Below the pieces are notes generated by a model, which ran no database searches, was not told the origin of the DNA, and worked only from the letters and a program-made list of their open reading frames with translations. The position numbers were made by a program, and so were the translations under genes. From NCBI GenBank assembly GCA_965116875.1, contig OZ220733.1, positions 704,001 to 768,000 of the forward strand: a stretch of 64,000 nucleotides of DNA. Reading direction: 5' to 3'. Positions 1-64,000 of this stretch are shown here, one piece after another (position 1 is the first letter of the stretch; each line of letters opens with the position of its first letter). The DNA is from Candidatus Latescibacterota bacterium (GTDB lineage Bacteria > Latescibacterota > UBA2968 > GCA-2709665).

Positions 1-1
1 A

Positions 2-940
2 CCGCACTGGTTTGGCGGAATGACCCGGAACCCCTGGAAACCGGAAACCGGCTCAAGCGGCTCTTCGGCCGGTCCCGGTGCGGCGACCGCCGCGGGCCTC
101 GTCGGCTTCAGCATCGGATCGGAAACGCTGGGATCCATCGTGGGGCCAAGCCACACCTGCGGAGTGACGGGGCTGCGGCCGACGTACGGCCGCGTGAGCC
201 GGTACGGCGCCATGGCGCTTGCGTGGACCATGGATAAACTCGGCCCCATGTGCCGTGGCGTTGAAGATTGCGCGGCCGTGTTCAACGCGATCCACGGACC
301 GGACGGGAGAGACCGGTCGGTGGTAGACGCGCCGTTCAACTGGCCCGCGGCGGTTGACACGAAGGCATTGCGAGTCGGTTTTCTCAAAGCTGAATTCGAT
401 GCGTTAGCATCGTCCGGAGACCGTGCCGTCTACCAGGAGGCGTTTTGCAGGTTCGAGGAACTGGGACTCCGCGTGGAGCCGGTGACGCTTCCGGCGTGTC
501 CGCACGGCGCGGTGTCGATGATGCTGTGCGTGGAAGCGGCGGCCGCGTTCGACAGTGCGACGCGGGCGGGCGAACTGGACGCCATGATCGATGCGGACAA
601 GAGCTCCTGGCCCACGGTATTTCGCAGCTTTCGGATGGTGCCGGCAGTTGAATATCTGCGGGCGCAACAGGTCCGTTCCCTGATGATTCGCGACTTGGAG
701 GCGTTGATGGCGAATTGGGACGTGCTTCTGGCGCCCGGTAGAGCCGGGGCGAGTCTCGCCACGACCAATCTCACCGGACATCCGGCCCTGACGCTGAAGT
801 GCGGTTTCGTGGACGGGATGCCTCTGGGTCTGACGCTGATCGGAAACCTCTACGACGAAGCGACCGTTCTGGCGGTCGGCCTGGCGTACGAGCAGGCGAC
901 GGATTGGCACAGACAACATCCGCATCTCCGGTCCGCTTAA
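2..940 (+). CDS. Amidase-signature family protein (GatA-like), 5' end outside window
   Basis: GSSGSSAG and IGSETLGSI amidase signature motifs; frame open from position 2. Confidence 0.9.
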   Translation, partial: PHWFGGMTRNPWKPETGSSGSSAGPGAATAAGLVGFSIGSETLGSIVGPSHTCGVTGLRPTYGRVSRYGAMALAWTMDKLGPMCRGVEDCAAVFNAIHGPDGRDRSVVDAPFNWPAAVDTKALRVGFLKAEFDALASSGDRAVYQEAFCRFEELGLRVEPVTLPACPHGAVSMMLCVEAAAAFDSATRAGELDAMIDADKSSWPTVFRSFRMVPAVEYLRAQQVRSLMIRDLEALMANWDVLLAPGRAGASLATTNLTGHPALTLKCGFVDGMPLGLTLIGNLYDEATVLAVGLAYEQATDWHRQHPHLRSA

Positions 941-967
941 CCCTTATCCGAAAAAGGGCAACGGCAA

Positions 968-1002
968 AACTTACCACAAAAAGCGCAAAAGACACAAAAG
1001 GT
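968..1002. repeat. Short imperfect 9-nt tandem repeat (CACAAAAGG-like); related copy at 32098-32120
   Basis: ttaccacaaaaagcgcaaaagacacaaaagg vs ttaccacaaaaggcacaaaagg. Confidence 0.5.
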
Positions 1003-1068
1003 ACATGTACTGAACCGGATGTGTTGTAACGCCGTGATTCGGCCGATATCGGTTCACGGTGGCGATGG

Positions 1069-2187
1069 ATGTCTGACGACAATTTCAAACAATGGAGGTT
1101 TGGAAAAATGGCAGAGGAATTCAGAGGCATGCCGTGCAGGCGGGTCGGTAAATCCGGCCTGTTCGTATCCGTTGTGGGGCTGGGTATGTGGAAATGGGGC
1201 GATCCGGTATACGATGGATCCCGCATCGGAGACCACGAGGGGTTCGAGGTCCTGGACCGCGCCCTGGATCTGGGGGTCTTTCACTGGGATACGGCATGTT
1301 CCTACAACCTGGCATCGGGAAACTCGGAACGCCTGCTGGGCCGCTATTTCGCCTCCCGCCCCCGGTCGGTCAGGGAGCAGGTGGTGATGGCAACCAAGAT
1401 TCACAACCCGGTGCGCCCGGAGCACGCCATGGAGGCCGATTTTACACCCAATCAGCTCGGCGCTTCCCGGACGTACATCCACTTCGGCGTGGACAAGTGT
1501 CTGGAGCGGATGCAGACGGACTACATCGACCTGCTCTACCTGCACCAGAACGGCACGGACGACGAGGGAAACTACCGGGTGCCCATCGAGGAGACCTGGG
1601 GCGCGTTCGACGATCTGGTCACCCAGGGGAAGGTGCGTTACCTTGCGGTATCCAATCATTCGGCGAAACAGATGGCCAACGTGGCCGCCACGCTGGAAAA
1701 GGTGGGCAAGGACGTTTCCCGTCGGATCGTGGCCGTGCAGAACCGGTACAACCTCGTGCAGCAGGACGCGGTCACGGCCGAGGAGGGCGCCAGGGCTGCG
1801 GACTTCCTGAAGGCGGCTGCCAGGGCCGAAGTGGGCGTGATCCCCTATTATCCGCTTGCGAGCGGACTGCTCACGGGCAGGTACCGCAAGGGAAGGCTGG
1901 ACGACGCGAGCGGCCGGATCATAGACGACGGCGACCAGGCCGAGTTCCTCACCGAACCCTATCTGGAGGCCGTTGAAGGGCTGATCGCGATTGCGGAGGC
2001 GAAGGAGATTTCCCTGGCCCAACTCGCCATCGCCTGGCTGCTGGCCAACGAGCAGGTGCCGTCCGTAATCGCCGGCGTAACCGAAATGCGGCATCTGGAG
2101 GACAACGTGAACGCGGCCGCCGTGGAATTGACAAACGACGAGATAACGCGAATCGACGAGACCGTCAGTGGCGCACTCGGCGGGTGA
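1069..2187 (+). CDS. Aldo/keto reductase
   Basis: GKSGLFVSVVGLG, WDTACSY, TDYIDLLYLH, PLASGLLTG, SLAQLAIAW motifs; start may be 1108. Confidence 0.9.
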   Translation: MSDDNFKQWRFGKMAEEFRGMPCRRVGKSGLFVSVVGLGMWKWGDPVYDGSRIGDHEGFEVLDRALDLGVFHWDTACSYNLASGNSERLLGRYFASRPRSVREQVVMATKIHNPVRPEHAMEADFTPNQLGASRTYIHFGVDKCLERMQTDYIDLLYLHQNGTDDEGNYRVPIEETWGAFDDLVTQGKVRYLAVSNHSAKQMANVAATLEKVGKDVSRRIVAVQNRYNLVQQDAVTAEEGARAADFLKAAARAEVGVIPYYPLASGLLTGRYRKGRLDDASGRIIDDGDQAEFLTEPYLEAVEGLIAIAEAKEISLAQLAIAWLLANEQVPSVIAGVTEMRHLEDNVNAAAVELTNDEITRIDETVSGALGG

Positions 2188-2245
2188 CGGGACGCCGAAA
2201 GCGGATCCTCTTTAAAGATGGGCGCGTACTGGTTGGGACCCTGGC

Positions 2246-3106
2246 ATGTTCGTTGATCGAATTGTCACCTACGGGCGGATGATCAAGTTTTCGCACAGCG
2301 TGTTCGCCCTTCCGTTTGCGTTCAGCGGCGCGGCGCTGGCGGCTCTGGAGTTTGACATCAGCATATCGCAGGTGTTCTGGATCGCCGTGGCGATGGTGGG
2401 CGCCAGGAGCGCCGCGATGGGGTTCAACCGGCTGGTGGACCGGGACATGGACGCGGCGAATCCAAGGACCGCCTCCAGGGAATTGCCAAAGGGCCTGATC
2501 TCCCCGACCGCCGTGCGCGCGCTGATCGCGATTTCTTCCGCGGCGCTCATTCTCGCGGCGTGGCAACTGAACCCCCTGTGTTTCGCGCTTTCGCCCGTGG
2601 CCCTGGGCATTGTGTTCTTCTATTCGTACACCAAACGGTTCACGTGGACCACGCAGTTCTTTCTCGGACTCGCGCTGTCGGTTGCGCCGATCGGGGCCTG
2701 GATCGCGATTACCGGAAGTCTGGACCCGGAGATCCTGTTGCTGGCCGGCGCCGTCCTGGCGTGGGTTTCCGGGTTCGATATCCTCTATGCCTGCCAGGAC
2801 GTCGAGTTCGACCGCGGCCACGGGATCTATTCGATTCCGCAACGCTTCGGCGCGCGCAGCGGGCTGGTCATTGCGCGGGTGTTGCACGCGGTTTCTTTTC
2901 TTCTGATGTGCGCGGTCGGTGTGCGTTTCGGAATGGGCGTCATCTACACGGCGGGGCTGGTCGTGGTGGCGGGGCTGATGTTGTACGAACACTCGCTGGT
3001 GAAGGCGGATGATTTCTCGAAACTGGGCGTGGCGTTCATGAACGTAAATGCTGCGATTAGCACGGTCTTTTTCGCGTTTACACTCGGAGACGTGCTGTGG
3101 CGCTAA
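2246..3106 (+). CDS. UbiA-family prenyltransferase (MqnP/4-hydroxybenzoate polyprenyltransferase-like)
   Basis: NRLVDRDMDAANPRT and FDILYACQDVEFD Asp-rich motifs, multiple TM helices; adjacent to ubiX. Confidence 0.9.
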   Translation: MFVDRIVTYGRMIKFSHSVFALPFAFSGAALAALEFDISISQVFWIAVAMVGARSAAMGFNRLVDRDMDAANPRTASRELPKGLISPTAVRALIAISSAALILAAWQLNPLCFALSPVALGIVFFYSYTKRFTWTTQFFLGLALSVAPIGAWIAITGSLDPEILLLAGAVLAWVSGFDILYACQDVEFDRGHGIYSIPQRFGARSGLVIARVLHAVSFLLMCAVGVRFGMGVIYTAGLVVVAGLMLYEHSLVKADDFSKLGVAFMNVNAAISTVFFAFTLGDVLWR

Positions 3107-3705
3107 ACCGGATTGCGGTTGCGGTTACCGGCGCCAGCGGGGCGATCTATGCGCTGCGCACCCTGCGCGCGCTGCTGATGAACGGCGACGAGGTACATCT
3201 CATCGTATCCGGGTTCGGCTGGATGCTGCTGAGAGAGGAGGTGGGCTTCGAGGGAAAACAGTCCGAGCTTGGAGACTTCCTTGCCGATCGATATGGAGCC
3301 GCAATTTCGAACGGGCGCGTGATCATCCACCAGATCGGCAATATGGCGGCGCCTGTCGCGAGCGGGTCCGTGGGCCTGCGCGGCATGGTCGTGGTGCCCT
3401 GTTCGATGAAATACCTGGCGAATATCGCCCACGGCGCTTCCGGAAACCTGATTGAACGGGCGGCGGACGTTACGCTCAAGGAGCGGCGGCCGTTGGTCCT
3501 GGTTCCGCGTGAAACCCCGATGAACCTGATCCACCTCCGCAACATGACCGCCGCCGCGGAGGCGGGAGCCGCCATCCTGCCGGCCATGCCGGCGTTCTAC
3601 CAGAAGCCCGAAACCTTTAACGACCTGGCGGATTTCATCGCCGGAAGGATCCTGAATCTGCTGGGAATCGAACACGACCTCTTTCCACCATGGACCGGGA
3701 CGTAG
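3097..3705 (+). CDS. ubiX: Flavin prenyltransferase UbiX
   Basis: VTGASGAIY, PCSMK, RAADVTLKERRPLVLVPRETP, PAMPAFY motifs. Confidence 0.93.
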   Translation: MALNRIAVAVTGASGAIYALRTLRALLMNGDEVHLIVSGFGWMLLREEVGFEGKQSELGDFLADRYGAAISNGRVIIHQIGNMAAPVASGSVGLRGMVVVPCSMKYLANIAHGASGNLIERAADVTLKERRPLVLVPRETPMNLIHLRNMTAAAEAGAAILPAMPAFYQKPETFNDLADFIAGRILNLLGIEHDLFPPWTGT

Positions 3706-3723
3706 CGGCGCGGGGGCGATCGC

Positions 3724-5049
3724 ATGAAGACCGACCTGAGCCAACATATCGAGAACACCGCACTGGTCGACACGCACGAGCATCTGCGGAAAGAGCCGGA
3801 ATGGGTGAACGACGGCCCGGACATTCTGCAGGATCTGTTCGGAAACTACGTTCCGGCCGACCTTCACACCGCCGGCGCGCCTCCGGCCGCGATGAATCGG
3901 CTGATGGACGGGTCGGACGCGGACGTCGCCGGTCGATTCGAGGGAATCCGTGACGCCTGGGAAGCGACGCAATTTACCGGATACGGAGAAGCGGTACGGC
4001 TGATCGCCAGGCACGTGTACGATATCGACGTCCTCACCGCCGACGCCATTGCGGCCGCTCAGGAAAGGATACACGCATTGCGTCAGCCCGGCGAACGGCT
4101 TCGCCTGCTTCGCGACGAGGCGAACCTGGACCACGTTCAGACGGACGATTTCCAGTGGGCATGCCTCCCCGATCCGTCCGGCTCGGACTTCTTCCTCTAC
4201 GACCTCTCGTGGGCGGGATTCTGCAACGGGCAGATTGATACGGAGCAGATTCACTCCGAGACGAACGTCGAAGTGACGGGGCTCGACTCCCTGAGGCGGG
4301 CGATGGAGGGCATCTTCTCGAAATACGCCGGCTGCGCGATTGCGGTGAAGGCGCAGCACGCGTACAACCGTACCCTGAACTGGACGGACCGAGACGACGC
4401 GGAGGCGGCGGACGCGCTCGAAAGGATTCTGCAGGGGCAGGACGAAGAGATCCCGGAACAGACGTGGCTCTGCCTTGGAGACTGGTGCTGGGCGCGGGGC
4501 CTGGAGCTGTCGATCGAATACAACCTGCCGTTCAAGATCCACACGGGATATTACGCGGGGAACGACCGAATGCCGGTGAGCCGGATTGCCGCGGGGAACA
4601 TGTGCGCGCTGTTCGCACGTTATCCCGATGCCCGGTTTGTCCTGATGCACATCGCCTATCCATATAGCGATGAACTCGTTGCGCTGGCCAAGCACTACCG
4701 GAATATCTGGGTCGATCTGTGCTGGGCATGGAGCATCGACCCGTTCAGCTCGAGGGATTTTCTGCGCCGTTTCCTGCATGCGGTCCCCGCAAACAAGCTG
4801 TTTGCGTTCGGGGGCGACACCGGATGGCCGACCGGCGCGCTCGCGTATTCCATTCAGGCGCGGAACGAGATTCGCCGGGCGCTGGAAGCGGAGATTGAAG
4901 ACGGGTACATGACGGAAAAACAGGCGATTGAAGTCGCGACCCGGATCATGCGGGCGAACCAGTACGCCTGTTTCGATATTGAAGGAACGCGTGGGAATAT
5001 ACGCGTTGCCAACACGGCGTTCGCCCAATCGGACGAGGTGAAAGGTTGA
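3724..5049 (+). CDS. Amidohydrolase family protein
   Basis: VDTHEH, KIHTG, LMHIAYP, FGGD metal-binding motifs. Confidence 0.85.
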   Translation: MKTDLSQHIENTALVDTHEHLRKEPEWVNDGPDILQDLFGNYVPADLHTAGAPPAAMNRLMDGSDADVAGRFEGIRDAWEATQFTGYGEAVRLIARHVYDIDVLTADAIAAAQERIHALRQPGERLRLLRDEANLDHVQTDDFQWACLPDPSGSDFFLYDLSWAGFCNGQIDTEQIHSETNVEVTGLDSLRRAMEGIFSKYAGCAIAVKAQHAYNRTLNWTDRDDAEAADALERILQGQDEEIPEQTWLCLGDWCWARGLELSIEYNLPFKIHTGYYAGNDRMPVSRIAAGNMCALFARYPDARFVLMHIAYPYSDELVALAKHYRNIWVDLCWAWSIDPFSSRDFLRRFLHAVPANKLFAFGGDTGWPTGALAYSIQARNEIRRALEAEIEDGYMTEKQAIEVATRIMRANQYACFDIEGTRGNIRVANTAFAQSDEVKG

Positions 5050-5381
5050 AACAGGTTACAGACGCCCTACTCGAAGAGATGGTAAGAACCATCGTCGACG
5101 AAGCCGATCCGGAAGAGGTCATCCTGTTCGGCTCCCACGCTCGAGGTACCCTTGACGACGATTCAGACGTGGACCTGCTGGTAATTGAATCAGAACCATT
5201 CCCGAATGCTCATTCGAGGTACGAGGAGGGAATCAGGCTCTACAATGCGCTATCCCACTTTCACGTTCCCAAAGACATTCTGGTCTACAGCCGCGAAAGG
5301 GTCGAGTATTGGCGCGACTCTCTGAACAACGTTGTCGCGCGAGCCCTCCGCGAAGGCCGGGTGCTTTATGAACGACCCTAA
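5046..5381 (+). CDS. Minimal nucleotidyltransferase (MNT antitoxin)
   Basis: VILFGSHARG..DSDVDLLV motif, 111 aa, ends EGRVLYE. Confidence 0.88.
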   Translation: MKQVTDALLEEMVRTIVDEADPEEVILFGSHARGTLDDDSDVDLLVIESEPFPNAHSRYEEGIRLYNALSHFHVPKDILVYSRERVEYWRDSLNNVVARALREGRVLYERP

Positions 5382-5392
5382 ACAAGCTTGTC
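5368..5392 (+). pseudogene. Possible start remnant of HEPN partner gene (MNDPKQA...)
   Basis: ATG overlaps MNT end as in MNT-HEPN pairs; sequence runs straight into a terminator hairpin. Confidence 0.4.
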
Positions 5393-5397
5393 GTTGG

Positions 5398-5432
5398 AAA
5401 AAAGCCGCCGGTTGTTGGCAACCGGCGGTTAT
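5398..5432 (-). terminator. Intrinsic terminator of the minus-strand porin operon
   Basis: gccgccggttg-ttgg-caaccggcggt stem preceded by A6 (U-tract on minus strand). Confidence 0.7.
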
Positions 5433-5467
5433 TCCTGTACCTCACCAGTTTGTTTCAGAAGTCCGCG

Positions 5468-6751
5468 TTACCAATAGGCGTCCGCGTCGAAATTCACGCG
5501 CATGGAAACGAGCGCGCGTATGGTTCGTACCCTGTCCTGGCGATTCCCTTCCGTCTGTTTGTACCCGCCGATCACGGCGGCCAGATCCAGCGCAAAATAC
5601 CGGTCCAGCTCTGCGCCGATCCCAAGCGTCCATGCGTCGCGGTCCGTCTCGATCCGAACCTCCGGTACCGGGCCGCCTCCCACGTATTGAACAGGGTCGC
5701 GATAGTATCCGGCCCGCACGGCCACACCCCGGCCGGGAACGGCGTATTCACCTCCCAGATGGACCCGCACCGCACTTCGGTATTGCCGGCGGAAATCGTC
5801 GACGTACGGCGTGATGTTCCGGGCCTGGACGCTGTAGGTCGCTTCCTGTAGATCCCCGTAGTGCACGTCGCCGGCCAACGTCAGCCCCTTCGAGGACCAT
5901 CCCAGACCGAATCCCAGCGAAACCGGCTGCCGTATCTCATATCTGTCCGCGTAGTTGTCGCGAGGATAGAACTCCTTCCGGTCGTCGAACGTATCTTCGA
6001 ATTCATCAGCCAGCTCAGCCGAAACCTTAATAGGGGTGGCCGCGGAAACCGTGAAGCCAATCCGGAAGTTGGCGGGATGCCAGTAGCGGATGCCGGCCTG
6101 GACGCCCAGCGCGGAGAAGCTGTCGTCGGATTCGAAACGCTGGTAGATGCGAACCGTGTCCACGTGGACCTGCCGCACGTCGTCAAGCGTCAACTCCTGC
6201 ATGAACCGGTTGGTTCCACGCCACTTGTAAAACGAAACCCCGGCGGACAGTCGCGGCGCAACGTCGATAGCCGCGCCCATGGTCCAGGCGCCAAAGGTAC
6301 CCCGGTCTTCCGAGAAACCCGACTTATCGAATTCGGCGACTTCATCGTACGCGTCGATCCGCAATCCGCCGTCGAAGTGCCGGACGCGCCCGAATCCCCC
6401 TGCAACAACCAGACTTCCCCGATAGACCGGAATGGGATAGACGATACCTCCCGTGGCGAAGCGCGTGCTGTTTAATTCGAACGCCGACGTCCGGCTGAAG
6501 AACTGAGACTCATTCCGATACCGGTCGTGGGACATCCCCCAGGAGATGGATCCGCGCCGGGCACGCGCCAGTCCTGCCGGGTTCCAGAAAAGACCGGAGA
6601 AATCATCCGATACCGTGACATACGCGCCTCCCATCCCCATCGCGCGCGCGCCGATTCCGGAAAACCCGTCCAGCGCAACCTCCTGCGCGTTGAGCATTGC
6701 CGTCCAGGCGCATATCGCCAGCATCGAAACCATTGGACGGAGGGGCTTCAT
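5468..6751 (-). CDS. Outer-membrane beta-barrel, FadL/OmpP1-like
   Basis: Signal peptide, GARAMGMGGAY..DDFSGLFWNPAGL motif, alternating beta-strand pattern. Confidence 0.75.
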   Translation of the reverse strand: MKPLRPMVSMLAICAWTAMLNAQEVALDGFSGIGARAMGMGGAYVTVSDDFSGLFWNPAGLARARRGSISWGMSHDRYRNESQFFSRTSAFELNSTRFATGGIVYPIPVYRGSLVVAGGFGRVRHFDGGLRIDAYDEVAEFDKSGFSEDRGTFGAWTMGAAIDVAPRLSAGVSFYKWRGTNRFMQELTLDDVRQVHVDTVRIYQRFESDDSFSALGVQAGIRYWHPANFRIGFTVSAATPIKVSAELADEFEDTFDDRKEFYPRDNYADRYEIRQPVSLGFGLGWSSKGLTLAGDVHYGDLQEATYSVQARNITPYVDDFRRQYRSAVRVHLGGEYAVPGRGVAVRAGYYRDPVQYVGGGPVPEVRIETDRDAWTLGIGAELDRYFALDLAAVIGGYKQTEGNRQDRVRTIRALVSMRVNFDADAYW

Positions 6752-7419
6752 CGCATGCCCCCCCTGCGCCGCTGGCCCTCGCGCTTCTCCTCACGCTTTT
6801 CCTGCTGCTTCTCGTCTTCTTTCGGTTTGGACGACTGGCCGCCGCCCGAATCCCGCGGTTTCGAGGCGGTTCTCGACGTGCTGCCCGAACTTTTCGGATT
6901 CGAGTCGGCCCGGATGGCGCTTGCCACCGGCGCCCGCCGCCTCCGCGTCGTCTTTCTCACCTTGCCCTTCCGGACCGTCCCGGCGGGTGCGTGCTCCCCA
7001 CCCCGCAATCCCGTGTATCTGATGCGCAGGCGCGGTTCGTGAAGGTCGATCGGATCTGCGTCGACCGGACGATACCTGTACTTGGGGGCGGGCAATCGTC
7101 CTCGCGCGAGGACCCGCCGCATCCACCCCCTCCACCACGGCCCGTATGCCGCGGTCCAGTAGGAATGTCTCCATCGGAAACCGCGTCGTGCCCACGACGG
7201 ATAACCGGGGAAATACGGTTCATAGTACGGCGCCACGACCCACCCGTACGGATCGAAACTGTTGTACACGTACTGTCTGTATACAACAACAGTGTCGGTT
7301 TCCGCAGACAGAGCGGAACCGACACGATCATCCGTTTCATATTCGGGCGGCCGAATCTGCGTGTAACATCCGGCAAGTGCGAACACACACGTCAGCGCGA
7401 GGCAGATACGATACACCAT
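6748..7419 (-). CDS. Hypothetical lipoprotein with Tyr/Trp-rich and basic low-complexity tail
   Basis: Lipobox LAGC; RBS ggagg; stop overlaps next start. Confidence 0.7.
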   Translation of the reverse strand: MVYRICLALTCVFALAGCYTQIRPPEYETDDRVGSALSAETDTVVVYRQYVYNSFDPYGWVVAPYYEPYFPGYPSWARRGFRWRHSYWTAAYGPWWRGWMRRVLARGRLPAPKYRYRPVDADPIDLHEPRLRIRYTGLRGGEHAPAGTVRKGKVRKTTRRRRAPVASAIRADSNPKSSGSTSRTASKPRDSGGGQSSKPKEDEKQQEKREEKREGQRRRGGMR

Positions 7420-7529
7420 GGCAGCCTCCCCGGGATTGAAATCCGCAGTTCTCTTCAGCGCCGTTCCTTTACGAAATAATAGCCAATTTTCAACACGGGC
7501 ACAATACCCCGGGCATTGAATTCACATGT

Positions 7530-7648
7530 GGGAAGACGGGAGAGGTGAGACGGGAGAAGAGGCCCTTGCCGAATTGTCCCTCCGACTTGCCTGCGGCATG
7601 AGATGAAACCCCATACGGCATGCGATCTCTACCCTCTCACGTCTTCCC
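7530..7648. repeat. Inverted-repeat intergenic element; related copy at 60619-60745
   Basis: gggaagacgggaga ... ctaccctctcacgtcttccc arms shared between the two loci. Confidence 0.55.
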
Positions 7649-7682
7649 GCCCTTGGCTTACTGCTGATCGCTTGTCGCTTTC

Positions 7683-8024
7683 TCAGTTGCTCCTATGGAA
7701 GAGCCTTGCGACAAGGGAGCGGAACCCCGTGCCTTCGCGGCTGCCATGTTCGTCATCCGAACAGCAGGAATCCGATCCGGCTCCACCGGGCCCTGTTCTT
7801 GCGGCCAGGCGGGACACAATCTCGTCGTTTTCCGGAAACCGGCCTTCCTTCAGTTTCGAAAAGACCGTCTCCCCGTCAGCAGTGATTTCAAATCGCCCGC
7901 GTCCCGAGGGAGCCAGCGTGAAACGAGAGATGTCCGTCTTGTATTTTTCCAGCACATGGCGCGTCAAACTGACGGCCTCGTCCTCATAACCTCACATGGC
8001 GCAGTAGACGAGTTCGATATCCAT
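7683..8024 (-). CDS. SelW/SelT/SelH (Rdx-family) selenoprotein, CxxU, 113 aa
   Basis: RBS aaaggag; MDIELVYCAM-TGA(7994-7992)-GYEDEAVSL continues in frame into GRGRFEITADGETVFSKLKEGRFP, the typical Rdx signature. Confidence 0.88.
7958..7977 (-). promoter_or_regulatory. Putative bacterial SECIS hairpin
   Basis: GGC-CGUCA-GUU-UGACG-C-GCC; G-starting apical loop about 23 nt after the UGA. Confidence 0.6.
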
Positions 8025-8084
8025 TCACAATCTCCTTTCGATTCCCTTTTTCCAACTGACGACTGATTGTCGGAGGCGCACCGC

Positions 8085-8717
8085 TCAGGCCGATTCTCCG
8101 ATATAGAATGCAGTTGTACGCTCGGCCGCCGCGTGCGCCGAGACCGGGTCCGTTCCAGCAGCTACGGCCGCCCGTTCCCATGCCTCGCTGCTGCCTGATA
8201 TATACGCCCTGCCTTCCGGTGACGCGACGAAGGCGGTCTCGTCCTGCAGTGGTTCGTCCGGATGCGTGATGTGGATCGAAAGTCCCGTGAGACCCAGTTC
8301 CCACCCCACGCCAGCCGCGCCCGGCCCATAGTCGTCCCAATGTTTCGAACGACGCGTGGTGTGCGTGAGTCTCAATCGCGCGTGGCCGGTACCGTCCTGC
8401 GCAATGCGGACCTCCACCCAGCTGACGTCCCCGCCGAACTCCCAGGTGACCTCGAAATGAGATGGTCTTCGACACGCTGTGATCACCCCGCCCGCGTTCC
8501 CCTCCAGCTGATAACGGCCGTCCAGTTCCAGTTCGCCACTGATCGGGAGAAACCAGCGCGAAATACGCTGTCCGTTCGTCACCGCGTCCCACAAGTCTTC
8601 CACCGTCGTGGGGTAGCTGCGAACAATGGCGACTGCATGAACGGATTCTCCATCGCGCTTTGGAGACGACACGCAGCGCGTTGCCGCGTTCAGTTGGGCT
8701 TCGACATTGAAACGCAT
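8085..8717 (-). CDS. SRPBCC/AHSA1-like ligand-binding domain protein
   Basis: EDLWDAVT..RISRWFLP, TWEFGGDVSWV, GVGWELGL motifs. Confidence 0.85.
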   Translation of the reverse strand: MRFNVEAQLNAATRCVSSPKRDGESVHAVAIVRSYPTTVEDLWDAVTNGQRISRWFLPISGELELDGRYQLEGNAGGVITACRRPSHFEVTWEFGGDVSWVEVRIAQDGTGHARLRLTHTTRRSKHWDDYGPGAAGVGWELGLTGLSIHITHPDEPLQDETAFVASPEGRAYISGSSEAWERAAVAAGTDPVSAHAAAERTTAFYIGESA

Positions 8718-8733
8718 GGTGTCCTCCCTTCCG

Positions 8734-10194
8734 TCAGTGCGCCTTCGCGACGGCTCGTCGCGCGATGCTCCGAAGGAGCCCGCCGAACAACAGGACGTGG
8801 ATCGGATACAGGGCGTGCCAGTAGATGCGCCCCCACAGGCCCGATGGGTCGAACACGGCGGTCTGCCGTATCCTGGACGCGCCTCCGTCCCGTGGCGTGA
8901 CGTCGAATTCGAGCCAGCCCCGCCCGGGCAGCTTCATCTCTGCCGCAAGCCTGAGACGAACGTTCCCCTCAACGACGTCCACCCGCCAGCAGTCCAGGAC
9001 GTCGCCCGCGGCCAGGTTCTCCGGGTCCCGGCGGCCGCGATTCATGCCCACGCCACCCAGCGCCAGATCGACCCAACCGCGCAGGCGCCACATCCAGTCG
9101 CCGAAGTACCAACCGTTGACACCGCCGATGCGCTGAATGGGGGCGAACGCAGCCGAGGGCCTCACCGGCAGGTCGACAGCCGCCGAGTGGACCAGCCGCC
9201 CGCGGAGACGGACGCCGCCCCAACGCAGGACCGTTCCGGACGCCAGCGCGGCCTCCGACCACGGCGTGTTGGCGAACGCCGCGTCCTCGTCCTCGACGGC
9301 CCGTGCGGTGGCCTCCCGCAACCCGAGCGGCCGGACCGGAAATACCGCTCCTGCGGTTGCATCGTTGACGACGGTCGCCGTGCGAAGACCGTCGACCAAT
9401 TCACGACCGACCCGCGCATAGACGGGCGTGGTCAGCCCAAGCCAGAGGCTGGAGAGACGCGGTGTCAGCAGCGGTACGGGAATCAGCAGGCGCCGGAGAC
9501 CGCGCTGCCGTGCGTACTCGCACATGATCTCACGGTAGGAGACCACGTCCGCTCCGCCAATTTCGAACAGCCGGCTCTTTCCATGGGGAAGGTCAAGCGC
9601 CGCGACAAGATACGCGATCAGGTCGGCAAGCGCGATCGGCTGGGTGGGCGTGCGCACCCACGACGGACAGACCATCACCGGCAGGCGTTCGACCAAGGCC
9701 CGGATGAGTTCGAACGAAAGGCTGCCGGCGCCCAGCACAATGCCGCTGCGGAACTCGATCACGGGCACGCCGGACGCCCGCAAAACCTCTCCCGTCTCAT
9801 GGCGGCTGCGCAAATGCTTTGAAAGTCCCTCGGCGGCGCCGAGACCGCCCACGTAAACGATGCGCCGGACGCCGGCAGCGCGGGCCGCGTTACCGAAGTT
9901 GCGCGCCGCCTGGCGGTCCCGGGATTCGAAATCGGCGCTGCCGCCCATCGAATGGACCAGATAATAAGCGGTGTCGATTCCCGCGAATGCGCCCTGCAGC
10001 GAATCCGGATCCAGGCAGTCGGCGCAAACAACGCTGCTCGTCGGTCCAATCCTTCCGTTGAGCGCATCAGGACGGCGGGTCATGCAACGGACGGGGCGAT
10101 CCGTCGCCACGAGCGCCTCGAGCAACCGCCCGCCGATGCAGCCCGTGGCGCCGGTCAGCAGGATTTCCGGCTGTGGTTTCGTCCCAATCGTCAT
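8734..10194 (-). CDS. NAD(P)-binding SDR-like protein with C-terminal DUF2867 (YbjT-like)
   Basis: LTGATGCIG Rossmann motif; YYLVHSM; LSKHLRSR; AEMKLPGRGWLEF. Confidence 0.88.
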   Translation of the reverse strand: MTIGTKPQPEILLTGATGCIGGRLLEALVATDRPVRCMTRRPDALNGRIGPTSSVVCADCLDPDSLQGAFAGIDTAYYLVHSMGGSADFESRDRQAARNFGNAARAAGVRRIVYVGGLGAAEGLSKHLRSRHETGEVLRASGVPVIEFRSGIVLGAGSLSFELIRALVERLPVMVCPSWVRTPTQPIALADLIAYLVAALDLPHGKSRLFEIGGADVVSYREIMCEYARQRGLRRLLIPVPLLTPRLSSLWLGLTTPVYARVGRELVDGLRTATVVNDATAGAVFPVRPLGLREATARAVEDEDAAFANTPWSEAALASGTVLRWGGVRLRGRLVHSAAVDLPVRPSAAFAPIQRIGGVNGWYFGDWMWRLRGWVDLALGGVGMNRGRRDPENLAAGDVLDCWRVDVVEGNVRLRLAAEMKLPGRGWLEFDVTPRDGGASRIRQTAVFDPSGLWGRIYWHALYPIHVLLFGGLLRSIARRAVAKAH

Positions 10195-10478
10195 GCGGTG
10201 ATTCCAGCTGCGCCTCTACCATGATGCACTGCGGTCCTGTTTTGTGACCAACGACGCGCGACCGGCCGTTCGCACATTCAAACAGGAGGACCTCGGCGAT
10301 CCGACCTGGTACGAATATACAAAAGGGGGACGTGGGACTCAACCCGTTCCCCCTCAGATTCGGTAGGCAGTGAGACGTAATTGGCACATCTCAGGTTCGT
10401 TTTGTCAGTGTTAGCGCTCGCATCAGGCCAAAACATCAATCGCCCGGACTGTCAGATGAAGGCTTGTGAAAGAATCAG

Positions 10479-10520
10479 TTGACATTGCGCATCAAATCAC
10501 GTAGATATTTGCATGTGATC
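10479..10520 (+). promoter_or_regulatory. Sigma70-like promoter with inverted-repeat operator for the TA operon
   Basis: TTGACA-17-TAGATA; atcac...gtgat inverted repeat overlapping the -10. Confidence 0.5.
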
Positions 10521-10540
10521 AACTGAAATGGAGCCCTATC

Positions 10541-10798
10541 GTGAAAACCGCTCTTATTCAAATCGGAAACTCGCGAGGCATACGAATTCCCAAGGCGTTC
10601 CTGGAGCAGTGCCGACTACATGAAACAGTGGAACTTGAACTCTGTGCCGACCACCTCATTATTCGTGCGGCGACCCCGCCTCGGAGCGGTTGGGAGGACG
10701 CCTTTCGTGACATGCGGGAAAAAGGTGACGATACCTTACTGGATGAAGTGTCTCATTCAGTTACCAGATGGGATGACACGGAGTGGGAATGGCAGTGA
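10541..10798 (+). CDS. AbrB/MazE-family antitoxin
   Basis: IQIGNSRGIRIPK motif; acidic Trp-rich C-terminus. Confidence 0.9.
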   Translation: MKTALIQIGNSRGIRIPKAFLEQCRLHETVELELCADHLIIRAATPPRSGWEDAFRDMREKGDDTLLDEVSHSVTRWDDTEWEWQ

Positions 10799-11113
10799 GT
10801 CGTTTCGACGTGTACGTGGTGCGGCTAGATCCGGCACAAGGGCGCGAGATTCAGAAAACGCGCCCTTGTCTCGTTATATCGCCGGACGAGTTGAATCGTC
10901 AGATCGGAACCGTCATCGTTTGCCCCGCTGACGACAACGGAACGCACCTATCCTACGCGCGTATCGATTCGTTTCCAGAGGAAAAGCGGACAGATTGTGC
11001 TGGATCAGGTACGCACGGTTGACAAAACGCGCCTCGTCGGTCGACTGGGAAGAATCAGCGACAGTGAAGCGCTGGAAGTCCTGGCCGTGTTACGGAAAAT
11101 GTTCGCGCCGTAG
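10789..11113 (+). pseudogene. PemK/MazF toxin with +1 frameshift
   Basis: RFDVYVVRLDP..GREIQKTRPCLVISPDELN; extra T in gttt at about 10918-10921; shifted frame gives APLTT..YPTRV..GQIVLDQVRTVDKTRL..MFAP*. Confidence 0.85.
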
Positions 11114-11184
11114 GCCCTGCCAGCTGGAATACGGCGAACGGGATTCACGGTTAATTGCGCTTCGGTCAAATTCATCTCTTCTGC

Positions 11185-11735
11185 GTCTCAATCCATGGGA
11201 TTCGAGGCATAGACGCCGCAAATGTCCTGGAGAACGGAGAGGTGTCGTATCGCGCCAGGTGTCGTACCGCGCCACAATCGGCGGATTTCGCCAGTCTCAA
11301 TCTCAGTCGGCCGAGGACTTCGCCGAGGAGGTCCGGAATATCATCACGAGGGACAATCTTGCGGGGTGGAGCGTGCGGGTGATCCAAAAAGGGGCGAAAG
11401 CTGTCATCCGAAAAGCCGAGGCGAGGGACAAAGAGGTCTATATCGAACTCGACAAACTGTCAGGCGCCCGCCACGCCGTTCGCCTCAAAGTCAGTCGAGA
11501 CAATTACACAGTTGCCGAAGTCGATCGCCTTTTTGACATAGCCTTTGCTGCGAGCGAAGCGGAATTGGCAGGTTCGGAAGAAACCGTGCTACTCAGGATG
11601 AGTATGACCATCGAAGAAGTAATCGACCGGAAGGGCAAACCCGGAACGCGCGTTGAACTCGGCTCCAAAACCATCCTCGCCTATGATGACTTGATGCTGA
11701 TCTTCAAGGACGGAAAGCTGGTGGATGCGCTGTAG
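11185..11735 (+). pseudogene. 5'-truncated, frameshifted hypothetical gene
   Basis: Protein-like frame ending LIFKDGKLVDAL*; 17-bp tandem duplication at 11240-11273 shifts the frame; no credible start. Confidence 0.55.
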
Positions 11736-11755
11736 GGGCGACCGGCCGGTCGCCC
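11732..11755 (+). repeat. GTAG-type REP palindrome
   Basis: GTAG-GGGCGACCGGCCGGTCGCCC; supplies the TAG stop of the upstream fragment. Confidence 0.8.
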
Positions 11756-12462
11756 TGCAGGCAACATTGTCGTTCCGTTACGGACACACGCCTGGCGGAA
11801 TCGTTACCGTGGCGTGTTCACGACGGTTCCCGCGAATCAGTACGTCATTCCCACATCCAAATATCGCATCGCGCCTCTGGCAACTCCGGAATTCGCTCGA
11901 GGCGCGATGTGCGTTTCAGGCGATGTTTCCTCCCTCATTCTGATGGATGATTCGCTGCGGGACCTCTTCGCCTTGGAAGCTGTCAGCGGAACTTCGCAGC
12001 GCGTGAAGTGGTGTATTTCTCCATACAACCGCTGTAAACCGAAGGCAGGAACGCAGCGGGTGTCATCAGGATTTGCAGGACGGGTCCGGCGCCGAACCGG
12101 TCGATAGGGCCAGCACGATTCCTTTCGCGCCAATCAGGCCACCCATGATCGGCATATTAGCGTGAAAGAATCCGAAAAAAAGGTGGTTTCCTTGCCCAAG
12201 GCATTGGTTTATATTGTGGTTACGCAAATAATGATTACACGACGAAAGAGGATGAAACGACCTTGGAAGAACAAGACAAACATCACAAGGAGACGTCTGT
12301 GAATTTGACATCGGAAACCGGTGCAACCTCACGCCACGCCGCTGCCGTGCCGCCGGCAGGCGCCGCCCGCACGCCTTGAACACGCCAGATCCGTCACAGC
12401 CCGGGCACTGCATGGCGATTACCGAACGGATAACACGCCGATCTGTGGCGTATTGCGACCCG

Positions 12463-16306
<3,844 letters not shown>

Positions 16307-16314
<8 letters not shown>

Positions 16315-18151
16315 CCTGCGCGAGATGCTTGCCGACGGACGGGTTCTGGTGACGGACGGCGCCATGGGCACGGCGCTTTACGAACGGGGTGTGTTCGTGA
16401 ACGTCTGCTACGACGAACTGAACGCGACGCACCCGGAACTCGTCGAGGAGGTACACACGCAATACCTCCGCGCAGGGGCGGACATCCTGGAGACGAACAC
16501 CTTCGGCGCAAACCCGGTGAAGCTCTCGTCGTACCGTCTTGAGGACCGCACCGAGGAACTGAACCGTCTCGCCGCCGGGATCGCCTTGCGGGCGGGGCGT
16601 GGACGGGCGGCGGTGACGGGCGCGATCGGGCCGCTGGGGATTCGGGTCGAGCCGTTGGGACCCACGTCGCTTGAGGAGGCTCGAGAGTACTTCGGCCGTC
16701 AGGTGGACGGGCTGCTGGCGGGTGGCGTGGACGGGTTCATCCTGGAGACCTTTTCCGACCTGGCCGAACTGGAGCAGGCGTTCCGGGCCGTGAAGAGCCG
16801 GTGCGATCTTCCCGTGATCGTCCAGGTGACGGTGGAGGACGACGACGGCAAGACAGCTTCGGGCGCTTCGGCCGAGCAGGCCGCACGTGCGGCGGACGAC
16901 TGGGGCGCCGACGTGGTGGGCCTCAACTGCTCAATCGGTCCGGCGGTTGTGCTGGAGGTGCTGGAGGGCATGGCCCGTGTCACGTCACGTCCGCTTTCGG
17001 CCCAGCCCAACGCGGGGTCCCCCACGGTGGTGCGCGAACGCAAGATGTACCTCACGCGGCCCGACTACATGGCGCAATATGCGCGCCGTCTCATCGACGC
17101 GGGCGCGCGGATCGTGGGAGGCTGTTGCGGGACGACCCCGGAACACATCCGCCGCATCAGCGAGCAGGTCGCCGCCAGCCAGCCGCGCACGACGTCGGTT
17201 CGGATTGCCCGCGAAGCGGCCATCGACGTGAACGGGAAGCCGAAGCCGCCGCTGGCGACGCGTTCCGCCCTCGGCCGGCGATTGGCACAGGGCGACTTCG
17301 TGGCCTCGGTTCAGATCCTCCCGCCGCGGGGATGGGACACCACAGCGCTCGTGAGGGACTGCCGCGCGCTGGGCGCAGCCGGGGCCGACGTGATCGCCGT
17401 CCACGAGGAACGGGGCGCCGCGCGGCTTGGCGTGTTCGCCGCTGCCGCATCCATCGCGCGCTCCTGTCCGGGCATCGAGCCGCTCGTCCACTATACCTGT
17501 CGCGACCGCAAGCTCTCCCGGATGATGAGCGACCTCCTGGGTGCGGCCGCGACCGGTCTGCACAATGTTCTGCTGCTGACGGGCGATCCTCCCGGACCCG
17601 CCCACTACCCCGACTACCAGTCTGTCGTCGACGTCGACTCGATCGGTCTCACGAACGTCGTGACGGGACTGAACGCCGGAATCGGTCCCTTCGGCAACGT
17701 TCTGGGCGAACCGACAGGGTTCGTGGCGGGCGTCGCGCTGAACCAGGCGGCACACGACCGCATCCGGGAACTGGGCCGCTTCCACTGGAAGGTGGATGCC
17801 GGTGCTGATTTCGCCGTGTCTCAGCCGGTCTTCGACGCTGGCCAACTGCGCGGATTCCTGGCCGAAGTCGAACAAAGAATCCCCGTGATCGCGGGCATTC
17901 TGCCACTCGTGAGCGCCCGCCAGGCGGAGTATCTGCAGAACGAGGTACCGGGCGTGCATGTGCCGGACGAGGTGGTGGAAAGGATGCGGCGGGCAGAGAC
18001 GCAAGGGGTTGGCAGGGCCGTGGCCGAGGGGATGACAATCGCTTGTGAAATTGCCGGGGAGTTGCGGGGCGAGGTCGCCGGCGTCCAGGTCTCGGCGATC
18101 CGTGCAGGAGTGGACGCCGTGTTGGGGGTGGTGGAGGGGATGCGGAGGTGA
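16307..18151 (+). CDS. Bifunctional homocysteine S-methyltransferase / methylenetetrahydrofolate reductase (YitJ-like)
   Basis: [24 protein letters not shown] then [29 protein letters not shown]. Confidence 0.9.
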
Positions 18152-18161
18152 GTCGGAGAAA

Positions 18162-19088
18162 TCACTCTGATTCGCAGTTCGAGATGCTCCCCAACCGACC
18201 CACGACCTCACGACCCCGCAGGTTGCTCACGTACACCTTCTCCGCCCCGGCGTCCCTGAGTAAGCGGATCGAGCGCGCGCAGACGTCGTCGGCGCTCATC
18301 CCGGCTGCAAATTCTGCCGTGATCTCCCGGCGCGGAACCGGGAAATAGCGGTCCAGATACCTGAGCGTGCGGGGATTGGCGCTGCGGTACAGGAACACGC
18401 CGTACACGACCGGAACGTCCACACCCAGGCGTTCCAACTCAGTGCGGAACAGCTCCACCCGGCCGAGCGAGTGGTGCGATACGATCTGCGTGAGGACGAA
18501 GTCGGCGTTGTAATCCCGGTCAGCTACCAGGCGAGCCTGCTCGATCGGATCCCGGTGCGGGTTCGCCCATCCGCCAAGGGGGAATCCGGGCTGCGCGCGT
18601 CGCAGGATGGCGCGCAGGTCCTTGCCGTGGGGAACGCATCGCTCGGGCCCGACCGTGTGGTCACCCCCCACCACGGCCACCCCGGCCACCCCCAATCCCA
18701 CCGCTCGCCGCGCAAAGAGCCGGCAATACTCCAGCGGGTGTTTGCACGTCAGAAACGGCACCACCGTCTCCAGGTCGGCGGCGGCGCCAAGATTCGCGGT
18801 CAGATGGGCCAGGCTCTCTTCCTCCGGGTCTCCGGCGGCGTTGTCGGTGAGGAGGACGAAAGTACCGTTGCGGGCAAGACGTCGGACCGAATGGTACATG
18901 TCGATCCAGACGTCAATGCCGCGTGTCGCGTCCAGACCCAGCCGGGGCGGCCGCAACTCGACGCCGACCAACGGCCCCGGTGCGCTCAGTCGCGCCAGGA
19001 TGTCCGTCGACGGCCCGGGGCGCTCGTCTTCCGGTGGGCGATGGACCTCGATGCCCCCTTCCCGATCCGTCGATCGATTGATCATCAC
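18162..19088 (-). CDS. MTHFR-like flavoprotein (divergent)
   Basis: VELRPP, LTDNAAG, PFLTCKH, VGGD, GWANPH, FVLTQIV align with MTHFR TIM-barrel motifs. Confidence 0.65.
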   Translation of the reverse strand: MMINRSTDREGGIEVHRPPEDERPGPSTDILARLSAPGPLVGVELRPPRLGLDATRGIDVWIDMYHSVRRLARNGTFVLLTDNAAGDPEEESLAHLTANLGAAADLETVVPFLTCKHPLEYCRLFARRAVGLGVAGVAVVGGDHTVGPERCVPHGKDLRAILRRAQPGFPLGGWANPHRDPIEQARLVADRDYNADFVLTQIVSHHSLGRVELFRTELERLGVDVPVVYGVFLYRSANPRTLRYLDRYFPVPRREITAEFAAGMSADDVCARSIRLLRDAGAEKVYVSNLRGREVVGRLGSISNCESE

Positions 19089-19253
19089 AGATCGGCTCCC
19101 TGATCATCCTCTGACCGAAAACCGAGGCCGGCGGTCAGCCGCGGGTACGGTCCCGCTTCGTCCGCCGGCCGATGGGACGTCCGGTCGATGAAAGTTCTGA
19201 CGAAGTTGGAGCGAAGGACCCGTAAGCGGCGGCCATGGCGGTCCGTTGCGTGC

Positions 19254-22151
19254 TCACCTGAACAGTCCCGAGTATTTAAAGGTCAGTATGTAGTCCTGCG
19301 AACCCTGCTTTTTTGCCAGGGGTCGATTGTCGAAAATGTCCCACCCGAAGCCGATTAGAAACTGATCCTTGAAAAAGGAAACGGCCACACCCAGAGAAAT
19401 GGCCAGCGATTTTTCGGTTGAAAGGGCTTCAAGGATGTTGCCGATAACGGTCAGATGAATGCCGGAAATCGACGGGTTATCCACGTTGTGCCAGCCGGCA
19501 AACGCGAGTCCGGGCAGGCCAAGGAGGCGCTCGGTTCTGCCCCGGACGGTGTTGCCGTCGGCGTCTGTATAATCGCGACCGGGGCGAATGGTCAGAAAAG
19601 AAACCAGCGGCTTGGCCTCAAACTCCCACTTCCAGCCCCCGGCTTCCAGAATCTGCGACACGCTCTGAGGCGCCGCGCCCGGATAGCTTCGTGTTGAGAT
19701 TTTGAGTCGCACCCGGCGATTTTTTTCTTCCGACAGCAGCAGGTTGAGATCCTCGGCAATGACGCGCCCGCCGCTCGACTCGTAGATTCTGACCTTCTGC
19801 TCCTGGTTACTGCGATTGCCTCTGGGGGCGTAGTTTTCGTCCAGCCGGGTCCACGAAACGACGATCTCGCGACCGATCAGCGCTTGCCGTAGCGAATCGG
19901 GAATCGCAATGGACACATCGACCTTCGTGCCGTCTCGCTGCATAACCGGGACATTATCCCAACGAACGGCAAGGGGCTGGGTCTTCTCTCCGCGGGAGGC
20001 CAGAACCTCGACAATCTGTGCCAGGTCGATGTCTGCGAGCACCCCGTGCCCCTTGTATTCCAGCGGACGTGCGCGATCCTTGACGTCATTGCTGACCAGG
20101 AAAACACGCCCTCGCCGGTCACCCAGGGCATGCGGCGTAAAATAGAGCGTGAGGCGCGCCGACTCGCCTGCGGCCAGAGCGAATTTCGCCGGTGCGACGT
20201 GGGCTTCCTTGCTCTGGGGATGCGCCTCGACCTGCAGCACGGTATCGCCGACGTTGGTGGCCACGAGGGTCCTCTCCGCCTGCTCTCCCTGGATCGCATA
20301 GCCAAAATCAACGATGCCCGCCGGATTCAACTCGATTTCCGCTGCCGCGCCCTGGCCCTTGAGCAAGACGTCGAGCGACATGATCTCGTTCGCGCCCAGG
20401 CCTTCCAACCGTAAGGTTCCTGAAATCGCTCCGCGTGCCGACGGGCTGAAGGTCACGTCCAGCGGCAAGGTGCGCTGACTGTGGGCCGGCAGCAGGAACC
20501 TGTTGTCGGAGTCGATCGAGGTGTGGGCGCTGAATTCGTCGCTCGTCGAGCGAAACCGGTGAATCTCGAAATCGGCGTTGCCCACATTGGCTATTTCGAC
20601 GACTCGACTGGTGCTTTCGCCCACGGAAACGCGGCCGAAGTCTACGGTCGCCGGGCTGAGAGCGAAGAACCGGCCTACGCCCCGCAGATGCACGGTCTCA
20701 CGCACGGCTCCGGCCTCGACCTGGAGGGTGGCCTTGCGAGGACCGGATCCCCTGGGCGAGAAACTCAGCGCCACCTGCGCGCTGGCTCCCGGTTGAATGA
20801 GGACGGAGCGCTGCGCGAGATTGAATTCATCGCCCTCGTCCTCGACTACAGAGACCTGCACCGCGCCCGGCCGGCCACCCTTGTTCCACAATAGCAAATG
20901 GCCGCGCGTGGTCCCGCCAATCGGCACGCTGCCAAAGTCAACCTCGCCGTTGATAATCTCAATATGCGGCGGACTGATTCGGCCGCGGCCCGAAAGGGGG
21001 ATGGCGACGTCAGCAGCCTGCGGATCGTTGGTGTGAAGGCGCATGACTCCGCTTCGGTCACCTTCGTGCCGCGGCGCAAACGCTATATTCAGATCAAGTC
21101 GTCTCCCGGGAGCAATGGTTGCCGACGAGTCACCTTCACCGATGGCAAATGCCGCACCCTCGATGCCGACAATTTCAACTCGTAACTCGGCTCGGCCCTG
21201 GTTCAGGACGGACACCTGGCGCGTGAGGCGCCGACTCACTTCGACGGCGCCGAAATCGAGCCCTACCCGCGGGAGGGGAGAAAAAGCAGCCTCCGGCGCC
21301 AAACCGCTCCCCTGCAAGGGAATGGACCACTCCCCAAGGTCACGTGCGGTGACAACCAGTTCGGTTGAGACCGGCCCCGCGCGCGTTGGCGCAAACGCAA
21401 CGTCGATCCGCGTTTCACCGCCTGAAGGGGGCCATGGGCCGACGTCGCGCTCAATGCGAAAGGGACCCGTGAGGTCGGCAACTTCCATCTGACCCTCCGC
21501 CCCGGGCACGGTTCCGCTATTGCGGACGGTAACAACCGCCGTCGCCTCGTGCCCGACGGGCACCGCGCCAAAATCCAGCCCCCCGGCCGGCAAGAGCTCC
21601 AGGGACGGAACAACGGCTGTCGCCTGCAGCGGCACGGACAGGCGCCGGCCGATGAATAGCGCGGCAACCTGAACCGTCAGTTCGCCCGAATACTGCCCGG
21701 CCGCAGAGGCGCTGAAGCTCACTTCGACGCTGCCGACGCCCATGCCGCCCAGGCGCAGCGTATCCGATAACACCTTGAAGCCCTCGCCGCGAATGCCGAC
21801 GACCACCTCAATCGCGTCGTCCTGCAGGTTTTCTATCGAAACGGAAGCTCGTTTCTCGACGCCAACTCCGACGATACCCAGGTCGAGCGCGTTCGGGTCA
21901 GCGGCAAGGCGTTGCGCACGCAGAACCGCCGGCAGGCAAAGGAGGGCGATCAAGAGAATCAACGAAAGGCGAACAACCCGCCTGAATTTCGAACGCCATG
22001 GTTGTCGGACATTCACGTCGCAGAGGTGCGGAAGATCACGCCTGAGGAATCCTCTGCGCCGATCCGGTTGGCCCTGGTTTCGTCCATGCATACGTCCAAA
22101 ATACCCATTGTGAATTGTGGTGAAGATTGATTGCATTGTCCCGGCAATCAT
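19254..22151 (-). CDS. Secreted multi-Ig (ASH/choice-of-anchor D-like) repeat protein; true start probably downstream of 22151
   Basis: Hydrophobic signal region; six ~100-aa repeats starting (L/V)D(F/L)G (five continue xVx(V/I)) with NxG and FxP motifs; beta-strand-rich C-terminus. Confidence 0.75.
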   Translation of the reverse strand: MIAGTMQSIFTTIHNGYFGRMHGRNQGQPDRRRGFLRRDLPHLCDVNVRQPWRSKFRRVVRLSLILLIALLCLPAVLRAQRLAADPNALDLGIVGVGVEKRASVSIENLQDDAIEVVVGIRGEGFKVLSDTLRLGGMGVGSVEVSFSASAAGQYSGELTVQVAALFIGRRLSVPLQATAVVPSLELLPAGGLDFGAVPVGHEATAVVTVRNSGTVPGAEGQMEVADLTGPFRIERDVGPWPPSGGETRIDVAFAPTRAGPVSTELVVTARDLGEWSIPLQGSGLAPEAAFSPLPRVGLDFGAVEVSRRLTRQVSVLNQGRAELRVEIVGIEGAAFAIGEGDSSATIAPGRRLDLNIAFAPRHEGDRSGVMRLHTNDPQAADVAIPLSGRGRISPPHIEIINGEVDFGSVPIGGTTRGHLLLWNKGGRPGAVQVSVVEDEGDEFNLAQRSVLIQPGASAQVALSFSPRGSGPRKATLQVEAGAVRETVHLRGVGRFFALSPATVDFGRVSVGESTSRVVEIANVGNADFEIHRFRSTSDEFSAHTSIDSDNRFLLPAHSQRTLPLDVTFSPSARGAISGTLRLEGLGANEIMSLDVLLKGQGAAAEIELNPAGIVDFGYAIQGEQAERTLVATNVGDTVLQVEAHPQSKEAHVAPAKFALAAGESARLTLYFTPHALGDRRGRVFLVSNDVKDRARPLEYKGHGVLADIDLAQIVEVLASRGEKTQPLAVRWDNVPVMQRDGTKVDVSIAIPDSLRQALIGREIVVSWTRLDENYAPRGNRSNQEQKVRIYESSGGRVIAEDLNLLLSEEKNRRVRLKISTRSYPGAAPQSVSQILEAGGWKWEFEAKPLVSFLTIRPGRDYTDADGNTVRGRTERLLGLPGLAFAGWHNVDNPSISGIHLTVIGNILEALSTEKSLAISLGVAVSFFKDQFLIGFGWDIFDNRPLAKKQGSQDYILTFKYSGLFR

Positions 22152-22447
22152 CGGATCGCGGTTCGCACGGCAACCATCCGAACCGTTCCGGCCAACGAGG
22201 ACCTCCGCAGACCGCTATCCGGCAAGTTGACACAGACGTACGGGGCTATATGAATATACAGAAGTAATCGCGGGATTCAATCCCGATGTTGACCAGGGGT
22301 GGCACAGGGAGATTCACCCGGCGGTCGTCTGCCTCCGAAAAGGGTAGCGCCGTCGGGATGGCAGCATTGGAACGCGGCGGGGTCGTGCCTGTTTCGGACG
22401 CCGTCAGACAAACGCGCCTCGATCCTTGTTGCGATGGAAGATTCTTA

Positions 22448-22490
22448 CCGGCCACTGGTCACCGGCTACTGGCTACTGGCCGCTGGTCCC
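22448..22490. repeat. Imperfect heptamer tandem repeat (CTGGCTA-like)
   Basis: ccggcca ctggtca ccggcta ctggcta ctggccg ctggtcc. Confidence 0.6.
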
Positions 22491-22568
22491 TGGACATGTG
22501 CTCCAAAACGGAAGACGATACGGACGCGCACTCAAAAGCGTTTTTTTTTGGAATACGCAAACGTGTGC

Positions 22569-22615
22569 TTGACAACGGTTCCCGTTCGTATATATTGTTA
22601 TGTTATAACATAACA
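22569..22615 (+). promoter_or_regulatory. Sigma70 promoter overlapped by Zur/Fur-type box
   Basis: TTGACA(22569)-16-TATATT; perfect 20-bp palindrome TGTTATGTTATAACATAACA at 22596-22615 resembling the Zur consensus. Confidence 0.8.
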
Positions 22616-22842
22616 CAATTTGATAAACGATGACGAACCGCTTTTCATGAAACGAACCGCAACCTGGCCTGTATCGACAGTATCAACATTACACCACGCC
22701 GGGCGCGATCGGCCCTGTGAGCTGCACGAAATCCTCGACCCGGGCGCAAATGAACCTCAGCCTCGGATTCCGCCTCGCCCGGCTTCAATAAGAGCGGTGG
22801 TGATGACCGCAGCATTCAGTTTGCCGAGAGGGTAACGATTCG

Positions 22843-23868
22843 GTGCGAGTGAGCTTTGACATAGCGGTGTTTCTCGTGTGGCTTTGTGCCGTCGCGTTCA
22901 CAGAGGATCTCCACGCGACAACGATGCTGCATGGCGATCCAATCGCGGCCGTACGGTCCACCGGTGGCGGTCACGCGGACACCAGTCAGACATCTTCGAT
23001 CTGGAATCAGGCTGGGACATGGGTCTGGGAGAAGCAGCGCGAATTCCTCGTGCAACTGACAACGGAATTGCGATCGCTGCAAGGCCAGGACGACGTCGGC
23101 TGGGCGCTGGTGCTGATGAGTTTTCTCTACGGTGTCTTGCATGCCGCGGGGCCCGGGCACGGGAAGGTCGTGTTGACGACCTATCTGTTGACCCACCGAA
23201 GCCGGCTGAATCGCGGTATCGCCATGGGCGCCACAGCCGCGCTCCTGCAGGGGGTAACGGCGCTGGTGCTGGTCTACGCCCCGATTGGCCTGGCAGGCTG
23301 GCTGCCGATGGAGACGGAAACGGCTTCATTGTGGGCTACGCGAGTCAGTTTCGCTCTGCTTGCGATGGTCGGAATCTTCCTGTTGGTACGCGCGGCAGGC
23401 GCCCTGTTGGAAAGCGTTCGCAGGTTGCGGCGCGAAACCGGCGAGGTCCGCCACGACCATGCCGATCATGTACACGGGGCGGATGGCGGTTGCCGGCATC
23501 TGCCCAGCGTTGCCGAGATTGATGCTGCCGGCAGCCGGCATGCGGCGGCAGGCGTTGTTTTGGCCATTGGACTGCGCCCTTGCAGCGGCGCCGTGTTGGT
23601 GCTCGTCCTCGCCGCCGTGATGGGGTTGAATTGGCATGGTGCGCTTTCCGTGTTTGCCATGTCCGCAGGTACCGCGATCACCGTTGTTGTCCTGGCCATG
23701 ATTGCGACGAGGGCGCGAGACTGGGCGAGTGCGGTGGTCGCTCAACGGTCGCCGCTGTGGACGCTGGCGGCCGGTGGCGTAGGCGCGCTTGGCGGCGCCT
23801 TCCTGGTACTCCTGGCGTTGTGGTTGCTGAACGCGTCGTTTGCATTGAAACCGCCAATGGTTTTGTAA
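22843..23868 (+). CDS. Ni/Co transporter, RcnA/HoxN-like
   Basis: YGVLHAAGPGHGK, His-rich loop, GLRPCSGA. Confidence 0.88.
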   Translation: MRVSFDIAVFLVWLCAVAFTEDLHATTMLHGDPIAAVRSTGGGHADTSQTSSIWNQAGTWVWEKQREFLVQLTTELRSLQGQDDVGWALVLMSFLYGVLHAAGPGHGKVVLTTYLLTHRSRLNRGIAMGATAALLQGVTALVLVYAPIGLAGWLPMETETASLWATRVSFALLAMVGIFLLVRAAGALLESVRRLRRETGEVRHDHADHVHGADGGCRHLPSVAEIDAAGSRHAAAGVVLAIGLRPCSGAVLVLVLAAVMGLNWHGALSVFAMSAGTAITVVVLAMIATRARDWASAVVAQRSPLWTLAAGGVGALGGAFLVLLALWLLNASFALKPPMVL

Positions 23869-23920
23869 ACGGTGGGCATTGGCCTGGTTGTTCGCACGAG
23901 TCGTTTTAAGGATGATTCGG

Positions 23921-24028
23921 ATGAAGCCACCATTCTCTCCCCTTCGTGCCGGTATCGGAGCGCGCTTCGGGCTTGCTTGCGCTGCCACAGGTCTGTTGTG
24001 GTTCGCGGTTGTCTGGGCCCTGCTATGA
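23921..24028 (+). CDS. 35-aa hydrophobic small protein (below ORF-track cutoff)
   Basis: MKPPFSPLRAGIGARFGLACAATGLLWFAVVWALL*; RBS aagga; ATGA overlap with ATPase start. Confidence 0.6.
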   Translation: MKPPFSPLRAGIGARFGLACAATGLLWFAVVWALL

Positions 24029-24774
24029 GCGCGCCCACGGACGGTACGATCCTGCACTTCGATAACCTGACCCTCGGATACGACCGCCACCCCGCGGTCC
24101 TTCATCTCGACTACGCCATCCGCACCGGCGCCCTGGTCGCCGTTGTGGGACCGAACGGCGCCGGAAAGTCGACGCTTCTCAAAGGGACCATCGGCAGCCT
24201 CGCGCCTCTCGAAGGCGAGATCCGGTTGACGGGGATCAGAGCATCGGAAATCGCGTACCTCCCTCAACAGTCAGATATCGACCGCAGCTTCCCAATCTCA
24301 GTTTTCGACATGGTGGCCATGGGATTGTGGCGAAAGCTGGGCGCTTTCCGTCGATTCGGGCGTGAGGGAATCCGAAAGGTGGGCGAGGTCCTGGATATCG
24401 TGGGGCTGGGTGGATTCGAGAAGCGCCCTATCGGCACGCTCTCCGGCGGGCAGATGCAACGTTCCCTGTTCGCCCGCCTGCTCCTCCAGGACGCGCGCCT
24501 GATTCTTCTGGACGAGCCATTCACGGCCATCGATTCGGCGACGGTGCGCGATCTGAAGCGACTCATTCATCGCTGGCACGGGGAGCTGCGGACGGTCGTC
24601 GCCGTCCTGCACGACCTGGATCAGGTTCGGACGGATTTTCCCGAGACCCTTCTGCTGGCCCGCGAGCAGGTCGCCGCGGGGCCAACCGAGAACGTCCTTT
24701 CTCCCTCGAATCTCAATCGAGCGCGCCGGCTTACCGAGGACATGAACGAAGGGGCGGCCGTATGTGGGAGATGA
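24025..24774 (+). CDS. Zn/Mn ABC transporter ATPase (ZnuC/AztA-like)
   Basis: GPNGAGKST, AYLPQ, LSGGQ, LLDEPF, VLHD. Confidence 0.92.
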   Translation: MSAPTDGTILHFDNLTLGYDRHPAVLHLDYAIRTGALVAVVGPNGAGKSTLLKGTIGSLAPLEGEIRLTGIRASEIAYLPQQSDIDRSFPISVFDMVAMGLWRKLGAFRRFGREGIRKVGEVLDIVGLGGFEKRPIGTLSGGQMQRSLFARLLLQDARLILLDEPFTAIDSATVRDLKRLIHRWHGELRTVVAVLHDLDQVRTDFPETLLLAREQVAAGPTENVLSPSNLNRARRLTEDMNEGAAVCGR

Positions 24775-24811
24775 ACGCCATCGCCTTGTCCATTCCGGCA
24801 AAGGGCACGTG

Positions 24812-25678
24812 ATGTACGACGCCGTCATCGCCCCCTTCGTTGAATTCGGCTTCATGCGTCGGGCTCTGGTCGGGTGCCTTGCTCTTTCGCTGGGGGCGAC
24901 ACCCATCGGGGTGTTCCTGACCTTGCGTCGGATGAGTCTCGCCGGGGATGCCATCGCCCATGCAATTCTTCCTGGCGCCGCGCTCGGGTACCTCGTGGCA
25001 GGGCTGTCGCTCGGCGCCATGACACTGGGCGGGGTCATCGCGGGAGTTGCTGTGGCTATGCTCTCCGGACTGGCAGCCCGAACCACCGTGGCCCGCGAGG
25101 ATTCCAGCCTGGCCGCCTTCTATCTGATATCCCTCGCCGTCGGGGTGGTGATCGTCTCGACGCGCGGAAGCAATGTCGACCTGCTGCACATCCTGTTCGG
25201 CACGGTGCTCGCCTTGAACGATACGGCCATATTCCTGGTCTCGGGAATCGCCACGGTCACCCTGTTCGGGCTTGCCGTCATCTACCGACCATTGGTGATG
25301 GAATGTTTCGACCCGGGCTTTCTCCGATCGGTCAGTCCGTTGAGTCCGGTGGCCCATTACAGCTTCCTCGTCCTGACGGTCCTCAATCTGGTGGGCGGGT
25401 TTCATGCCCTGGGGACCCTGATGGCGGTGGGCGTCATGATCCTTCCCGCCGCCGCCGCCCGGTTCTGGACGCGCGACGTCACGCCGCTGGTGGTCATCGG
25501 TGTGATTGCGGCTTTTCTGGGTGGGTTTTTCGGCCTGTTGTTGTCCTATCACGCCAGTCTGCCGTCCGGCCCCGCCATCATCCTCACGGCGGGAGCGTTC
25601 TATCTGTTCTCGTTGTCCTTCGGGTCTGACGGCGTCATCATGACGCGCCTCAGGCCGCGGCGTCATCCGCATGCATGA
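24812..25678 (+). CDS. Zn/Mn ABC transporter permease (ZnuB/AztB-like)
   Basis: LRRMSLAGDAIAHAILPG, DLLHILFG. Confidence 0.92.
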   Translation: MYDAVIAPFVEFGFMRRALVGCLALSLGATPIGVFLTLRRMSLAGDAIAHAILPGAALGYLVAGLSLGAMTLGGVIAGVAVAMLSGLAARTTVAREDSSLAAFYLISLAVGVVIVSTRGSNVDLLHILFGTVLALNDTAIFLVSGIATVTLFGLAVIYRPLVMECFDPGFLRSVSPLSPVAHYSFLVLTVLNLVGGFHALGTLMAVGVMILPAAAARFWTRDVTPLVVIGVIAAFLGGFFGLLLSYHASLPSGPAIILTAGAFYLFSLSFGSDGVIMTRLRPRRHPHA

Positions 25679-25693
25679 ACCCAATACGGAACC

Positions 25694-26722
25694 ATGTGTA
25701 TGCCCATGATATCGAGGCCATCTATCCTGTTTTCAGTCATCATCGCCGGTTGGGTCGCCGTGTCAGGGTCGGGGGCCGTCGGTGCCGACGCCCCCATCGA
25801 CGTTGTCGCATCGTTCAGCATCCTGGGTGATATGGTCCGGCAGGTAGGCGGTGATCGGGTGCACGTCACCACCCTCGTCGGCCCCGACAGTGATGCGCAC
25901 GTCTATCGGCCGACTCCGGCGGACGCCCGGGCCGTCGCCGGGGCCAGGCTGCTGGTCGTCAATGGATTGGGCTTTGAAGGCTGGATAGACCGTCTCACGG
26001 AGGCATCCGGCTACAAAGGTCCGGTGGTGACGGCGACAACCGGCGTCGAACCCCGCATGATAGCGGATCGCGACCGCGGCGAGATCGATCCCCATGCCTG
26101 GCAGTGTCTCGCCAATGCCCGGATCTACGTCCGCAACATCGCCGAAGGATTGGCTGCGATCGACCTGGCGGGGGCCGAAATCTATCGCGGCAACACGGCG
26201 CGCTACATGGAGGAAATCGACGCGGTCGAGGCGCAGGTTCGCAAGGCAATCGATTCGCTGCCGGTCGGACGGCGCAAGGTGGTCACGTCCCATGACGCTT
26301 TCGGCTACCTGTCGGCAGCCTACGGGATCGAGTTCCATGCGCCGGTGGGGTTCAGCACCGAAGCGGAGGCCTCTGCGGGTGACGTCGCCAGGCTGATTCG
26401 TCAGATCAACAGGGAAAAGATTCCGGCCGTCTTCGTCGAAAACATCTCCGACCGCCGCCTGCTCGACCAGATCGTCCGGGAAACCGGCGCGCAGATCGGC
26501 GGGACACTCTATTCCGACGCTCTGTCGAATTCGGACGGGCCGGCGGGTACCCACCTTGACATGATGCTACACAACATACTGACGTTGGTTTCCGCCCTCG
26601 GCGTTTGTTCGGGTGTGTTGACAGGGGGTGTCTCTCCGGTCCGCAGCGTTGACGAAAATCCTCGATCGCCGCCGTGCGCAACCGGCCGCCACGAGAGTTG
26701 CGTGGAGAGGAGAAAACCATGA
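25694..26722 (+). CDS. Zn/Mn ABC transporter substrate-binding protein (ZnuA/AztC-like)
   Basis: VVASFSILGD, DAHVYRP, DPHAW, SHDAFGY, YSDAL. Confidence 0.92.
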   Translation: MCMPMISRPSILFSVIIAGWVAVSGSGAVGADAPIDVVASFSILGDMVRQVGGDRVHVTTLVGPDSDAHVYRPTPADARAVAGARLLVVNGLGFEGWIDRLTEASGYKGPVVTATTGVEPRMIADRDRGEIDPHAWQCLANARIYVRNIAEGLAAIDLAGAEIYRGNTARYMEEIDAVEAQVRKAIDSLPVGRRKVVTSHDAFGYLSAAYGIEFHAPVGFSTEAEASAGDVARLIRQINREKIPAVFVENISDRRLLDQIVRETGAQIGGTLYSDALSNSDGPAGTHLDMMLHNILTLVSALGVCSGVLTGGVSPVRSVDENPRSPPCATGRHESCVERRKP

Positions 26723-27180
26723 ACGACAAAGCGCTTTCCCGGATTCTGGATCGAGCCGAGGCCCTGTGCCACGAGCGCGGCCTGCGGCTGAGCAAACAAC
26801 GCAAGGCAGTCCTTCATCTGCTGTGCGTATCGGACAAACCGCTCAGTGCTTACGTGTTATTGGAGCGCATGCGCGGCTTTGTCAGGAATCCCGCACCACC
26901 GACGGTCTACCGTGCGTTGAACTTCCTGCTCGAGCAGGGTCTGGCGCACAAGCTCGAAAGCCTCAGCGCATACGTGGGCTGCGCTCATCCGGATCATCCG
27001 CACGTCAGCCAGTTCCTGATCTGCGATGACTGCGGCGAAGTGGACGAGGTTGAAGACCTCGATTTGGCAAGAAGCCTGAAAGCGGCAGGCAAGGAGATTG
27101 GATTCCGTACCAAGCGGCAGATCGTCGAACTGCTGGGAACCTGTGCGCAGTGCATCGCGGAAAGACCTGGTTCCGCCTGA
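26719..27180 (+). CDS. zur: Fur-family regulator, Zur-like
   Basis: PPTVYRALNFL, HKLESL, FLICDDCG and CAQC zinc sites; sits in a Zn uptake operon. Confidence 0.85.
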   Translation: MNDKALSRILDRAEALCHERGLRLSKQRKAVLHLLCVSDKPLSAYVLLERMRGFVRNPAPPTVYRALNFLLEQGLAHKLESLSAYVGCAHPDHPHVSQFLICDDCGEVDEVEDLDLARSLKAAGKEIGFRTKRQIVELLGTCAQCIAERPGSA

Positions 27181-27224
27181 GTCGAATCCGCATCGACCAC
27201 ACGGCGGAGGGCAGAAGAGAGATC

Positions 27225-27533
27225 ATGTTGATCAACACATCATCACGCCGCCCGAGCGGCGAACGGGCTCGCCTTATCAAAAACGCATTGCGCGAAGCGC
27301 TTAACCTTTCCGATGACACGACGATTTCGGTCACCGAATTGGCATGCCTCGAAGAAGGCTGTGCGCCCGTCGAAACCGTGTTCGCCCTGCTTCGGCGCAA
27401 TGCCCCACCGTTACAATACAAGCTTCACAAACCCACGGACGCCGTTGACGCCGCAGACCTGATCCAGGTCTGCGCGGCGTGGGGATTCGACGTCCAGGCT
27501 CCATACCTTGAACCTCTGCTCCGGGAGGACTAG
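27225..27533 (+). CDS. Small hypothetical protein with ELACxExGCxPxET motif
   Basis: ORF directly abutting the COG0523 gene; Cys motif. Confidence 0.65.
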   Translation: MLINTSSRRPSGERARLIKNALREALNLSDDTTISVTELACLEEGCAPVETVFALLRRNAPPLQYKLHKPTDAVDAADLIQVCAAWGFDVQAPYLEPLLRED

Positions 27534-28973
27534 ATGAACACGCCGAATTTGGGAATGACACTTCGAAGAGTACCCGTAACGATCCTTACCGGCTTCCTCG
27601 GCTCCGGCAAGACGACCCTGCTCAACCGGATTCTGAGCGAGGAACACGGCAAGCGCATTGCCGTGATCGAGAACGAATACGGGGAGGTCGGCATCGATCA
27701 GGGACTCGTCATCAACGCGGACGAGGAGATCTTCGAGATGTCGAACGGTTGCATCTGCTGCACGGTGCGCGGAGACCTGATTCGTGTACTCGGCAATCTC
27801 ATGAAGCGCCGAGACAAATTCGACTATGTGCTGGTGGAAACCACAGGACTCGCGGACCCCGGTCCGGTCGCTCAGACCTTTTTCATGGACGACGAGATTC
27901 GCGCGGAATTCTCGCTCGACGGGATCGTCACGCTCGTCGATGCAGCCCACGTCGAGCAGCAAATCGGCCGGAGCGACGAAAGCACGGAGCAAATCGCGTT
28001 CGCGGACGTCCTCGTTCTCAACAAGACGGACCTCGTCAACGACGAGGCGCTCGACATGCTCGAAGCCCGGCTGCGTGAAATGAATCAAATGGCGCGAGTC
28101 GTGCGCAGCGAGCGGGCGAAGGTCTCCCTCGATACCGTACTCAATCTGAACGCCTTCGACCTGGACCAGGCGCTCGAGCGTCGACCCACCTTCCTCGAAC
28201 CCGAGTACCCCTTCGAATGGACGGGAGTCTATTCGCTCGATACCGGCCGTTACGAACTCAGCCTCGCCGATGGACCTGATCCAACGATGTCTCTCGTCGT
28301 CGCGCCCGACCAGGGCACGAATGACGCCGCCCTTCGTGAGGGTGCGGAGTGGTGTGTACGGCGGTACGGCGAACCCGCGGAGCCCATTCGCCCGGGAGAC
28401 GAGATTCCTTTGGGAAGGCATGTGAACCTTCGGCTCAATTCTCCAGGGCGAAAGTCGTTCTTCCTGGAGGTCGATACCCGGGCGCGGGTTGGCTTCTACG
28501 CCCAGCACATCGCGGAGGAGTTCGATCTCCAACTGAAGTACGCGGATGGAGCGACAATCAGCCCGGAGGATGGTCCGCACTCCGGGATTGCCTCCTCAGA
28601 GAACGGCGCCAAGCACGTCCAGGGAGCGGTTGTTCCCGTCGAGGTCGAGCGGACGTGGGTCGCACAGCACGAACACGATGACGAGGTGGGCTCGATCGCG
28701 ATCGAGAGGAACGGGGACGTCGATCTTGAAAGGCTCAACGACTGGCTTGGCAGACTGCTCGCCGAGCGCGGGGTTGACATCTTCCGAATGAAAGGCTTTA
28801 TCAGCCTCGCAGGCGAGTCGCGTCGCTTCGTCTTTCAGGGGGTTCACATGCTCTTTGACGGCCAACCGGACCAGCCGTGGGGCGACACGCTGCGGCGCAA
28901 TCAACTCGTCTTCATCGGCCGCAACCTCGACGAGCAGAGCATGCGCCATGGGTTTGACGCATGTCTGGTTTGA
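27534..28973 (+). CDS. COG0523/CobW-family metallochaperone GTPase
   Basis: TGFLGSGKTT, GCICC, ETTGLADP, NKTD, C-terminal RMKG..FQGVH..LVFIG. Confidence 0.93.
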   Translation: MNTPNLGMTLRRVPVTILTGFLGSGKTTLLNRILSEEHGKRIAVIENEYGEVGIDQGLVINADEEIFEMSNGCICCTVRGDLIRVLGNLMKRRDKFDYVLVETTGLADPGPVAQTFFMDDEIRAEFSLDGIVTLVDAAHVEQQIGRSDESTEQIAFADVLVLNKTDLVNDEALDMLEARLREMNQMARVVRSERAKVSLDTVLNLNAFDLDQALERRPTFLEPEYPFEWTGVYSLDTGRYELSLADGPDPTMSLVVAPDQGTNDAALREGAEWCVRRYGEPAEPIRPGDEIPLGRHVNLRLNSPGRKSFFLEVDTRARVGFYAQHIAEEFDLQLKYADGATISPEDGPHSGIASSENGAKHVQGAVVPVEVERTWVAQHEHDDEVGSIAIERNGDVDLERLNDWLGRLLAERGVDIFRMKGFISLAGESRRFVFQGVHMLFDGQPDQPWGDTLRRNQLVFIGRNLDEQSMRHGFDACLV

Positions 28974-30007
28974 ACGTCGGCAGTTCGAGGGGTGCGCTTC
29001 GCCGGGGCTGGTCTGCGGCGGTTGGCGACTACGCCATCGCCGGGGGCTGGTGCCCGCGTGGTGAGGCGCTGATCGTTGGCGATGCCGCAGGCGGCGTCTA
29101 CGCATTCGACGGCAAGTCCGGCGCGACCGCATGGGAGCGGCGCGGGATTCATGAAGGCGGTGTACTCGCGGTGGCGATCCAGCCTGACGGAACCGCGTTC
29201 GCTTCGGCCGGCCAGGACAGCCGGGTCTTGATCTGGAGCTCCGACGAAGGCCGGGTATGCCGGACGATCGACGTTGGAAGCGGTTGGGTAGAAAACCTGG
29301 CGTGGTCGCCGGACGGCCGATGGCTGGCGGTTTCCTGCTCCCGGCAGGTTCGTGCGTTTGGTACGGACGGCGAGGAGGTTTGGCGATCTGACGATCATCC
29401 CAGCACCGTCAGCGCGATCGACTGGTCGAGCGCAGGAGAGCTGGCGACGGCCTGTTACGGTCGCGTCACGTTCTTCGGTGCGTCCACCGGAGAGATTCGG
29501 CAGAAGCTGGAGTGGCAGGGATCCTTGGTGTCTATGGTTCTGAGCCCGGACGCGGGTATCGTGGTCTGCGGCAGCCAGGACAACTCGGTACACTTCTGGC
29601 GTCGCTCCACGGAGCAGGATTCCGCGATGTCAGGGTATCCTGCCAAGCCGTCGGCCCTGGCTTTCGATGACACCGGCACCTTCCTGGCCACGGGCGGGGG
29701 GGAGGCGGTGACCGTGTGGAACTTCGCGGGAAGGGGTCCTGAAGACTCGCGGCCCGGCGTCCTGGAGTTTCATGTTCAACCCGTAACGACACTCGCCTTC
29801 GCTCCGCGCGCAATGCGCCTGGCATCGGGAGGCCGCGATGGCGCCGTGGTTGTGTGGTCGATTCAGAAAGATGGAGGAGGCGATCCGATTGGGATCGCGG
29901 CTGTGGCGGGCGCAGTGGCCGATTTGTACTGGCGGCCGGACGGTCGCGCCCTCGCCGCGCTCGACGCACAGGGTGGCGTGACGGTTTGGCGAGTGAGCAA
30001 CGCGTAA
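28961..30007 (+). CDS. WD40-repeat protein
   Basis: Repeated ASAGQDSRVLIW / WSPDG / GSQDNSVHFW / ASGGRDGAVVVW units. Confidence 0.88.
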   Translation: MSGLNVGSSRGALRRGWSAAVGDYAIAGGWCPRGEALIVGDAAGGVYAFDGKSGATAWERRGIHEGGVLAVAIQPDGTAFASAGQDSRVLIWSSDEGRVCRTIDVGSGWVENLAWSPDGRWLAVSCSRQVRAFGTDGEEVWRSDDHPSTVSAIDWSSAGELATACYGRVTFFGASTGEIRQKLEWQGSLVSMVLSPDAGIVVCGSQDNSVHFWRRSTEQDSAMSGYPAKPSALAFDDTGTFLATGGGEAVTVWNFAGRGPEDSRPGVLEFHVQPVTTLAFAPRAMRLASGGRDGAVVVWSIQKDGGGDPIGIAAVAGAVADLYWRPDGRALAALDAQGGVTVWRVSNA

Positions 30008-30016
30008 GGCGCGCCA

Positions 30017-30496
30017 ATGAATACTCAGACGCTACGCATCCGCGAAACGCTCGCCAGAGACGAAAACTTGGCTACGGCCCGAGGCCGCGTTCTTGGGCAG
30101 ATCGTATTCTGCGAAGGCTGTTGCTGCGGTCAGACAGACAGGGGTTTCAAGGCGCTGCCCCGTGAATGGATCAAGCACCAGTGGAAAGTTGAAAAACTCA
30201 ACAGGTCGGTGCAACTGACGTTCTCCGGATGCCTTGGCCCGTGCGATCTGGTTAACGTCGTCTGTGTCGTCTCGGCTGAACGGATGCAGTGGTTTGGAGA
30301 CCTCCAGGAACAGTGGCAATACGACCTGCTCCTGGATTGGGCCATTGCCTCGCGTGATGCTGGGGCCTTGATCGAAATGCCTGCCGAATTGAATCGACTC
30401 CGGTTTGAACGGTTCGCTGTTTCGAACCCCGGTAAGAACTCCGATTGCATGCGGTCACCCACCCAGGGCCGCAGCTTTCACGACGCATCCCCATGA
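30017..30496 (+). CDS. Thioredoxin-like [2Fe-2S] ferredoxin-domain protein
   Basis: CEGCCCG and SGCLGPC motifs. Confidence 0.7.
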   Translation: MNTQTLRIRETLARDENLATARGRVLGQIVFCEGCCCGQTDRGFKALPREWIKHQWKVEKLNRSVQLTFSGCLGPCDLVNVVCVVSAERMQWFGDLQEQWQYDLLLDWAIASRDAGALIEMPAELNRLRFERFAVSNPGKNSDCMRSPTQGRSFHDASP

Positions 30497-30541
30497 ACAA
30501 CAGACTCACCAGCCAGGGCAGCAATTCGGCCCGCGTGCTTC

Positions 30542-31093
30542 TCATTCATCTCCACGGATCCTGGCCAGCGCGTCCCGTGCATCGTCTGCCATGAAACCCG
30601 TAGAATCTTTGGGATTTTCGCGTATCCGTTCGAGATACCTCACCGCCCGCTTCTCCCGGAACTCGCCGAGTTGCCGGATGATCGTTTCCCCCAGACCTGT
30701 GCCTATAGGATACCAGTCCCCTGACATGTGCTCGAAAATGCTCTTGAGCAGATCCAGCAGGTGCTGGCGAATCTCTTCCGAGTCCGGCGAGGGTTTCCAG
30801 ACGGAACGCGGGTTTTCCCTGCTCACCAACACATCGGGTTGACCGGCCTCGACCCGCCATTCCTCTTCCCAGCCGCCGTGGCGCATCACCGGTCCGATGG
30901 GGATGGGGTCGCGATCGGGCCGGCGATGCGGATGGTTCGCACAGTAGGTGTAGAAGGGGTCCTCCACCGCAATGTCCCTGATTTCACAATAGGGCGGTAT
31001 TCTCTTGTCGGCGTGCTGCAACCAGTCGCGCTCTCCCTGATTCCTTTTATTGAACCAGCAGGTTCCGCAACAATCGGATCCTCCATTTGGCAT
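30542..31093 (-). CDS. Cys-rich hypothetical protein
   Basis: RBS ggagg; MPNGGSDCCGTCWFN...YCEIR...YCANHPH; helical C-terminus. Confidence 0.7.
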   Translation of the reverse strand: MPNGGSDCCGTCWFNKRNQGERDWLQHADKRIPPYCEIRDIAVEDPFYTYCANHPHRRPDRDPIPIGPVMRHGGWEEEWRVEAGQPDVLVSRENPRSVWKPSPDSEEIRQHLLDLLKSIFEHMSGDWYPIGTGLGETIIRQLGEFREKRAVRYLERIRENPKDSTGFMADDARDALARIRGDE

Positions 31094-31206
31094 CGCTCAG
31101 CCCTCCTCCCGTTCGAACTTTCAGCACCGCAACCGCAATCCTTCGTGGAAAATCGCCCATCGTCACATCGCTCGGTCCCAGGATAGAACACTATCGGTTG
31201 ACGATA

Positions 31207-31235
31207 CGTAGGGGCGACCGGCCGGTCGCCCGTGC
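31207..31235 (+). repeat. GTAG-type REP; exact inverted partner at 39126-39154
   Basis: cgtaggggcgaccggccggtcgcccgtgc. Confidence 0.85.
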
Positions 31236-31376
31236 GGATTCCGTGCACGAATCGAATTACAGCGAACCCGCAGCGATGACCGGCAGACGGCCTGCTGGCG
31301 TCGATTTATGGTTGCCAATTTGTTGGTTATAACGTACAATTGACCTCCTGCGGAGTTCACCGTTTCCTTCCTGACT

Positions 31377-31400
31377 GACTACAAGGAACGTTCCCGATGA
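31377..31400 (+). pseudogene. Last codons of a deleted RelE/HigB-type toxin (DYKERSR*)
   Basis: ATGA overlap with antitoxin start; DYKER resembles the C-terminus of HI1419-type toxins. Confidence 0.45.
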
Positions 31401-31708
31401 AGCCTTCCGTCCTATTTGAAAAACACCATTTTGAATTCCTCAGTGATCCCGAACGCGCGCGCGCCTACCTCGAGGTGGCGCTCGAGGAAACCGCCAGAGA
31501 CCAGGACAAGTCGGCCCTTCTGCTGGCGCTCAAGGACGTTGCCACCGCGCGAGGCGGGCTGGGACGATTGGCCAGGCAGGCAAACCTGAACCGGGCCCAT
31601 GTATACAGGGCGCTATCAGCAAACGGGAATCCACGTCTGGATACGATGGAGAAGATCCTGAACAGCCTCGGTTTCAGATTGTCTATCGAACCGCTGGCAG
31701 AGCGTTAG
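31397..31708 (+). CDS. Addiction-module antidote protein (HI1420-like HTH antitoxin)
   Basis: AYLEVALE, ALKDVATARGG, LNRAHVYRALSANGNPRLDT. Confidence 0.88.
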   Translation: MKPSVLFEKHHFEFLSDPERARAYLEVALEETARDQDKSALLLALKDVATARGGLGRLARQANLNRAHVYRALSANGNPRLDTMEKILNSLGFRLSIEPLAER

Positions 31709-31870
31709 AAATGAGCGTACGGCCATCGGCCGTCGCTCAAGGTGTCGCACAATGCAACAGCGACGCGACGGGTGGCCGTCGATCGATTCGGCGCTCCAAC
31801 GGTACGTACCCAACGCCCTTTCTCCACCATGCTGCACACCTGAATCAGTCTCGTTTCCAATCCTGACATT

Positions 31871-31963
31871 AACCTTGATGCGTCGTTTTTCGGTGACGTT
31901 CGTTCGTATATGTGCAAGTTGACAAAGGCGATTCAACTGCTGATTACCAGGATACACCAGGTT
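31871..31963 (+). repeat. Unrecognised 93-bp non-coding element, copy A
   Basis: 75/93 ungapped identity to the reverse complement of 43871-43963. Confidence 0.8.
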
Positions 31964-32182
31964 GCTGGACGTCAACTGAAAAAATGTCCTTCCAGACGAC
32001 CATTTCAGCCCGTTTCGAATGGTTTCGTCGCGGTGTCGCGTCGCGGTTATTGGGGAATTGAAGTTAACTTCAATTCGAAAAAAGACAGCCGACAAATTTA
32101 CCACAAAAGGCACAAAAGGGATCAGTGCGAAAGCGGGGTATCGAGGTCGTTCAAATGAATGAAATTTCCGCTCACGTCCAGT

Positions 32183-32275
32183 GAACTCACGTGTCCGGCA
32201 CTTTTACGTCAATTCGCCTTTGTTCTTCAGCATATGTTCGACATTCAAGTCCCAGAATAATTGCGTATCAAGATT
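32183..32275 (-). repeat. Unrecognised ~93-bp non-coding element, copy C (diverged)
   Basis: About 65% identity to copy B; shares CTTGATnCG, GGGAC, GTCGAA, AAAGGCGA. Confidence 0.65.
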
Positions 32276-32336
32276 TGATGCCTAACGGTATGGCCGGTCT
32301 GCTGGCATCTGTTCAGACCGAAGATGCCCACAGGGC

Positions 32337-32513
32337 TCAGTCGGTATCGTATCTGGCTTTCAACCTTCGGATCCATTCCTCAGTCTCGGCCCAATGGGCA
32401 AGCTGCTCAGGGGTGGGGACAGGCAGGCCGGCCTTTTCATAATCGGCCGGCGAGTAGGGTGTGCCATCCGGATGCCAAACCTGCATACCGGCGGTGTCCT
32501 GGCGATTGCGCAT
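32337..32513 (-). CDS. 58-aa hypothetical protein (below ORF-track cutoff)
   Basis: RBS aaaggag; MRNRQDTAGMQVWHPDGTPYSPADYEKAGLPVPTPEQLAHWAETEEWIRRLKARYDTD*; followed by hairpin ggcatct..agatgcc. Confidence 0.65.
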   Translation of the reverse strand: MRNRQDTAGMQVWHPDGTPYSPADYEKAGLPVPTPEQLAHWAETEEWIRRLKARYDTD

Positions 32514-32583
32514 CGTTGTTTCACTCCTTTCTCTTATGGAAGATTCCCAGCTGGCTCTTCGACGTCGCTCCGGGACCAGCCCC

Positions 32584-32727
32584 TCAATCGACGTCAGTCT
32601 TCACTTCGATGATGAGTCGGCAGTGGTCGCTTGGCCCCCATTCGTGGACTTCGTTCATCGCCCGCACCGAAACGCTCTTGTGGAAGCCGCGCGACGCGAA
32701 TGCGTAGTCCAATTGGCGGGCGCGTTC
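32584..32727 (-). pseudogene. 3' fragment of an endonuclease/exonuclease/phosphatase (EEP) gene
   Basis: RQLDYAFASRGF...WGPSDHCRLIIEV*: LDY and SDH catalytic motifs, no 5' part. Confidence 0.75.
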
Positions 32728-32850
32728 GTTTCCAAAAAAAAAGCATCCCCGCCCGACGGACAGGGATTTGCGTCTTCTTCAACGGGTCGGCATTAATTGC
32801 GCTATTGAAATTCAGACCCGTAGACAACCATTGACGTGGCGCCTACCAGA

Positions 32851-33429
32851 TTATGACATGCTAATTTTCTCATCGGAACCCTGCCTTAGATAGTTGTACC
32901 CACGAAGATTGGCGGTCTTCTTGACGATTTTTTCGATTATCGATAGACGGGTCGACCTGGATGGTAAATGAAGTCCAAGTTCCCCTCCGATCTGTTTCAG
33001 CATTGAAACATTGTACTTCTGCCTATCCGCCAACTCACGCTCTACATCGCGAGAGGGCAAACCCTTCAATTCCTCCGCTATTGCAATTGCTTGCTCGCGT
33101 ATCTGTGCAGTATCAGAGTTGCGCCGAGACTTCCTGGTTGCCTTAATTTCCGACGAAAGACCGAGAACATTAGAAAGCAATGGGTCGGACTCAGCCACGC
33201 GAACACAATCACGAATTGCCTCTATCGTTGACGTGACACCCTGTACGTCCTCCCCCGCAGGAAGCGACCTCAACCTGATCCTGAAATCTTGAAGAAACTT
33301 AATCAACGCATCCAATTCGCGATCAAGGCGCAGTTTAGTTTCGTCAGCAGGCAACGCATCAACCAGCTCGGACAGCTTGCTGAGGAAGCTGTCCAATTTC
33401 CTTCCCGTCAACTTTACTGAATCGCTCAT
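32851..33429 (-). CDS. Hypothetical helical protein downstream of ParA
   Basis: 192-aa ORF, 2-nt gap from ParA stop, lower GC; C-terminal LKQIGGELGL..TRLSIIEKI resembles Rho-N/SAP-like helix-extended-helix. Confidence 0.7.
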   Translation of the reverse strand: MSDSVKLTGRKLDSFLSKLSELVDALPADETKLRLDRELDALIKFLQDFRIRLRSLPAGEDVQGVTSTIEAIRDCVRVAESDPLLSNVLGLSSEIKATRKSRRNSDTAQIREQAIAIAEELKGLPSRDVERELADRQKYNVSMLKQIGGELGLHLPSRSTRLSIIEKIVKKTANLRGYNYLRQGSDEKISMS

Positions 33430-33431
33430 TT

Positions 33432-34370
33432 TCAGAACATCTCCATTAGTTCGTCGACGATTCTTGGATACTCCTGCTTGTTCGAAGCACGTCTGGCATT
33501 GTCAGAATCATGCAGCCAAATTGGAAGGCTGTTTTCGGCGGCTTCGGTATATCCGATCAATTCGGTTGTATGGGTTTTGAAGCATTTGGCGGCACCCAAT
33601 TGGGATCGGACCTCCTCCATCTTGCTAGCATGTGCGATTGTTTGCATTGCGCCGCCAATTCGTACCCGCACGAAAAGAACGGCACCCAACTTCGCAACCC
33701 TGTAGTTATCTGCCGGTCGGCCGGCCAAGACTGCAGCGGAGTTCACCAACTCGCCGATTTTGTTAACTTTTCCGATCAGGATGTTTAAACCAATAGTAGA
33801 AAGATGGTCTGGTATCGCAGTCACGATATAATAGTGACTCGCAACAAGCGCGTTCTGGGTCATCAGATAGAGGTTTGGCGGACAGTCAATGAGAACGTAA
33901 TCGTAGTTGTCTCGGACTTCATCGATAGTTTTAACAAGAAAATCCCGTTCACGCAAGAATTGCCGTGCGTTCTTCCTCAACATCTCCATACTTGGATACG
34001 CGCCGGCGATTTGGCCACCGCCAATATCCTCGCCGATCAATTCTATATCGCACGGGACCAGATCAATCCTGGGGTACCGACGACCGTCCCGCAATCGAAT
34101 TGGGTTTTCCCACAGATATCTTTTCGCGTCGATAGGATTACCGTCCAAATATCTCTTATACATGGTTGCAATCGTACCGACTCTGTCTTTGCGCCTCTGC
34201 CAATCTTCGATAGAGGCACACAAAAACGTCAGGTTCGTTTGTGGATCAATATCGATCAGCAAGACTCGTTTGTCTTTTAATCCTGCCAACCAGCATCCAA
34301 CGTGATAGGCTGAAGTTGTCTTTGCAACACCACCTTTGTAATTGATAAATGCGAGGACTTTTGCTGCCAC
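33432..34370 (-). CDS. ParA/MinD-family ATPase
   Basis: NYKGGVAKTT deviant Walker A, LLIDIDPQTNLT, YDYVLIDCPP. Confidence 0.92.
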   Translation of the reverse strand: MAAKVLAFINYKGGVAKTTSAYHVGCWLAGLKDKRVLLIDIDPQTNLTFLCASIEDWQRRKDRVGTIATMYKRYLDGNPIDAKRYLWENPIRLRDGRRYPRIDLVPCDIELIGEDIGGGQIAGAYPSMEMLRKNARQFLRERDFLVKTIDEVRDNYDYVLIDCPPNLYLMTQNALVASHYYIVTAIPDHLSTIGLNILIGKVNKIGELVNSAAVLAGRPADNYRVAKLGAVLFVRVRIGGAMQTIAHASKMEEVRSQLGAAKCFKTHTTELIGYTEAAENSLPIWLHDSDNARRASNKQEYPRIVDELMEMF

Positions 34371-34720
34371 GATCTATATCCTTAACGTAGACAACCGCAC
34401 AATGTCAATCTCGGCGAAAATCACGATAGATGGTCGACGCTACGTGTTGGATTGCTGTGAAAGCTTGTCAAGGCACCCTTGCACGAAGGGCAGACCGTAG
34501 TAGAATAACGCTTTGGCCGCGATAAATCGCGAGGCCCAGGGTCAAGCGAGACGAGACCGTATCCCTTGGAAATCTCGATAAATGCACGAAACTCCAATCA
34601 CGATTGAAACCCAAGGATCTCTGTTGACAAACTTTACACGACTTTGGTCCAAATATATGTCATTTAATGGGCGAAAGGCAACCCCGTTTCTTTCATGTAC
34701 TTTGATTGACCGCTACCCAC

Positions 34721-34975
34721 TCAAGTGTCGAACAGTTCGCGCAGCCAGGCATTGGCCTTCGGAGTGCCGTCGATATCGAACACGAATTCCTGTCCGCGGC
34801 CAACTATGTTGACGTATACCCACGGGCCTCGGCGGCGCCAACGTTTCTCGTCACGCTCGAACCAGCGCACGTCGGACATTTCCTCATCGTCCATCCGTAT
34901 GGTGGTGGTTACAGCGTCCGCCATGCACCCGATCATGAGCGAACAGGGAAACGGCATGGCTGCGAGGAGTGGTTT
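34721..34975 (-). pseudogene. Chimeric remnant: NudC-like fragment fused to the 3' end of an Nmad3 homolog
   Basis: SQP(W)PFPCSLMIGC..EMSDVRWFER (NudC motif, 1-nt deletion) then WVYVNIVGRGQEFVFD; 34721-34840 is 92/120 identical to 37849-37968. Confidence 0.8.
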
Positions 34976-35064
34976 CGAATGCGGTTACGGAAGAAGCGTA
35001 ATGAAACGGAGGCGAGCCCGGTCGGTGCGGACAGCGATTCCCCAGCCTCCCCGGGAGTGGATGT

Positions 35065-35496
35065 CTACGCGCGCAACTTCCGCGATCCGAGCCAGACGCC
35101 CGCGACCCCGATCAGCGGGTTGAGCCAGAGGAACCATTCCTGGTGGCGGGCGCCAGCTGTCGCCTCCATCATCGACACGTCGTCGGGGCGCGGTCCCGCC
35201 GACATATCCACCGGCATCAGGGCCGTCACCACCCCGAGCACGAGTACGACGGCGATTAGAATCGTGGCGGCCCTGGCATCGTGCGCCACCCCGGCACAGA
35301 CTCGTCCGCCGATGTACGCGCCTATGAGCCCGAGCACGACCGAGCCGAGCGCCCAGCCGCCGGATACCTCCCACGAACCCGCCTGGAAGGCGCGCGAGGG
35401 CCCCAACGTCAGCCACAGAAGCGAGAAGAGTACGAAGAGCACGGCGGCCATGGCAATGTAGCCAACGACGGCGGCGAGAATGTTCCTGAGCATCAT
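35065..35496 (-). CDS. Small 4-TM membrane protein
   Basis: RBS ggagg; MMLRNILAAVVGY...; hydrophobic segments. Confidence 0.75.
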   Translation of the reverse strand: MMLRNILAAVVGYIAMAAVLFVLFSLLWLTLGPSRAFQAGSWEVSGGWALGSVVLGLIGAYIGGRVCAGVAHDARAATILIAVVLVLGVVTALMPVDMSAGPRPDDVSMMEATAGARHQEWFLWLNPLIGVAGVWLGSRKLRA

Positions 35497-35786
35497 GTTC
35501 CTCCCTGAAAATGAGCAGCGTTGTCCTGCGAGGTATGAACCTGAAGGGGGCGCGGACTTCCAACGAGACGTGAGCCTGACGACGAGGGCCGCAACGATCC
35601 TGGAGGCATGATCGCAATCGTCCCGCTGGCCAGGATCCGGACCGGAGATTACGGTCACCTGGTTTCGAAGCGGACGATTCGACGTGCTGCCTCTTTCCAT
35701 TGTTCCGAGTCGTACTCGATTAGCCGTAATCGCTTCTGGCGATCGGAGCGCTCCGCAGTTCTGCTGCAATGCCTGCGCCGCCGTCT

Positions 35787-36311
35787 TCAGCAGGCTGCCG
35801 AACCTGACCCGCGCCACGGCGTCAGACGCGGCCACCAGCGATTCACGTGCAGGCGATAGGTCTCGTACGACCCTGCGAATCTTCGACGAAGTTTCGGCTC
35901 CTCATACAGCCGCACGTTCAGGTGGAACGCGGCGAGCATCACCCCGGCGTACGCCAACAGCCGCGCCTGGCCAAAGAGCAGCGTCTGCCCTGAAATGATG
36001 ATCAGCACGGAGACGTACATCGGATTTCGCACGAACCGATAGAGGCCCGAAACGACCAGCACTTCGGTCTGCGCCAGCGGCGCCGGTGTGCCGCGCCCCT
36101 CAAGAGCGAAACGGGCGAAGCAGTCCAGCAGGCAGGCCAGGCCCGCCACGACCAACGCCACCCCTACCGCCCGCACGCCGGGCAGGCCGAGCAGCGGCGG
36201 CTGCATGTTCCAGCCGACCAGTGCGAACGGGATGACGCCGGCAACGACAGCCGGCGCGAGCCAGAAGAAGACGAACGACCCGACGATCGCTCGCGTCCGT
36301 GTGCCCTTCAC
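35787..36311 (-). CDS. Isoprenylcysteine carboxyl methyltransferase/PEMT-family protein
   Basis: GRGTPAP, LVVSGLYRFVRNPMY, YEEPKL..F..Y..Y...V.RW. Confidence 0.88.
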   Translation of the reverse strand: MKGTRTRAIVGSFVFFWLAPAVVAGVIPFALVGWNMQPPLLGLPGVRAVGVALVVAGLACLLDCFARFALEGRGTPAPLAQTEVLVVSGLYRFVRNPMYVSVLIIISGQTLLFGQARLLAYAGVMLAAFHLNVRLYEEPKLRRRFAGSYETYRLHVNRWWPRLTPWRGSGSAAC

Positions 36312-36373
36312 GTTTCAAACCTTGTTCTGATGGAAGCTGGTCAGTGGTAGAAACAGCGGTCAGTGACCAGGAT

Positions 36374-37705
36374 TCAATCGGCGTGATCCTGTAGCGTCTT
36401 GTCAATCATCTTCGAGAACACCTGCTGAAACTGCTCGCGGATTTTAGATCGAGCCAGGTTTTTCAGCGGAAAGCTCGGGCGACCGTAAGGCCGCTTGTCC
36501 AGATCCACACCATTTATCTGACATAGATCCGACCATAGCTCTTTGCGAGCATTCAACGTATCGAACGGGGCGGCCATGTACTGGAATTGGACGACCACAT
36601 TGCCGTCTGCCTTGATGCTGAAGGTCCACTGCAGCAGTCCCTTACCGTCTGTCAATGGCAATCGGTCGAGTTGGAACCAGATTTCCGGCGGATCGGTATT
36701 GCGCGTCGGCAATCGGTTGAAGTACGCGACCCTGCGGCCACTACCATTGAGTTCGACGTGTTTCCGGTGCGCCCACGCAATCAGTTCTTCCGCGATTCGA
36801 GCACACTCGGGACCCTTGCGGACTCCGAGTTCTCGGACGAATGAGTCCGGATCAACGACCCCGGTGCCCTGAAGCGGGGGGACTCGAAACTCAGCAATGA
36901 GCGGGGCGTGGTCACTCAGGGTGCCCATGACGTTGTGATCAACCCGAAGCCGCGTGCATCTGCGCGCAAGTTCCTCCGTGGCATACAGCCAATCCAATTG
37001 TGTTCCGGGGTTGTCGCCGAACGTCCGCACGTGGCGGCAGTCATCCGTACCGCATGGACAACCCGGCATGGGTTCCGGAAGTTTCTTTGCCGTAATAGCG
37101 AGATTGACGAGCCCGAGTGATTCAATTGCAGACAAGATGGCGCGGTATCGAGGCAGTTCAAGCGAGTCGGGACAGGATGAAGTTGTAATATTGAAATCAC
37201 CTCCCAGAATGACTCGCCTAGCGTCATCCGAGTCGAACAGCGGGATCAGGTCGGCGATAACGCGGAACATCCTTGTTTGGGCATAGCCGTCATCCATCGC
37301 GCCATACACGCTCACACATGTGATTGGGCCGATTTCAGGTAGGTGGACTCGAGCGACAATCGCAGAGCCGGGAAGGCTTCCCAGCATACTGAACCTCGTC
37401 GGCCCGTAGCGTGTGCCCACGGCATCGATTTCCTCTATCTCCAGTTTTTTATCGAACGCCACTACCGATGATCCCCAGGGCCGCCGGCCAGCGATTTCCC
37501 GGTGTACGAAGCGAGTGCGCGGGATGTCAGACGGAGCAACGCTTTCCTGAAGCAGCATAACGTCAGGCCCGCTCTCCTTTTGCAGGTAATTCCATGCGTC
37601 CTTGCGCTGATGCAGTGTCCGTTTCCAGTGGTCCATGTTCCAGGTGCCGATTGACAGGCATCGTTCAACTGGCGCCGGGTCGTTCTCTCGGTCGGCTGTG
37701 GTCAT
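36374..37705 (-). CDS. EEP-family nuclease with extra ~160-aa C-terminal domain
   Basis: IGTWN, DVMLLQE, ILGGDFN, QLDWLY, SDHAP. Confidence 0.85.
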   Translation of the reverse strand: MTTADRENDPAPVERCLSIGTWNMDHWKRTLHQRKDAWNYLQKESGPDVMLLQESVAPSDIPRTRFVHREIAGRRPWGSSVVAFDKKLEIEEIDAVGTRYGPTRFSMLGSLPGSAIVARVHLPEIGPITCVSVYGAMDDGYAQTRMFRVIADLIPLFDSDDARRVILGGDFNITTSSCPDSLELPRYRAILSAIESLGLVNLAITAKKLPEPMPGCPCGTDDCRHVRTFGDNPGTQLDWLYATEELARRCTRLRVDHNVMGTLSDHAPLIAEFRVPPLQGTGVVDPDSFVRELGVRKGPECARIAEELIAWAHRKHVELNGSGRRVAYFNRLPTRNTDPPEIWFQLDRLPLTDGKGLLQWTFSIKADGNVVVQFQYMAAPFDTLNARKELWSDLCQINGVDLDKRPYGRPSFPLKNLARSKIREQFQQVFSKMIDKTLQDHAD

Positions 37706-37848
37706 TCAATTTCTCCGCTTCGGTTGAAGGGTTCTATCTTCAAGGGTCAGATAACGTCAACGGGGATCGTGCTCGAATGCCACGTGGTTCGTCGTCTTGT
37801 ACGCAAACTGGCGGATCCACCATACGCATTCAAGCTGACGGGCGACCT

Positions 37849-38700
37849 TTAAGAATCGAACAGGCTTCGCAGCCAGGCTTTGGCTTCCGGAATACCTTTG
37901 GCATCGAAAACAAACTCCTGTCCGCGGCCGACCGTGTTGACGTATACCCATGGTTTTCGGCGTTGCCAAAGGTTTTTTTCGAGGTGGTAGCTGAGCAATG
38001 GACTGCCAGCCTGGGGATAAAACCACGACGGCAGCCGCCATCTGCTGCGATTCGCAGACCGAGGCGCCGTCAAGGTGAGACGTTCTCCACTCCCACCAAA
38101 ATGGCCGGCGCCGTTTCTCGGGGTGAGCCCCATAATGTCGAGCGTCTCATTTGCAATGTAAACTGTGTTGTTGTCCCACCGTCGATTCAGATGTGGATGC
38201 TCAGCCAACCACGGACGTTCGGAACGGGCACGCGTCAGATTCCCGATGGGCACGATCTCCGAAACCTGGAGCCAACCGAATAACATGTGCACGTGAGGAG
38301 CGGCTGGGACGTACCGCCATGTCCCCACGTTGGTCGATTCCACGGCCCGAAACCAGCCAAAGAACAGAAACAGGTCGCCGGGCCCAACGGCTTGGTTTTC
38401 AAGATGGCGCTGAGCGATCTCTGCCTGCCCGAACGCTGGCCGCCAACCGGGCATGCGCGGACGGGCGTCGGCGTTTAGATCCGGATCCAGATGGCACCGC
38501 TGGCGTCGCTTCACTCGACCCTTGGTCAGGCACTCTACGATCTGTCCCAGAGACTCTCCACGCCACGTTACGTCACTGAATCGCGTCGGACTTCTGGGAT
38601 ACGGAATCGGCAGAGACAGAGCAGTGCCGTCCGGAAAAATGGGACTGGGTACCCCGCCGTTTACTGAGTCGAATCCCTTACGGCTGAAAACAACTTTCAT
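37849..38700 (-). CDS. Nucleotide-modification-associated domain 3 (Nmad3)-like protein
   Basis: MKVVFSRKGFDS..GGVPSPI, HLDPDL, FGQ, GDLFLFFGWF, FGWLQV, HPH, GRGQEFV. Confidence 0.75.
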   Translation of the reverse strand: MKVVFSRKGFDSVNGGVPSPIFPDGTALSLPIPYPRSPTRFSDVTWRGESLGQIVECLTKGRVKRRQRCHLDPDLNADARPRMPGWRPAFGQAEIAQRHLENQAVGPGDLFLFFGWFRAVESTNVGTWRYVPAAPHVHMLFGWLQVSEIVPIGNLTRARSERPWLAEHPHLNRRWDNNTVYIANETLDIMGLTPRNGAGHFGGSGERLTLTAPRSANRSRWRLPSWFYPQAGSPLLSYHLEKNLWQRRKPWVYVNTVGRGQEFVFDAKGIPEAKAWLRSLFDS

Positions 38701-39125
38701 AGCCTGTCCCCCTTCGATCCTGTGCGGATATCTGAACTCGGGACAAATAGCGAAGTCGAAAAATCCACCACTGTCACGATCCCTGGTACGGCGTGGAACT
38801 CTGTCGGCATCCCTAACCTGGTTGATTCGTGAACCTGTTTTGGGTCGTGCCATTCAGTGGTGTTGTTCATCAGAGTGCAATATACGGATTTATGATAAAT
38901 TCTTAGTCCTTTTCGTTGAATTTCTGGTGAAAAATGTCGCATTTTGCGCCGGAGAGGCCGTATCTGTGCGAGTGTGGATAAAATCCAAAGCCGTTTATGG
39001 AGATGCGGTTCAAACAATCAACGGGAAGCCGATCTGCGGCGAAACTGGAGTCACGGATGCAACTCGATGAGAAACAACAGGTCGAATCGGGTAGCTACAC
39101 GAATAACAGTCGCGGTCAAACTGGT

Positions 39126-39154
39126 GCACGGGCGACCGGCCGGTCGCCCCTACG
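39126..39154 (-). repeat. GTAG-type REP (reverse orientation)
   Basis: gcacgggcgaccggccggtcgcccctacg. Confidence 0.85.
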
Positions 39155-39179
39155 GTCTCCGTGCTCAGACGGATCCTGA

Positions 39180-39610
39180 TTCATAAATCCCCTCGCCTCG
39201 ATCATATCCTCGGCGATCTCCTGTCTCAGCTCCTCTGGCGCCAGCACCTCACACTCCGGCCCTCAGCTTCGGATCCAGGGCTTCATCTCGAGCGTGTGCT
39301 TCAACCTCAGCCGCATCCGGCAACCTCCATCCGGCTCGTCCGTCACGTCCTCCACGCCCGGCCAGTCCGATTCCCGCACGCGGTACGCGACCCTGGCTGA
39401 AAACCGGAGTTCGACGTCCACAGCCTCGTCGCCACCCATGATGCCCCACGCGTGTTCGAGGAATTCGTACGGATCGAAACCATCCAGCGTCTCAAACGTC
39501 GTCTCCAGCAACGTCGCCCGTTCAATACGCTCCGCCTTGAATTCCCGAATATCCCGCCGCAGATGGTCGTATCCGATAACGTAGCAGGCGTATCCCACCG
39601 GCGACGGCTC
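39180..39610 (-). pseudogene. 5'-truncated WYL/WCX transcriptional regulator with internal nonsense codon
   Basis: YVIGYD..IREFKAERI..AWGI..VELRF..WIRS*GPECEVLAPEELR; TGA at 39263-39265 where Trp is expected. Confidence 0.8.
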
Positions 39611-39645
39611 GGCTTCTGCGACTCCCCCTCAAGGGGGGAGTGATT
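39611..39645. repeat. Palindromic element at the WYL breakpoint
   Basis: actccccc-tcaag-gggggagt hairpin at 39621-39641. Confidence 0.55.
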
Positions 39646-39791
39646 GCACCTGCGATCCTGCTCGTGCGTTCATTTCCACGGTTTGGTTTCGGTTGAACTG
39701 CGCGAATCCGCGCCCGGTGGCAGAATAAAGCCTGCCAATGGGAAATACTGGCAGGCGAGTTGTTGACGCTATCATCGGAAAGGCGTTTTTA

Positions 39792-40091
39792 CTATTTGAC
39801 GCCTATTTTTGCCTCATTTGCGGCAATTCGCTCGCCGAAGGAATCCAATCGTGAATCAATCGCATCAAACTCGTTTTCCACTTTTTCTTCCAATTTCGCG
39901 ATTCTTTGAGTCAGTCGATGTTCCAATCTATCTATTCGTTGATTGATTCCGGACGAGAAACTCCATAGAGATCCCCATAGAACCAGCAGAAAAATGGCAA
40001 ATCGAAGATTGTCTTCATTGAGGATTTTACCGTATTGACGCGAGATTGAAGGAGTTGTTTCAGATCGAGCCGTCACGAAGTTTCTCCGCAC
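39792..40091 (-). CDS. Small TM + coiled-coil hypothetical protein
   Basis: Hydrophobic segment then heptad RIDRLEHRL..RLDSFGERI; overlaps protease stop. Confidence 0.6.
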   Translation of the reverse strand: MRRNFVTARSETTPSISRQYGKILNEDNLRFAIFLLVLWGSLWSFSSGINQRIDRLEHRLTQRIAKLEEKVENEFDAIDSRLDSFGERIAANEAKIGVK

Positions 40092-40453
40092 GCTTTCAAC
40101 AGAACCGCCGGCAGCCTTTTTAATTGTTCATTGCGGGGATCGACCTCGAATCCGCCGGACTCCAATGCGGTCACGCCAAGTAGCGGTTCGGCGCGTTCGT
40201 CCCCGTAGACGAGGGTCCCACCAACGACTTCTCCTTCGAACTCCAGTTCGGCAATCGTTATGTCCATGGCAACGGGCTTTCCATCTGCAAGTACATACTC
40301 CCGGCGGCCCCTTGGCGTGAGTCCAATAGCATCGAGGTGTGTTCTCGGTACCAGCGAGTCGAAAGCGCCTGTATCGACAAGGAACTTTCCGGTCCAACTG
40401 CGTTCCGGATCCGCGGGGTTGCGGATGGTTACGTCCACGTATGTCGCACCCAT
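40073..40453 (-). CDS. Clan AA aspartic protease (AF_0612-like)
   Basis: FLVDTGA catalytic motif; LADG; EPLLGVTALE. Confidence 0.88.
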   Translation of the reverse strand: MGATYVDVTIRNPADPERSWTGKFLVDTGAFDSLVPRTHLDAIGLTPRGRREYVLADGKPVAMDITIAELEFEGEVVGGTLVYGDERAEPLLGVTALESGGFEVDPRNEQLKRLPAVLLKACGETS

Positions 40454-40546
40454 TGGTCGTTCTCCATGTGTGAGCAAGTTCTACCGTGGAATTCCTTTAA
40501 CCATAGCTAATTTCTGCGACAGATGCAAGACGCGATGATATTTCAA

Positions 40547-40690
40547 GGACGACCGGCCGGTCGCCCCTACACGCCTGTGGCGCCTGTCCGATAGATTGTG
40601 CGGTTTCCACAGGACCCGGCGTCTGTCCGGACACAGGACCCCGAAGTTTCGGCCTGACTTACGTGGGCAGACAGGAATGTCCGCCCCACC
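40547..40690. repeat. REP cluster (GTAG-type at 40547-40570; gtgggcagacaggaatgtccgccccacc at 40663-40690)
   Basis: Palindromes plus short direct repeat cacaggaccc. Confidence 0.6.
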
Positions 40691-40744
40691 CTCACACAGG
40701 CTTCCTCATCGGCGGCGCCCGCCGTTGCGCGGGCCTCCCGATCG

Positions 40745-41062
40745 TCAGGCGATCAGCACGGCCGTGCCGCTGACCGAGACCATGAGCATGCTCCCGTCCC
40801 CGACGACCTCGTAGTCCAGGTCGATGCCCACGACGGCGTTCGCTCCCTCCTGCAGGGCGGCTTCTTCCATTTCCGATAATGCAATTTCCCGGGCCTGCTT
40901 CAGTTCCTTCTCATACGCCGCCGACCGGCCGCCCACGATGTCGCGAATGCCGGCAAAGAAGTCCTTGAAGATATTCGCGCCCAGGATGGCCTCGCCGGTG
41001 ACGATGCCTTTGTACTCGCGGATGGTCTTGCCTTCGATGCATGGCGTGGTGGTAACGATCAT
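40745..41062 (-). CDS. UPF0145/YbjQ-family protein
   Basis: [51 protein letters not shown]. Confidence 0.93.
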
Positions 41063-41121
41063 CGGTGTGCCTCCCTGGTTATATTGGCCGTTAGCGGCCG
41101 TATCTCGCGCCGGCCGCTTTG

Positions 41122-41425
41122 ACGAATCATGGTCATTTGTAGCTGTTGTAGACGATCGCAAGCCAGCGTTCGGTGCTCATCCAGCCCTGGCCCCACGACT
41201 GCCATTTCTCCGGCACGCCGGCGGCCTGGATTTCCTCCAGCGTCTTTCCCGCCGCCAGGGACTCCTTGACGAGGTCCGCGCACGTTTCAAGCATCTCGAG
41301 CGCGGTCCTCAGGTCGTCCACCGCAGCGAGCGGCCCGTGACCGGGGATTATACGCGCATCCGGCGGGATTTGTTTCAGGAGAGACCGCACGGCCTCGATG
41401 TAACCCTGAACGTCCCCGCCGCCGC
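41122..41425 (-). repeat. 304-bp direct repeat of the MBL hydrolase 3' end (43951-44254)
   Basis: About 14 mismatches in 304 nt, mostly synonymous. Confidence 0.92.
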
Positions 41426-41719
41426 TGACGGCGACGCTGATGCCGGATGAGCATTTGTTTTCGGTATTGCTCTCGCCGGCGACTTCGTCGACGCAGGCGC
41501 CGCAGTAATAGGTCCCGGCGTCCCATGGCGCGTTCGGACTGATCGACTCGGCGCTCCTGTCGACAGCCGGCAGGCTGCCCACGGCGTCCGCGCCCACTTC
41601 CGTGTCATCCGTGGAGATCGTCGCGTCGGTCGAGTGGTAGTAGCGCAACCACGTAGCCTCGGCCGAAGCATTGCCCTGGTTCCGCACCGTGGCGCTCAAC
41701 GTGAAGGATTGCCCCGGCG
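41133..41719 (-). pseudogene. Frameshifted second CARDB-like domain fused in frame to the duplicated MBL C-terminus
   Basis: 2-nt insertion (agcgagacaac) at about 41730 relative to the first CARDB copy; ...SVAVSGGG|DVQGYIEAV... junction. Confidence 0.8.
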
Positions 41720-43291
41720 TCAGCGCGTTGTCTCGCTGACAGAGACCGATTCCACCACCGGGTCCGGATCGCCGGGCACAAGACTCACCGCGATGCCTAT
41801 CGGTTGTACCAATCTGGTGACGAGGTCTTCGACGCCGCTGCCGTCGAGGTTGGAACGCCGGATCTGCTTCATGCTCGCATCCGTCCAGTACATCTTGGCG
41901 CCGTCCAGGTCCAGCGCGATGCCTTGCGGGTTCCCCATTCCGGTGACGAGGTCTTCGACGCCGCTGCCGTCGAGGTTGGAACGCCGGATCTGCTTCGTGT
42001 TCGCATCCGTCCAGTACATCCTGCCGCCGTCCACGTCCAGCGCGATGCCGAATGGCGCCACCAACCCGGTGGTGACGAGGTCTTCGACGCCGCTGCCGTC
42101 CAGGTTGGATCGCTGGATCTTGTCCGTGGAATTATCCGTCCAGTACATCTTGCCGCCGTCCACGTCCAGCGCGATGCCAAACGGTTGTCCCCACGGTCGT
42201 TGTGCAGTTAGGTCGACGAGGTCTTCGATGCCGCTGCCGTCCAGGTTGGATCGCTGGATCTTGCGCCTGCCCCGATCCGTCCAGTACATCTTGCCGCCGT
42301 CCACGTCCAGCGCGATGCCTATCGGTTGTACCAATCTGGCGACGAGGGCTTCGACGCCGCTGCCGTCCAGGTTGGATCGCCGGATCCTGCCCTCAGAGGC
42401 CGTCCAGTACATCTTGCCGCCGGACACATCCAGCGCGAGGCTCCATGAAATCCTCGATTCAGTGACGAGGTCTTCGACGCCGCTGCCGTCGAGGTTGGAA
42501 CGCTGGATCTTACCCGTGCCATGGCCATACTCCGTCCAGTACAGCTTCCACACACGCGAAGCCGGGTCAGGCGTGACGGTTACCCTCACGGCACGGGAGC
42601 AGTTGTAGCCGGTATTGCTCTCGCCGTGGACGTTGTCGACGCAGGCGCCGTAGTACCGGGTCCCGGCGTCCGACGGCGCATTCAGGCTGATTGATTCGGC
42701 GCTCGTGTCGCCCGCCGCCAGGGCGTCCACGGCGTCCGTGCCCACTTCCGTGTCATCCGTGGAGATCGTCGCGTCGGACGAGCGATAGTACCGCAACGTC
42801 GTGGCCTCCGCCGCGGCCGTTCCCTGGTTGCGTACGGTTGCGCTCAAGGTGAAGGATTGACGGGGCGTCAGGGTGCTGTCGCTGACCGAGACCGACTCCA
42901 CGACCAGGTCCGCAGGGCTGCCGGACGGCGGCGTACCGCCACCCGAGGGCGGAACCCGGCTGCCGAAGGCGCCGGCAAAGATCACAAAATCGGAAAAGCC
43001 CACGGCCCCATCGCCATCCAGATCGAATTGCCAACGGTATCCGGAATCGCCTTCCGAAGTTCCGAAACCGCCCGCAAAGAGCACAAAGTCCGCAAAACCG
43101 ACCGTGCCGTCGCCGTCGAAGTCCGGCGACACAGCGCGCGCGGCGTATGCCCGCGTGGCGCCCCTGGTTGCGCCATCATCCAGGCTGGCGCCCAACTCGC
43201 CGCCGGCAATCAGGTCGGTCGACAAATCCGCGCCTGAAATCACGAAAACACACAGAGCAGCATTCAGCAACGTGCGCTGTAGCGAAATCAT
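41720..43291 (-). CDS. Secreted protein: dockerin/EF-hand-like + CARDB-like + six LDL-receptor class B (YWTD) repeats
   Basis: Signal peptide; DFDGDGTVGFADF and DLDGDGAVGFSDF; DLVVESV..TVRNQG; repeats of ALDVDGGKMYWTD..IQRSNLDGSGVEDLV. Confidence 0.85.
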   Translation of the reverse strand: MISLQRTLLNAALCVFVISGADLSTDLIAGGELGASLDDGATRGATRAYAARAVSPDFDGDGTVGFADFVLFAGGFGTSEGDSGYRWQFDLDGDGAVGFSDFVIFAGAFGSRVPPSGGGTPPSGSPADLVVESVSVSDSTLTPRQSFTLSATVRNQGTAAAEATTLRYYRSSDATISTDDTEVGTDAVDALAAGDTSAESISLNAPSDAGTRYYGACVDNVHGESNTGYNCSRAVRVTVTPDPASRVWKLYWTEYGHGTGKIQRSNLDGSGVEDLVTESRISWSLALDVSGGKMYWTASEGRIRRSNLDGSGVEALVARLVQPIGIALDVDGGKMYWTDRGRRKIQRSNLDGSGIEDLVDLTAQRPWGQPFGIALDVDGGKMYWTDNSTDKIQRSNLDGSGVEDLVTTGLVAPFGIALDVDGGRMYWTDANTKQIRRSNLDGSGVEDLVTGMGNPQGIALDLDGAKMYWTDASMKQIRRSNLDGSGVEDLVTRLVQPIGIAVSLVPGDPDPVVESVSVSETTR

Positions 43292-43870
43292 CTCAAAGCC
43301 TCACTGGTATCGACTGCGATGTGACTCTGCGGCGTGCCCGGCGCTTAGGCAGATCGTTGTCTATGACTGCGATGAACCGACGCCGGAGTGTGGAATTTTT
43401 GTTGAGTAGGTAGTCATTCTTTCCCCATCCAGCTTTCTGGCATTTCATACCGAGTTATTAGATCATGGGGAAGGTGTCCGGGCACTCGTTTCCGAACCGG
43501 CCTGCCAGGTTTAGCGTTTGTCTCTTGGTTTGGCGCCAGACCGTGCAAAAACTCTCAGACCCTTTGCGTGCGGGGCAGATCGTCCGTAAGACGTGTCACT
43601 GCTCAAGGCGAGGTCGTTGCGAAGGCCCAGTTATCGGTGCGGCGTTCGAGCAGTCTTTTGCAAGCCTTTGTGAATCGGCCAGAGAAGTGCCTCATCTGGC
43701 GGCTAATCCATTGTCTGACGGGTAAGTCGCTGCCGGGTGAGCTGTTCAGGAGACGGCGTTAACATTTCGGGTACACCGACGAGGTTGAAGGTGCGCTTGA
43801 TATTGTAAGCAAGACTCATCCAAGAAAACTCGGATTTGACCAAAAAAGATCCTTTCGCTTCACTTACAGA

Positions 43871-43963
43871 GACCTGGTGTATCCTGGCAATGCGCAGTTT
43901 AATCGCCTTTCTTCACTTGCACATATTCGACTTAACGTCCCCGAAAACACACGAATCAAGGTC
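43871..43963 (-). repeat. Unrecognised 93-bp non-coding element, copy B
   Basis: Begins inside the MBL stop codon; 75/93 identical to copy A. Confidence 0.8.
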
Positions 43964-44825
43964 ATTTGTAGCTGTTGTAGACGATCGCGAGCCAGCGTTC
44001 GGTGCTCATCCAGCCCTGACCCCACGACTGCCATTTCTCCGGCACGCCGGCGGCCTGAATTTCCTCCAGCGTCTTTCCTGCCGCGATGGACGCCTTGACG
44101 AGGTCCGCGCACGTTTCAAGCATCTCAAGCGCGGTCCTCAGATCGTCCACCGCGGCGAGCGGCCCGTGACCGGGGATTATACGCGCATCCGGCGGGATTT
44201 GTTTCACGAGAGACCGCACGGCCTCGATGTAACCCTGGACGTCTCCGCCGCCGCGGAGGTCGACGTATGGAAACCTGCCATTGAAGAAGAGGTCTCCGGT
44301 GTGGACGACGTTGGATCCGGCAAAGAACACCACGCCGTCGCCGTCCGTGTGGGCATTCGGAAAGTGGACCACGCGCAGTTCCTCGCCGTTGAAATGAATC
44401 GACAGCCCGTCATCGAATGTGATTTCCGGCAGAGCGGCTTCGGGTAACGGCCTGTCATCGACACGCCTGGCCGCCAGGCGGTTGCGGACGTTCCGGTGCG
44501 CGACGATGACGCCCTTCTCTCCAAAATGGGCGTTTCCGCCGGTATGATCACCATGGTAATGTGTATTCAGGACGAAGATGGGATCCCCGCCCCCCATCTC
44601 GCCGATGGCGGCGCGAATCTTTCCGGCCAGCGGCGCGAACTGATCGTCCACAATCAGCACGCCGTCCTCGCCCACGGACACGCCGATATTCCCGCCGCTG
44701 CCTTCCAGCATATAGACGTGGTCCGTGAGTCTGGTGGTCTTGATCTGAACCGCGGAAAAATCCCGCTGAGCGAATGATGTGCCGGCAAAGGCCAGAATCA
44801 GGGCGATTGGTAACCATCCGGACAT
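43962..44825 (-). CDS. Secreted metallo-beta-lactamase-fold hydrolase (cyclase-like)
   Basis: NTHYHGDHTGGN, AHTDGD, HTGDL, IPGHG. Confidence 0.92.
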   Translation of the reverse strand: MSGWLPIALILAFAGTSFAQRDFSAVQIKTTRLTDHVYMLEGSGGNIGVSVGEDGVLIVDDQFAPLAGKIRAAIGEMGGGDPIFVLNTHYHGDHTGGNAHFGEKGVIVAHRNVRNRLAARRVDDRPLPEAALPEITFDDGLSIHFNGEELRVVHFPNAHTDGDGVVFFAGSNVVHTGDLFFNGRFPYVDLRGGGDVQGYIEAVRSLVKQIPPDARIIPGHGPLAAVDDLRTALEMLETCADLVKASIAAGKTLEEIQAAGVPEKWQSWGQGWMSTERWLAIVYNSYK

Positions 44826-45032
44826 ATCGAAGATCCCCTAAAAAAAAGGAAAAAGGAAGAAGGAAGAAGGAAGAAAAAGAGCAACCAGAAAGAAGCCAAC
44901 CGGTTGACGGCTGCGCCGATATCTGTTACAACGAGAAAAGGCGCATCGAGGGCAGGATGCCCTCGTTCCCGCGAAAAGTAACGCGCGATAAACCGGAAAC
45001 CGATCGATTGACCTGGCCGGGTGCGTGCAATT

Positions 45033-45138
45033 GTAGGGGCAGCCCTTGTGGCTGCCCACGATGAGAGGGAATCTCTACCCTCTCGGTATATAGCGAATCA
45101 AAAAAGCCTGGAGCGGTGGCAACCGGCCGGTCGTCCCT
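45033..45138. repeat. Degenerate REP pair
   Basis: gtaggggcagcccttgtggctgccc and ggcaaccggccggtcgtccct. Confidence 0.55.
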
Positions 45139-45150
45139 TCACCGAAATTG

Positions 45151-45185
45151 AAAAAGACCCGGAGACAAACTCCCGGGCCTTTTTC
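45151..45185. terminator. Bidirectional intrinsic terminator-like hairpin
   Basis: aaaaagacccgg..cccgggccttttt. Confidence 0.55.
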
Positions 45186-45252
45186 TACTGTCATTGCCAA
45201 CGACTCCTCGCAGTACGCGAATCGCCTGTGCCTGTTCACTCGCGGCCGCGAC

Positions 45253-45316
45253 TAACAGCCCGTTGATAAAGTCGCTCTGCAGGCGAGGCCGTTTGGGCTT
45301 TTTCAACGGGCTGTTA
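45253..45316 (-). mobile_element. MITE-like element, short copy
   Basis: TA-acagcccgttga...tcaacgggctgt-TA terminal inverted repeats; internal match to 52323-52423. Confidence 0.7.
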
Positions 45317-46042
45317 AGCCGTCCTTCCGTCGATGGTGCCCACTTCGATCTTCAGTTCATCCCGGTTCACAACACGGTCAACGCGGCCGTCGCGCACCCA
45401 CACCACCCTGTCGGAAACGCTCAGCATCTTGTGGTCGTGCGTGGCCGAAACCACGGTTACGCCCGAATCCTTGTTCATCTGACGCAGCAATTCGATAATC
45501 TCCGTACCGGTGCGCAGGTCCAGGTTTCCAGTGGGTTCGTCGGCCAGAATCAGGGCCGGATCGTTGGCGAACGCCCTGGCGACCGCCACGCGCTGCTGTT
45601 GTCCGCCCGAAAGCTCGAAGGGCTTGTGAGATACCCGGTCTCCCAGCCCCACCTTATTCAGCAGTTCCACTCCCTTGTCCCTGGCCTCGTCGCTGGTCAA
45701 CCCCGCGAACACCATGGGCAGCGTCACGTTTTCCAGCGCCGTCATCACCGGAATCAGGTTGAACGTCTGGAAAATATACCCGATTTTCCGGCATCGCAAC
45801 CACGCCAGTTCATAGGCGTCGAGCTGAGCAACGTCCACGTCGTCGATGTACACCTTGCCGTCGCTGGGTTTGTCCAGACCGCCGACCATATTGAACAGGG
45901 TGGTTTTACCGGAGCCCGAAGGCCCCATAATGGAGATGTACTCGCCCTGCTCGATTTCGATATCCACCCCTTTTAGAGCGGCCACCCGCACGTCGCCCAT
46001 CTCGTAGACTTTCTTCACGTCCTGCGTTCGTACGACGGCCAT
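45314..46042 (-). CDS. ABC ATPase, LolD/MacB-type
   Basis: [33 protein letters not shown]. Confidence 0.93.
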
Positions 46043-46094
46043 GGTCCACCTCTTTATGAATTTCGGACCGGGTGTTCGACCCGAGAAAGACGCG

Positions 46095-46784
46095 TCAGAC
46101 TTCCAGACGCATTGCGTCGACAGGCTCCATCTTGGCGGCGCGGTAGGCCGGTAGAATTCCGCCCATCAGGGAAAGAAAGGAACCAAGCACGATCGCCATC
46201 AGCCCGCGCTCCAGAATGGTGGGCCACGGCACGTGCCCCATGACGCCGGTGCCATAGCCGATCCAGGACGTCAGTATGGACAGCAGAAGACCCACTGCCG
46301 CGCCCAGTACGGTGCCGGCCATGCCCATGAAGGCGGACTCAAGTATGAACAGCTTGACAATGAATCCATCCAGGGCTCCCATGCATTTCATGGTGCCGAT
46401 CTCCCGGAAACGCTCGGTGACGGACATCAGCATCGCGTTTGTAATCCCCACCAGGCAAACCAGCAGCGAAAGCACAACCAGCCAGGTGTTCTTGGCCTCC
46501 TCCTGTCGATTGGCTTCACTCTCCTGACTGATATCGATTCCCTTCTGCTGGAGGATGAGGTTCATCTTGGGATCGTTGGCGTCACGAAGACTGTTGACGA
46601 TCGAACTGGTGGTCCAGATGGACATCAGAAACGCGATGGCCAGAATAATGCTGCTTACCGTGATCAACGACCGCCCGAACCGGATTTTCACGCTGTTGAA
46701 ACTGATTTCAACGGCCTTTCTGACCGGCAGTTTCACCTGCGTGCCGATTTCCCGGCGGGCAGGTGACGAATAACTCTCCGCCAT
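46095..46784 (-). CDS. FtsX-like ABC permease
   Basis: NAMLMSVTERFREIGTMKCMGA, PAYRAAKMEPVDAMR; RBS ggaggag. Confidence 0.9.
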   Translation of the reverse strand: MAESYSSPARREIGTQVKLPVRKAVEISFNSVKIRFGRSLITVSSIILAIAFLMSIWTTSSIVNSLRDANDPKMNLILQQKGIDISQESEANRQEEAKNTWLVVLSLLVCLVGITNAMLMSVTERFREIGTMKCMGALDGFIVKLFILESAFMGMAGTVLGAAVGLLLSILTSWIGYGTGVMGHVPWPTILERGLMAIVLGSFLSLMGGILPAYRAAKMEPVDAMRLEV

Positions 46785-46882
46785 GAACTCCTCCAACAAC
46801 AGGACGAATCGACGTTCGAAAGGGTCTACTCGTTGCCTGAGTCTACCGGCTGTTTCACCTGTGCCGGTGTGGTGTGCCAGCC

Positions 46883-48532
46883 TTATCTGACTTCAGCGCC
46901 GTGCATTGCAGGGACGTGGGTGCGCCCCTGGCGTGTTGCGTAATACGCCCGATCCGCCAACAACTTTTTTGCGCGGTCGAACAGCGCCAGCGTTTGAACG
47001 ACTTCCGGGTCCTGACTCACGGCGACCCTGCCCGCCTCCCGGTCTCCCCAGCGGAACTTCGCAAAATACCGTTTCATCTGCCGCTTGATCAAATCGATGC
47101 CCGATTCGAATTCGGCACCCGTAAACGTCAGATCGGGTTCTCTTGTCTTGAGGAATTTCCTGAATTCCGCGATCTCGAGCGAATCAGGAGAATACCGTAG
47201 AAGATAGTCCTCGAAATCCGGGTACGCGCTGGTAAACTCAGAACCCCGTCGACTGGCGAATTCAAAAAAATGTCGCGGGGAGAGCCGCCGTTCGAAATCG
47301 CCCGGACGGGCCGATTCCAGTTCCACGTCGGGTGTGATCCCGCCGCTGCCGTAGACCTTCCTGTTCAGAATCTGCGTAAAATAGACCGGTTGAGAGACAA
47401 CGCTGTCAGGATCGGCATTGGGATCGTACCCGTCGTGCGCCGCTTGAAGATAAGCACGCCTGTCGTCCGAATAAGGACGCTGGATCGGCCGCTCGCTGGG
47501 CGTGAAATAGCGCGCCACCGTGAGCAGGACGGCGCCGCCGTTCTTCAGCGGATACTGCTTTTGTACCAGCCCTTTGCCGAATGTGGTCCTGCCGACGACG
47601 AGCCCTCGATCATAATCCTGAACAGCGCCCGCCACAATTTCCGATGCGCTGGCGCTGTAGTTGTCGACCAGAACCGTCAAGGGCCAATCCAGAGGCGCCA
47701 CCGGATCGCGATCCGCGAAATGATCTTCTCTTGAACCGCTCCTGCGTCCCTCTGTGTACACCAGGAGGCGGTCTTTTTCGAGGAACTGATCCGCCACCGC
47801 AACCGCCTGTTCAAGGTAACCGCCACTGTTGCCACGCAGATCGAGGATCAGTTTTTCTGCACCCGCATCGACCAATCCTTTGAGAGCAACCCGCAACTCG
47901 CGGGACGTGCGACTCGAGAACCGGTCGATCTTTACATAACCCACGTCCGAAGTCAGTTTAAACGCATACGGAACGCTCGGCACTTCTATCTTGTCGCGAA
48001 TTATCTCGATCGTGAGCGGGTCGGCCAATTCCGCCCGTTGAACCTGTACAATCACCCTGCTGCCCTTGGGACCCTTTAGACGCCGTTTCACCTCATCCGT
48101 CTTCCGGATCCCGACAGCCGACACCCCGTCGATCTTCACAATGCGGTCGCCGGCCTGGAGGCCGGCCTTATAGGCGGGAGCTCCTACGATTGGAGAAAGT
48201 ACCGTCAACTGGCCCGCGATGATTTCGAAATAAATCCCGATTCCCTCAAACGAGCCTTGCATCCTGTCCTGGGTGTCCTGGAGTTCCTCCGGCGAGATAT
48301 AGGTTGAATGGGGGTCCAGCCGGGATAGATAGCCTTCAATCGCACCGTGATACAACTCGACCGGATCGGTCGATTCATAGTACTGGCGGCGCACCAGGTC
48401 GGCCAGCTGATCCAGGGTATGCGCCTGCATCGCCGTGTTCACGCGAGGTGGGGGCTCCGCCCCGACCGAGGTTGGAGGACCCGCCGCCCACACCAGGATC
48501 AGCAGGGAAACAATCCGAAAAATGACGGACAT
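46883..48532 (-). CDS. S41 C-terminal processing peptidase (CtpA-like) with PDZ domain
   Basis: LDPHSTY, FEGIGI, LDLRGNSGG, SASASEIVAGA, TFGKGLVQ. Confidence 0.93.
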   Translation of the reverse strand: MSVIFRIVSLLILVWAAGPPTSVGAEPPPRVNTAMQAHTLDQLADLVRRQYYESTDPVELYHGAIEGYLSRLDPHSTYISPEELQDTQDRMQGSFEGIGIYFEIIAGQLTVLSPIVGAPAYKAGLQAGDRIVKIDGVSAVGIRKTDEVKRRLKGPKGSRVIVQVQRAELADPLTIEIIRDKIEVPSVPYAFKLTSDVGYVKIDRFSSRTSRELRVALKGLVDAGAEKLILDLRGNSGGYLEQAVAVADQFLEKDRLLVYTEGRRSGSREDHFADRDPVAPLDWPLTVLVDNYSASASEIVAGAVQDYDRGLVVGRTTFGKGLVQKQYPLKNGGAVLLTVARYFTPSERPIQRPYSDDRRAYLQAAHDGYDPNADPDSVVSQPVYFTQILNRKVYGSGGITPDVELESARPGDFERRLSPRHFFEFASRRGSEFTSAYPDFEDYLLRYSPDSLEIAEFRKFLKTREPDLTFTGAEFESGIDLIKRQMKRYFAKFRWGDREAGRVAVSQDPEVVQTLALFDRAKKLLADRAYYATRQGRTHVPAMHGAEVR

Positions 48533-48643
48533 ACAGAATGCTCGCGAGTCAGGCAAGTTCATTACAGACTGCCAAAAAAACGTTTCAACATAACGACGCC
48601 GGCCGGAGATGTCAAGGAGAAAGCGCATCCGCCGGGGGCACCG

Positions 48644-49357
48644 TCAGCCACCGGATCCTTTCGATCGGGTCAGGGAAAACAGGAGCAACTGCTTGGAAAA
48701 GAGATAATACTCCCTGAGATTCAGTTTGCTGGTGCTGTACTGCCGGTTGCGGAACACATAGGGCACCTCGATGAACGTCGACCAGGTTCCCTTGACCAGA
48801 ATCTCCAGCAGTATCTTGTACCCGGGGGAGGTCAGCGTCACACCCTGAAGCACACGGCGATGCAGGAAAAAATACCCGCTGAGCGGATCCTGCACACCAG
48901 TCAGTTGCCTCGCAGCCAGCACTCCGGCCTGGGAGATCAGCTTTCGATACCACGGCCACCTCTCCACGCGGCTGTCGGGATTATAGCGGCTGCCAAGCGC
49001 GACGTCGTGCTCGCGAAGCCCGAGAATCAATCGGGGCAAGACCGACGGATCGTGGCTCAGATCCGCGTCGATCACTCCCAGGCAGTCGCGTTTCGACGTC
49101 CGGAATCCCTCCATAACCGCGCTGCCCAGGCCGAGTTTGCCGGGCCGATGAACCACCTGGACGGGATACCGGTCTTTGAGCCCCTCCGCTTCCTCGCCGG
49201 TACCGTCCGGAGAGTTATCGTCCACCACGATCAATTCAACGTCAATCTCCGGGTACTGTCCGACAGCCGCGAAAATCTCGTCAGCCAGAAGTGAGACGTT
49301 CGGGCGCTCATTGTAGGTGGGCGTAATCAGAGAGACGCGCAACGGGGTTTCATCCAT
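48644..49357 (-). CDS. GT2 polyprenol-phosphate mannosyltransferase-like
   Basis: PTYNE, VDDNSPDGT, DADLSHDP, GSRY, GYKILLE. Confidence 0.9.
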   Translation of the reverse strand: MDETPLRVSLITPTYNERPNVSLLADEIFAAVGQYPEIDVELIVVDDNSPDGTGEEAEGLKDRYPVQVVHRPGKLGLGSAVMEGFRTSKRDCLGVIDADLSHDPSVLPRLILGLREHDVALGSRYNPDSRVERWPWYRKLISQAGVLAARQLTGVQDPLSGYFFLHRRVLQGVTLTSPGYKILLEILVKGTWSTFIEVPYVFRNRQYSTSKLNLREYYLFSKQLLLFSLTRSKGSGG

Positions 49358-49455
49358 GCCGATGACCTTTTGAGAAAACGGCGCGCGTGTCAAACGCAAC
49401 GACGGCACTCAATATAGAAACCGGAATCCGCTGTAACCGGTACGAGAGGGTTCAA

Positions 49456-50367
49456 TTACCCGGCTGAAACACGCATTTCCGTGCATGTCCGCTTCAGGTT
49501 CTCAGAAAAAGATCTCAACTCCGGATTGAACAGTTCGCGTGCGAGGTCGAGCTTCAGGCCGGCGCCAGGGGGCCTGGGGGCGATCTGTCCCAACTCCTCG
49601 GAAGTCACCGGCGCCACCAGGTTGGCGTCCAGATCGAAACATCGGCAGATCCGCCGGACCATTTCAAACCGGCTCATGAATTCCGATCCCGCAAAGTGGA
49701 TCACGCCCCGGAATTCCCGGCGGCACAGTCCAAGGAGAAACACGGCAAGTTCATCCACGCAGGTGGGATTCGCCCATTCGTCGGTAACCACGCGAATGGA
49801 CTCGCCGCGAAGGAGGGATTCCAGCGCCCACGTGACGAAATTGGGCCGGCACCCCGCACGATAGCCGTAGAGCACCGCCGTTCGGACCACCAGTCCATGG
49901 CAGGGCGAGGCCAGAACGATGGCCTCCGCTTCCAGCTTGGTCCGACCGTAGACGTTTACGGGATTGGTAACATCCGTCTCGGCGTAGGGCCCCGCCTGAC
50001 CGTCGAATACATAGTTCGTCGAAACGGTCACCAGGCCGGCGCCCGCGTCTTCACACGCCCGAATCAGGTTCCGGGTTCCGCACACGTTGACCCGGCGCGC
50101 CAGATCCGGATTCCGTTCGCATCGATCCACGCCCGCTTCCGCGGCCGCATTGATCACCCAGTCGGGCCGTACCTGTGATACCGCCCGGACGACTGACTCC
50201 GCATCCGTTACATCCACCCGGATACAGTCCGACCCCGGATGCGGCGGCCGGGGACTGCGTGCCGCGGGAACCCGATCCAGGCCCTGAAACGGTACGTCGC
50301 ACAGCGCCCTCCCCAGAAACCCCGAAGCCCCTGCGATCAATACTTTCTGTTTTGACCCGTCACCCAT
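49456..50367 (-). CDS. dTDP-4-dehydrorhamnose reductase (RmlD)-like SDR
   Basis: GASGFLG, STNYVFDG, NVYGRTKLEAE, DEWANPT. Confidence 0.85.
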   Translation of the reverse strand: MGDGSKQKVLIAGASGFLGRALCDVPFQGLDRVPAARSPRPPHPGSDCIRVDVTDAESVVRAVSQVRPDWVINAAAEAGVDRCERNPDLARRVNVCGTRNLIRACEDAGAGLVTVSTNYVFDGQAGPYAETDVTNPVNVYGRTKLEAEAIVLASPCHGLVVRTAVLYGYRAGCRPNFVTWALESLLRGESIRVVTDEWANPTCVDELAVFLLGLCRREFRGVIHFAGSEFMSRFEMVRRICRCFDLDANLVAPVTSEELGQIAPRPPGAGLKLDLARELFNPELRSFSENLKRTCTEMRVSAG

Positions 50368-50385
50368 TGGCGCCACCCGGATGCG

Positions 50386-51969
50386 TTAATTATCCTCTCT
50401 GTCACTCGGAACGGACGCAGCTTTCCGCTCTGCCTCCACGCGCAGGTACATTGCCATGCCTCTGCACAGAGCGCCCGCGCCGCCGGCGCGCGCCAGATGC
50501 GAATTCGCAAGCGCCGCGAGTATCTCACCGGCCGTTTCCAGATAGCGCCGATGACCGGTCAGGACGAATAGCCTCGCAAGTACCTGAACCGCCACCCCGT
50601 TACCCGACGGGACCAGACGGTCCACGGCGTGGATAACGGCTGCGTCCGGCTCCGGCCAGCGATCCCGCAGCGCGCCGCTGTCATCGAGAAGCCGCTCCAG
50701 CATCACGTCCGTGAGTTGCAATGCGAACCGGTATGCAGCGTTGTCGCCACCCGCGCCGTATAGATCCAGCGCGGCCCTGGCGACCAGGGCCTGGTCGGCA
50801 AGCAGCAAAACCGACGGTTCCGGCTGGTCGAGCGCATGTCGAACTCCGCCTTCAGGATGCGTAAGCCTCGTGCGGATCGACGCCAGAACGTCCCTCGCCA
50901 GATCCAGGTAGGACGCCTTCGCGGAAGCCTGATAGAGCGTCACAAGCCCGGTAACGGCCAGAGCGTTCCACGAGGTGTAGACAGCCGGGTCTCTCGGGGC
51001 CGCGCGACCCGCCTCCAGCAGAACCGCCGCGCCGTATTCTTCGGAAAACCCCGCGAATCCCGCGGCAAACAAGCCGTCCTGCGGCACGAAGAGCCCGCGG
51101 ATCAGCGCGTCGCCCAGATCGATAGCCGCCGCCGTGTCCGTCCGCGCAAGAACCGCAAGCCAGCCCGCGTTCGACGCCAGCGTCTTCTCGGTATCGAGTA
51201 CCACCCCATCCGGTGTGAGCTGCCGCTGGAAGAACGTGCCGTCGGAGTCGCGCAGCGGACTTGAGACGACCGTTTTCAGCCGATCCAGCGCCAGGGCCCG
51301 TGCCGCGCCGTTATCGCCATCGAGGAGTAAAAGAAACGACTCCGGACCCGGAGTCTCTCCGCGGATCAGCGCTGCGGAAGTGCTGTCCGTAAACGCCAGC
51401 AGATGGCCGGACGAGACCTCGGAGCGGCGGAAATGCCGGGCTTCTCTCGCCGTCCACAGCGCAAGATTCCGCCGCTCGCGTTCGAAATCAGTCCAGCGTT
51501 TCGGGTTATTGAAATAGACCCAAATCCGTCGCAGCAACTCCCGCAGATCTTCCGGATCCAGGTACGTGGATCCGGTCATCCAGTCGCCATCGGGCGTCAG
51601 GATCGCCGTTGAAGGCCAGCCCCCCATTCCGAATCGTTCCGCCAGGTCGGGGCGCCGGTCCACGTTCACCCGTATCGGCCAGGCGCCTCGTCCAATTGCC
51701 CGCACCAACCCCGGGTCTTCGAAACAGCGCCTCGTCATGTCCCGGCACCAGAACGACCTGCTGGAATAAAGATATATGAACAGCGGACGATTGAGAACGC
51801 GCGCGGAATCCCGATTGGACCATTCCCTCCAGGTCACCCGTCCGGGAGGCGGCGCGGACAGCTCGGGTAACGCAGATGGTTCCGGTGCCCGCTCGCAACC
51901 CGCAAACCCGGAACTCAACGCCAGCAACACGCTGGCCGGACGCAGATGAATCCGCGAGACGCGAGTCAT
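50386..51969 (-). CDS. DUF255/YyaL-like thioredoxin-domain protein
   Basis: VDRRPDL..GGWPST..LTPDG, SWNAL, LADQA, PSGNG. Confidence 0.75.
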   Translation of the reverse strand: MTRVSRIHLRPASVLLALSSGFAGCERAPEPSALPELSAPPPGRVTWREWSNRDSARVLNRPLFIYLYSSRSFWCRDMTRRCFEDPGLVRAIGRGAWPIRVNVDRRPDLAERFGMGGWPSTAILTPDGDWMTGSTYLDPEDLRELLRRIWVYFNNPKRWTDFERERRNLALWTAREARHFRRSEVSSGHLLAFTDSTSAALIRGETPGPESFLLLLDGDNGAARALALDRLKTVVSSPLRDSDGTFFQRQLTPDGVVLDTEKTLASNAGWLAVLARTDTAAAIDLGDALIRGLFVPQDGLFAAGFAGFSEEYGAAVLLEAGRAAPRDPAVYTSWNALAVTGLVTLYQASAKASYLDLARDVLASIRTRLTHPEGGVRHALDQPEPSVLLLADQALVARAALDLYGAGGDNAAYRFALQLTDVMLERLLDDSGALRDRWPEPDAAVIHAVDRLVPSGNGVAVQVLARLFVLTGHRRYLETAGEILAALANSHLARAGGAGALCRGMAMYLRVEAERKAASVPSDREDN

Positions 51970-51972
51970 AGA

Positions 51973-52092
51973 ACAGCCCGTTGAAAAAGTCCATCCGGGC
52001 TGCCTGCCTGCTGCAGGCAGGCGGCCGTCCCTTGCGGTCGAAACCCTGTGTTGCCCGGCCTCGCCTGCGGAACGACTCTGTCAACGGACTGC
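51973..52092 (+). mobile_element. MITE-like element
   Basis: cagcccgttgaaaaagtccatcc...tcaacggactg. Confidence 0.7.
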
Positions 52093-52322
52093 CAAACCGG
52101 GCAACCGGCCGGAAAATGAGACGGCCTCACGGAAAAGTCGGGAACCACTGTGCACCAGATGCGTTTATATCTTGAAATCGACGAAAAGACTTGACATTTC
52201 AATGGCGATTAACGTAATTTTTTCGCTTGACAAGTTCTGGATTTGCCTCTTTTCCGGGCGCCGTTGGTAACGGGCAATGCAACCGAAAGCCGAAGTTGCA
52301 CAAAGACTTACAGGGCGAATTA

Positions 52323-52423
52323 GCAGCCCGTTGAAAAAGTCCATCCCGGCTGCGGCCGGCCCTTGCGGTCGAAAACCTGCGCTGCCCGGCCTCGCCTGCA
52401 GAGCGACTTTATCAACGGACTGT
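52323..52423 (+). mobile_element. MITE-like element
   Basis: Same ends and internal cccttgcggtcgaaa / gcccggcctcgcctgc blocks as 51973-52092. Confidence 0.7.
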
Positions 52424-52449
52424 CAGAGACATGGGAAGGTTTCGGGACT

Positions 52450-52707
52450 TCAACGGATCTTCGCAAGCGGTATCGCCTCTTCGATCAGCATGATGGGAAT
52501 GTTGTCTTCAATCGGGTACATGTAAGCGCCGTCCTCGCGAACAAGGCCTCCGTCAACGGGTTTCTCAACGAGGGTTCCCCCCCGGTTGCGCAACTCGCCA
52601 TTCTCGATGAGATCGTTGACTTTTTCGATCAGTTCCCGATCTGCCGGACCCACCGGTGTTTTGTTTTCGGGACAGGCCAGAATATCGAGAAGTTCCCTGT
52701 CGATCAC
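52450..52707 (-). CDS. Trm112/YcaR-like protein
   Basis: IDRELLDILACPE...YPIEDNIPIMLIEEA. Confidence 0.88.
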   Translation of the reverse strand: MIDRELLDILACPENKTPVGPADRELIEKVNDLIENGELRNRGGTLVEKPVDGGLVREDGAYMYPIEDNIPIMLIEEAIPLAKIR

Positions 52708-53098
52708 CCCTGAACCCCTTTCAAATACAAGCGCCGCATTCGCGGAATTCGCTCTGTGCAGCACTCGGTTTGAGAGAAAATAGTCAACAAGCGGTCGTCG
52801 AACAAGCTTTTTCCGGCTGGAGCGCCTATTCCAAACATTCGCTGACGCGTTTTGCCCTGAGAAGCTGCCTTAAAACTCCCAGCGGTCTTCGCACGGATGC
52901 AAAAGCACCGGTCGGGAACTCGCCTGGAATTCGAAAACAGCTTCTTTGTTCCACAATTCCGTTCCACAAGAGTAACCGTCGACATGGTGGTGGTTACCGG
53001 CTTCGCCTTCCGGGGCGTTCGTCGCGTTGTGGACTTGCTGTCAAGACCTGTGGCGAATGGAGTGAGTGCACATGCCGTTTCAGACCGTTTCAGAATGT

Positions 53099-53161
53099 AA
53101 CCGGGTCGTCGGGCAAAAGGTTGGCGTGAGCCGTCCAGTCCCTTTCCGCACCCGGTTTTTT
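53099..53161 (+). promoter_or_regulatory. Leader stem-loop with U-tract upstream of the PorV-like gene
   Basis: aaccgggt/acccggtt outer stem, aaagg/ccttt inner stem, ggc-GTGA-gcc cap, T6. Confidence 0.4.
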
Positions 53162-53230
53162 GTGTCCTGTCGCCTCGGCGGTTCAGTCGCGCGAGATAGA
53201 AGACAGTTACACCTCGAGGAGCCGAACTCC

Positions 53231-54277
53231 ATGAAAAACAACCTGCTGTGCGTGTGCCTGGCGGTCATCATGCCGGCCGTAGCTTTCACGTTTCCCGGCG
53301 CGTTGTGGGCGACGCCCGAGAGCCAGGCCGCGGCGCCCTTTCTTCTGTTCCAGCCCAGCGCGCGTTCGGCCGGAATGGGTGAAGCCTATATTGCCATTGC
53401 CGACGGCGCCAATGCCACCTATTACAATCCGGCAGGCCTGGCGGACGACACGAACAGGCACATGAGCACGACGATGTACAAGCCCGTTCCCTCATTGGCC
53501 AGCGACATCTTCACCTCGTTCGGCGCTTACACGCAACCGGTCGAAGGCGTGGGCAACCTGGGCTTCAGCCTGATCTACACCTCGCTGGGATCGCAGCACC
53601 GTACCGACTCACAGGGGCAGGACCTCGGCAAGTTCACGAGTTTTGGCCTGGCCGTGGCGGTCTCGTACGGAACCTTCGTGGTAAAAAACGTCTCCGTGGG
53701 CACAACCATGAAATTCATCCATGAAAAGCTGGCCAGCCAGGGCGCCGGAATCGAGAAGGGCAAAGGCGCGGGTACATCGTTCGCGGGCGACCTGGGTTTC
53801 ATGTGGAAAACCTCGGATCGGTTCACGCTCGCGTGGGCGTTGCGAAACGTCGGGCCGAATATCACGTTTATCGATGCGGACCAGGCCGATCCGCTGCCAC
53901 AGAATTTCACCATCGGAATCGCCTACACGGCGCTGCAGCAAGGGAATTCAACCGTACTCTTCGCCGCCGACATCTATAAACCCCTTGCCGACAGGGGCTT
54001 TTTTTCCTTTGTCACGGGTTGGAGCGACCGCAACGGCAGTGAGGAACTCGAGGATATGGACTACCATACCGGCATCGAATGGAAATACAACCTTTCCGAT
54101 GAATCCGCCTTCGCCCTGCGAACCGGATATTTCCACGATCAGGACGGCGACCGGAAGAGCCCGACCTTCGGCCTGGGCCTCAAATACAACTGGGCGTCGT
54201 TCGATCTCTCGTACTTCGCCAGGAGCAACTCCGCCCTCCGCAACGTCTTTCGCTTCACTGGCGGATTCTCCTTCTAG
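53231..54277 (+). CDS. PorV/PorQ-family outer-membrane barrel
   Basis: PFLLFQPSARSAGMGE..ADGANATYYNPAGL; NVGPNI..DADQADPLP; C-terminal F. Confidence 0.8.
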   Translation: MKNNLLCVCLAVIMPAVAFTFPGALWATPESQAAAPFLLFQPSARSAGMGEAYIAIADGANATYYNPAGLADDTNRHMSTTMYKPVPSLASDIFTSFGAYTQPVEGVGNLGFSLIYTSLGSQHRTDSQGQDLGKFTSFGLAVAVSYGTFVVKNVSVGTTMKFIHEKLASQGAGIEKGKGAGTSFAGDLGFMWKTSDRFTLAWALRNVGPNITFIDADQADPLPQNFTIGIAYTALQQGNSTVLFAADIYKPLADRGFFSFVTGWSDRNGSEELEDMDYHTGIEWKYNLSDESAFALRTGYFHDQDGDRKSPTFGLGLKYNWASFDLSYFARSNSALRNVFRFTGGFSF

Positions 54278-54341
54278 ATCGATGGGACGGCGTTTCCTTC
54301 CGCGATTTCTCGTTTGACATCTCACAGGGTCGAAAACCATC

Positions 54342-57300
54342 GTGTGGCTGCGGCGGGTCAAACCCGAACACGTTCTGCAAATCGCGCAGAAGCGGACGAC
54401 GTCGTCGTTCCTTCTCGCCATTTGCTTTTTTGGTCTTGCCTTTTCTCTGCCTGCCGCTCAGGCTGCGGGGGAGACCTGGCGCATCCTGGCCGTCCGGGTC
54501 TCATTCACCGTGGAAGATCCCGACGACGAGACCACAAGTGGAAACGGAGCTTTCGACCTCCGGACCTTCGATTCGGTCCGAGACGACTACACCTTCCCGT
54601 TCGACGCACCCCCGCACGACAGATCCTTCTTTGAAGCGCATCTCCAGGCCCTTCGCAACTACTATCTGGATGTATCCGACGGCCAACTTGAAATCGACTA
54701 CACCGTATACCCGGAGGAAACCGATGGGAGCTACGTCATCGACAGACACCTCAAGGAATACGGCAACGGACGCACCCGGACTGAAATCGCCCAGAGAATC
54801 ACGCAGCTTTTTCACGACGGCATCGTGGCCGCCGATTCCGCGGAAGGAGCGAACCTGGACTTTTCCGCGTTTCAGGCGTACGTGGTCTTTCACGCCGGGC
54901 TCGGCGCTGAGGCGGGCGGGCAGGCCATCAATGACATACCGTCCGCGTTCGTGTCCGGTAAAGACCTCGATCGTTTTGTGGACGGACCGATCGCGGTAGA
55001 CGACGGTGCGACGGTCGTTCGCAACGGGATGTTGCTTCCAGAAGCCGTCAGTACGGACGGGAGGGGCGGTCTGAACGGCACTCTTGTTCGTTTCTTCGCC
55101 CACCAGCTCGGGCTGCCGGGGCTGTCCAATTTTGAAGACGAACTCCCCGCCGTGGGAGACTGGAGTCCGCTGGATACCGGTGGTCCGGGCGCCGTGGCGT
55201 CAGCGGCCCGCCTGGACCTTCAGCCTCTGACCGGAGAACCTGCAGACAGCCTGCTCGTCGGATTCGTCCCAAGCCGCCTCCTCGCGTGGTCCCGCATCCG
55301 CCTGGGATGGCTGGAGCCGAAGGTCGTCACGCGGAACGATACGGTGCGGCTGGTTGCGCCGCACGTCGCGGGTTCCGACCTGGCGCGCGCGGTCAGGGTC
55401 CCCTTCAGCGCCACCGAGTACTTTCTCCTTGAAAACCGCATCTCCCGACTTGCGGTATATGGGCGGAAGCCGAACATCGAGTTCTCAACGGGACAGCGGG
55501 TCTGGCTTTCCGTGGACGACTACGACGCCTTCATTCCAGGTTCGGGCATCCTGATCTGGCACGTCGACGACGCCGTCATCCGGGCCAGCGAAGACGGCGC
55601 GGCCGTCAACAGCAATCCACGGTACCTCATCCGCCCGGGGCAATACAGACGCGGAATCTCGCTGGAGGAGGCGGACGGCCTCGAGGATATCGGCAACAAC
55701 GCCGCGGACCGGATCGTGCAGGCGGGCATCATCAGTCTGGATGCCATTGAAGGCGGTGTCCGAGATCCGTACTACGCCGGAAATGCCACCCGTTTCGGAC
55801 CGGATACCGTGCCCTCGACCCACAGCAACCTGAATTATCCCACCGGCGTTACGATTCAGATTCTCAGCCCGCCCGCCGATACCATGGACGTGGCAATCAC
55901 CTTTGATTACCAGCAGGATGCCTGGCCCGCAACCGGACTGCCGGGCGTTGGACTGCAGGCCCCCCGCGCGATCGACCTGAACGGCGACGGCGTCAAGGAG
56001 GTGCTGCGCAGCGGCGGCCCCGTCGAGACGTCATCGGACGGAAGAGGCCTGCCGCTGTCTATCTCCGGGAATCCAGCCGTACCGGTATCGGACGCGACGT
56101 TCCCGTTCTTCACGTCCTTCACGCCCGCCGTTGGTGACGTCAACGGAGACGGCGAAGAAGATTTCATCTACGCGAGGGACCACGTGCCGGTCCTCTGGAG
56201 CCGCGGCAATACCGCCGTTTCGCGGGCAGGCCCGCCGCGCGAGATCTCCTGTGCGCCCCTCGTTGCCAGTTTCGGCGACGCGCGCGTGGATATCTGGGGA
56301 TGGTCCAACGGCGAGGTCACCTGGGGTAACCTGGCGGGAGCGAATGCAGGCATTGCGCGAACGGGAGCTGAACCCGTCGCCGGCCTGGCGGCGGGCAACG
56401 TGGACGACGATCCGGAAAACGAACTCGTCGCACTGGCGGGGCGGGGCGGGCTCTTCATTGCGGATGCCGATGGACAGGTGGAACAGGTAGCCGATCTCTC
56501 CGGACCCGTTGTGGGAGCCCCCGTACTGGGCGACCTCGACCGGGACGGCGGAGATGAGATCGTCACGCTGGACGCGGACGGCGTGGTATCCGTCTTTTCC
56601 AGGGGACGTATGACGGCGCAGAGCGTGCCGGTGCCCGGGGGCGCGGGATCCGCGCCCGTGCTGGGCGACCTCGACGAGGACGGATACATCGAGGTGCTTT
56701 TCGGCGGCGAGGGTCGCCTCTGGGTGGTGCGCTTCAACGGCGTACATCAGGCCGATACGCCTCTCGCGTTTCCGCTCAAGGACGAGACCGGTCTGATATC
56801 CGCGCCCCCCGTGCTTGCAGACGTCAACCTGGATGGCGACCCGGACATATTCGTGGCCACGAGAGGCGGGTTGGTCTACAGCCTCGGCGCCGACGGCTCA
56901 ATCCTGCCGTCTTTTCCCCTTCCCGTATCGGGCCCGGTGCGCGCCTCGCCCCTGGCCGACGACCTGGACGGCGACGGCACCCTTGAATTGGTTGTCTTCA
57001 CCACGGAAGGAGCAGCGCATCTCTGGCACATCGAGAACTTCGACGCCCATTTTACGGGAAATCATCTCGTATGGAGCCAGGCGGGCGGCGGGCCGGGCAA
57101 CGAGAATCGCCTGCTCACGCTGCCCAGCGACCCGCCGCCGGAGACCACGTCACTGCTGCTGCCGCCGGACAAGGTCTACTGCTACCCCAATCCCGTACGC
57201 GGGACGTCGGCTACGATCCGGTTTTTCCTTGGCAAAAGCGCCCGTATCCAGGTTGCCGTGTTCAACGCGCTGGGAGAAATCGTCGAACGGATGACCATGG

Positions 57301-57440
57301 AGAATCCAACGCCCCGAACGGACAACGAGCTCCGCTGGAACACGGGCGAGTATCCAAGCGGTTTCTACGTTTGCCGCGTGGAAGCCATCTCGGAAGAGCG
57401 ATCCGAAGTACGCTTCGTGAAAACCGCGATTATCAAATAG
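54342..57440 (+). CDS. M6/InhA-like (degenerate) domain + FG-GAP repeats + T9SS-type/FlgD-Ig C-terminal domain
   Basis: FHAG, QLGLPGL, EYFLLENR, SGILIWHVD, EEADG; DLDxDGxxE repeats; YCYPNP..VFNALGE..SGFYVCR. Confidence 0.8.
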   Translation: MWLRRVKPEHVLQIAQKRTTSSFLLAICFFGLAFSLPAAQAAGETWRILAVRVSFTVEDPDDETTSGNGAFDLRTFDSVRDDYTFPFDAPPHDRSFFEAHLQALRNYYLDVSDGQLEIDYTVYPEETDGSYVIDRHLKEYGNGRTRTEIAQRITQLFHDGIVAADSAEGANLDFSAFQAYVVFHAGLGAEAGGQAINDIPSAFVSGKDLDRFVDGPIAVDDGATVVRNGMLLPEAVSTDGRGGLNGTLVRFFAHQLGLPGLSNFEDELPAVGDWSPLDTGGPGAVASAARLDLQPLTGEPADSLLVGFVPSRLLAWSRIRLGWLEPKVVTRNDTVRLVAPHVAGSDLARAVRVPFSATEYFLLENRISRLAVYGRKPNIEFSTGQRVWLSVDDYDAFIPGSGILIWHVDDAVIRASEDGAAVNSNPRYLIRPGQYRRGISLEEADGLEDIGNNAADRIVQAGIISLDAIEGGVRDPYYAGNATRFGPDTVPSTHSNLNYPTGVTIQILSPPADTMDVAITFDYQQDAWPATGLPGVGLQAPRAIDLNGDGVKEVLRSGGPVETSSDGRGLPLSISGNPAVPVSDATFPFFTSFTPAVGDVNGDGEEDFIYARDHVPVLWSRGNTAVSRAGPPREISCAPLVASFGDARVDIWGWSNGEVTWGNLAGANAGIARTGAEPVAGLAAGNVDDDPENELVALAGRGGLFIADADGQVEQVADLSGPVVGAPVLGDLDRDGGDEIVTLDADGVVSVFSRGRMTAQSVPVPGGAGSAPVLGDLDEDGYIEVLFGGEGRLWVVRFNGVHQADTPLAFPLKDETGLISAPPVLADVNLDGDPDIFVATRGGLVYSLGADGSILPSFPLPVSGPVRASPLADDLDGDGTLELVVFTTEGAAHLWHIENFDAHFTGNHLVWSQAGGGPGNENRLLTLPSDPPPETTSLLLPPDKVYCYPNPVRGTSATIRFFLGKSARIQVAVFNALGEIVERMTMENPTPRTDNELRWNTGEYPSGFYVCRVEAISEERSEVRFVKTAIIK

Positions 57441-57444
57441 ACCT

Positions 57445-60400
57445 GTGATGAATGCAATAGATAGACAACATGGACGAAGGGCGAGCAGCCGCCCACTGAC
57501 GGTTCGCTCGTCGGGCAGGATCTTCATGATGTGCCTTGCCCTTCTGTTGTCGGCGTCCGTGCCGGCCGGCGCCCAGTTCGACGCCAACCATCCCGAACTG
57601 CGCTGGGAGGTGCTGGAGACCGCCCATTTCAAGATATATTACCACCAGGGCCTCGCGGACTTCGCCCGCCGCGCCGCGAAGGTCGCCGAAACCGTGTACG
57701 GTCCGGTCACGACGTTCTATCGTTTCACACCGGACGAAAAAATACGGCTGATTCTGAAGGACACGGACGACTACGCCAATGGTGTGGCCTTCTATTACCA
57801 CAACACCATGGAAATCTGGGCATCCAACCTAGAATTTGAATTGCGCGGCGATACCAACTGGCTCCAAAACGTAATCGCGCATGAATTCACCCATATCGTT
57901 GCGCTGCAGACAGCGCGCAAGGGTCCCCGGCGCCTCCCCGCCATATACTTCCACTATCTGGGGTACCAGAACGAAGAGCGCCGTGACGACATTCTCACGG
58001 GTTACCCTGACGTTTTTGCATCCTACGCGGTTCCCCTTACGATCGTACCGCCCTGGTTTGCCGAAGGCACCGCGCAATTCATGGCGCCGGGCGTCCGATT
58101 CGATCGATGGGACTCCCACCGCGACATGATTCTGCGCATGGCCACCTTGAAGAATCGACTCCTCACGTACGACGAAATGGGCGTGTTCGGCTCCAAGACC
58201 GGTCTGGGACTCGAAAAAGTCTACGACCACGGCTATGCCCTGACCCTGTTTATTGTCAACACCTTCGGCGAGGACAAATTGCCGAAGATCTACAGCAATA
58301 TGACGGCGCTCTGGCGGACAGACTTCGATTCAGCCGTCCGCGGCGCGATCGGCATTTCGGGACGAGAGCTGCATCAACGTTGGGTCGCCGCCCTCGAAGA
58401 AAGGTACGAGGCCCAGGAGTCCAAACTCGAGGGTCGCCTGGTCAACGGCGAAATCCTGCACGCCAGGGGGTACTTCAACCTCCACCCCCGCTGGTCGCCG
58501 GACGGTCGTCAGCTGGCCTATCTGTCCAATCAGGGCGGCGACTTCGGACGCACCGCCCTGGTTGTACATACCCTCTCCGACAGTTCCTCGGAAACGCTCG
58601 CCGGCGGCGCAGATACCGCTCCGGACTGGTCGCCCGACGGGCCCGGGCTGATTTTCGCGCGGCGCAGTCCACCGGACAGGAACGGCTCCAGGTTCTGGGA
58701 TCTCTACACCGTGGACCCGACCATGTCGCGGGGACACGGGTTGTTTCAGAAAACCAGAGCGACGCTCGGTCTTTCCCAGAAACTGCCGCCCAACCAGAGT
58801 CGTCTGACCCACGGACTCCGCGCCAGTCACCCTGCATATTCGCCCGATGGACGACAGGTCGCGTTCGTCGTGAACGGTCGTGGCTCGACAAATCTGGCTG
58901 TGATGGACGTCGAGGACGGCAGTGTCCGCCGGCTGACGTCGTTCGACGACGGCTCCCAGGTCTATACGCCCCGCTGGTCGCCCGACGGTTCGCAACTCGC
59001 CTGCTCGGTCTTCCATCCGGATGACACACGGAATATCGCCATCGTCCCCGCGGGCGGCGGGCGTTTGAATACCGTCATCGCCTCCGCGGGCACGGACCGC
59101 GACCCATGCTGGACTCCCGACGGGGCCGGCCTGGTGTTTTCCTCGGATCAGGACGGTATTTTCAATCTCTATCATTTCAGCCTCACGGACGGGTCCGTAC
59201 ACCGCGTCACACGCGTCCTGGGCGGCGCCCTGCAACCCCACGTCAATCCCAGGGACCGTCGGATCGCCTTCTCCCAGTACGGCGCGGACGGCTATGAGAT
59301 CCGGACCCTGTCGGGAAAAGGCGCATGGGAGCCGGTTGCAGCTGGAGTCTTTCAACCGGAATCCGGGCGGTCGACCGCCGCCGCCGTTGAGGGCGATCCC
59401 TTCCCGAACAGCCGGACCTACGGCAATGAATTCTCAACGACCTCGTTCTTTCCGCGCGTTGCCGTGGACGCGGGAAAGGTGAAACTGGGCATCTTCGCGG
59501 GATCCAACGACGTCCTCAACAAACAGTCCCTCCTCTTGGGCGCCATGGCCGCCCGTGACAGGGACCTGGATCTGTTCGCGGTCTACGAATACCGCCGCTG
59601 GCGCCCGACGGTCTTTCTGGAAGCCTATCGGGCCGTGCGTCACGAAGAAGACGACGTCCTCAACCGTGACGAAAACTTCCGCATCTTCAGCCAGACGTTC
59701 AAAATTTCCGGCGTTGAATTCGGCGCCAGGCAGAGGCTGGGCACGGGCAGCCGCCTGGACGCCAGATTCATCTACAACCTGTCATCCACCGACCAGGACG
59801 TCGCCCGTTTCAACGGCATGGACGAAGTAAGCCTGGGCGCCACGACGCACCATGGGTTCAATTTCGCGTTCAGGTATTCCCTGCGCAACATCAGTCGAAC
59901 CAGAGACCGGGAAATCAACCCCCGAGCCGGACGGGAGATGTGGATCCGCTATGACCGCCAGTTCAACTTTTTCATCAGCGGATTCAAGGAAGACACGTCC
60001 CTTCTGATCGAAACGTTCGACCGCTACTTCTTCAACCGGTTCACACTGAGCTGGAGCGAATACCGGCCCGTGGGTCCCGGACGCGCTTCCCTGGGCCTGC
60101 GATTCTATGGCGGACTGATCGACAGCGAAGTGGATGACTACTTCGATTTCTTCCTGGGCGGCCTGCCCTATATGAAGGGATATACCTTTTATAGCCTCGA
60201 AGGGCGCAGGGCAGCCATGTTTCGCGCCGCGTACCGCTTCCCCATCCGGACGCGGATGGATCGGCAGACCGGACCCATTTACTCCGATCAGCTCTTCGGT
60301 TCCGTCTTCGCCGGCATCGGCCGCGCCTGGGACGGAGACGATCTGGATCACGTAATGAACCGCGGCTGGAAACGCGACGTGGGGATCCAGATCCGTTATG

Positions 60401-60564
60401 ACGCGACCTCCTTCTACACGTTTCCGACCCGCGCGAGCCTTGATATCGCCTACGGCATGGATACATTGCCGCGCGTGGTCCCCGGTGAAGAATTGGAAAA
60501 AAGCGGTTTCAAATTCTACTTCGCCCTGCTTTTCGGATACCTGCAAAGCGTCGGAGGACGGTAA
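57445..60564 (+). CDS. Gluzincin-like domain + PD40/TolB propeller + C-terminal outer-membrane barrel
   Basis: AHEFTH..WFAEG; WSPDG repeats; MKGY barrel-loop motif; start may be 57526. Confidence 0.8.
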   Translation: MMNAIDRQHGRRASSRPLTVRSSGRIFMMCLALLLSASVPAGAQFDANHPELRWEVLETAHFKIYYHQGLADFARRAAKVAETVYGPVTTFYRFTPDEKIRLILKDTDDYANGVAFYYHNTMEIWASNLEFELRGDTNWLQNVIAHEFTHIVALQTARKGPRRLPAIYFHYLGYQNEERRDDILTGYPDVFASYAVPLTIVPPWFAEGTAQFMAPGVRFDRWDSHRDMILRMATLKNRLLTYDEMGVFGSKTGLGLEKVYDHGYALTLFIVNTFGEDKLPKIYSNMTALWRTDFDSAVRGAIGISGRELHQRWVAALEERYEAQESKLEGRLVNGEILHARGYFNLHPRWSPDGRQLAYLSNQGGDFGRTALVVHTLSDSSSETLAGGADTAPDWSPDGPGLIFARRSPPDRNGSRFWDLYTVDPTMSRGHGLFQKTRATLGLSQKLPPNQSRLTHGLRASHPAYSPDGRQVAFVVNGRGSTNLAVMDVEDGSVRRLTSFDDGSQVYTPRWSPDGSQLACSVFHPDDTRNIAIVPAGGGRLNTVIASAGTDRDPCWTPDGAGLVFSSDQDGIFNLYHFSLTDGSVHRVTRVLGGALQPHVNPRDRRIAFSQYGADGYEIRTLSGKGAWEPVAAGVFQPESGRSTAAAVEGDPFPNSRTYGNEFSTTSFFPRVAVDAGKVKLGIFAGSNDVLNKQSLLLGAMAARDRDLDLFAVYEYRRWRPTVFLEAYRAVRHEEDDVLNRDENFRIFSQTFKISGVEFGARQRLGTGSRLDARFIYNLSSTDQDVARFNGMDEVSLGATTHHGFNFAFRYSLRNISRTRDREINPRAGREMWIRYDRQFNFFISGFKEDTSLLIETFDRYFFNRFTLSWSEYRPVGPGRASLGLRFYGGLIDSEVDDYFDFFLGGLPYMKGYTFYSLEGRRAAMFRAAYRFPIRTRMDRQTGPIYSDQLFGSVFAGIGRAWDGDDLDHVMNRGWKRDVGIQIRYDATSFYTFPTRASLDIAYGMDTLPRVVPGEELEKSGFKFYFALLFGYLQSVGGR

Positions 60565-60769
60565 TTTAAAGGCGTGAAAGCGGGGAGATGGGAGAAGGTA
60601 GATGAAGAGCCTGAGAGCGGGTAGAGGGAAGACGGGAGACGGTAGATGAAATCCTTGCCTCACAGGTTTGTCTTATCTGCCATCGGCCTGAATTGAAACA
60701 ACACAGGGCAGACGATTTCTACCCTCTTACGTCTTGCGTCTACCCGGGTTTATTTTCCAGGAGTTACAC

Positions 60770-61501
60770 GTGTACGGCGCCATCGCAATCCTGGTCCTGT
60801 TGACCGTTCTCCCGACTCACGCGGCAGACCGGCTCAACGACGGCCACTCCATCGCGAATCTGTGGCTGCTGGATGACGACCCCCTGCCGTCCGGTGGGAA
60901 ATCGTCCAAACTGGCCTTTACGATGTCTCTATTGGTTCCGGGTCTGGGCGAACTCTACGCGGGCGAACCGAAGCGGGCGGCTGTTTTCCTCGGGATCGAA
61001 GCGCTCACGTGGTTCAACTATCTGCGCTGGCGGAACAGAGGCAACGACCTCAAGGCGGAATTCCGGGCTTTCGCCGATCGGAACTGGGACGAAAACAGGT
61101 ATCGGGAATGGCAGGAATACAACCGCGCCAGGGGCTCGCCTTATATTGAGACCGAGACCCTGCCGTGCAAACGCGCCCTGGAAGGATGCCACAGGGTGGA
61201 CACCCAGCAATACTACGAGATGATCGGCAAGTACGACCAGTTCGTATTCGGCTGGAGGGACGTCGGTGACGTGGGCTTCCAGACCGGTAACGGCGACGTC
61301 GACTCCAGTCAGCGTATCGACTACGAAAACCAGCGCAACGACAGCAACAAACTCCTCAAACGCGCCTCGGTAATCATCGGTCTGACCGTTGTCAATCGCA
61401 TCGCGAGTTCCATCCATGCGGCGCTGCGCGTGCGGTCCGCTCAACTGTCGATTTCGCCCCGGCCGGACCGGACCGAATTGGCAATCCACGTCCGGTTCTG
61501 A
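60770..61501 (+). CDS. Hypothetical membrane/secreted protein (DUF5683-like SLLVPGLGELY)
   Basis: RBS aggag; QQYYEMIGKYDQF. Confidence 0.7.
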   Translation: MYGAIAILVLLTVLPTHAADRLNDGHSIANLWLLDDDPLPSGGKSSKLAFTMSLLVPGLGELYAGEPKRAAVFLGIEALTWFNYLRWRNRGNDLKAEFRAFADRNWDENRYREWQEYNRARGSPYIETETLPCKRALEGCHRVDTQQYYEMIGKYDQFVFGWRDVGDVGFQTGNGDVDSSQRIDYENQRNDSNKLLKRASVIIGLTVVNRIASSIHAALRVRSAQLSISPRPDRTELAIHVRF

Positions 61502-61533
61502 ACGCCGGGACACGCTTTTTCGAAACTGAAACC

Positions 61534-62181
61534 ATGGCAAACCGTTTCTCCAGGGCCCTCGTCAATCTCGCAATATTGTCCCTGATTCTGATCGGCGTAC
61601 CGTCGGCCGGACACGCAAGGGGCAAGTCGCCGGCCGGTGCGGCGGTGTTATCGCTCGTGCTGCCCGGATTGGGCGAATTCTACGCCGGAGGTCGTCGGTC
61701 CGCCCGTTTCTTCCTGGTCACGGAAGGGATATTCTGGTCCGGAATGGCCACGTTCCGGTTCCTCGAGTCCTATCGCGTCGATGCGTATCACGCGCATGCC
61801 GCAGCCCACGCGGGCATCCGCCTGAAGAACCTGCCCGAGTCCTTCATCAAGGAAGTAGGGGACTTCGAAAGCATCTACGAACGAAACCGGCGGGAACGCT
61901 TTCTCGCCGGCGAACATGCCAACATCCGGGCTGAAACCGATGACCGGATCTGGGAGTGGGATACGGAAGCCTCCCGGATCCGATTTCTGGATCTGCGCAG
62001 CAGGGCCACTTCCGCTGAACAGAAGGCCTTCCTGTTCATAGGCGGCCTGATTCTCAACCGATTCGCCAGCGCTCTCAACGCGGCCTCCATCGCACGGAAA
62101 AGCCGCGCGCAGAACGCGGGCGTCAAGCTCCTGGTTGACCCTCGAGGCGGACTCTACGCGAGCATCCAGCGCGGTTTCTGA
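61534..62181 (+). CDS. Paralogous hypothetical protein (SLVLPGLGEFY)
   Basis: Shares N-terminal motif and C-terminal NR..S...A with the upstream gene. Confidence 0.7.
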   Translation: MANRFSRALVNLAILSLILIGVPSAGHARGKSPAGAAVLSLVLPGLGEFYAGGRRSARFFLVTEGIFWSGMATFRFLESYRVDAYHAHAAAHAGIRLKNLPESFIKEVGDFESIYERNRRERFLAGEHANIRAETDDRIWEWDTEASRIRFLDLRSRATSAEQKAFLFIGGLILNRFASALNAASIARKSRAQNAGVKLLVDPRGGLYASIQRGF

Positions 62182-62191
62182 TACCCGGACA

Positions 62192-63832
62192 ATGAACGCG
62201 GGTACGTTTTCCCGAACCTCGCGAAAAGGCGGAATAAGCTTGGGTTCGACCCTATCGAGTCAGGCGTCTCGCGTCTGGCGTCCATCCTCTGCGGGGATCA
62301 TACTCTGCCTGCTCCTCGAGACCCCCGCGTTCGCCGGCCCCGAAGCCCACTGCGGCACCCCCTATCTGCCCTCGCGTCCAATTCCCGTGGGGGCGGCAAA
62401 GAAAACGGCCGCCGAGACGTTTGACGTGGGCGACCCTCTGACCGTTCGCGTCTATCATTTCGGCGCGGTTCCGGGTACCGATCCGTACTACCTCACCACG
62501 ACGACATGCCGCCTGAAAGGCGAGCACTGCTATATCTTCGTGGAGGACGACGTCTGGGACGGCGCGCGCGTTTCGCCGGCCGCCCTGACTTCGCTAACCC
62601 GCGCCTTCGACCGGTCAACCCCCCGGTATCCCGACCGCGGGATTTACTCCATCGATACCGAAATCTTCGGTCCTCCGCCCGACGCGGACGGCGACCCGCG
62701 GATCGTGGTCGTACTGCTGGATATCATGGACAACATCGGGAGCGGCACGATCCTGGGTTATTACGATACTGCAAATCAGGCGGCGCCGATTGGCAGGGAA
62801 ATCCTCTACATCGACTGCGATCCCCTGGACCTGAACAGCGATCTGGCGCGCGCCACACTTGCCCATGAGTTCCAGCACATGCTGCACTGGAACGGCGATC
62901 CGGACGAAGACAGATGGGTGGACGAGGGCTGTTCGGAATATGCCGAGCTGGCCTGCGGCTACAAGAAGACATCCGGCGAGGTTGCGCAGAAATTTCTGGT
63001 CGTTCCGAACCTGCTCAAGTCGCCCGTCTCCAACCTCCCTGTTCCGCCCAATACCGGCCTGACGGATGATTCGAGCTGGTCCAGGGGCGCCTGGCTGCCG
63101 TTCCTGTTCGACCAGACCTTTCTGCTGATGACCTACTTCGCCCAGCGATACGGCGATACGGCCGTCGCGCGCCTCGTCGCCGAACCGTCAAACGGCATCG
63201 ACGGCTTCAATCGCGCCCTGGAAGACACCGGCGTGGAGGAACGGTTCGAACAGTTCTGGGCGGATTGGGCGGCCGCCGTGTTCGTGAACGATGACGGCGG
63301 ACGGGGATACCGCGGTCTCTCACTTGGGCCGGTCAGAAGGGATACCGTCGTTGTACCTGCCGACGATCTCGGCGGCGCCCTCCAGCTCTGGGGCATCGAC
63401 TATGTCGTGCCGCGTTCGTCCGGACCAGCCGGGCTCTCGGTGGACGTCAGGAGCGACAGTGACCTGCTTGTGACACTGGTTTCCAAACGGGATGACACGC
63501 ACGACGTCGCCGCCGTATCGGTCCCGCACGGCGCACGGCGCCGCATCGGTCTGTACGGCGAGTCGCCAACCGTATTGGCCTTCACGCGCACGTCCGCCGG
63601 TCCGCCGACCTATTCATTCTCTCTCGCCAGGCGGGAGGGCCACGTGCCGGCGGCGGCGGATTTCGACGCCAGCGGCACGGTTGGGTTCTCGGATTTCATC
63701 GCATTCGCCGCGGGATTCGGCAAATCAGCCGGCCGACCGGATTTCGACCCCTCGTTCGATCTGGACGGGGACGGCGCCGTGTCATTCCCGGACTTCATTC
63801 TATTCGCGCGGAATTTCGGCAAGTCGCCGTGA
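62192..63832 (+). CDS. Secreted zinc metallopeptidase (M30-like) with C-terminal dockerin/EF-hand-like module
   Basis: LAHEFQH..WVDEG; DFDASGTVGFSDF, DLDGDGAVSFPDF. Confidence 0.8.
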   Translation: MNAGTFSRTSRKGGISLGSTLSSQASRVWRPSSAGIILCLLLETPAFAGPEAHCGTPYLPSRPIPVGAAKKTAAETFDVGDPLTVRVYHFGAVPGTDPYYLTTTTCRLKGEHCYIFVEDDVWDGARVSPAALTSLTRAFDRSTPRYPDRGIYSIDTEIFGPPPDADGDPRIVVVLLDIMDNIGSGTILGYYDTANQAAPIGREILYIDCDPLDLNSDLARATLAHEFQHMLHWNGDPDEDRWVDEGCSEYAELACGYKKTSGEVAQKFLVVPNLLKSPVSNLPVPPNTGLTDDSSWSRGAWLPFLFDQTFLLMTYFAQRYGDTAVARLVAEPSNGIDGFNRALEDTGVEERFEQFWADWAAAVFVNDDGGRGYRGLSLGPVRRDTVVVPADDLGGALQLWGIDYVVPRSSGPAGLSVDVRSDSDLLVTLVSKRDDTHDVAAVSVPHGARRRIGLYGESPTVLAFTRTSAGPPTYSFSLARREGHVPAAADFDASGTVGFSDFIAFAAGFGKSAGRPDFDPSFDLDGDGAVSFPDFILFARNFGKSP

Positions 63833-64000
63833 GCGGCCAACCTGCAATTGGCCCCGTCCCGGATCCGCCTCTCGCTACTCCGCAAGCGCACACCGGCGCC
63901 AATAACCTGCGAAGTTTCGACCGAGCCACGCCAGCGGCGCCCGGAGCAGCACGTTGTATCCACCCCAGGTCCACCTTGTAACCCGCTTCAGTCCGGCCGC

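Follow-up and report, generated by a model that had tools for sequence, protein, structure and literature searches.

The window (the 64-kb stretch of Candidatus Latescibacterota DNA that was analysed) contains three related non-coding stretches, here called copies A, B and C. They border lineage-specific DNA; window positions 31733-35048 and 41422-43950 are absent from relatives. Copy A follows a gene for an addiction-module antidote protein (PF21716), the antitoxin of the original prediction, and the end of copy B overlaps the stop codon of a metallo-beta-lactamase-fold gene, as was also proposed. The last three bases of the 5' duplication of B constitute this stop codon. The original prediction described an element of about 93 bp in three copies. 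All three stretches are present where it placed them and are homologous to one another, and the ungapped identity of A and B, when recomputed, is again 75/93. In a repeat search of the window, A and B form arms of 110 nt with 79% identity; two small indels are needed to align C, and the mean column identity of the three copies is 82%. The features are listed in table 1.

Table 1. Coordinates of the element copies, associated features and insertion sequences. Positions are those of the window, except where preceded by G000 (the window's genome).
Feature	Position	Strand	Basis
5' target-site duplication of copy A, TTAA	31869..31872	+	sequence read; same 4-mer at 32064-32067
MITE copy A, full-length body, left CCTTGATGCG..., right ...GGGGAATTGAAG	31873..32063	+	nhmmer
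TTAA at which A and C meet with their 3' ends; 3' duplication of A	32064..32067	.	sequence; nhmmer overlap
MITE copy C, full length, diverged, longer than A	32068..32273	-	nhmmer; multiple alignment
5' inverted-repeat remnant of the MITE, CCATGATTCGT, beside the duplicated 3' end of the beta-lactamase-fold gene	41122..41132	-	sequence comparison
300-bp direct repeat, left copy	41122..41421	.	right copy 43951-44250, 95% identical
MITE copy B, first ~122 nt only, then unrelated DNA	43840..43961	-	nhmmer, model 6-126
5' duplication of copy B, ATGA, ancestrally ATAA	43962..43965	-	window sequence and sites of relatives
Metallo-beta-lactamase-fold gene; its TAA stop is the insertion target of B	43962..44825	-	Pfam PF00753 (Lactamase_B), 64.7 bits; ORF
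IS1380-family insertion sequence	G000 242801-244354		matching ends, CTAA duplication, open 459-aa ORF
Single IS5-group element	G000 3711065-3712290		4-bp duplication GTAA

Including both TTAA repeats, copy A covers positions 31869-32067 (nhmmer match at G000 735865-736070, model 4-211, E = 1.4e-53). Copy C is an old full copy (G000 736279-736061, model 6-211, E = 1.9e-36), with CAAA as its 5' flanking 4-mer (32274-32277, minus strand). The two form a tail-to-tail pair with one TTAA in common, and their nhmmer matches overlap by 9 nt, flanks included. The inverted layout of A and C had been noted before, as a pair around some 220 nt; the layout is correct, and its members are two complete, abutting elements. 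Copy A probably inserted into a TTAA adjoining the older copy C. At the B locus, the direct repeat encloses about 2.5 kb of lineage-specific DNA, and the repeated segment is single-copy in relatives. The duplication stops about 13 nt within B, as originally described, and the deletion derivative with the 11-nt remnant is also present in genomes G004 and G008.

The three copies belong to a much larger family. A first search of the 5.45-Mb genome gave 40 scored matches from 91 candidates, and the nhmmer model scan suggested with the original prediction gives 150 matches genome-wide (E <= 1e-3), of which 96 are near full length (here, full copies: matches spanning model positions <=13 to >=205). 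Conservation spans about 200 bp and falls to background beyond this block; the 93-bp unit therefore corresponds to the 5' half alone, the whole body being about 195 bp long. The body has 47% G+C in a genome of 59.6% G+C and is non-coding, with consensus stops in five of the six frames and an open frame of only 64 codons. It is bounded by imperfect terminal inverted repeats of 10-16 nt (CCTTGATTCG... / ...CGAATTGAGG); the left end and the reverse complement of the right end, CCTCAATTCG, are identical at 8 of 10 positions, with longer repeats in some subfamilies (70 listed copies). The element is present in all 14 genomes of the same genus and in none of the 26 genomes of other genera searched. 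The median nearest-neighbour identity of 80 copies is 0.894; nine copies reach at least 0.975, with a maximum of 0.995. Neighbouring pairs less than 2 kb apart are few (14 among 128 matches), and mostly nested or abutting.

On the basis of crude ORF-based gene calls, which cover 85.8% of the genome, 75 of the 96 full copies overlap called genes by less than 10%. The sense orientation downstream of a gene, claimed from the three window copies, does not extend to the family: no orientation bias was found among 69 copies between co-oriented genes (27 sense and 42 antisense). Of 243 element ends, 32 (13.2%) touch a stop codon, as that of B does; the frequency is the same at permissible YTAR sites generally (471/3544, 13.3%).

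Insertion generates a 4-bp duplication, mostly TTAA or CTAA. Identical 4-mers flank both ends of 47 of the 96 full copies, compared with 21.6 +/- 3.4 expected by permutation and a maximum of 35 in 10 000 trials. NTAA is found on both sides of 46 copies, and the first base agrees in 39 of them (T/T in 28, C/C in 11); rarer matched flanks are CTGA/CTGA, TTGA/TTGA and TCAA/TCAA. Nested copies give the same length: at G000 10912, the length of the host copy is restored only if a 4-bp duplication (TAAA) is counted, and the copy at G000 3632256 lies inside an internal TTAA of another copy.

Empty sites are found in sister species. Among 13 relatives compared at the B locus, three (G005, G003 and G010) carry the full element flanked by ATAA, which is on the 5' side in G005 and on the 3' side in G003. 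G004 and G008 keep a remnant of 11-13 nt, and this imprecise deletion is the only loss seen at the locus. In the other eight, a single uninterrupted ATAA- or ATAG-type site lies between homologous flanks, for example CAAATAAGCG in G014. The insertion of copy B is common to at least four species. The site of a young copy (G000 2154853-2155059) is filled only in the window's genome; its two flanks adjoin directly in G008 and G005, and each of the four empty sites inspected has a single 4-mer.

The genome also carries an insertion sequence (IS) with matching ends and the same duplication. It was located through relatives; the first pattern and inverted-repeat screens of G000 had missed it. This 1.55-kb IS is present in a single copy, 460 kb from the window, and its transposase matches the NCBIfam model NF033539, 'IS1380 family transposase' (211.5 bits in G000, and 220.5 bits; cut-off 180), and Pfam PF13701 (105.3 bits in G000, and 124.2 bits). 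In the ISfinder summary, elements of the IS1380 family have ends starting CC, direct repeats of 4-5 bp and a single ORF in about 1.5-2 kb. The IS corresponds to this description in ORF number, length, ends and direct repeats: copies measure 1554-1581 bp, with one 459-aa ORF, CCTT/CCTC ends and 4-bp duplications. It is present in 8 of the 14 same-genus genomes. The 14 copies examined represent 12 independent insertions, 11 of them with perfect 4-bp duplications (CTAA in five, TTAA in three, TTAG in two and TAGT in one).

The left end of the G000 IS is CCTTAATTCCGCAAAAA and the right end, in reverse complement, CCTCAATGCGAAAATA; the corresponding ends of the MITE are CCTTGATTCGTAAK and CCTCAATTCGAAAAAA. 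On the left, 8-9 of the first 10 nt match, and on the right about 14 of 16, with the CC terminus in common. This likeness is limited to the terminal 10-16 nt and the interiors are unrelated, so the link between the two rests on the short ends together with the shared duplication length and target. The G000 copy occupies the same site in G009 and G002; it is therefore an old insertion and its activity is putative.

Short (under about 600 bp), non-coding and dispersed, bounded by inverted repeats and a duplication of fixed length, polymorphic between species and accompanied by an autonomous element with matching ends, the element constitutes a new MITE family. Such elements are a known, ordinary kind of mobile DNA in bacteria; the family is no new gene-capture site. 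Copies A, B and C are very probably copies of this MITE moved in trans by an IS1380-family DDE transposase, which may be of the type encoded in G000. Of the alternatives offered by the original prediction, a long transposon end came closest, the element being in fact a whole non-autonomous transposon. Action of a recombinase in trans was also anticipated, and we infer it here as well, for a DDE transposase and not for a tyrosine, serine or HUH enzyme. The transposase would recognize the CC-terminated ends and insert the MITE at YTAR, in most cases TTAA or CTAA, and these 4 bp would be duplicated in the process; the chemistry of the reaction may be cut-and-paste or copy-out. YTAR is scarce in a G+C-rich genome and contains TAA or TAG; surviving insertions would consequently be intergenic and sometimes lie on a stop codon, like B. 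Each insertion makes new YTAA sites, and copies would thus land beside or inside one another, like A beside C.

The abundance of the IS does not follow that of the MITE. No IS was found by protein query in G003, G010, G008 and G014, despite 47-120 first-look MITE candidates in these genomes, and G007 has eight IS copies but only 13 such candidates. This could mean that many MITE copies are stranded or that they are acted on by another transposase. It is nevertheless very unlikely that the MITE belongs with another transposase, such as that of an IS5-group element, or that its true partner has been lost. IS5 targets YTAR, the single IS5-group element of G000 also duplicates 4 bp, and several MITE-rich genomes are without the IS1380-family IS. 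However, the ends of the IS5-group element (GGAATCTCTGATTAAG / GGAAGGTCTGATCAAC) are unlike those of the MITE, which the IS1380-family ends match, and PF01609 matches are absent from G003, G010 and G014, so that an IS5-type enzyme is lacking there too.

Still less probable is a structured non-coding RNA, or a terminator or attenuator element, multiplied in intergenic regions, with the conserved blocks AAAGGCGATT and CCAGGATACACCAGG as RNA motifs. The mostly intergenic position of the copies would fit, as would an interior that is well conserved across species and subfamilies and a T-run before the right end. The 3' half can be drawn as local hairpins. One predicted pair reads CG in 27 and GC in 16 of the sequences, but this switch runs along subfamily lines. 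On neither strand does the minimum free energy improve on that of shuffled sequences (z = -0.37 and 0.01). RNAalifold predicts no pairs on 80 copies and a consensus structure of -1.5 kcal/mol on 50 copies, with double changes in only 2 of 16 pairs. The Rfam check proposed earlier gave no match in the 64-kb window at the gathering threshold (4227 families). In consensus scans, neither A/C nor the best copy shows a site resembling a promoter or a terminator, and the orientation counts given above do not favour a transcribed element either. The compensatory change reported between the ends of A and B joins an internal base to one that belongs to the target-site duplication and hence lies outside the element; of 80 copies, 62 have A/C here and are thus unpaired, six have G/C and five A/T. 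An RNA gene would also leave the duplications and empty sites unexplained.

The reading favoured originally, a gene-cassette site resembling attC and worked in trans by a tyrosine, serine or HUH recombinase, is barely credible and is already contradicted by the duplications and empty sites, since conservative site-specific recombination makes no target duplication. Integron attC sites are likewise short and non-coding and can directly follow the stop codon of a gene, as B does, and the position of A, B and C at the edges of lineage-specific DNA would agree with it. Unlike the copies described here, which are solitary and dispersed over the chromosome, attC sites are arrayed by an integrase gene, lack target duplications and need a folded single strand; the z-scores above indicate no stable hairpin, and stop-codon contact does not exceed that of YTAR sites. 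Full copies occupy the same stop codon in three relatives without the 2.5-kb insertion next to B, and the insertion of B is therefore older than that DNA. Among 65 pairs of copies that bracket genes, no composite cargo signal was found: outer 4-mers are shared in 10 pairs, where a 22.5% match rate, taken from the flank permutations, would predict about 14.6.

REP/BIME elements were considered and rejected: these are palindromes of 20-40 nt, associated with a RAYT gene, moved by its IS200/IS605-like transposase and without target duplication, whereas the element described here measures about 195 bp, duplicates 4 bp of its target and is not strongly palindromic. Correia and Nezha elements are other bacterial MITEs. 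The family resembles bacterial MITEs in length (about 200 bp), in its dispersed copies, which number tens to hundreds, and in its inverted repeats, its target-site duplication and its mostly intergenic position. Those tabulated for Microcystis aeruginosa (MaeMITEa-h) measure 176-429 bp and number 20-240 copies (PMC2779907, Table 1); the present family differs from them in sequence, in host phylum and in its IS1380-family partner. In the literature searched, in which few subscription journals were covered, we found neither a link between MITEs and IS1380 nor MITEs in Latescibacterota.

The terminal repeat of ISEcp1, a member of the IS1380 family like IS1247 and ISPme1, starts CCTAGATTC. The MITE has the ends and the duplication length of its putative partner from this family; unlike it, it encodes nothing. 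IS1247 is listed with a 5-bp duplication (PMC3281130, Table 2), compared with the 4 bp and clear YTAR preference of the MITE and IS described here. ISEcp1 and ISPme1 are described as capturing flanking DNA by misrecognizing inverted repeats (PMC9330008), a behaviour of which the 65 gene-bracketing pairs give no sign. As transposases of this family misrecognize downstream repeat-like sequences and carry flanking genes, the approximately 150 MITE ends could, though this is less likely, serve as surrogate ends with which the transposase moves chromosomal genes. Such mobilization, if true, would give some substance to the earlier idea of gene capture.

The ends of eukaryotic piggyBac start CC, its duplication is of 4 bp and centred on TTAA, and precise excision is a hallmark of this element. 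The CC...GG ends and the 4-bp, TTAA-centred (YTAR) duplication of the IS and MITE resemble those of piggyBac. The target is looser here (TTAA, CTAA, TTAG and occasional others), and in place of precise excision the B locus shows the imprecise loss described above. A sequence search against solved structures gave no match (best E = 0.5). A review of DDE superfamilies pairs piggyBac with IS1380-like prokaryotic elements (PMC5718144), and IS1380 transposases serve as outgroup in trees of piggyBac (PMC10813416). It is conceivable, if rather doubtful, that the IS1380-family IS and its MITE represent a natural equivalent, in bacteria, of the way in which piggyBac chooses its target. Well over a hundred dated sites of insertion are available in the genus, and if the common target goes back to a recognition mechanism of shared ancestry, the pair would provide a tractable prokaryotic model for piggyBac-like selection of TTAA.

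The three homologous stretches of the original prediction, A (31871–31963, +), B (43871–43963, −) and C (32183–32275, −), are indeed present in the window. The gap-free alignment of A and B has 75 identities in 93 positions, and C can be aligned with two small indels (mean column identity of the three-way alignment, 82%). The similarity is thus real, and the prediction was wrong in extent and copy number. A repeat search of the window gave arms of 110 nt (79%) for A and B, and when copies were aligned with long flanks, conservation extended over about 200 bp rather than 93 bp, then fell to background level on both sides. Far more than three copies exist. Searched against its own genome (G000; 5.45 Mb, one contig, C1, of which the window is 704001–768000), the 93-nt query gave 91 candidates, 40 of them scored as full-length at 83–100% identity; iterated nhmmer searches gave 95 and then 128 matches, and a model of the whole block gave 150 matches at E ≤ 1e-3. 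There are 96 matches among these 150 that span model positions ≤13 to ≥205, and these constitute the full copies. The body of the element, identified here as a MITE, has a G+C content of 47.0 per cent, against 59.6 per cent for the genome. Only A, B and C lie inside the window (see the table).

Copies of the MITE in the window and genes beside copy B.
Feature	Position in window	Strand	Remarks
Copy A	body 31873–32063	+	full length
Copy C	32068–32273	−	full length, old, diverged
Copy B	43840–43961	−	first ~122 nt of the element only
523-aa protein, LDL-receptor class B and CARDB repeats	41720–43291	−	within the ~2.5-kb segment
Fusion ORF ending in duplicated gene fragment	41133–41699		within the ~2.5-kb segment region

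Copies A and C abut tail-to-tail and have one TTAA (32064–32067) in common; the genome contains three other abutting pairs of this sort, arranged head-to-head. The view that A and C are the long inverted repeats of a single element of about 400 bp was rejected, since the copies are mostly solitary and each half is complete. The 5′-only matches, three of which stop at model position 87 and the others at 114–146, were also considered as ends of a longer element; they have nothing in common downstream and are truncated copies.

The copies start as YTAA|CCTTGATTCG and end as CGAATTGAGG|YTAA. The flanking 4-mer differs among copies and matches between the two ends of one copy (CTAA/CTAA, TTAA/TTAA, CTGA/CTGA, TTGA/TTGA, TCAA/TCAA). 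It is identical on both sides in 47 of the 96 full copies, whereas 10 000 trials in which the right-hand 4-mers were shuffled gave 21.6 ± 3.4 and never more than 35. Of the 46 copies with NTAA at each end, 39 have the same first base in the two 4-mers. Because this 4-mer is repeated directly and not inverted, it is a duplicated target lying outside the inverted repeat. Two nested copies provide internal ‘empty sites’: one, at G000 3632256, lies inside a TTAA near position 37 of another MITE copy; the other, at G000 10912, has TAAA on its flanks, and the host copy that it interrupts returns to consensus spacing only with a 4-bp duplication. Two further copies (G000:C1:16643–16849 and 19545–19750) have a common right-hand flank for at least 25 nt, indicating a local segmental duplication and not separate insertions.

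Comparison with the same-genus relatives (G001–G014) revealed the insertion history of the B locus, at the stop codon of a metallo-beta-lactamase-fold gene (43962–44825, −). Sister species are collinear across this gene (19.9-kb query around the finding), and the 3′ end of the gene was compared in 13 relatives. In G005, G003 and G010, a full-length element flanked by ATAA follows the stop codon (nhmmer E = 4e-50 to 1e-43). In G004, G008 and the left copy of a 300-bp repeat in the window, 11–13 nt of the MITE 5′ end are left; this remnant is an internal deletion, which removed the 3′ duplication too. The site is empty in the other eight (G014, G006, G002, G007, G011, G013, G012 and G009), where the gene ends in ...CAAATAA or ...CAAATAG and the homologous downstream sequence continues uninterrupted. 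From these filled, remnant and empty states, the B insertion took place at ATAA in an ancestor of several species. This target consists of the TAA stop and the base before it, the third of a lysine codon; the G in the ‘GACCT’ of B arose later, when the duplicated target changed from TAA to TGA. A young insertion was also read: the copy at G000 2154853–2155059 is 98 per cent identical to another copy, its flanks adjoin each other directly in G008 and G005, and each of the four empty sites read has a single 4-mer where G000 has TTAA-element-TTAA. The copies at 228012–228217 and 5093326–5093533 are likewise among the youngest. As presence/absence markers, such MITE insertions can order the species of the genus.

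A partner insertion sequence was found through the transposase loci of the relatives, 30 PF01609 loci of the genus being scanned with the MITE end pattern; pattern and inverted-repeat screens of the genome itself, with at most one mismatch, had found none. G001 and G005 carry a 1.56-kb element with CCTTGATTCCGCAAAAA at both ends and CTAA or TTAA flanks. Its homologue in the genome under study (G000 242801–244354) has the left end CCTTAATTCCGCAAAAA, the right end CCTCAATGCGAAAATA (reverse complement), a CTAA duplication and one open ORF of 459 aa (242821–244197, −). Against the NCBIfam model NF033539 ‘IS1380 family transposase’, whose cut-off is 180, the encoded protein reaches 211.5 bits, and it also matches Pfam PF13701 and PF01609. 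The right end of the MITE (reverse complement CCTCAATTCGAAAAAA) matches that of the insertion sequence at about 14 of 16 positions, and the left ends match at 8–9 of 10; the interiors are unrelated on comparison. We read 14 copies of the insertion sequence across the genus, which represent 12 independent insertions, as three with common flanks count as one event. Perfect 4-bp duplications are present in 11 of the 12 (CTAA, five; TTAA, three; TTAG, two; TAGT, one), and these insertions document a YTAR/TTAA target preference for an IS1380-family element. Terminus, duplication length and target are therefore common to the insertion sequence and the MITE, the usual grounds for pairing a MITE with an autonomous relative. 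The IS1380-family element is a credible partner of the MITE.

The partner is present in nine of the 15 genus genomes, that of the window included; this protein query did not find it in G003, G010, G008 or G014, despite the many MITE candidates there. The copy at G000:C1:242801–244354 is the only one in its genome. G009 and G002 carry it at the identical position, between the same flanking sequences (~94% identity), and it is thus old. Near-twins exist among the MITE copies: 9 of 80 have a neighbour at ≥97.5 per cent identity (maximum 99.5%), the median nearest-neighbour identity being 89 per cent. MITE activity has continued despite the age of the partner copy. The genome also carries a single IS5-group element (G000:C1:3711065–3712290; 325-residue open frame, GTAA flanks), whose ends, GGAATCTCTGATTAAG and GGAAGGTCTGATCAAC, are unrelated to those of the MITE.

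The position of the copies relative to genes was examined with a crude ORF-based caller of our own, whose 4094 calls cover 85.8% of the genome. By these calls, 75 of the 96 full copies are intergenic. A sense orientation downstream of a gene, proposed from the three copies in the window, is not a trait of the family: of the 69 copies whose two neighbouring genes run in one direction, 27 have the sense and 42 the antisense orientation. A preference for stop codons was likewise rejected. The duplication falls on a called stop codon at 18 of 127 5′ ends and 14 of 116 3′ ends (together 32/243, 13.2%), and 471 of the 3544 permissible YTAR sites, non-coding or at a stop, give 13.3 per cent; the position of B is as expected from the target preference. 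Composite ‘MITE-cargo-MITE’ transposons are unsupported, and with them the idea of gene capture: among pairs of copies 0.3–30 kb apart, outer 4-mers are equal in 10 of 65, no more than the approximately 14.6 expected from the permutation match rate of flanking 4-mers.

The 300-bp direct repeat (41122–41421 and 43951–44250, 95% identical) is the 3′ end of the beta-lactamase-fold gene, of which the relatives have one copy. The roughly 2.5 kb between the repeats (41422–43950) are absent from the relatives, and the layout looks like homologous-recombination integration or segmental insertion. The MITE is in its deleted form in the left repeat copy and in its 122-nt form in the right one; its insertion predates the rearrangement, and nothing was found to show a causal role for it there. 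Elsewhere in the window, the antitoxin gene region (about 31366–31732) and about 35049 are brought together in G005 within roughly 230 bp, so that 31733–35048 (3.3 kb, with A, C and the genes at 32337–34370) is lineage-specific there.

A structured RNA and an attC-like site had also been suggested; neither reading is supported. The ‘compensatory change’ noted between A and B involves one target base and one base inside the element, and these are A/C in 62 of 80 copies. There is no Rfam match in the window, the folding energy is like that of shuffled sequences on both strands, RNAalifold gave no consensus pairs on 80 copies, and scans for a promoter-like or terminator-like consensus found none. 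The consensus structure of 50 copies, drawn from G000 and from other genomes, has −1.5 kcal/mol, with double changes in two of 16 pairs. The family shows every sequence-level character of a bacterial MITE and does not qualify as an attC site, a REP element or an Rfam family.

The MITE is found in all 14 same-genus genomes, and was not found in seven genomes of other genera of the family or 19 of the sister family. A pattern scan of a species-representative collection gave multi-copy matches in MAG records titled Candidatus Latescibacterota and in some titled Gemmatimonadota; scattered single matches elsewhere are, by our own arithmetic, at about the chance level for 17 specified bases. Public short-read contigs from four runs break at the element, with X1 depth over it rising from about 18 to about 650; the joints listed have other letters between their two sides, derive from other copies and are thus uninformative on excision or circles. 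None of the public runs listed was of RNA. At G000:C1:227860–227963 (L024:1237–1340), immediately next to a MITE copy, summed contig depth in four runs rises about 15-fold, as it does over the copy, which suggests another repeat adjacent to this copy. The genome contains a second dispersed repeat (300 nhmmer matches in G000:C1, e.g. 1997987–1998109 and 942749–942889), with a G/C-rich palindromic core of about 140 nt (CCTCTCCCC...GGGAGACGGGAGAGGGGAGAG...CTTCTCCCGTCTCCCC). It occurs alone and as an insert producing a long MITE form of about 320 bp, as at G000:C1 2148129–2148454 and 2965408–2965735.

The A/B/C family adds one more MITE family, new but familiar in kind, from an uncultivated phylum. 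It accounts at once for about 150 intergenic ‘unknown conserved’ blocks and makes coinciding gene ends understandable, the beta-lactamase-fold gene with its stop codon being one example. The literature searched, with most subscription journals outside its scope, yielded neither a tie between a MITE and IS1380 nor MITEs of Latescibacterota; within it, this family is apparently the first to be tied to IS1380. Gene capture is described for ISEcp1 and ISPme1 through a misrecognized downstream repeat in a review (PMC9330008). The present finding gives no indication of a new system for recombination or gene capture. For IS1247, a tabulated entry gives a 5-bp duplication (PMC3281130, Table 2). A sequence search of the transposase against solved structures gave no usable match (best E = 0.5). 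With their 4-bp target centred on TTAA and their CC ends, the MITE and its partner resemble piggyBac, which another review pairs with IS1380-like elements (PMC5718144), and IS1380 transposases appear as the outgroup in piggyBac studies (PMC10813416). Given this reported kinship, the YTAR/TTAA preference is of some interest, and the echo of piggyBac in target and ends may serve as a lead and does not amount to a result.
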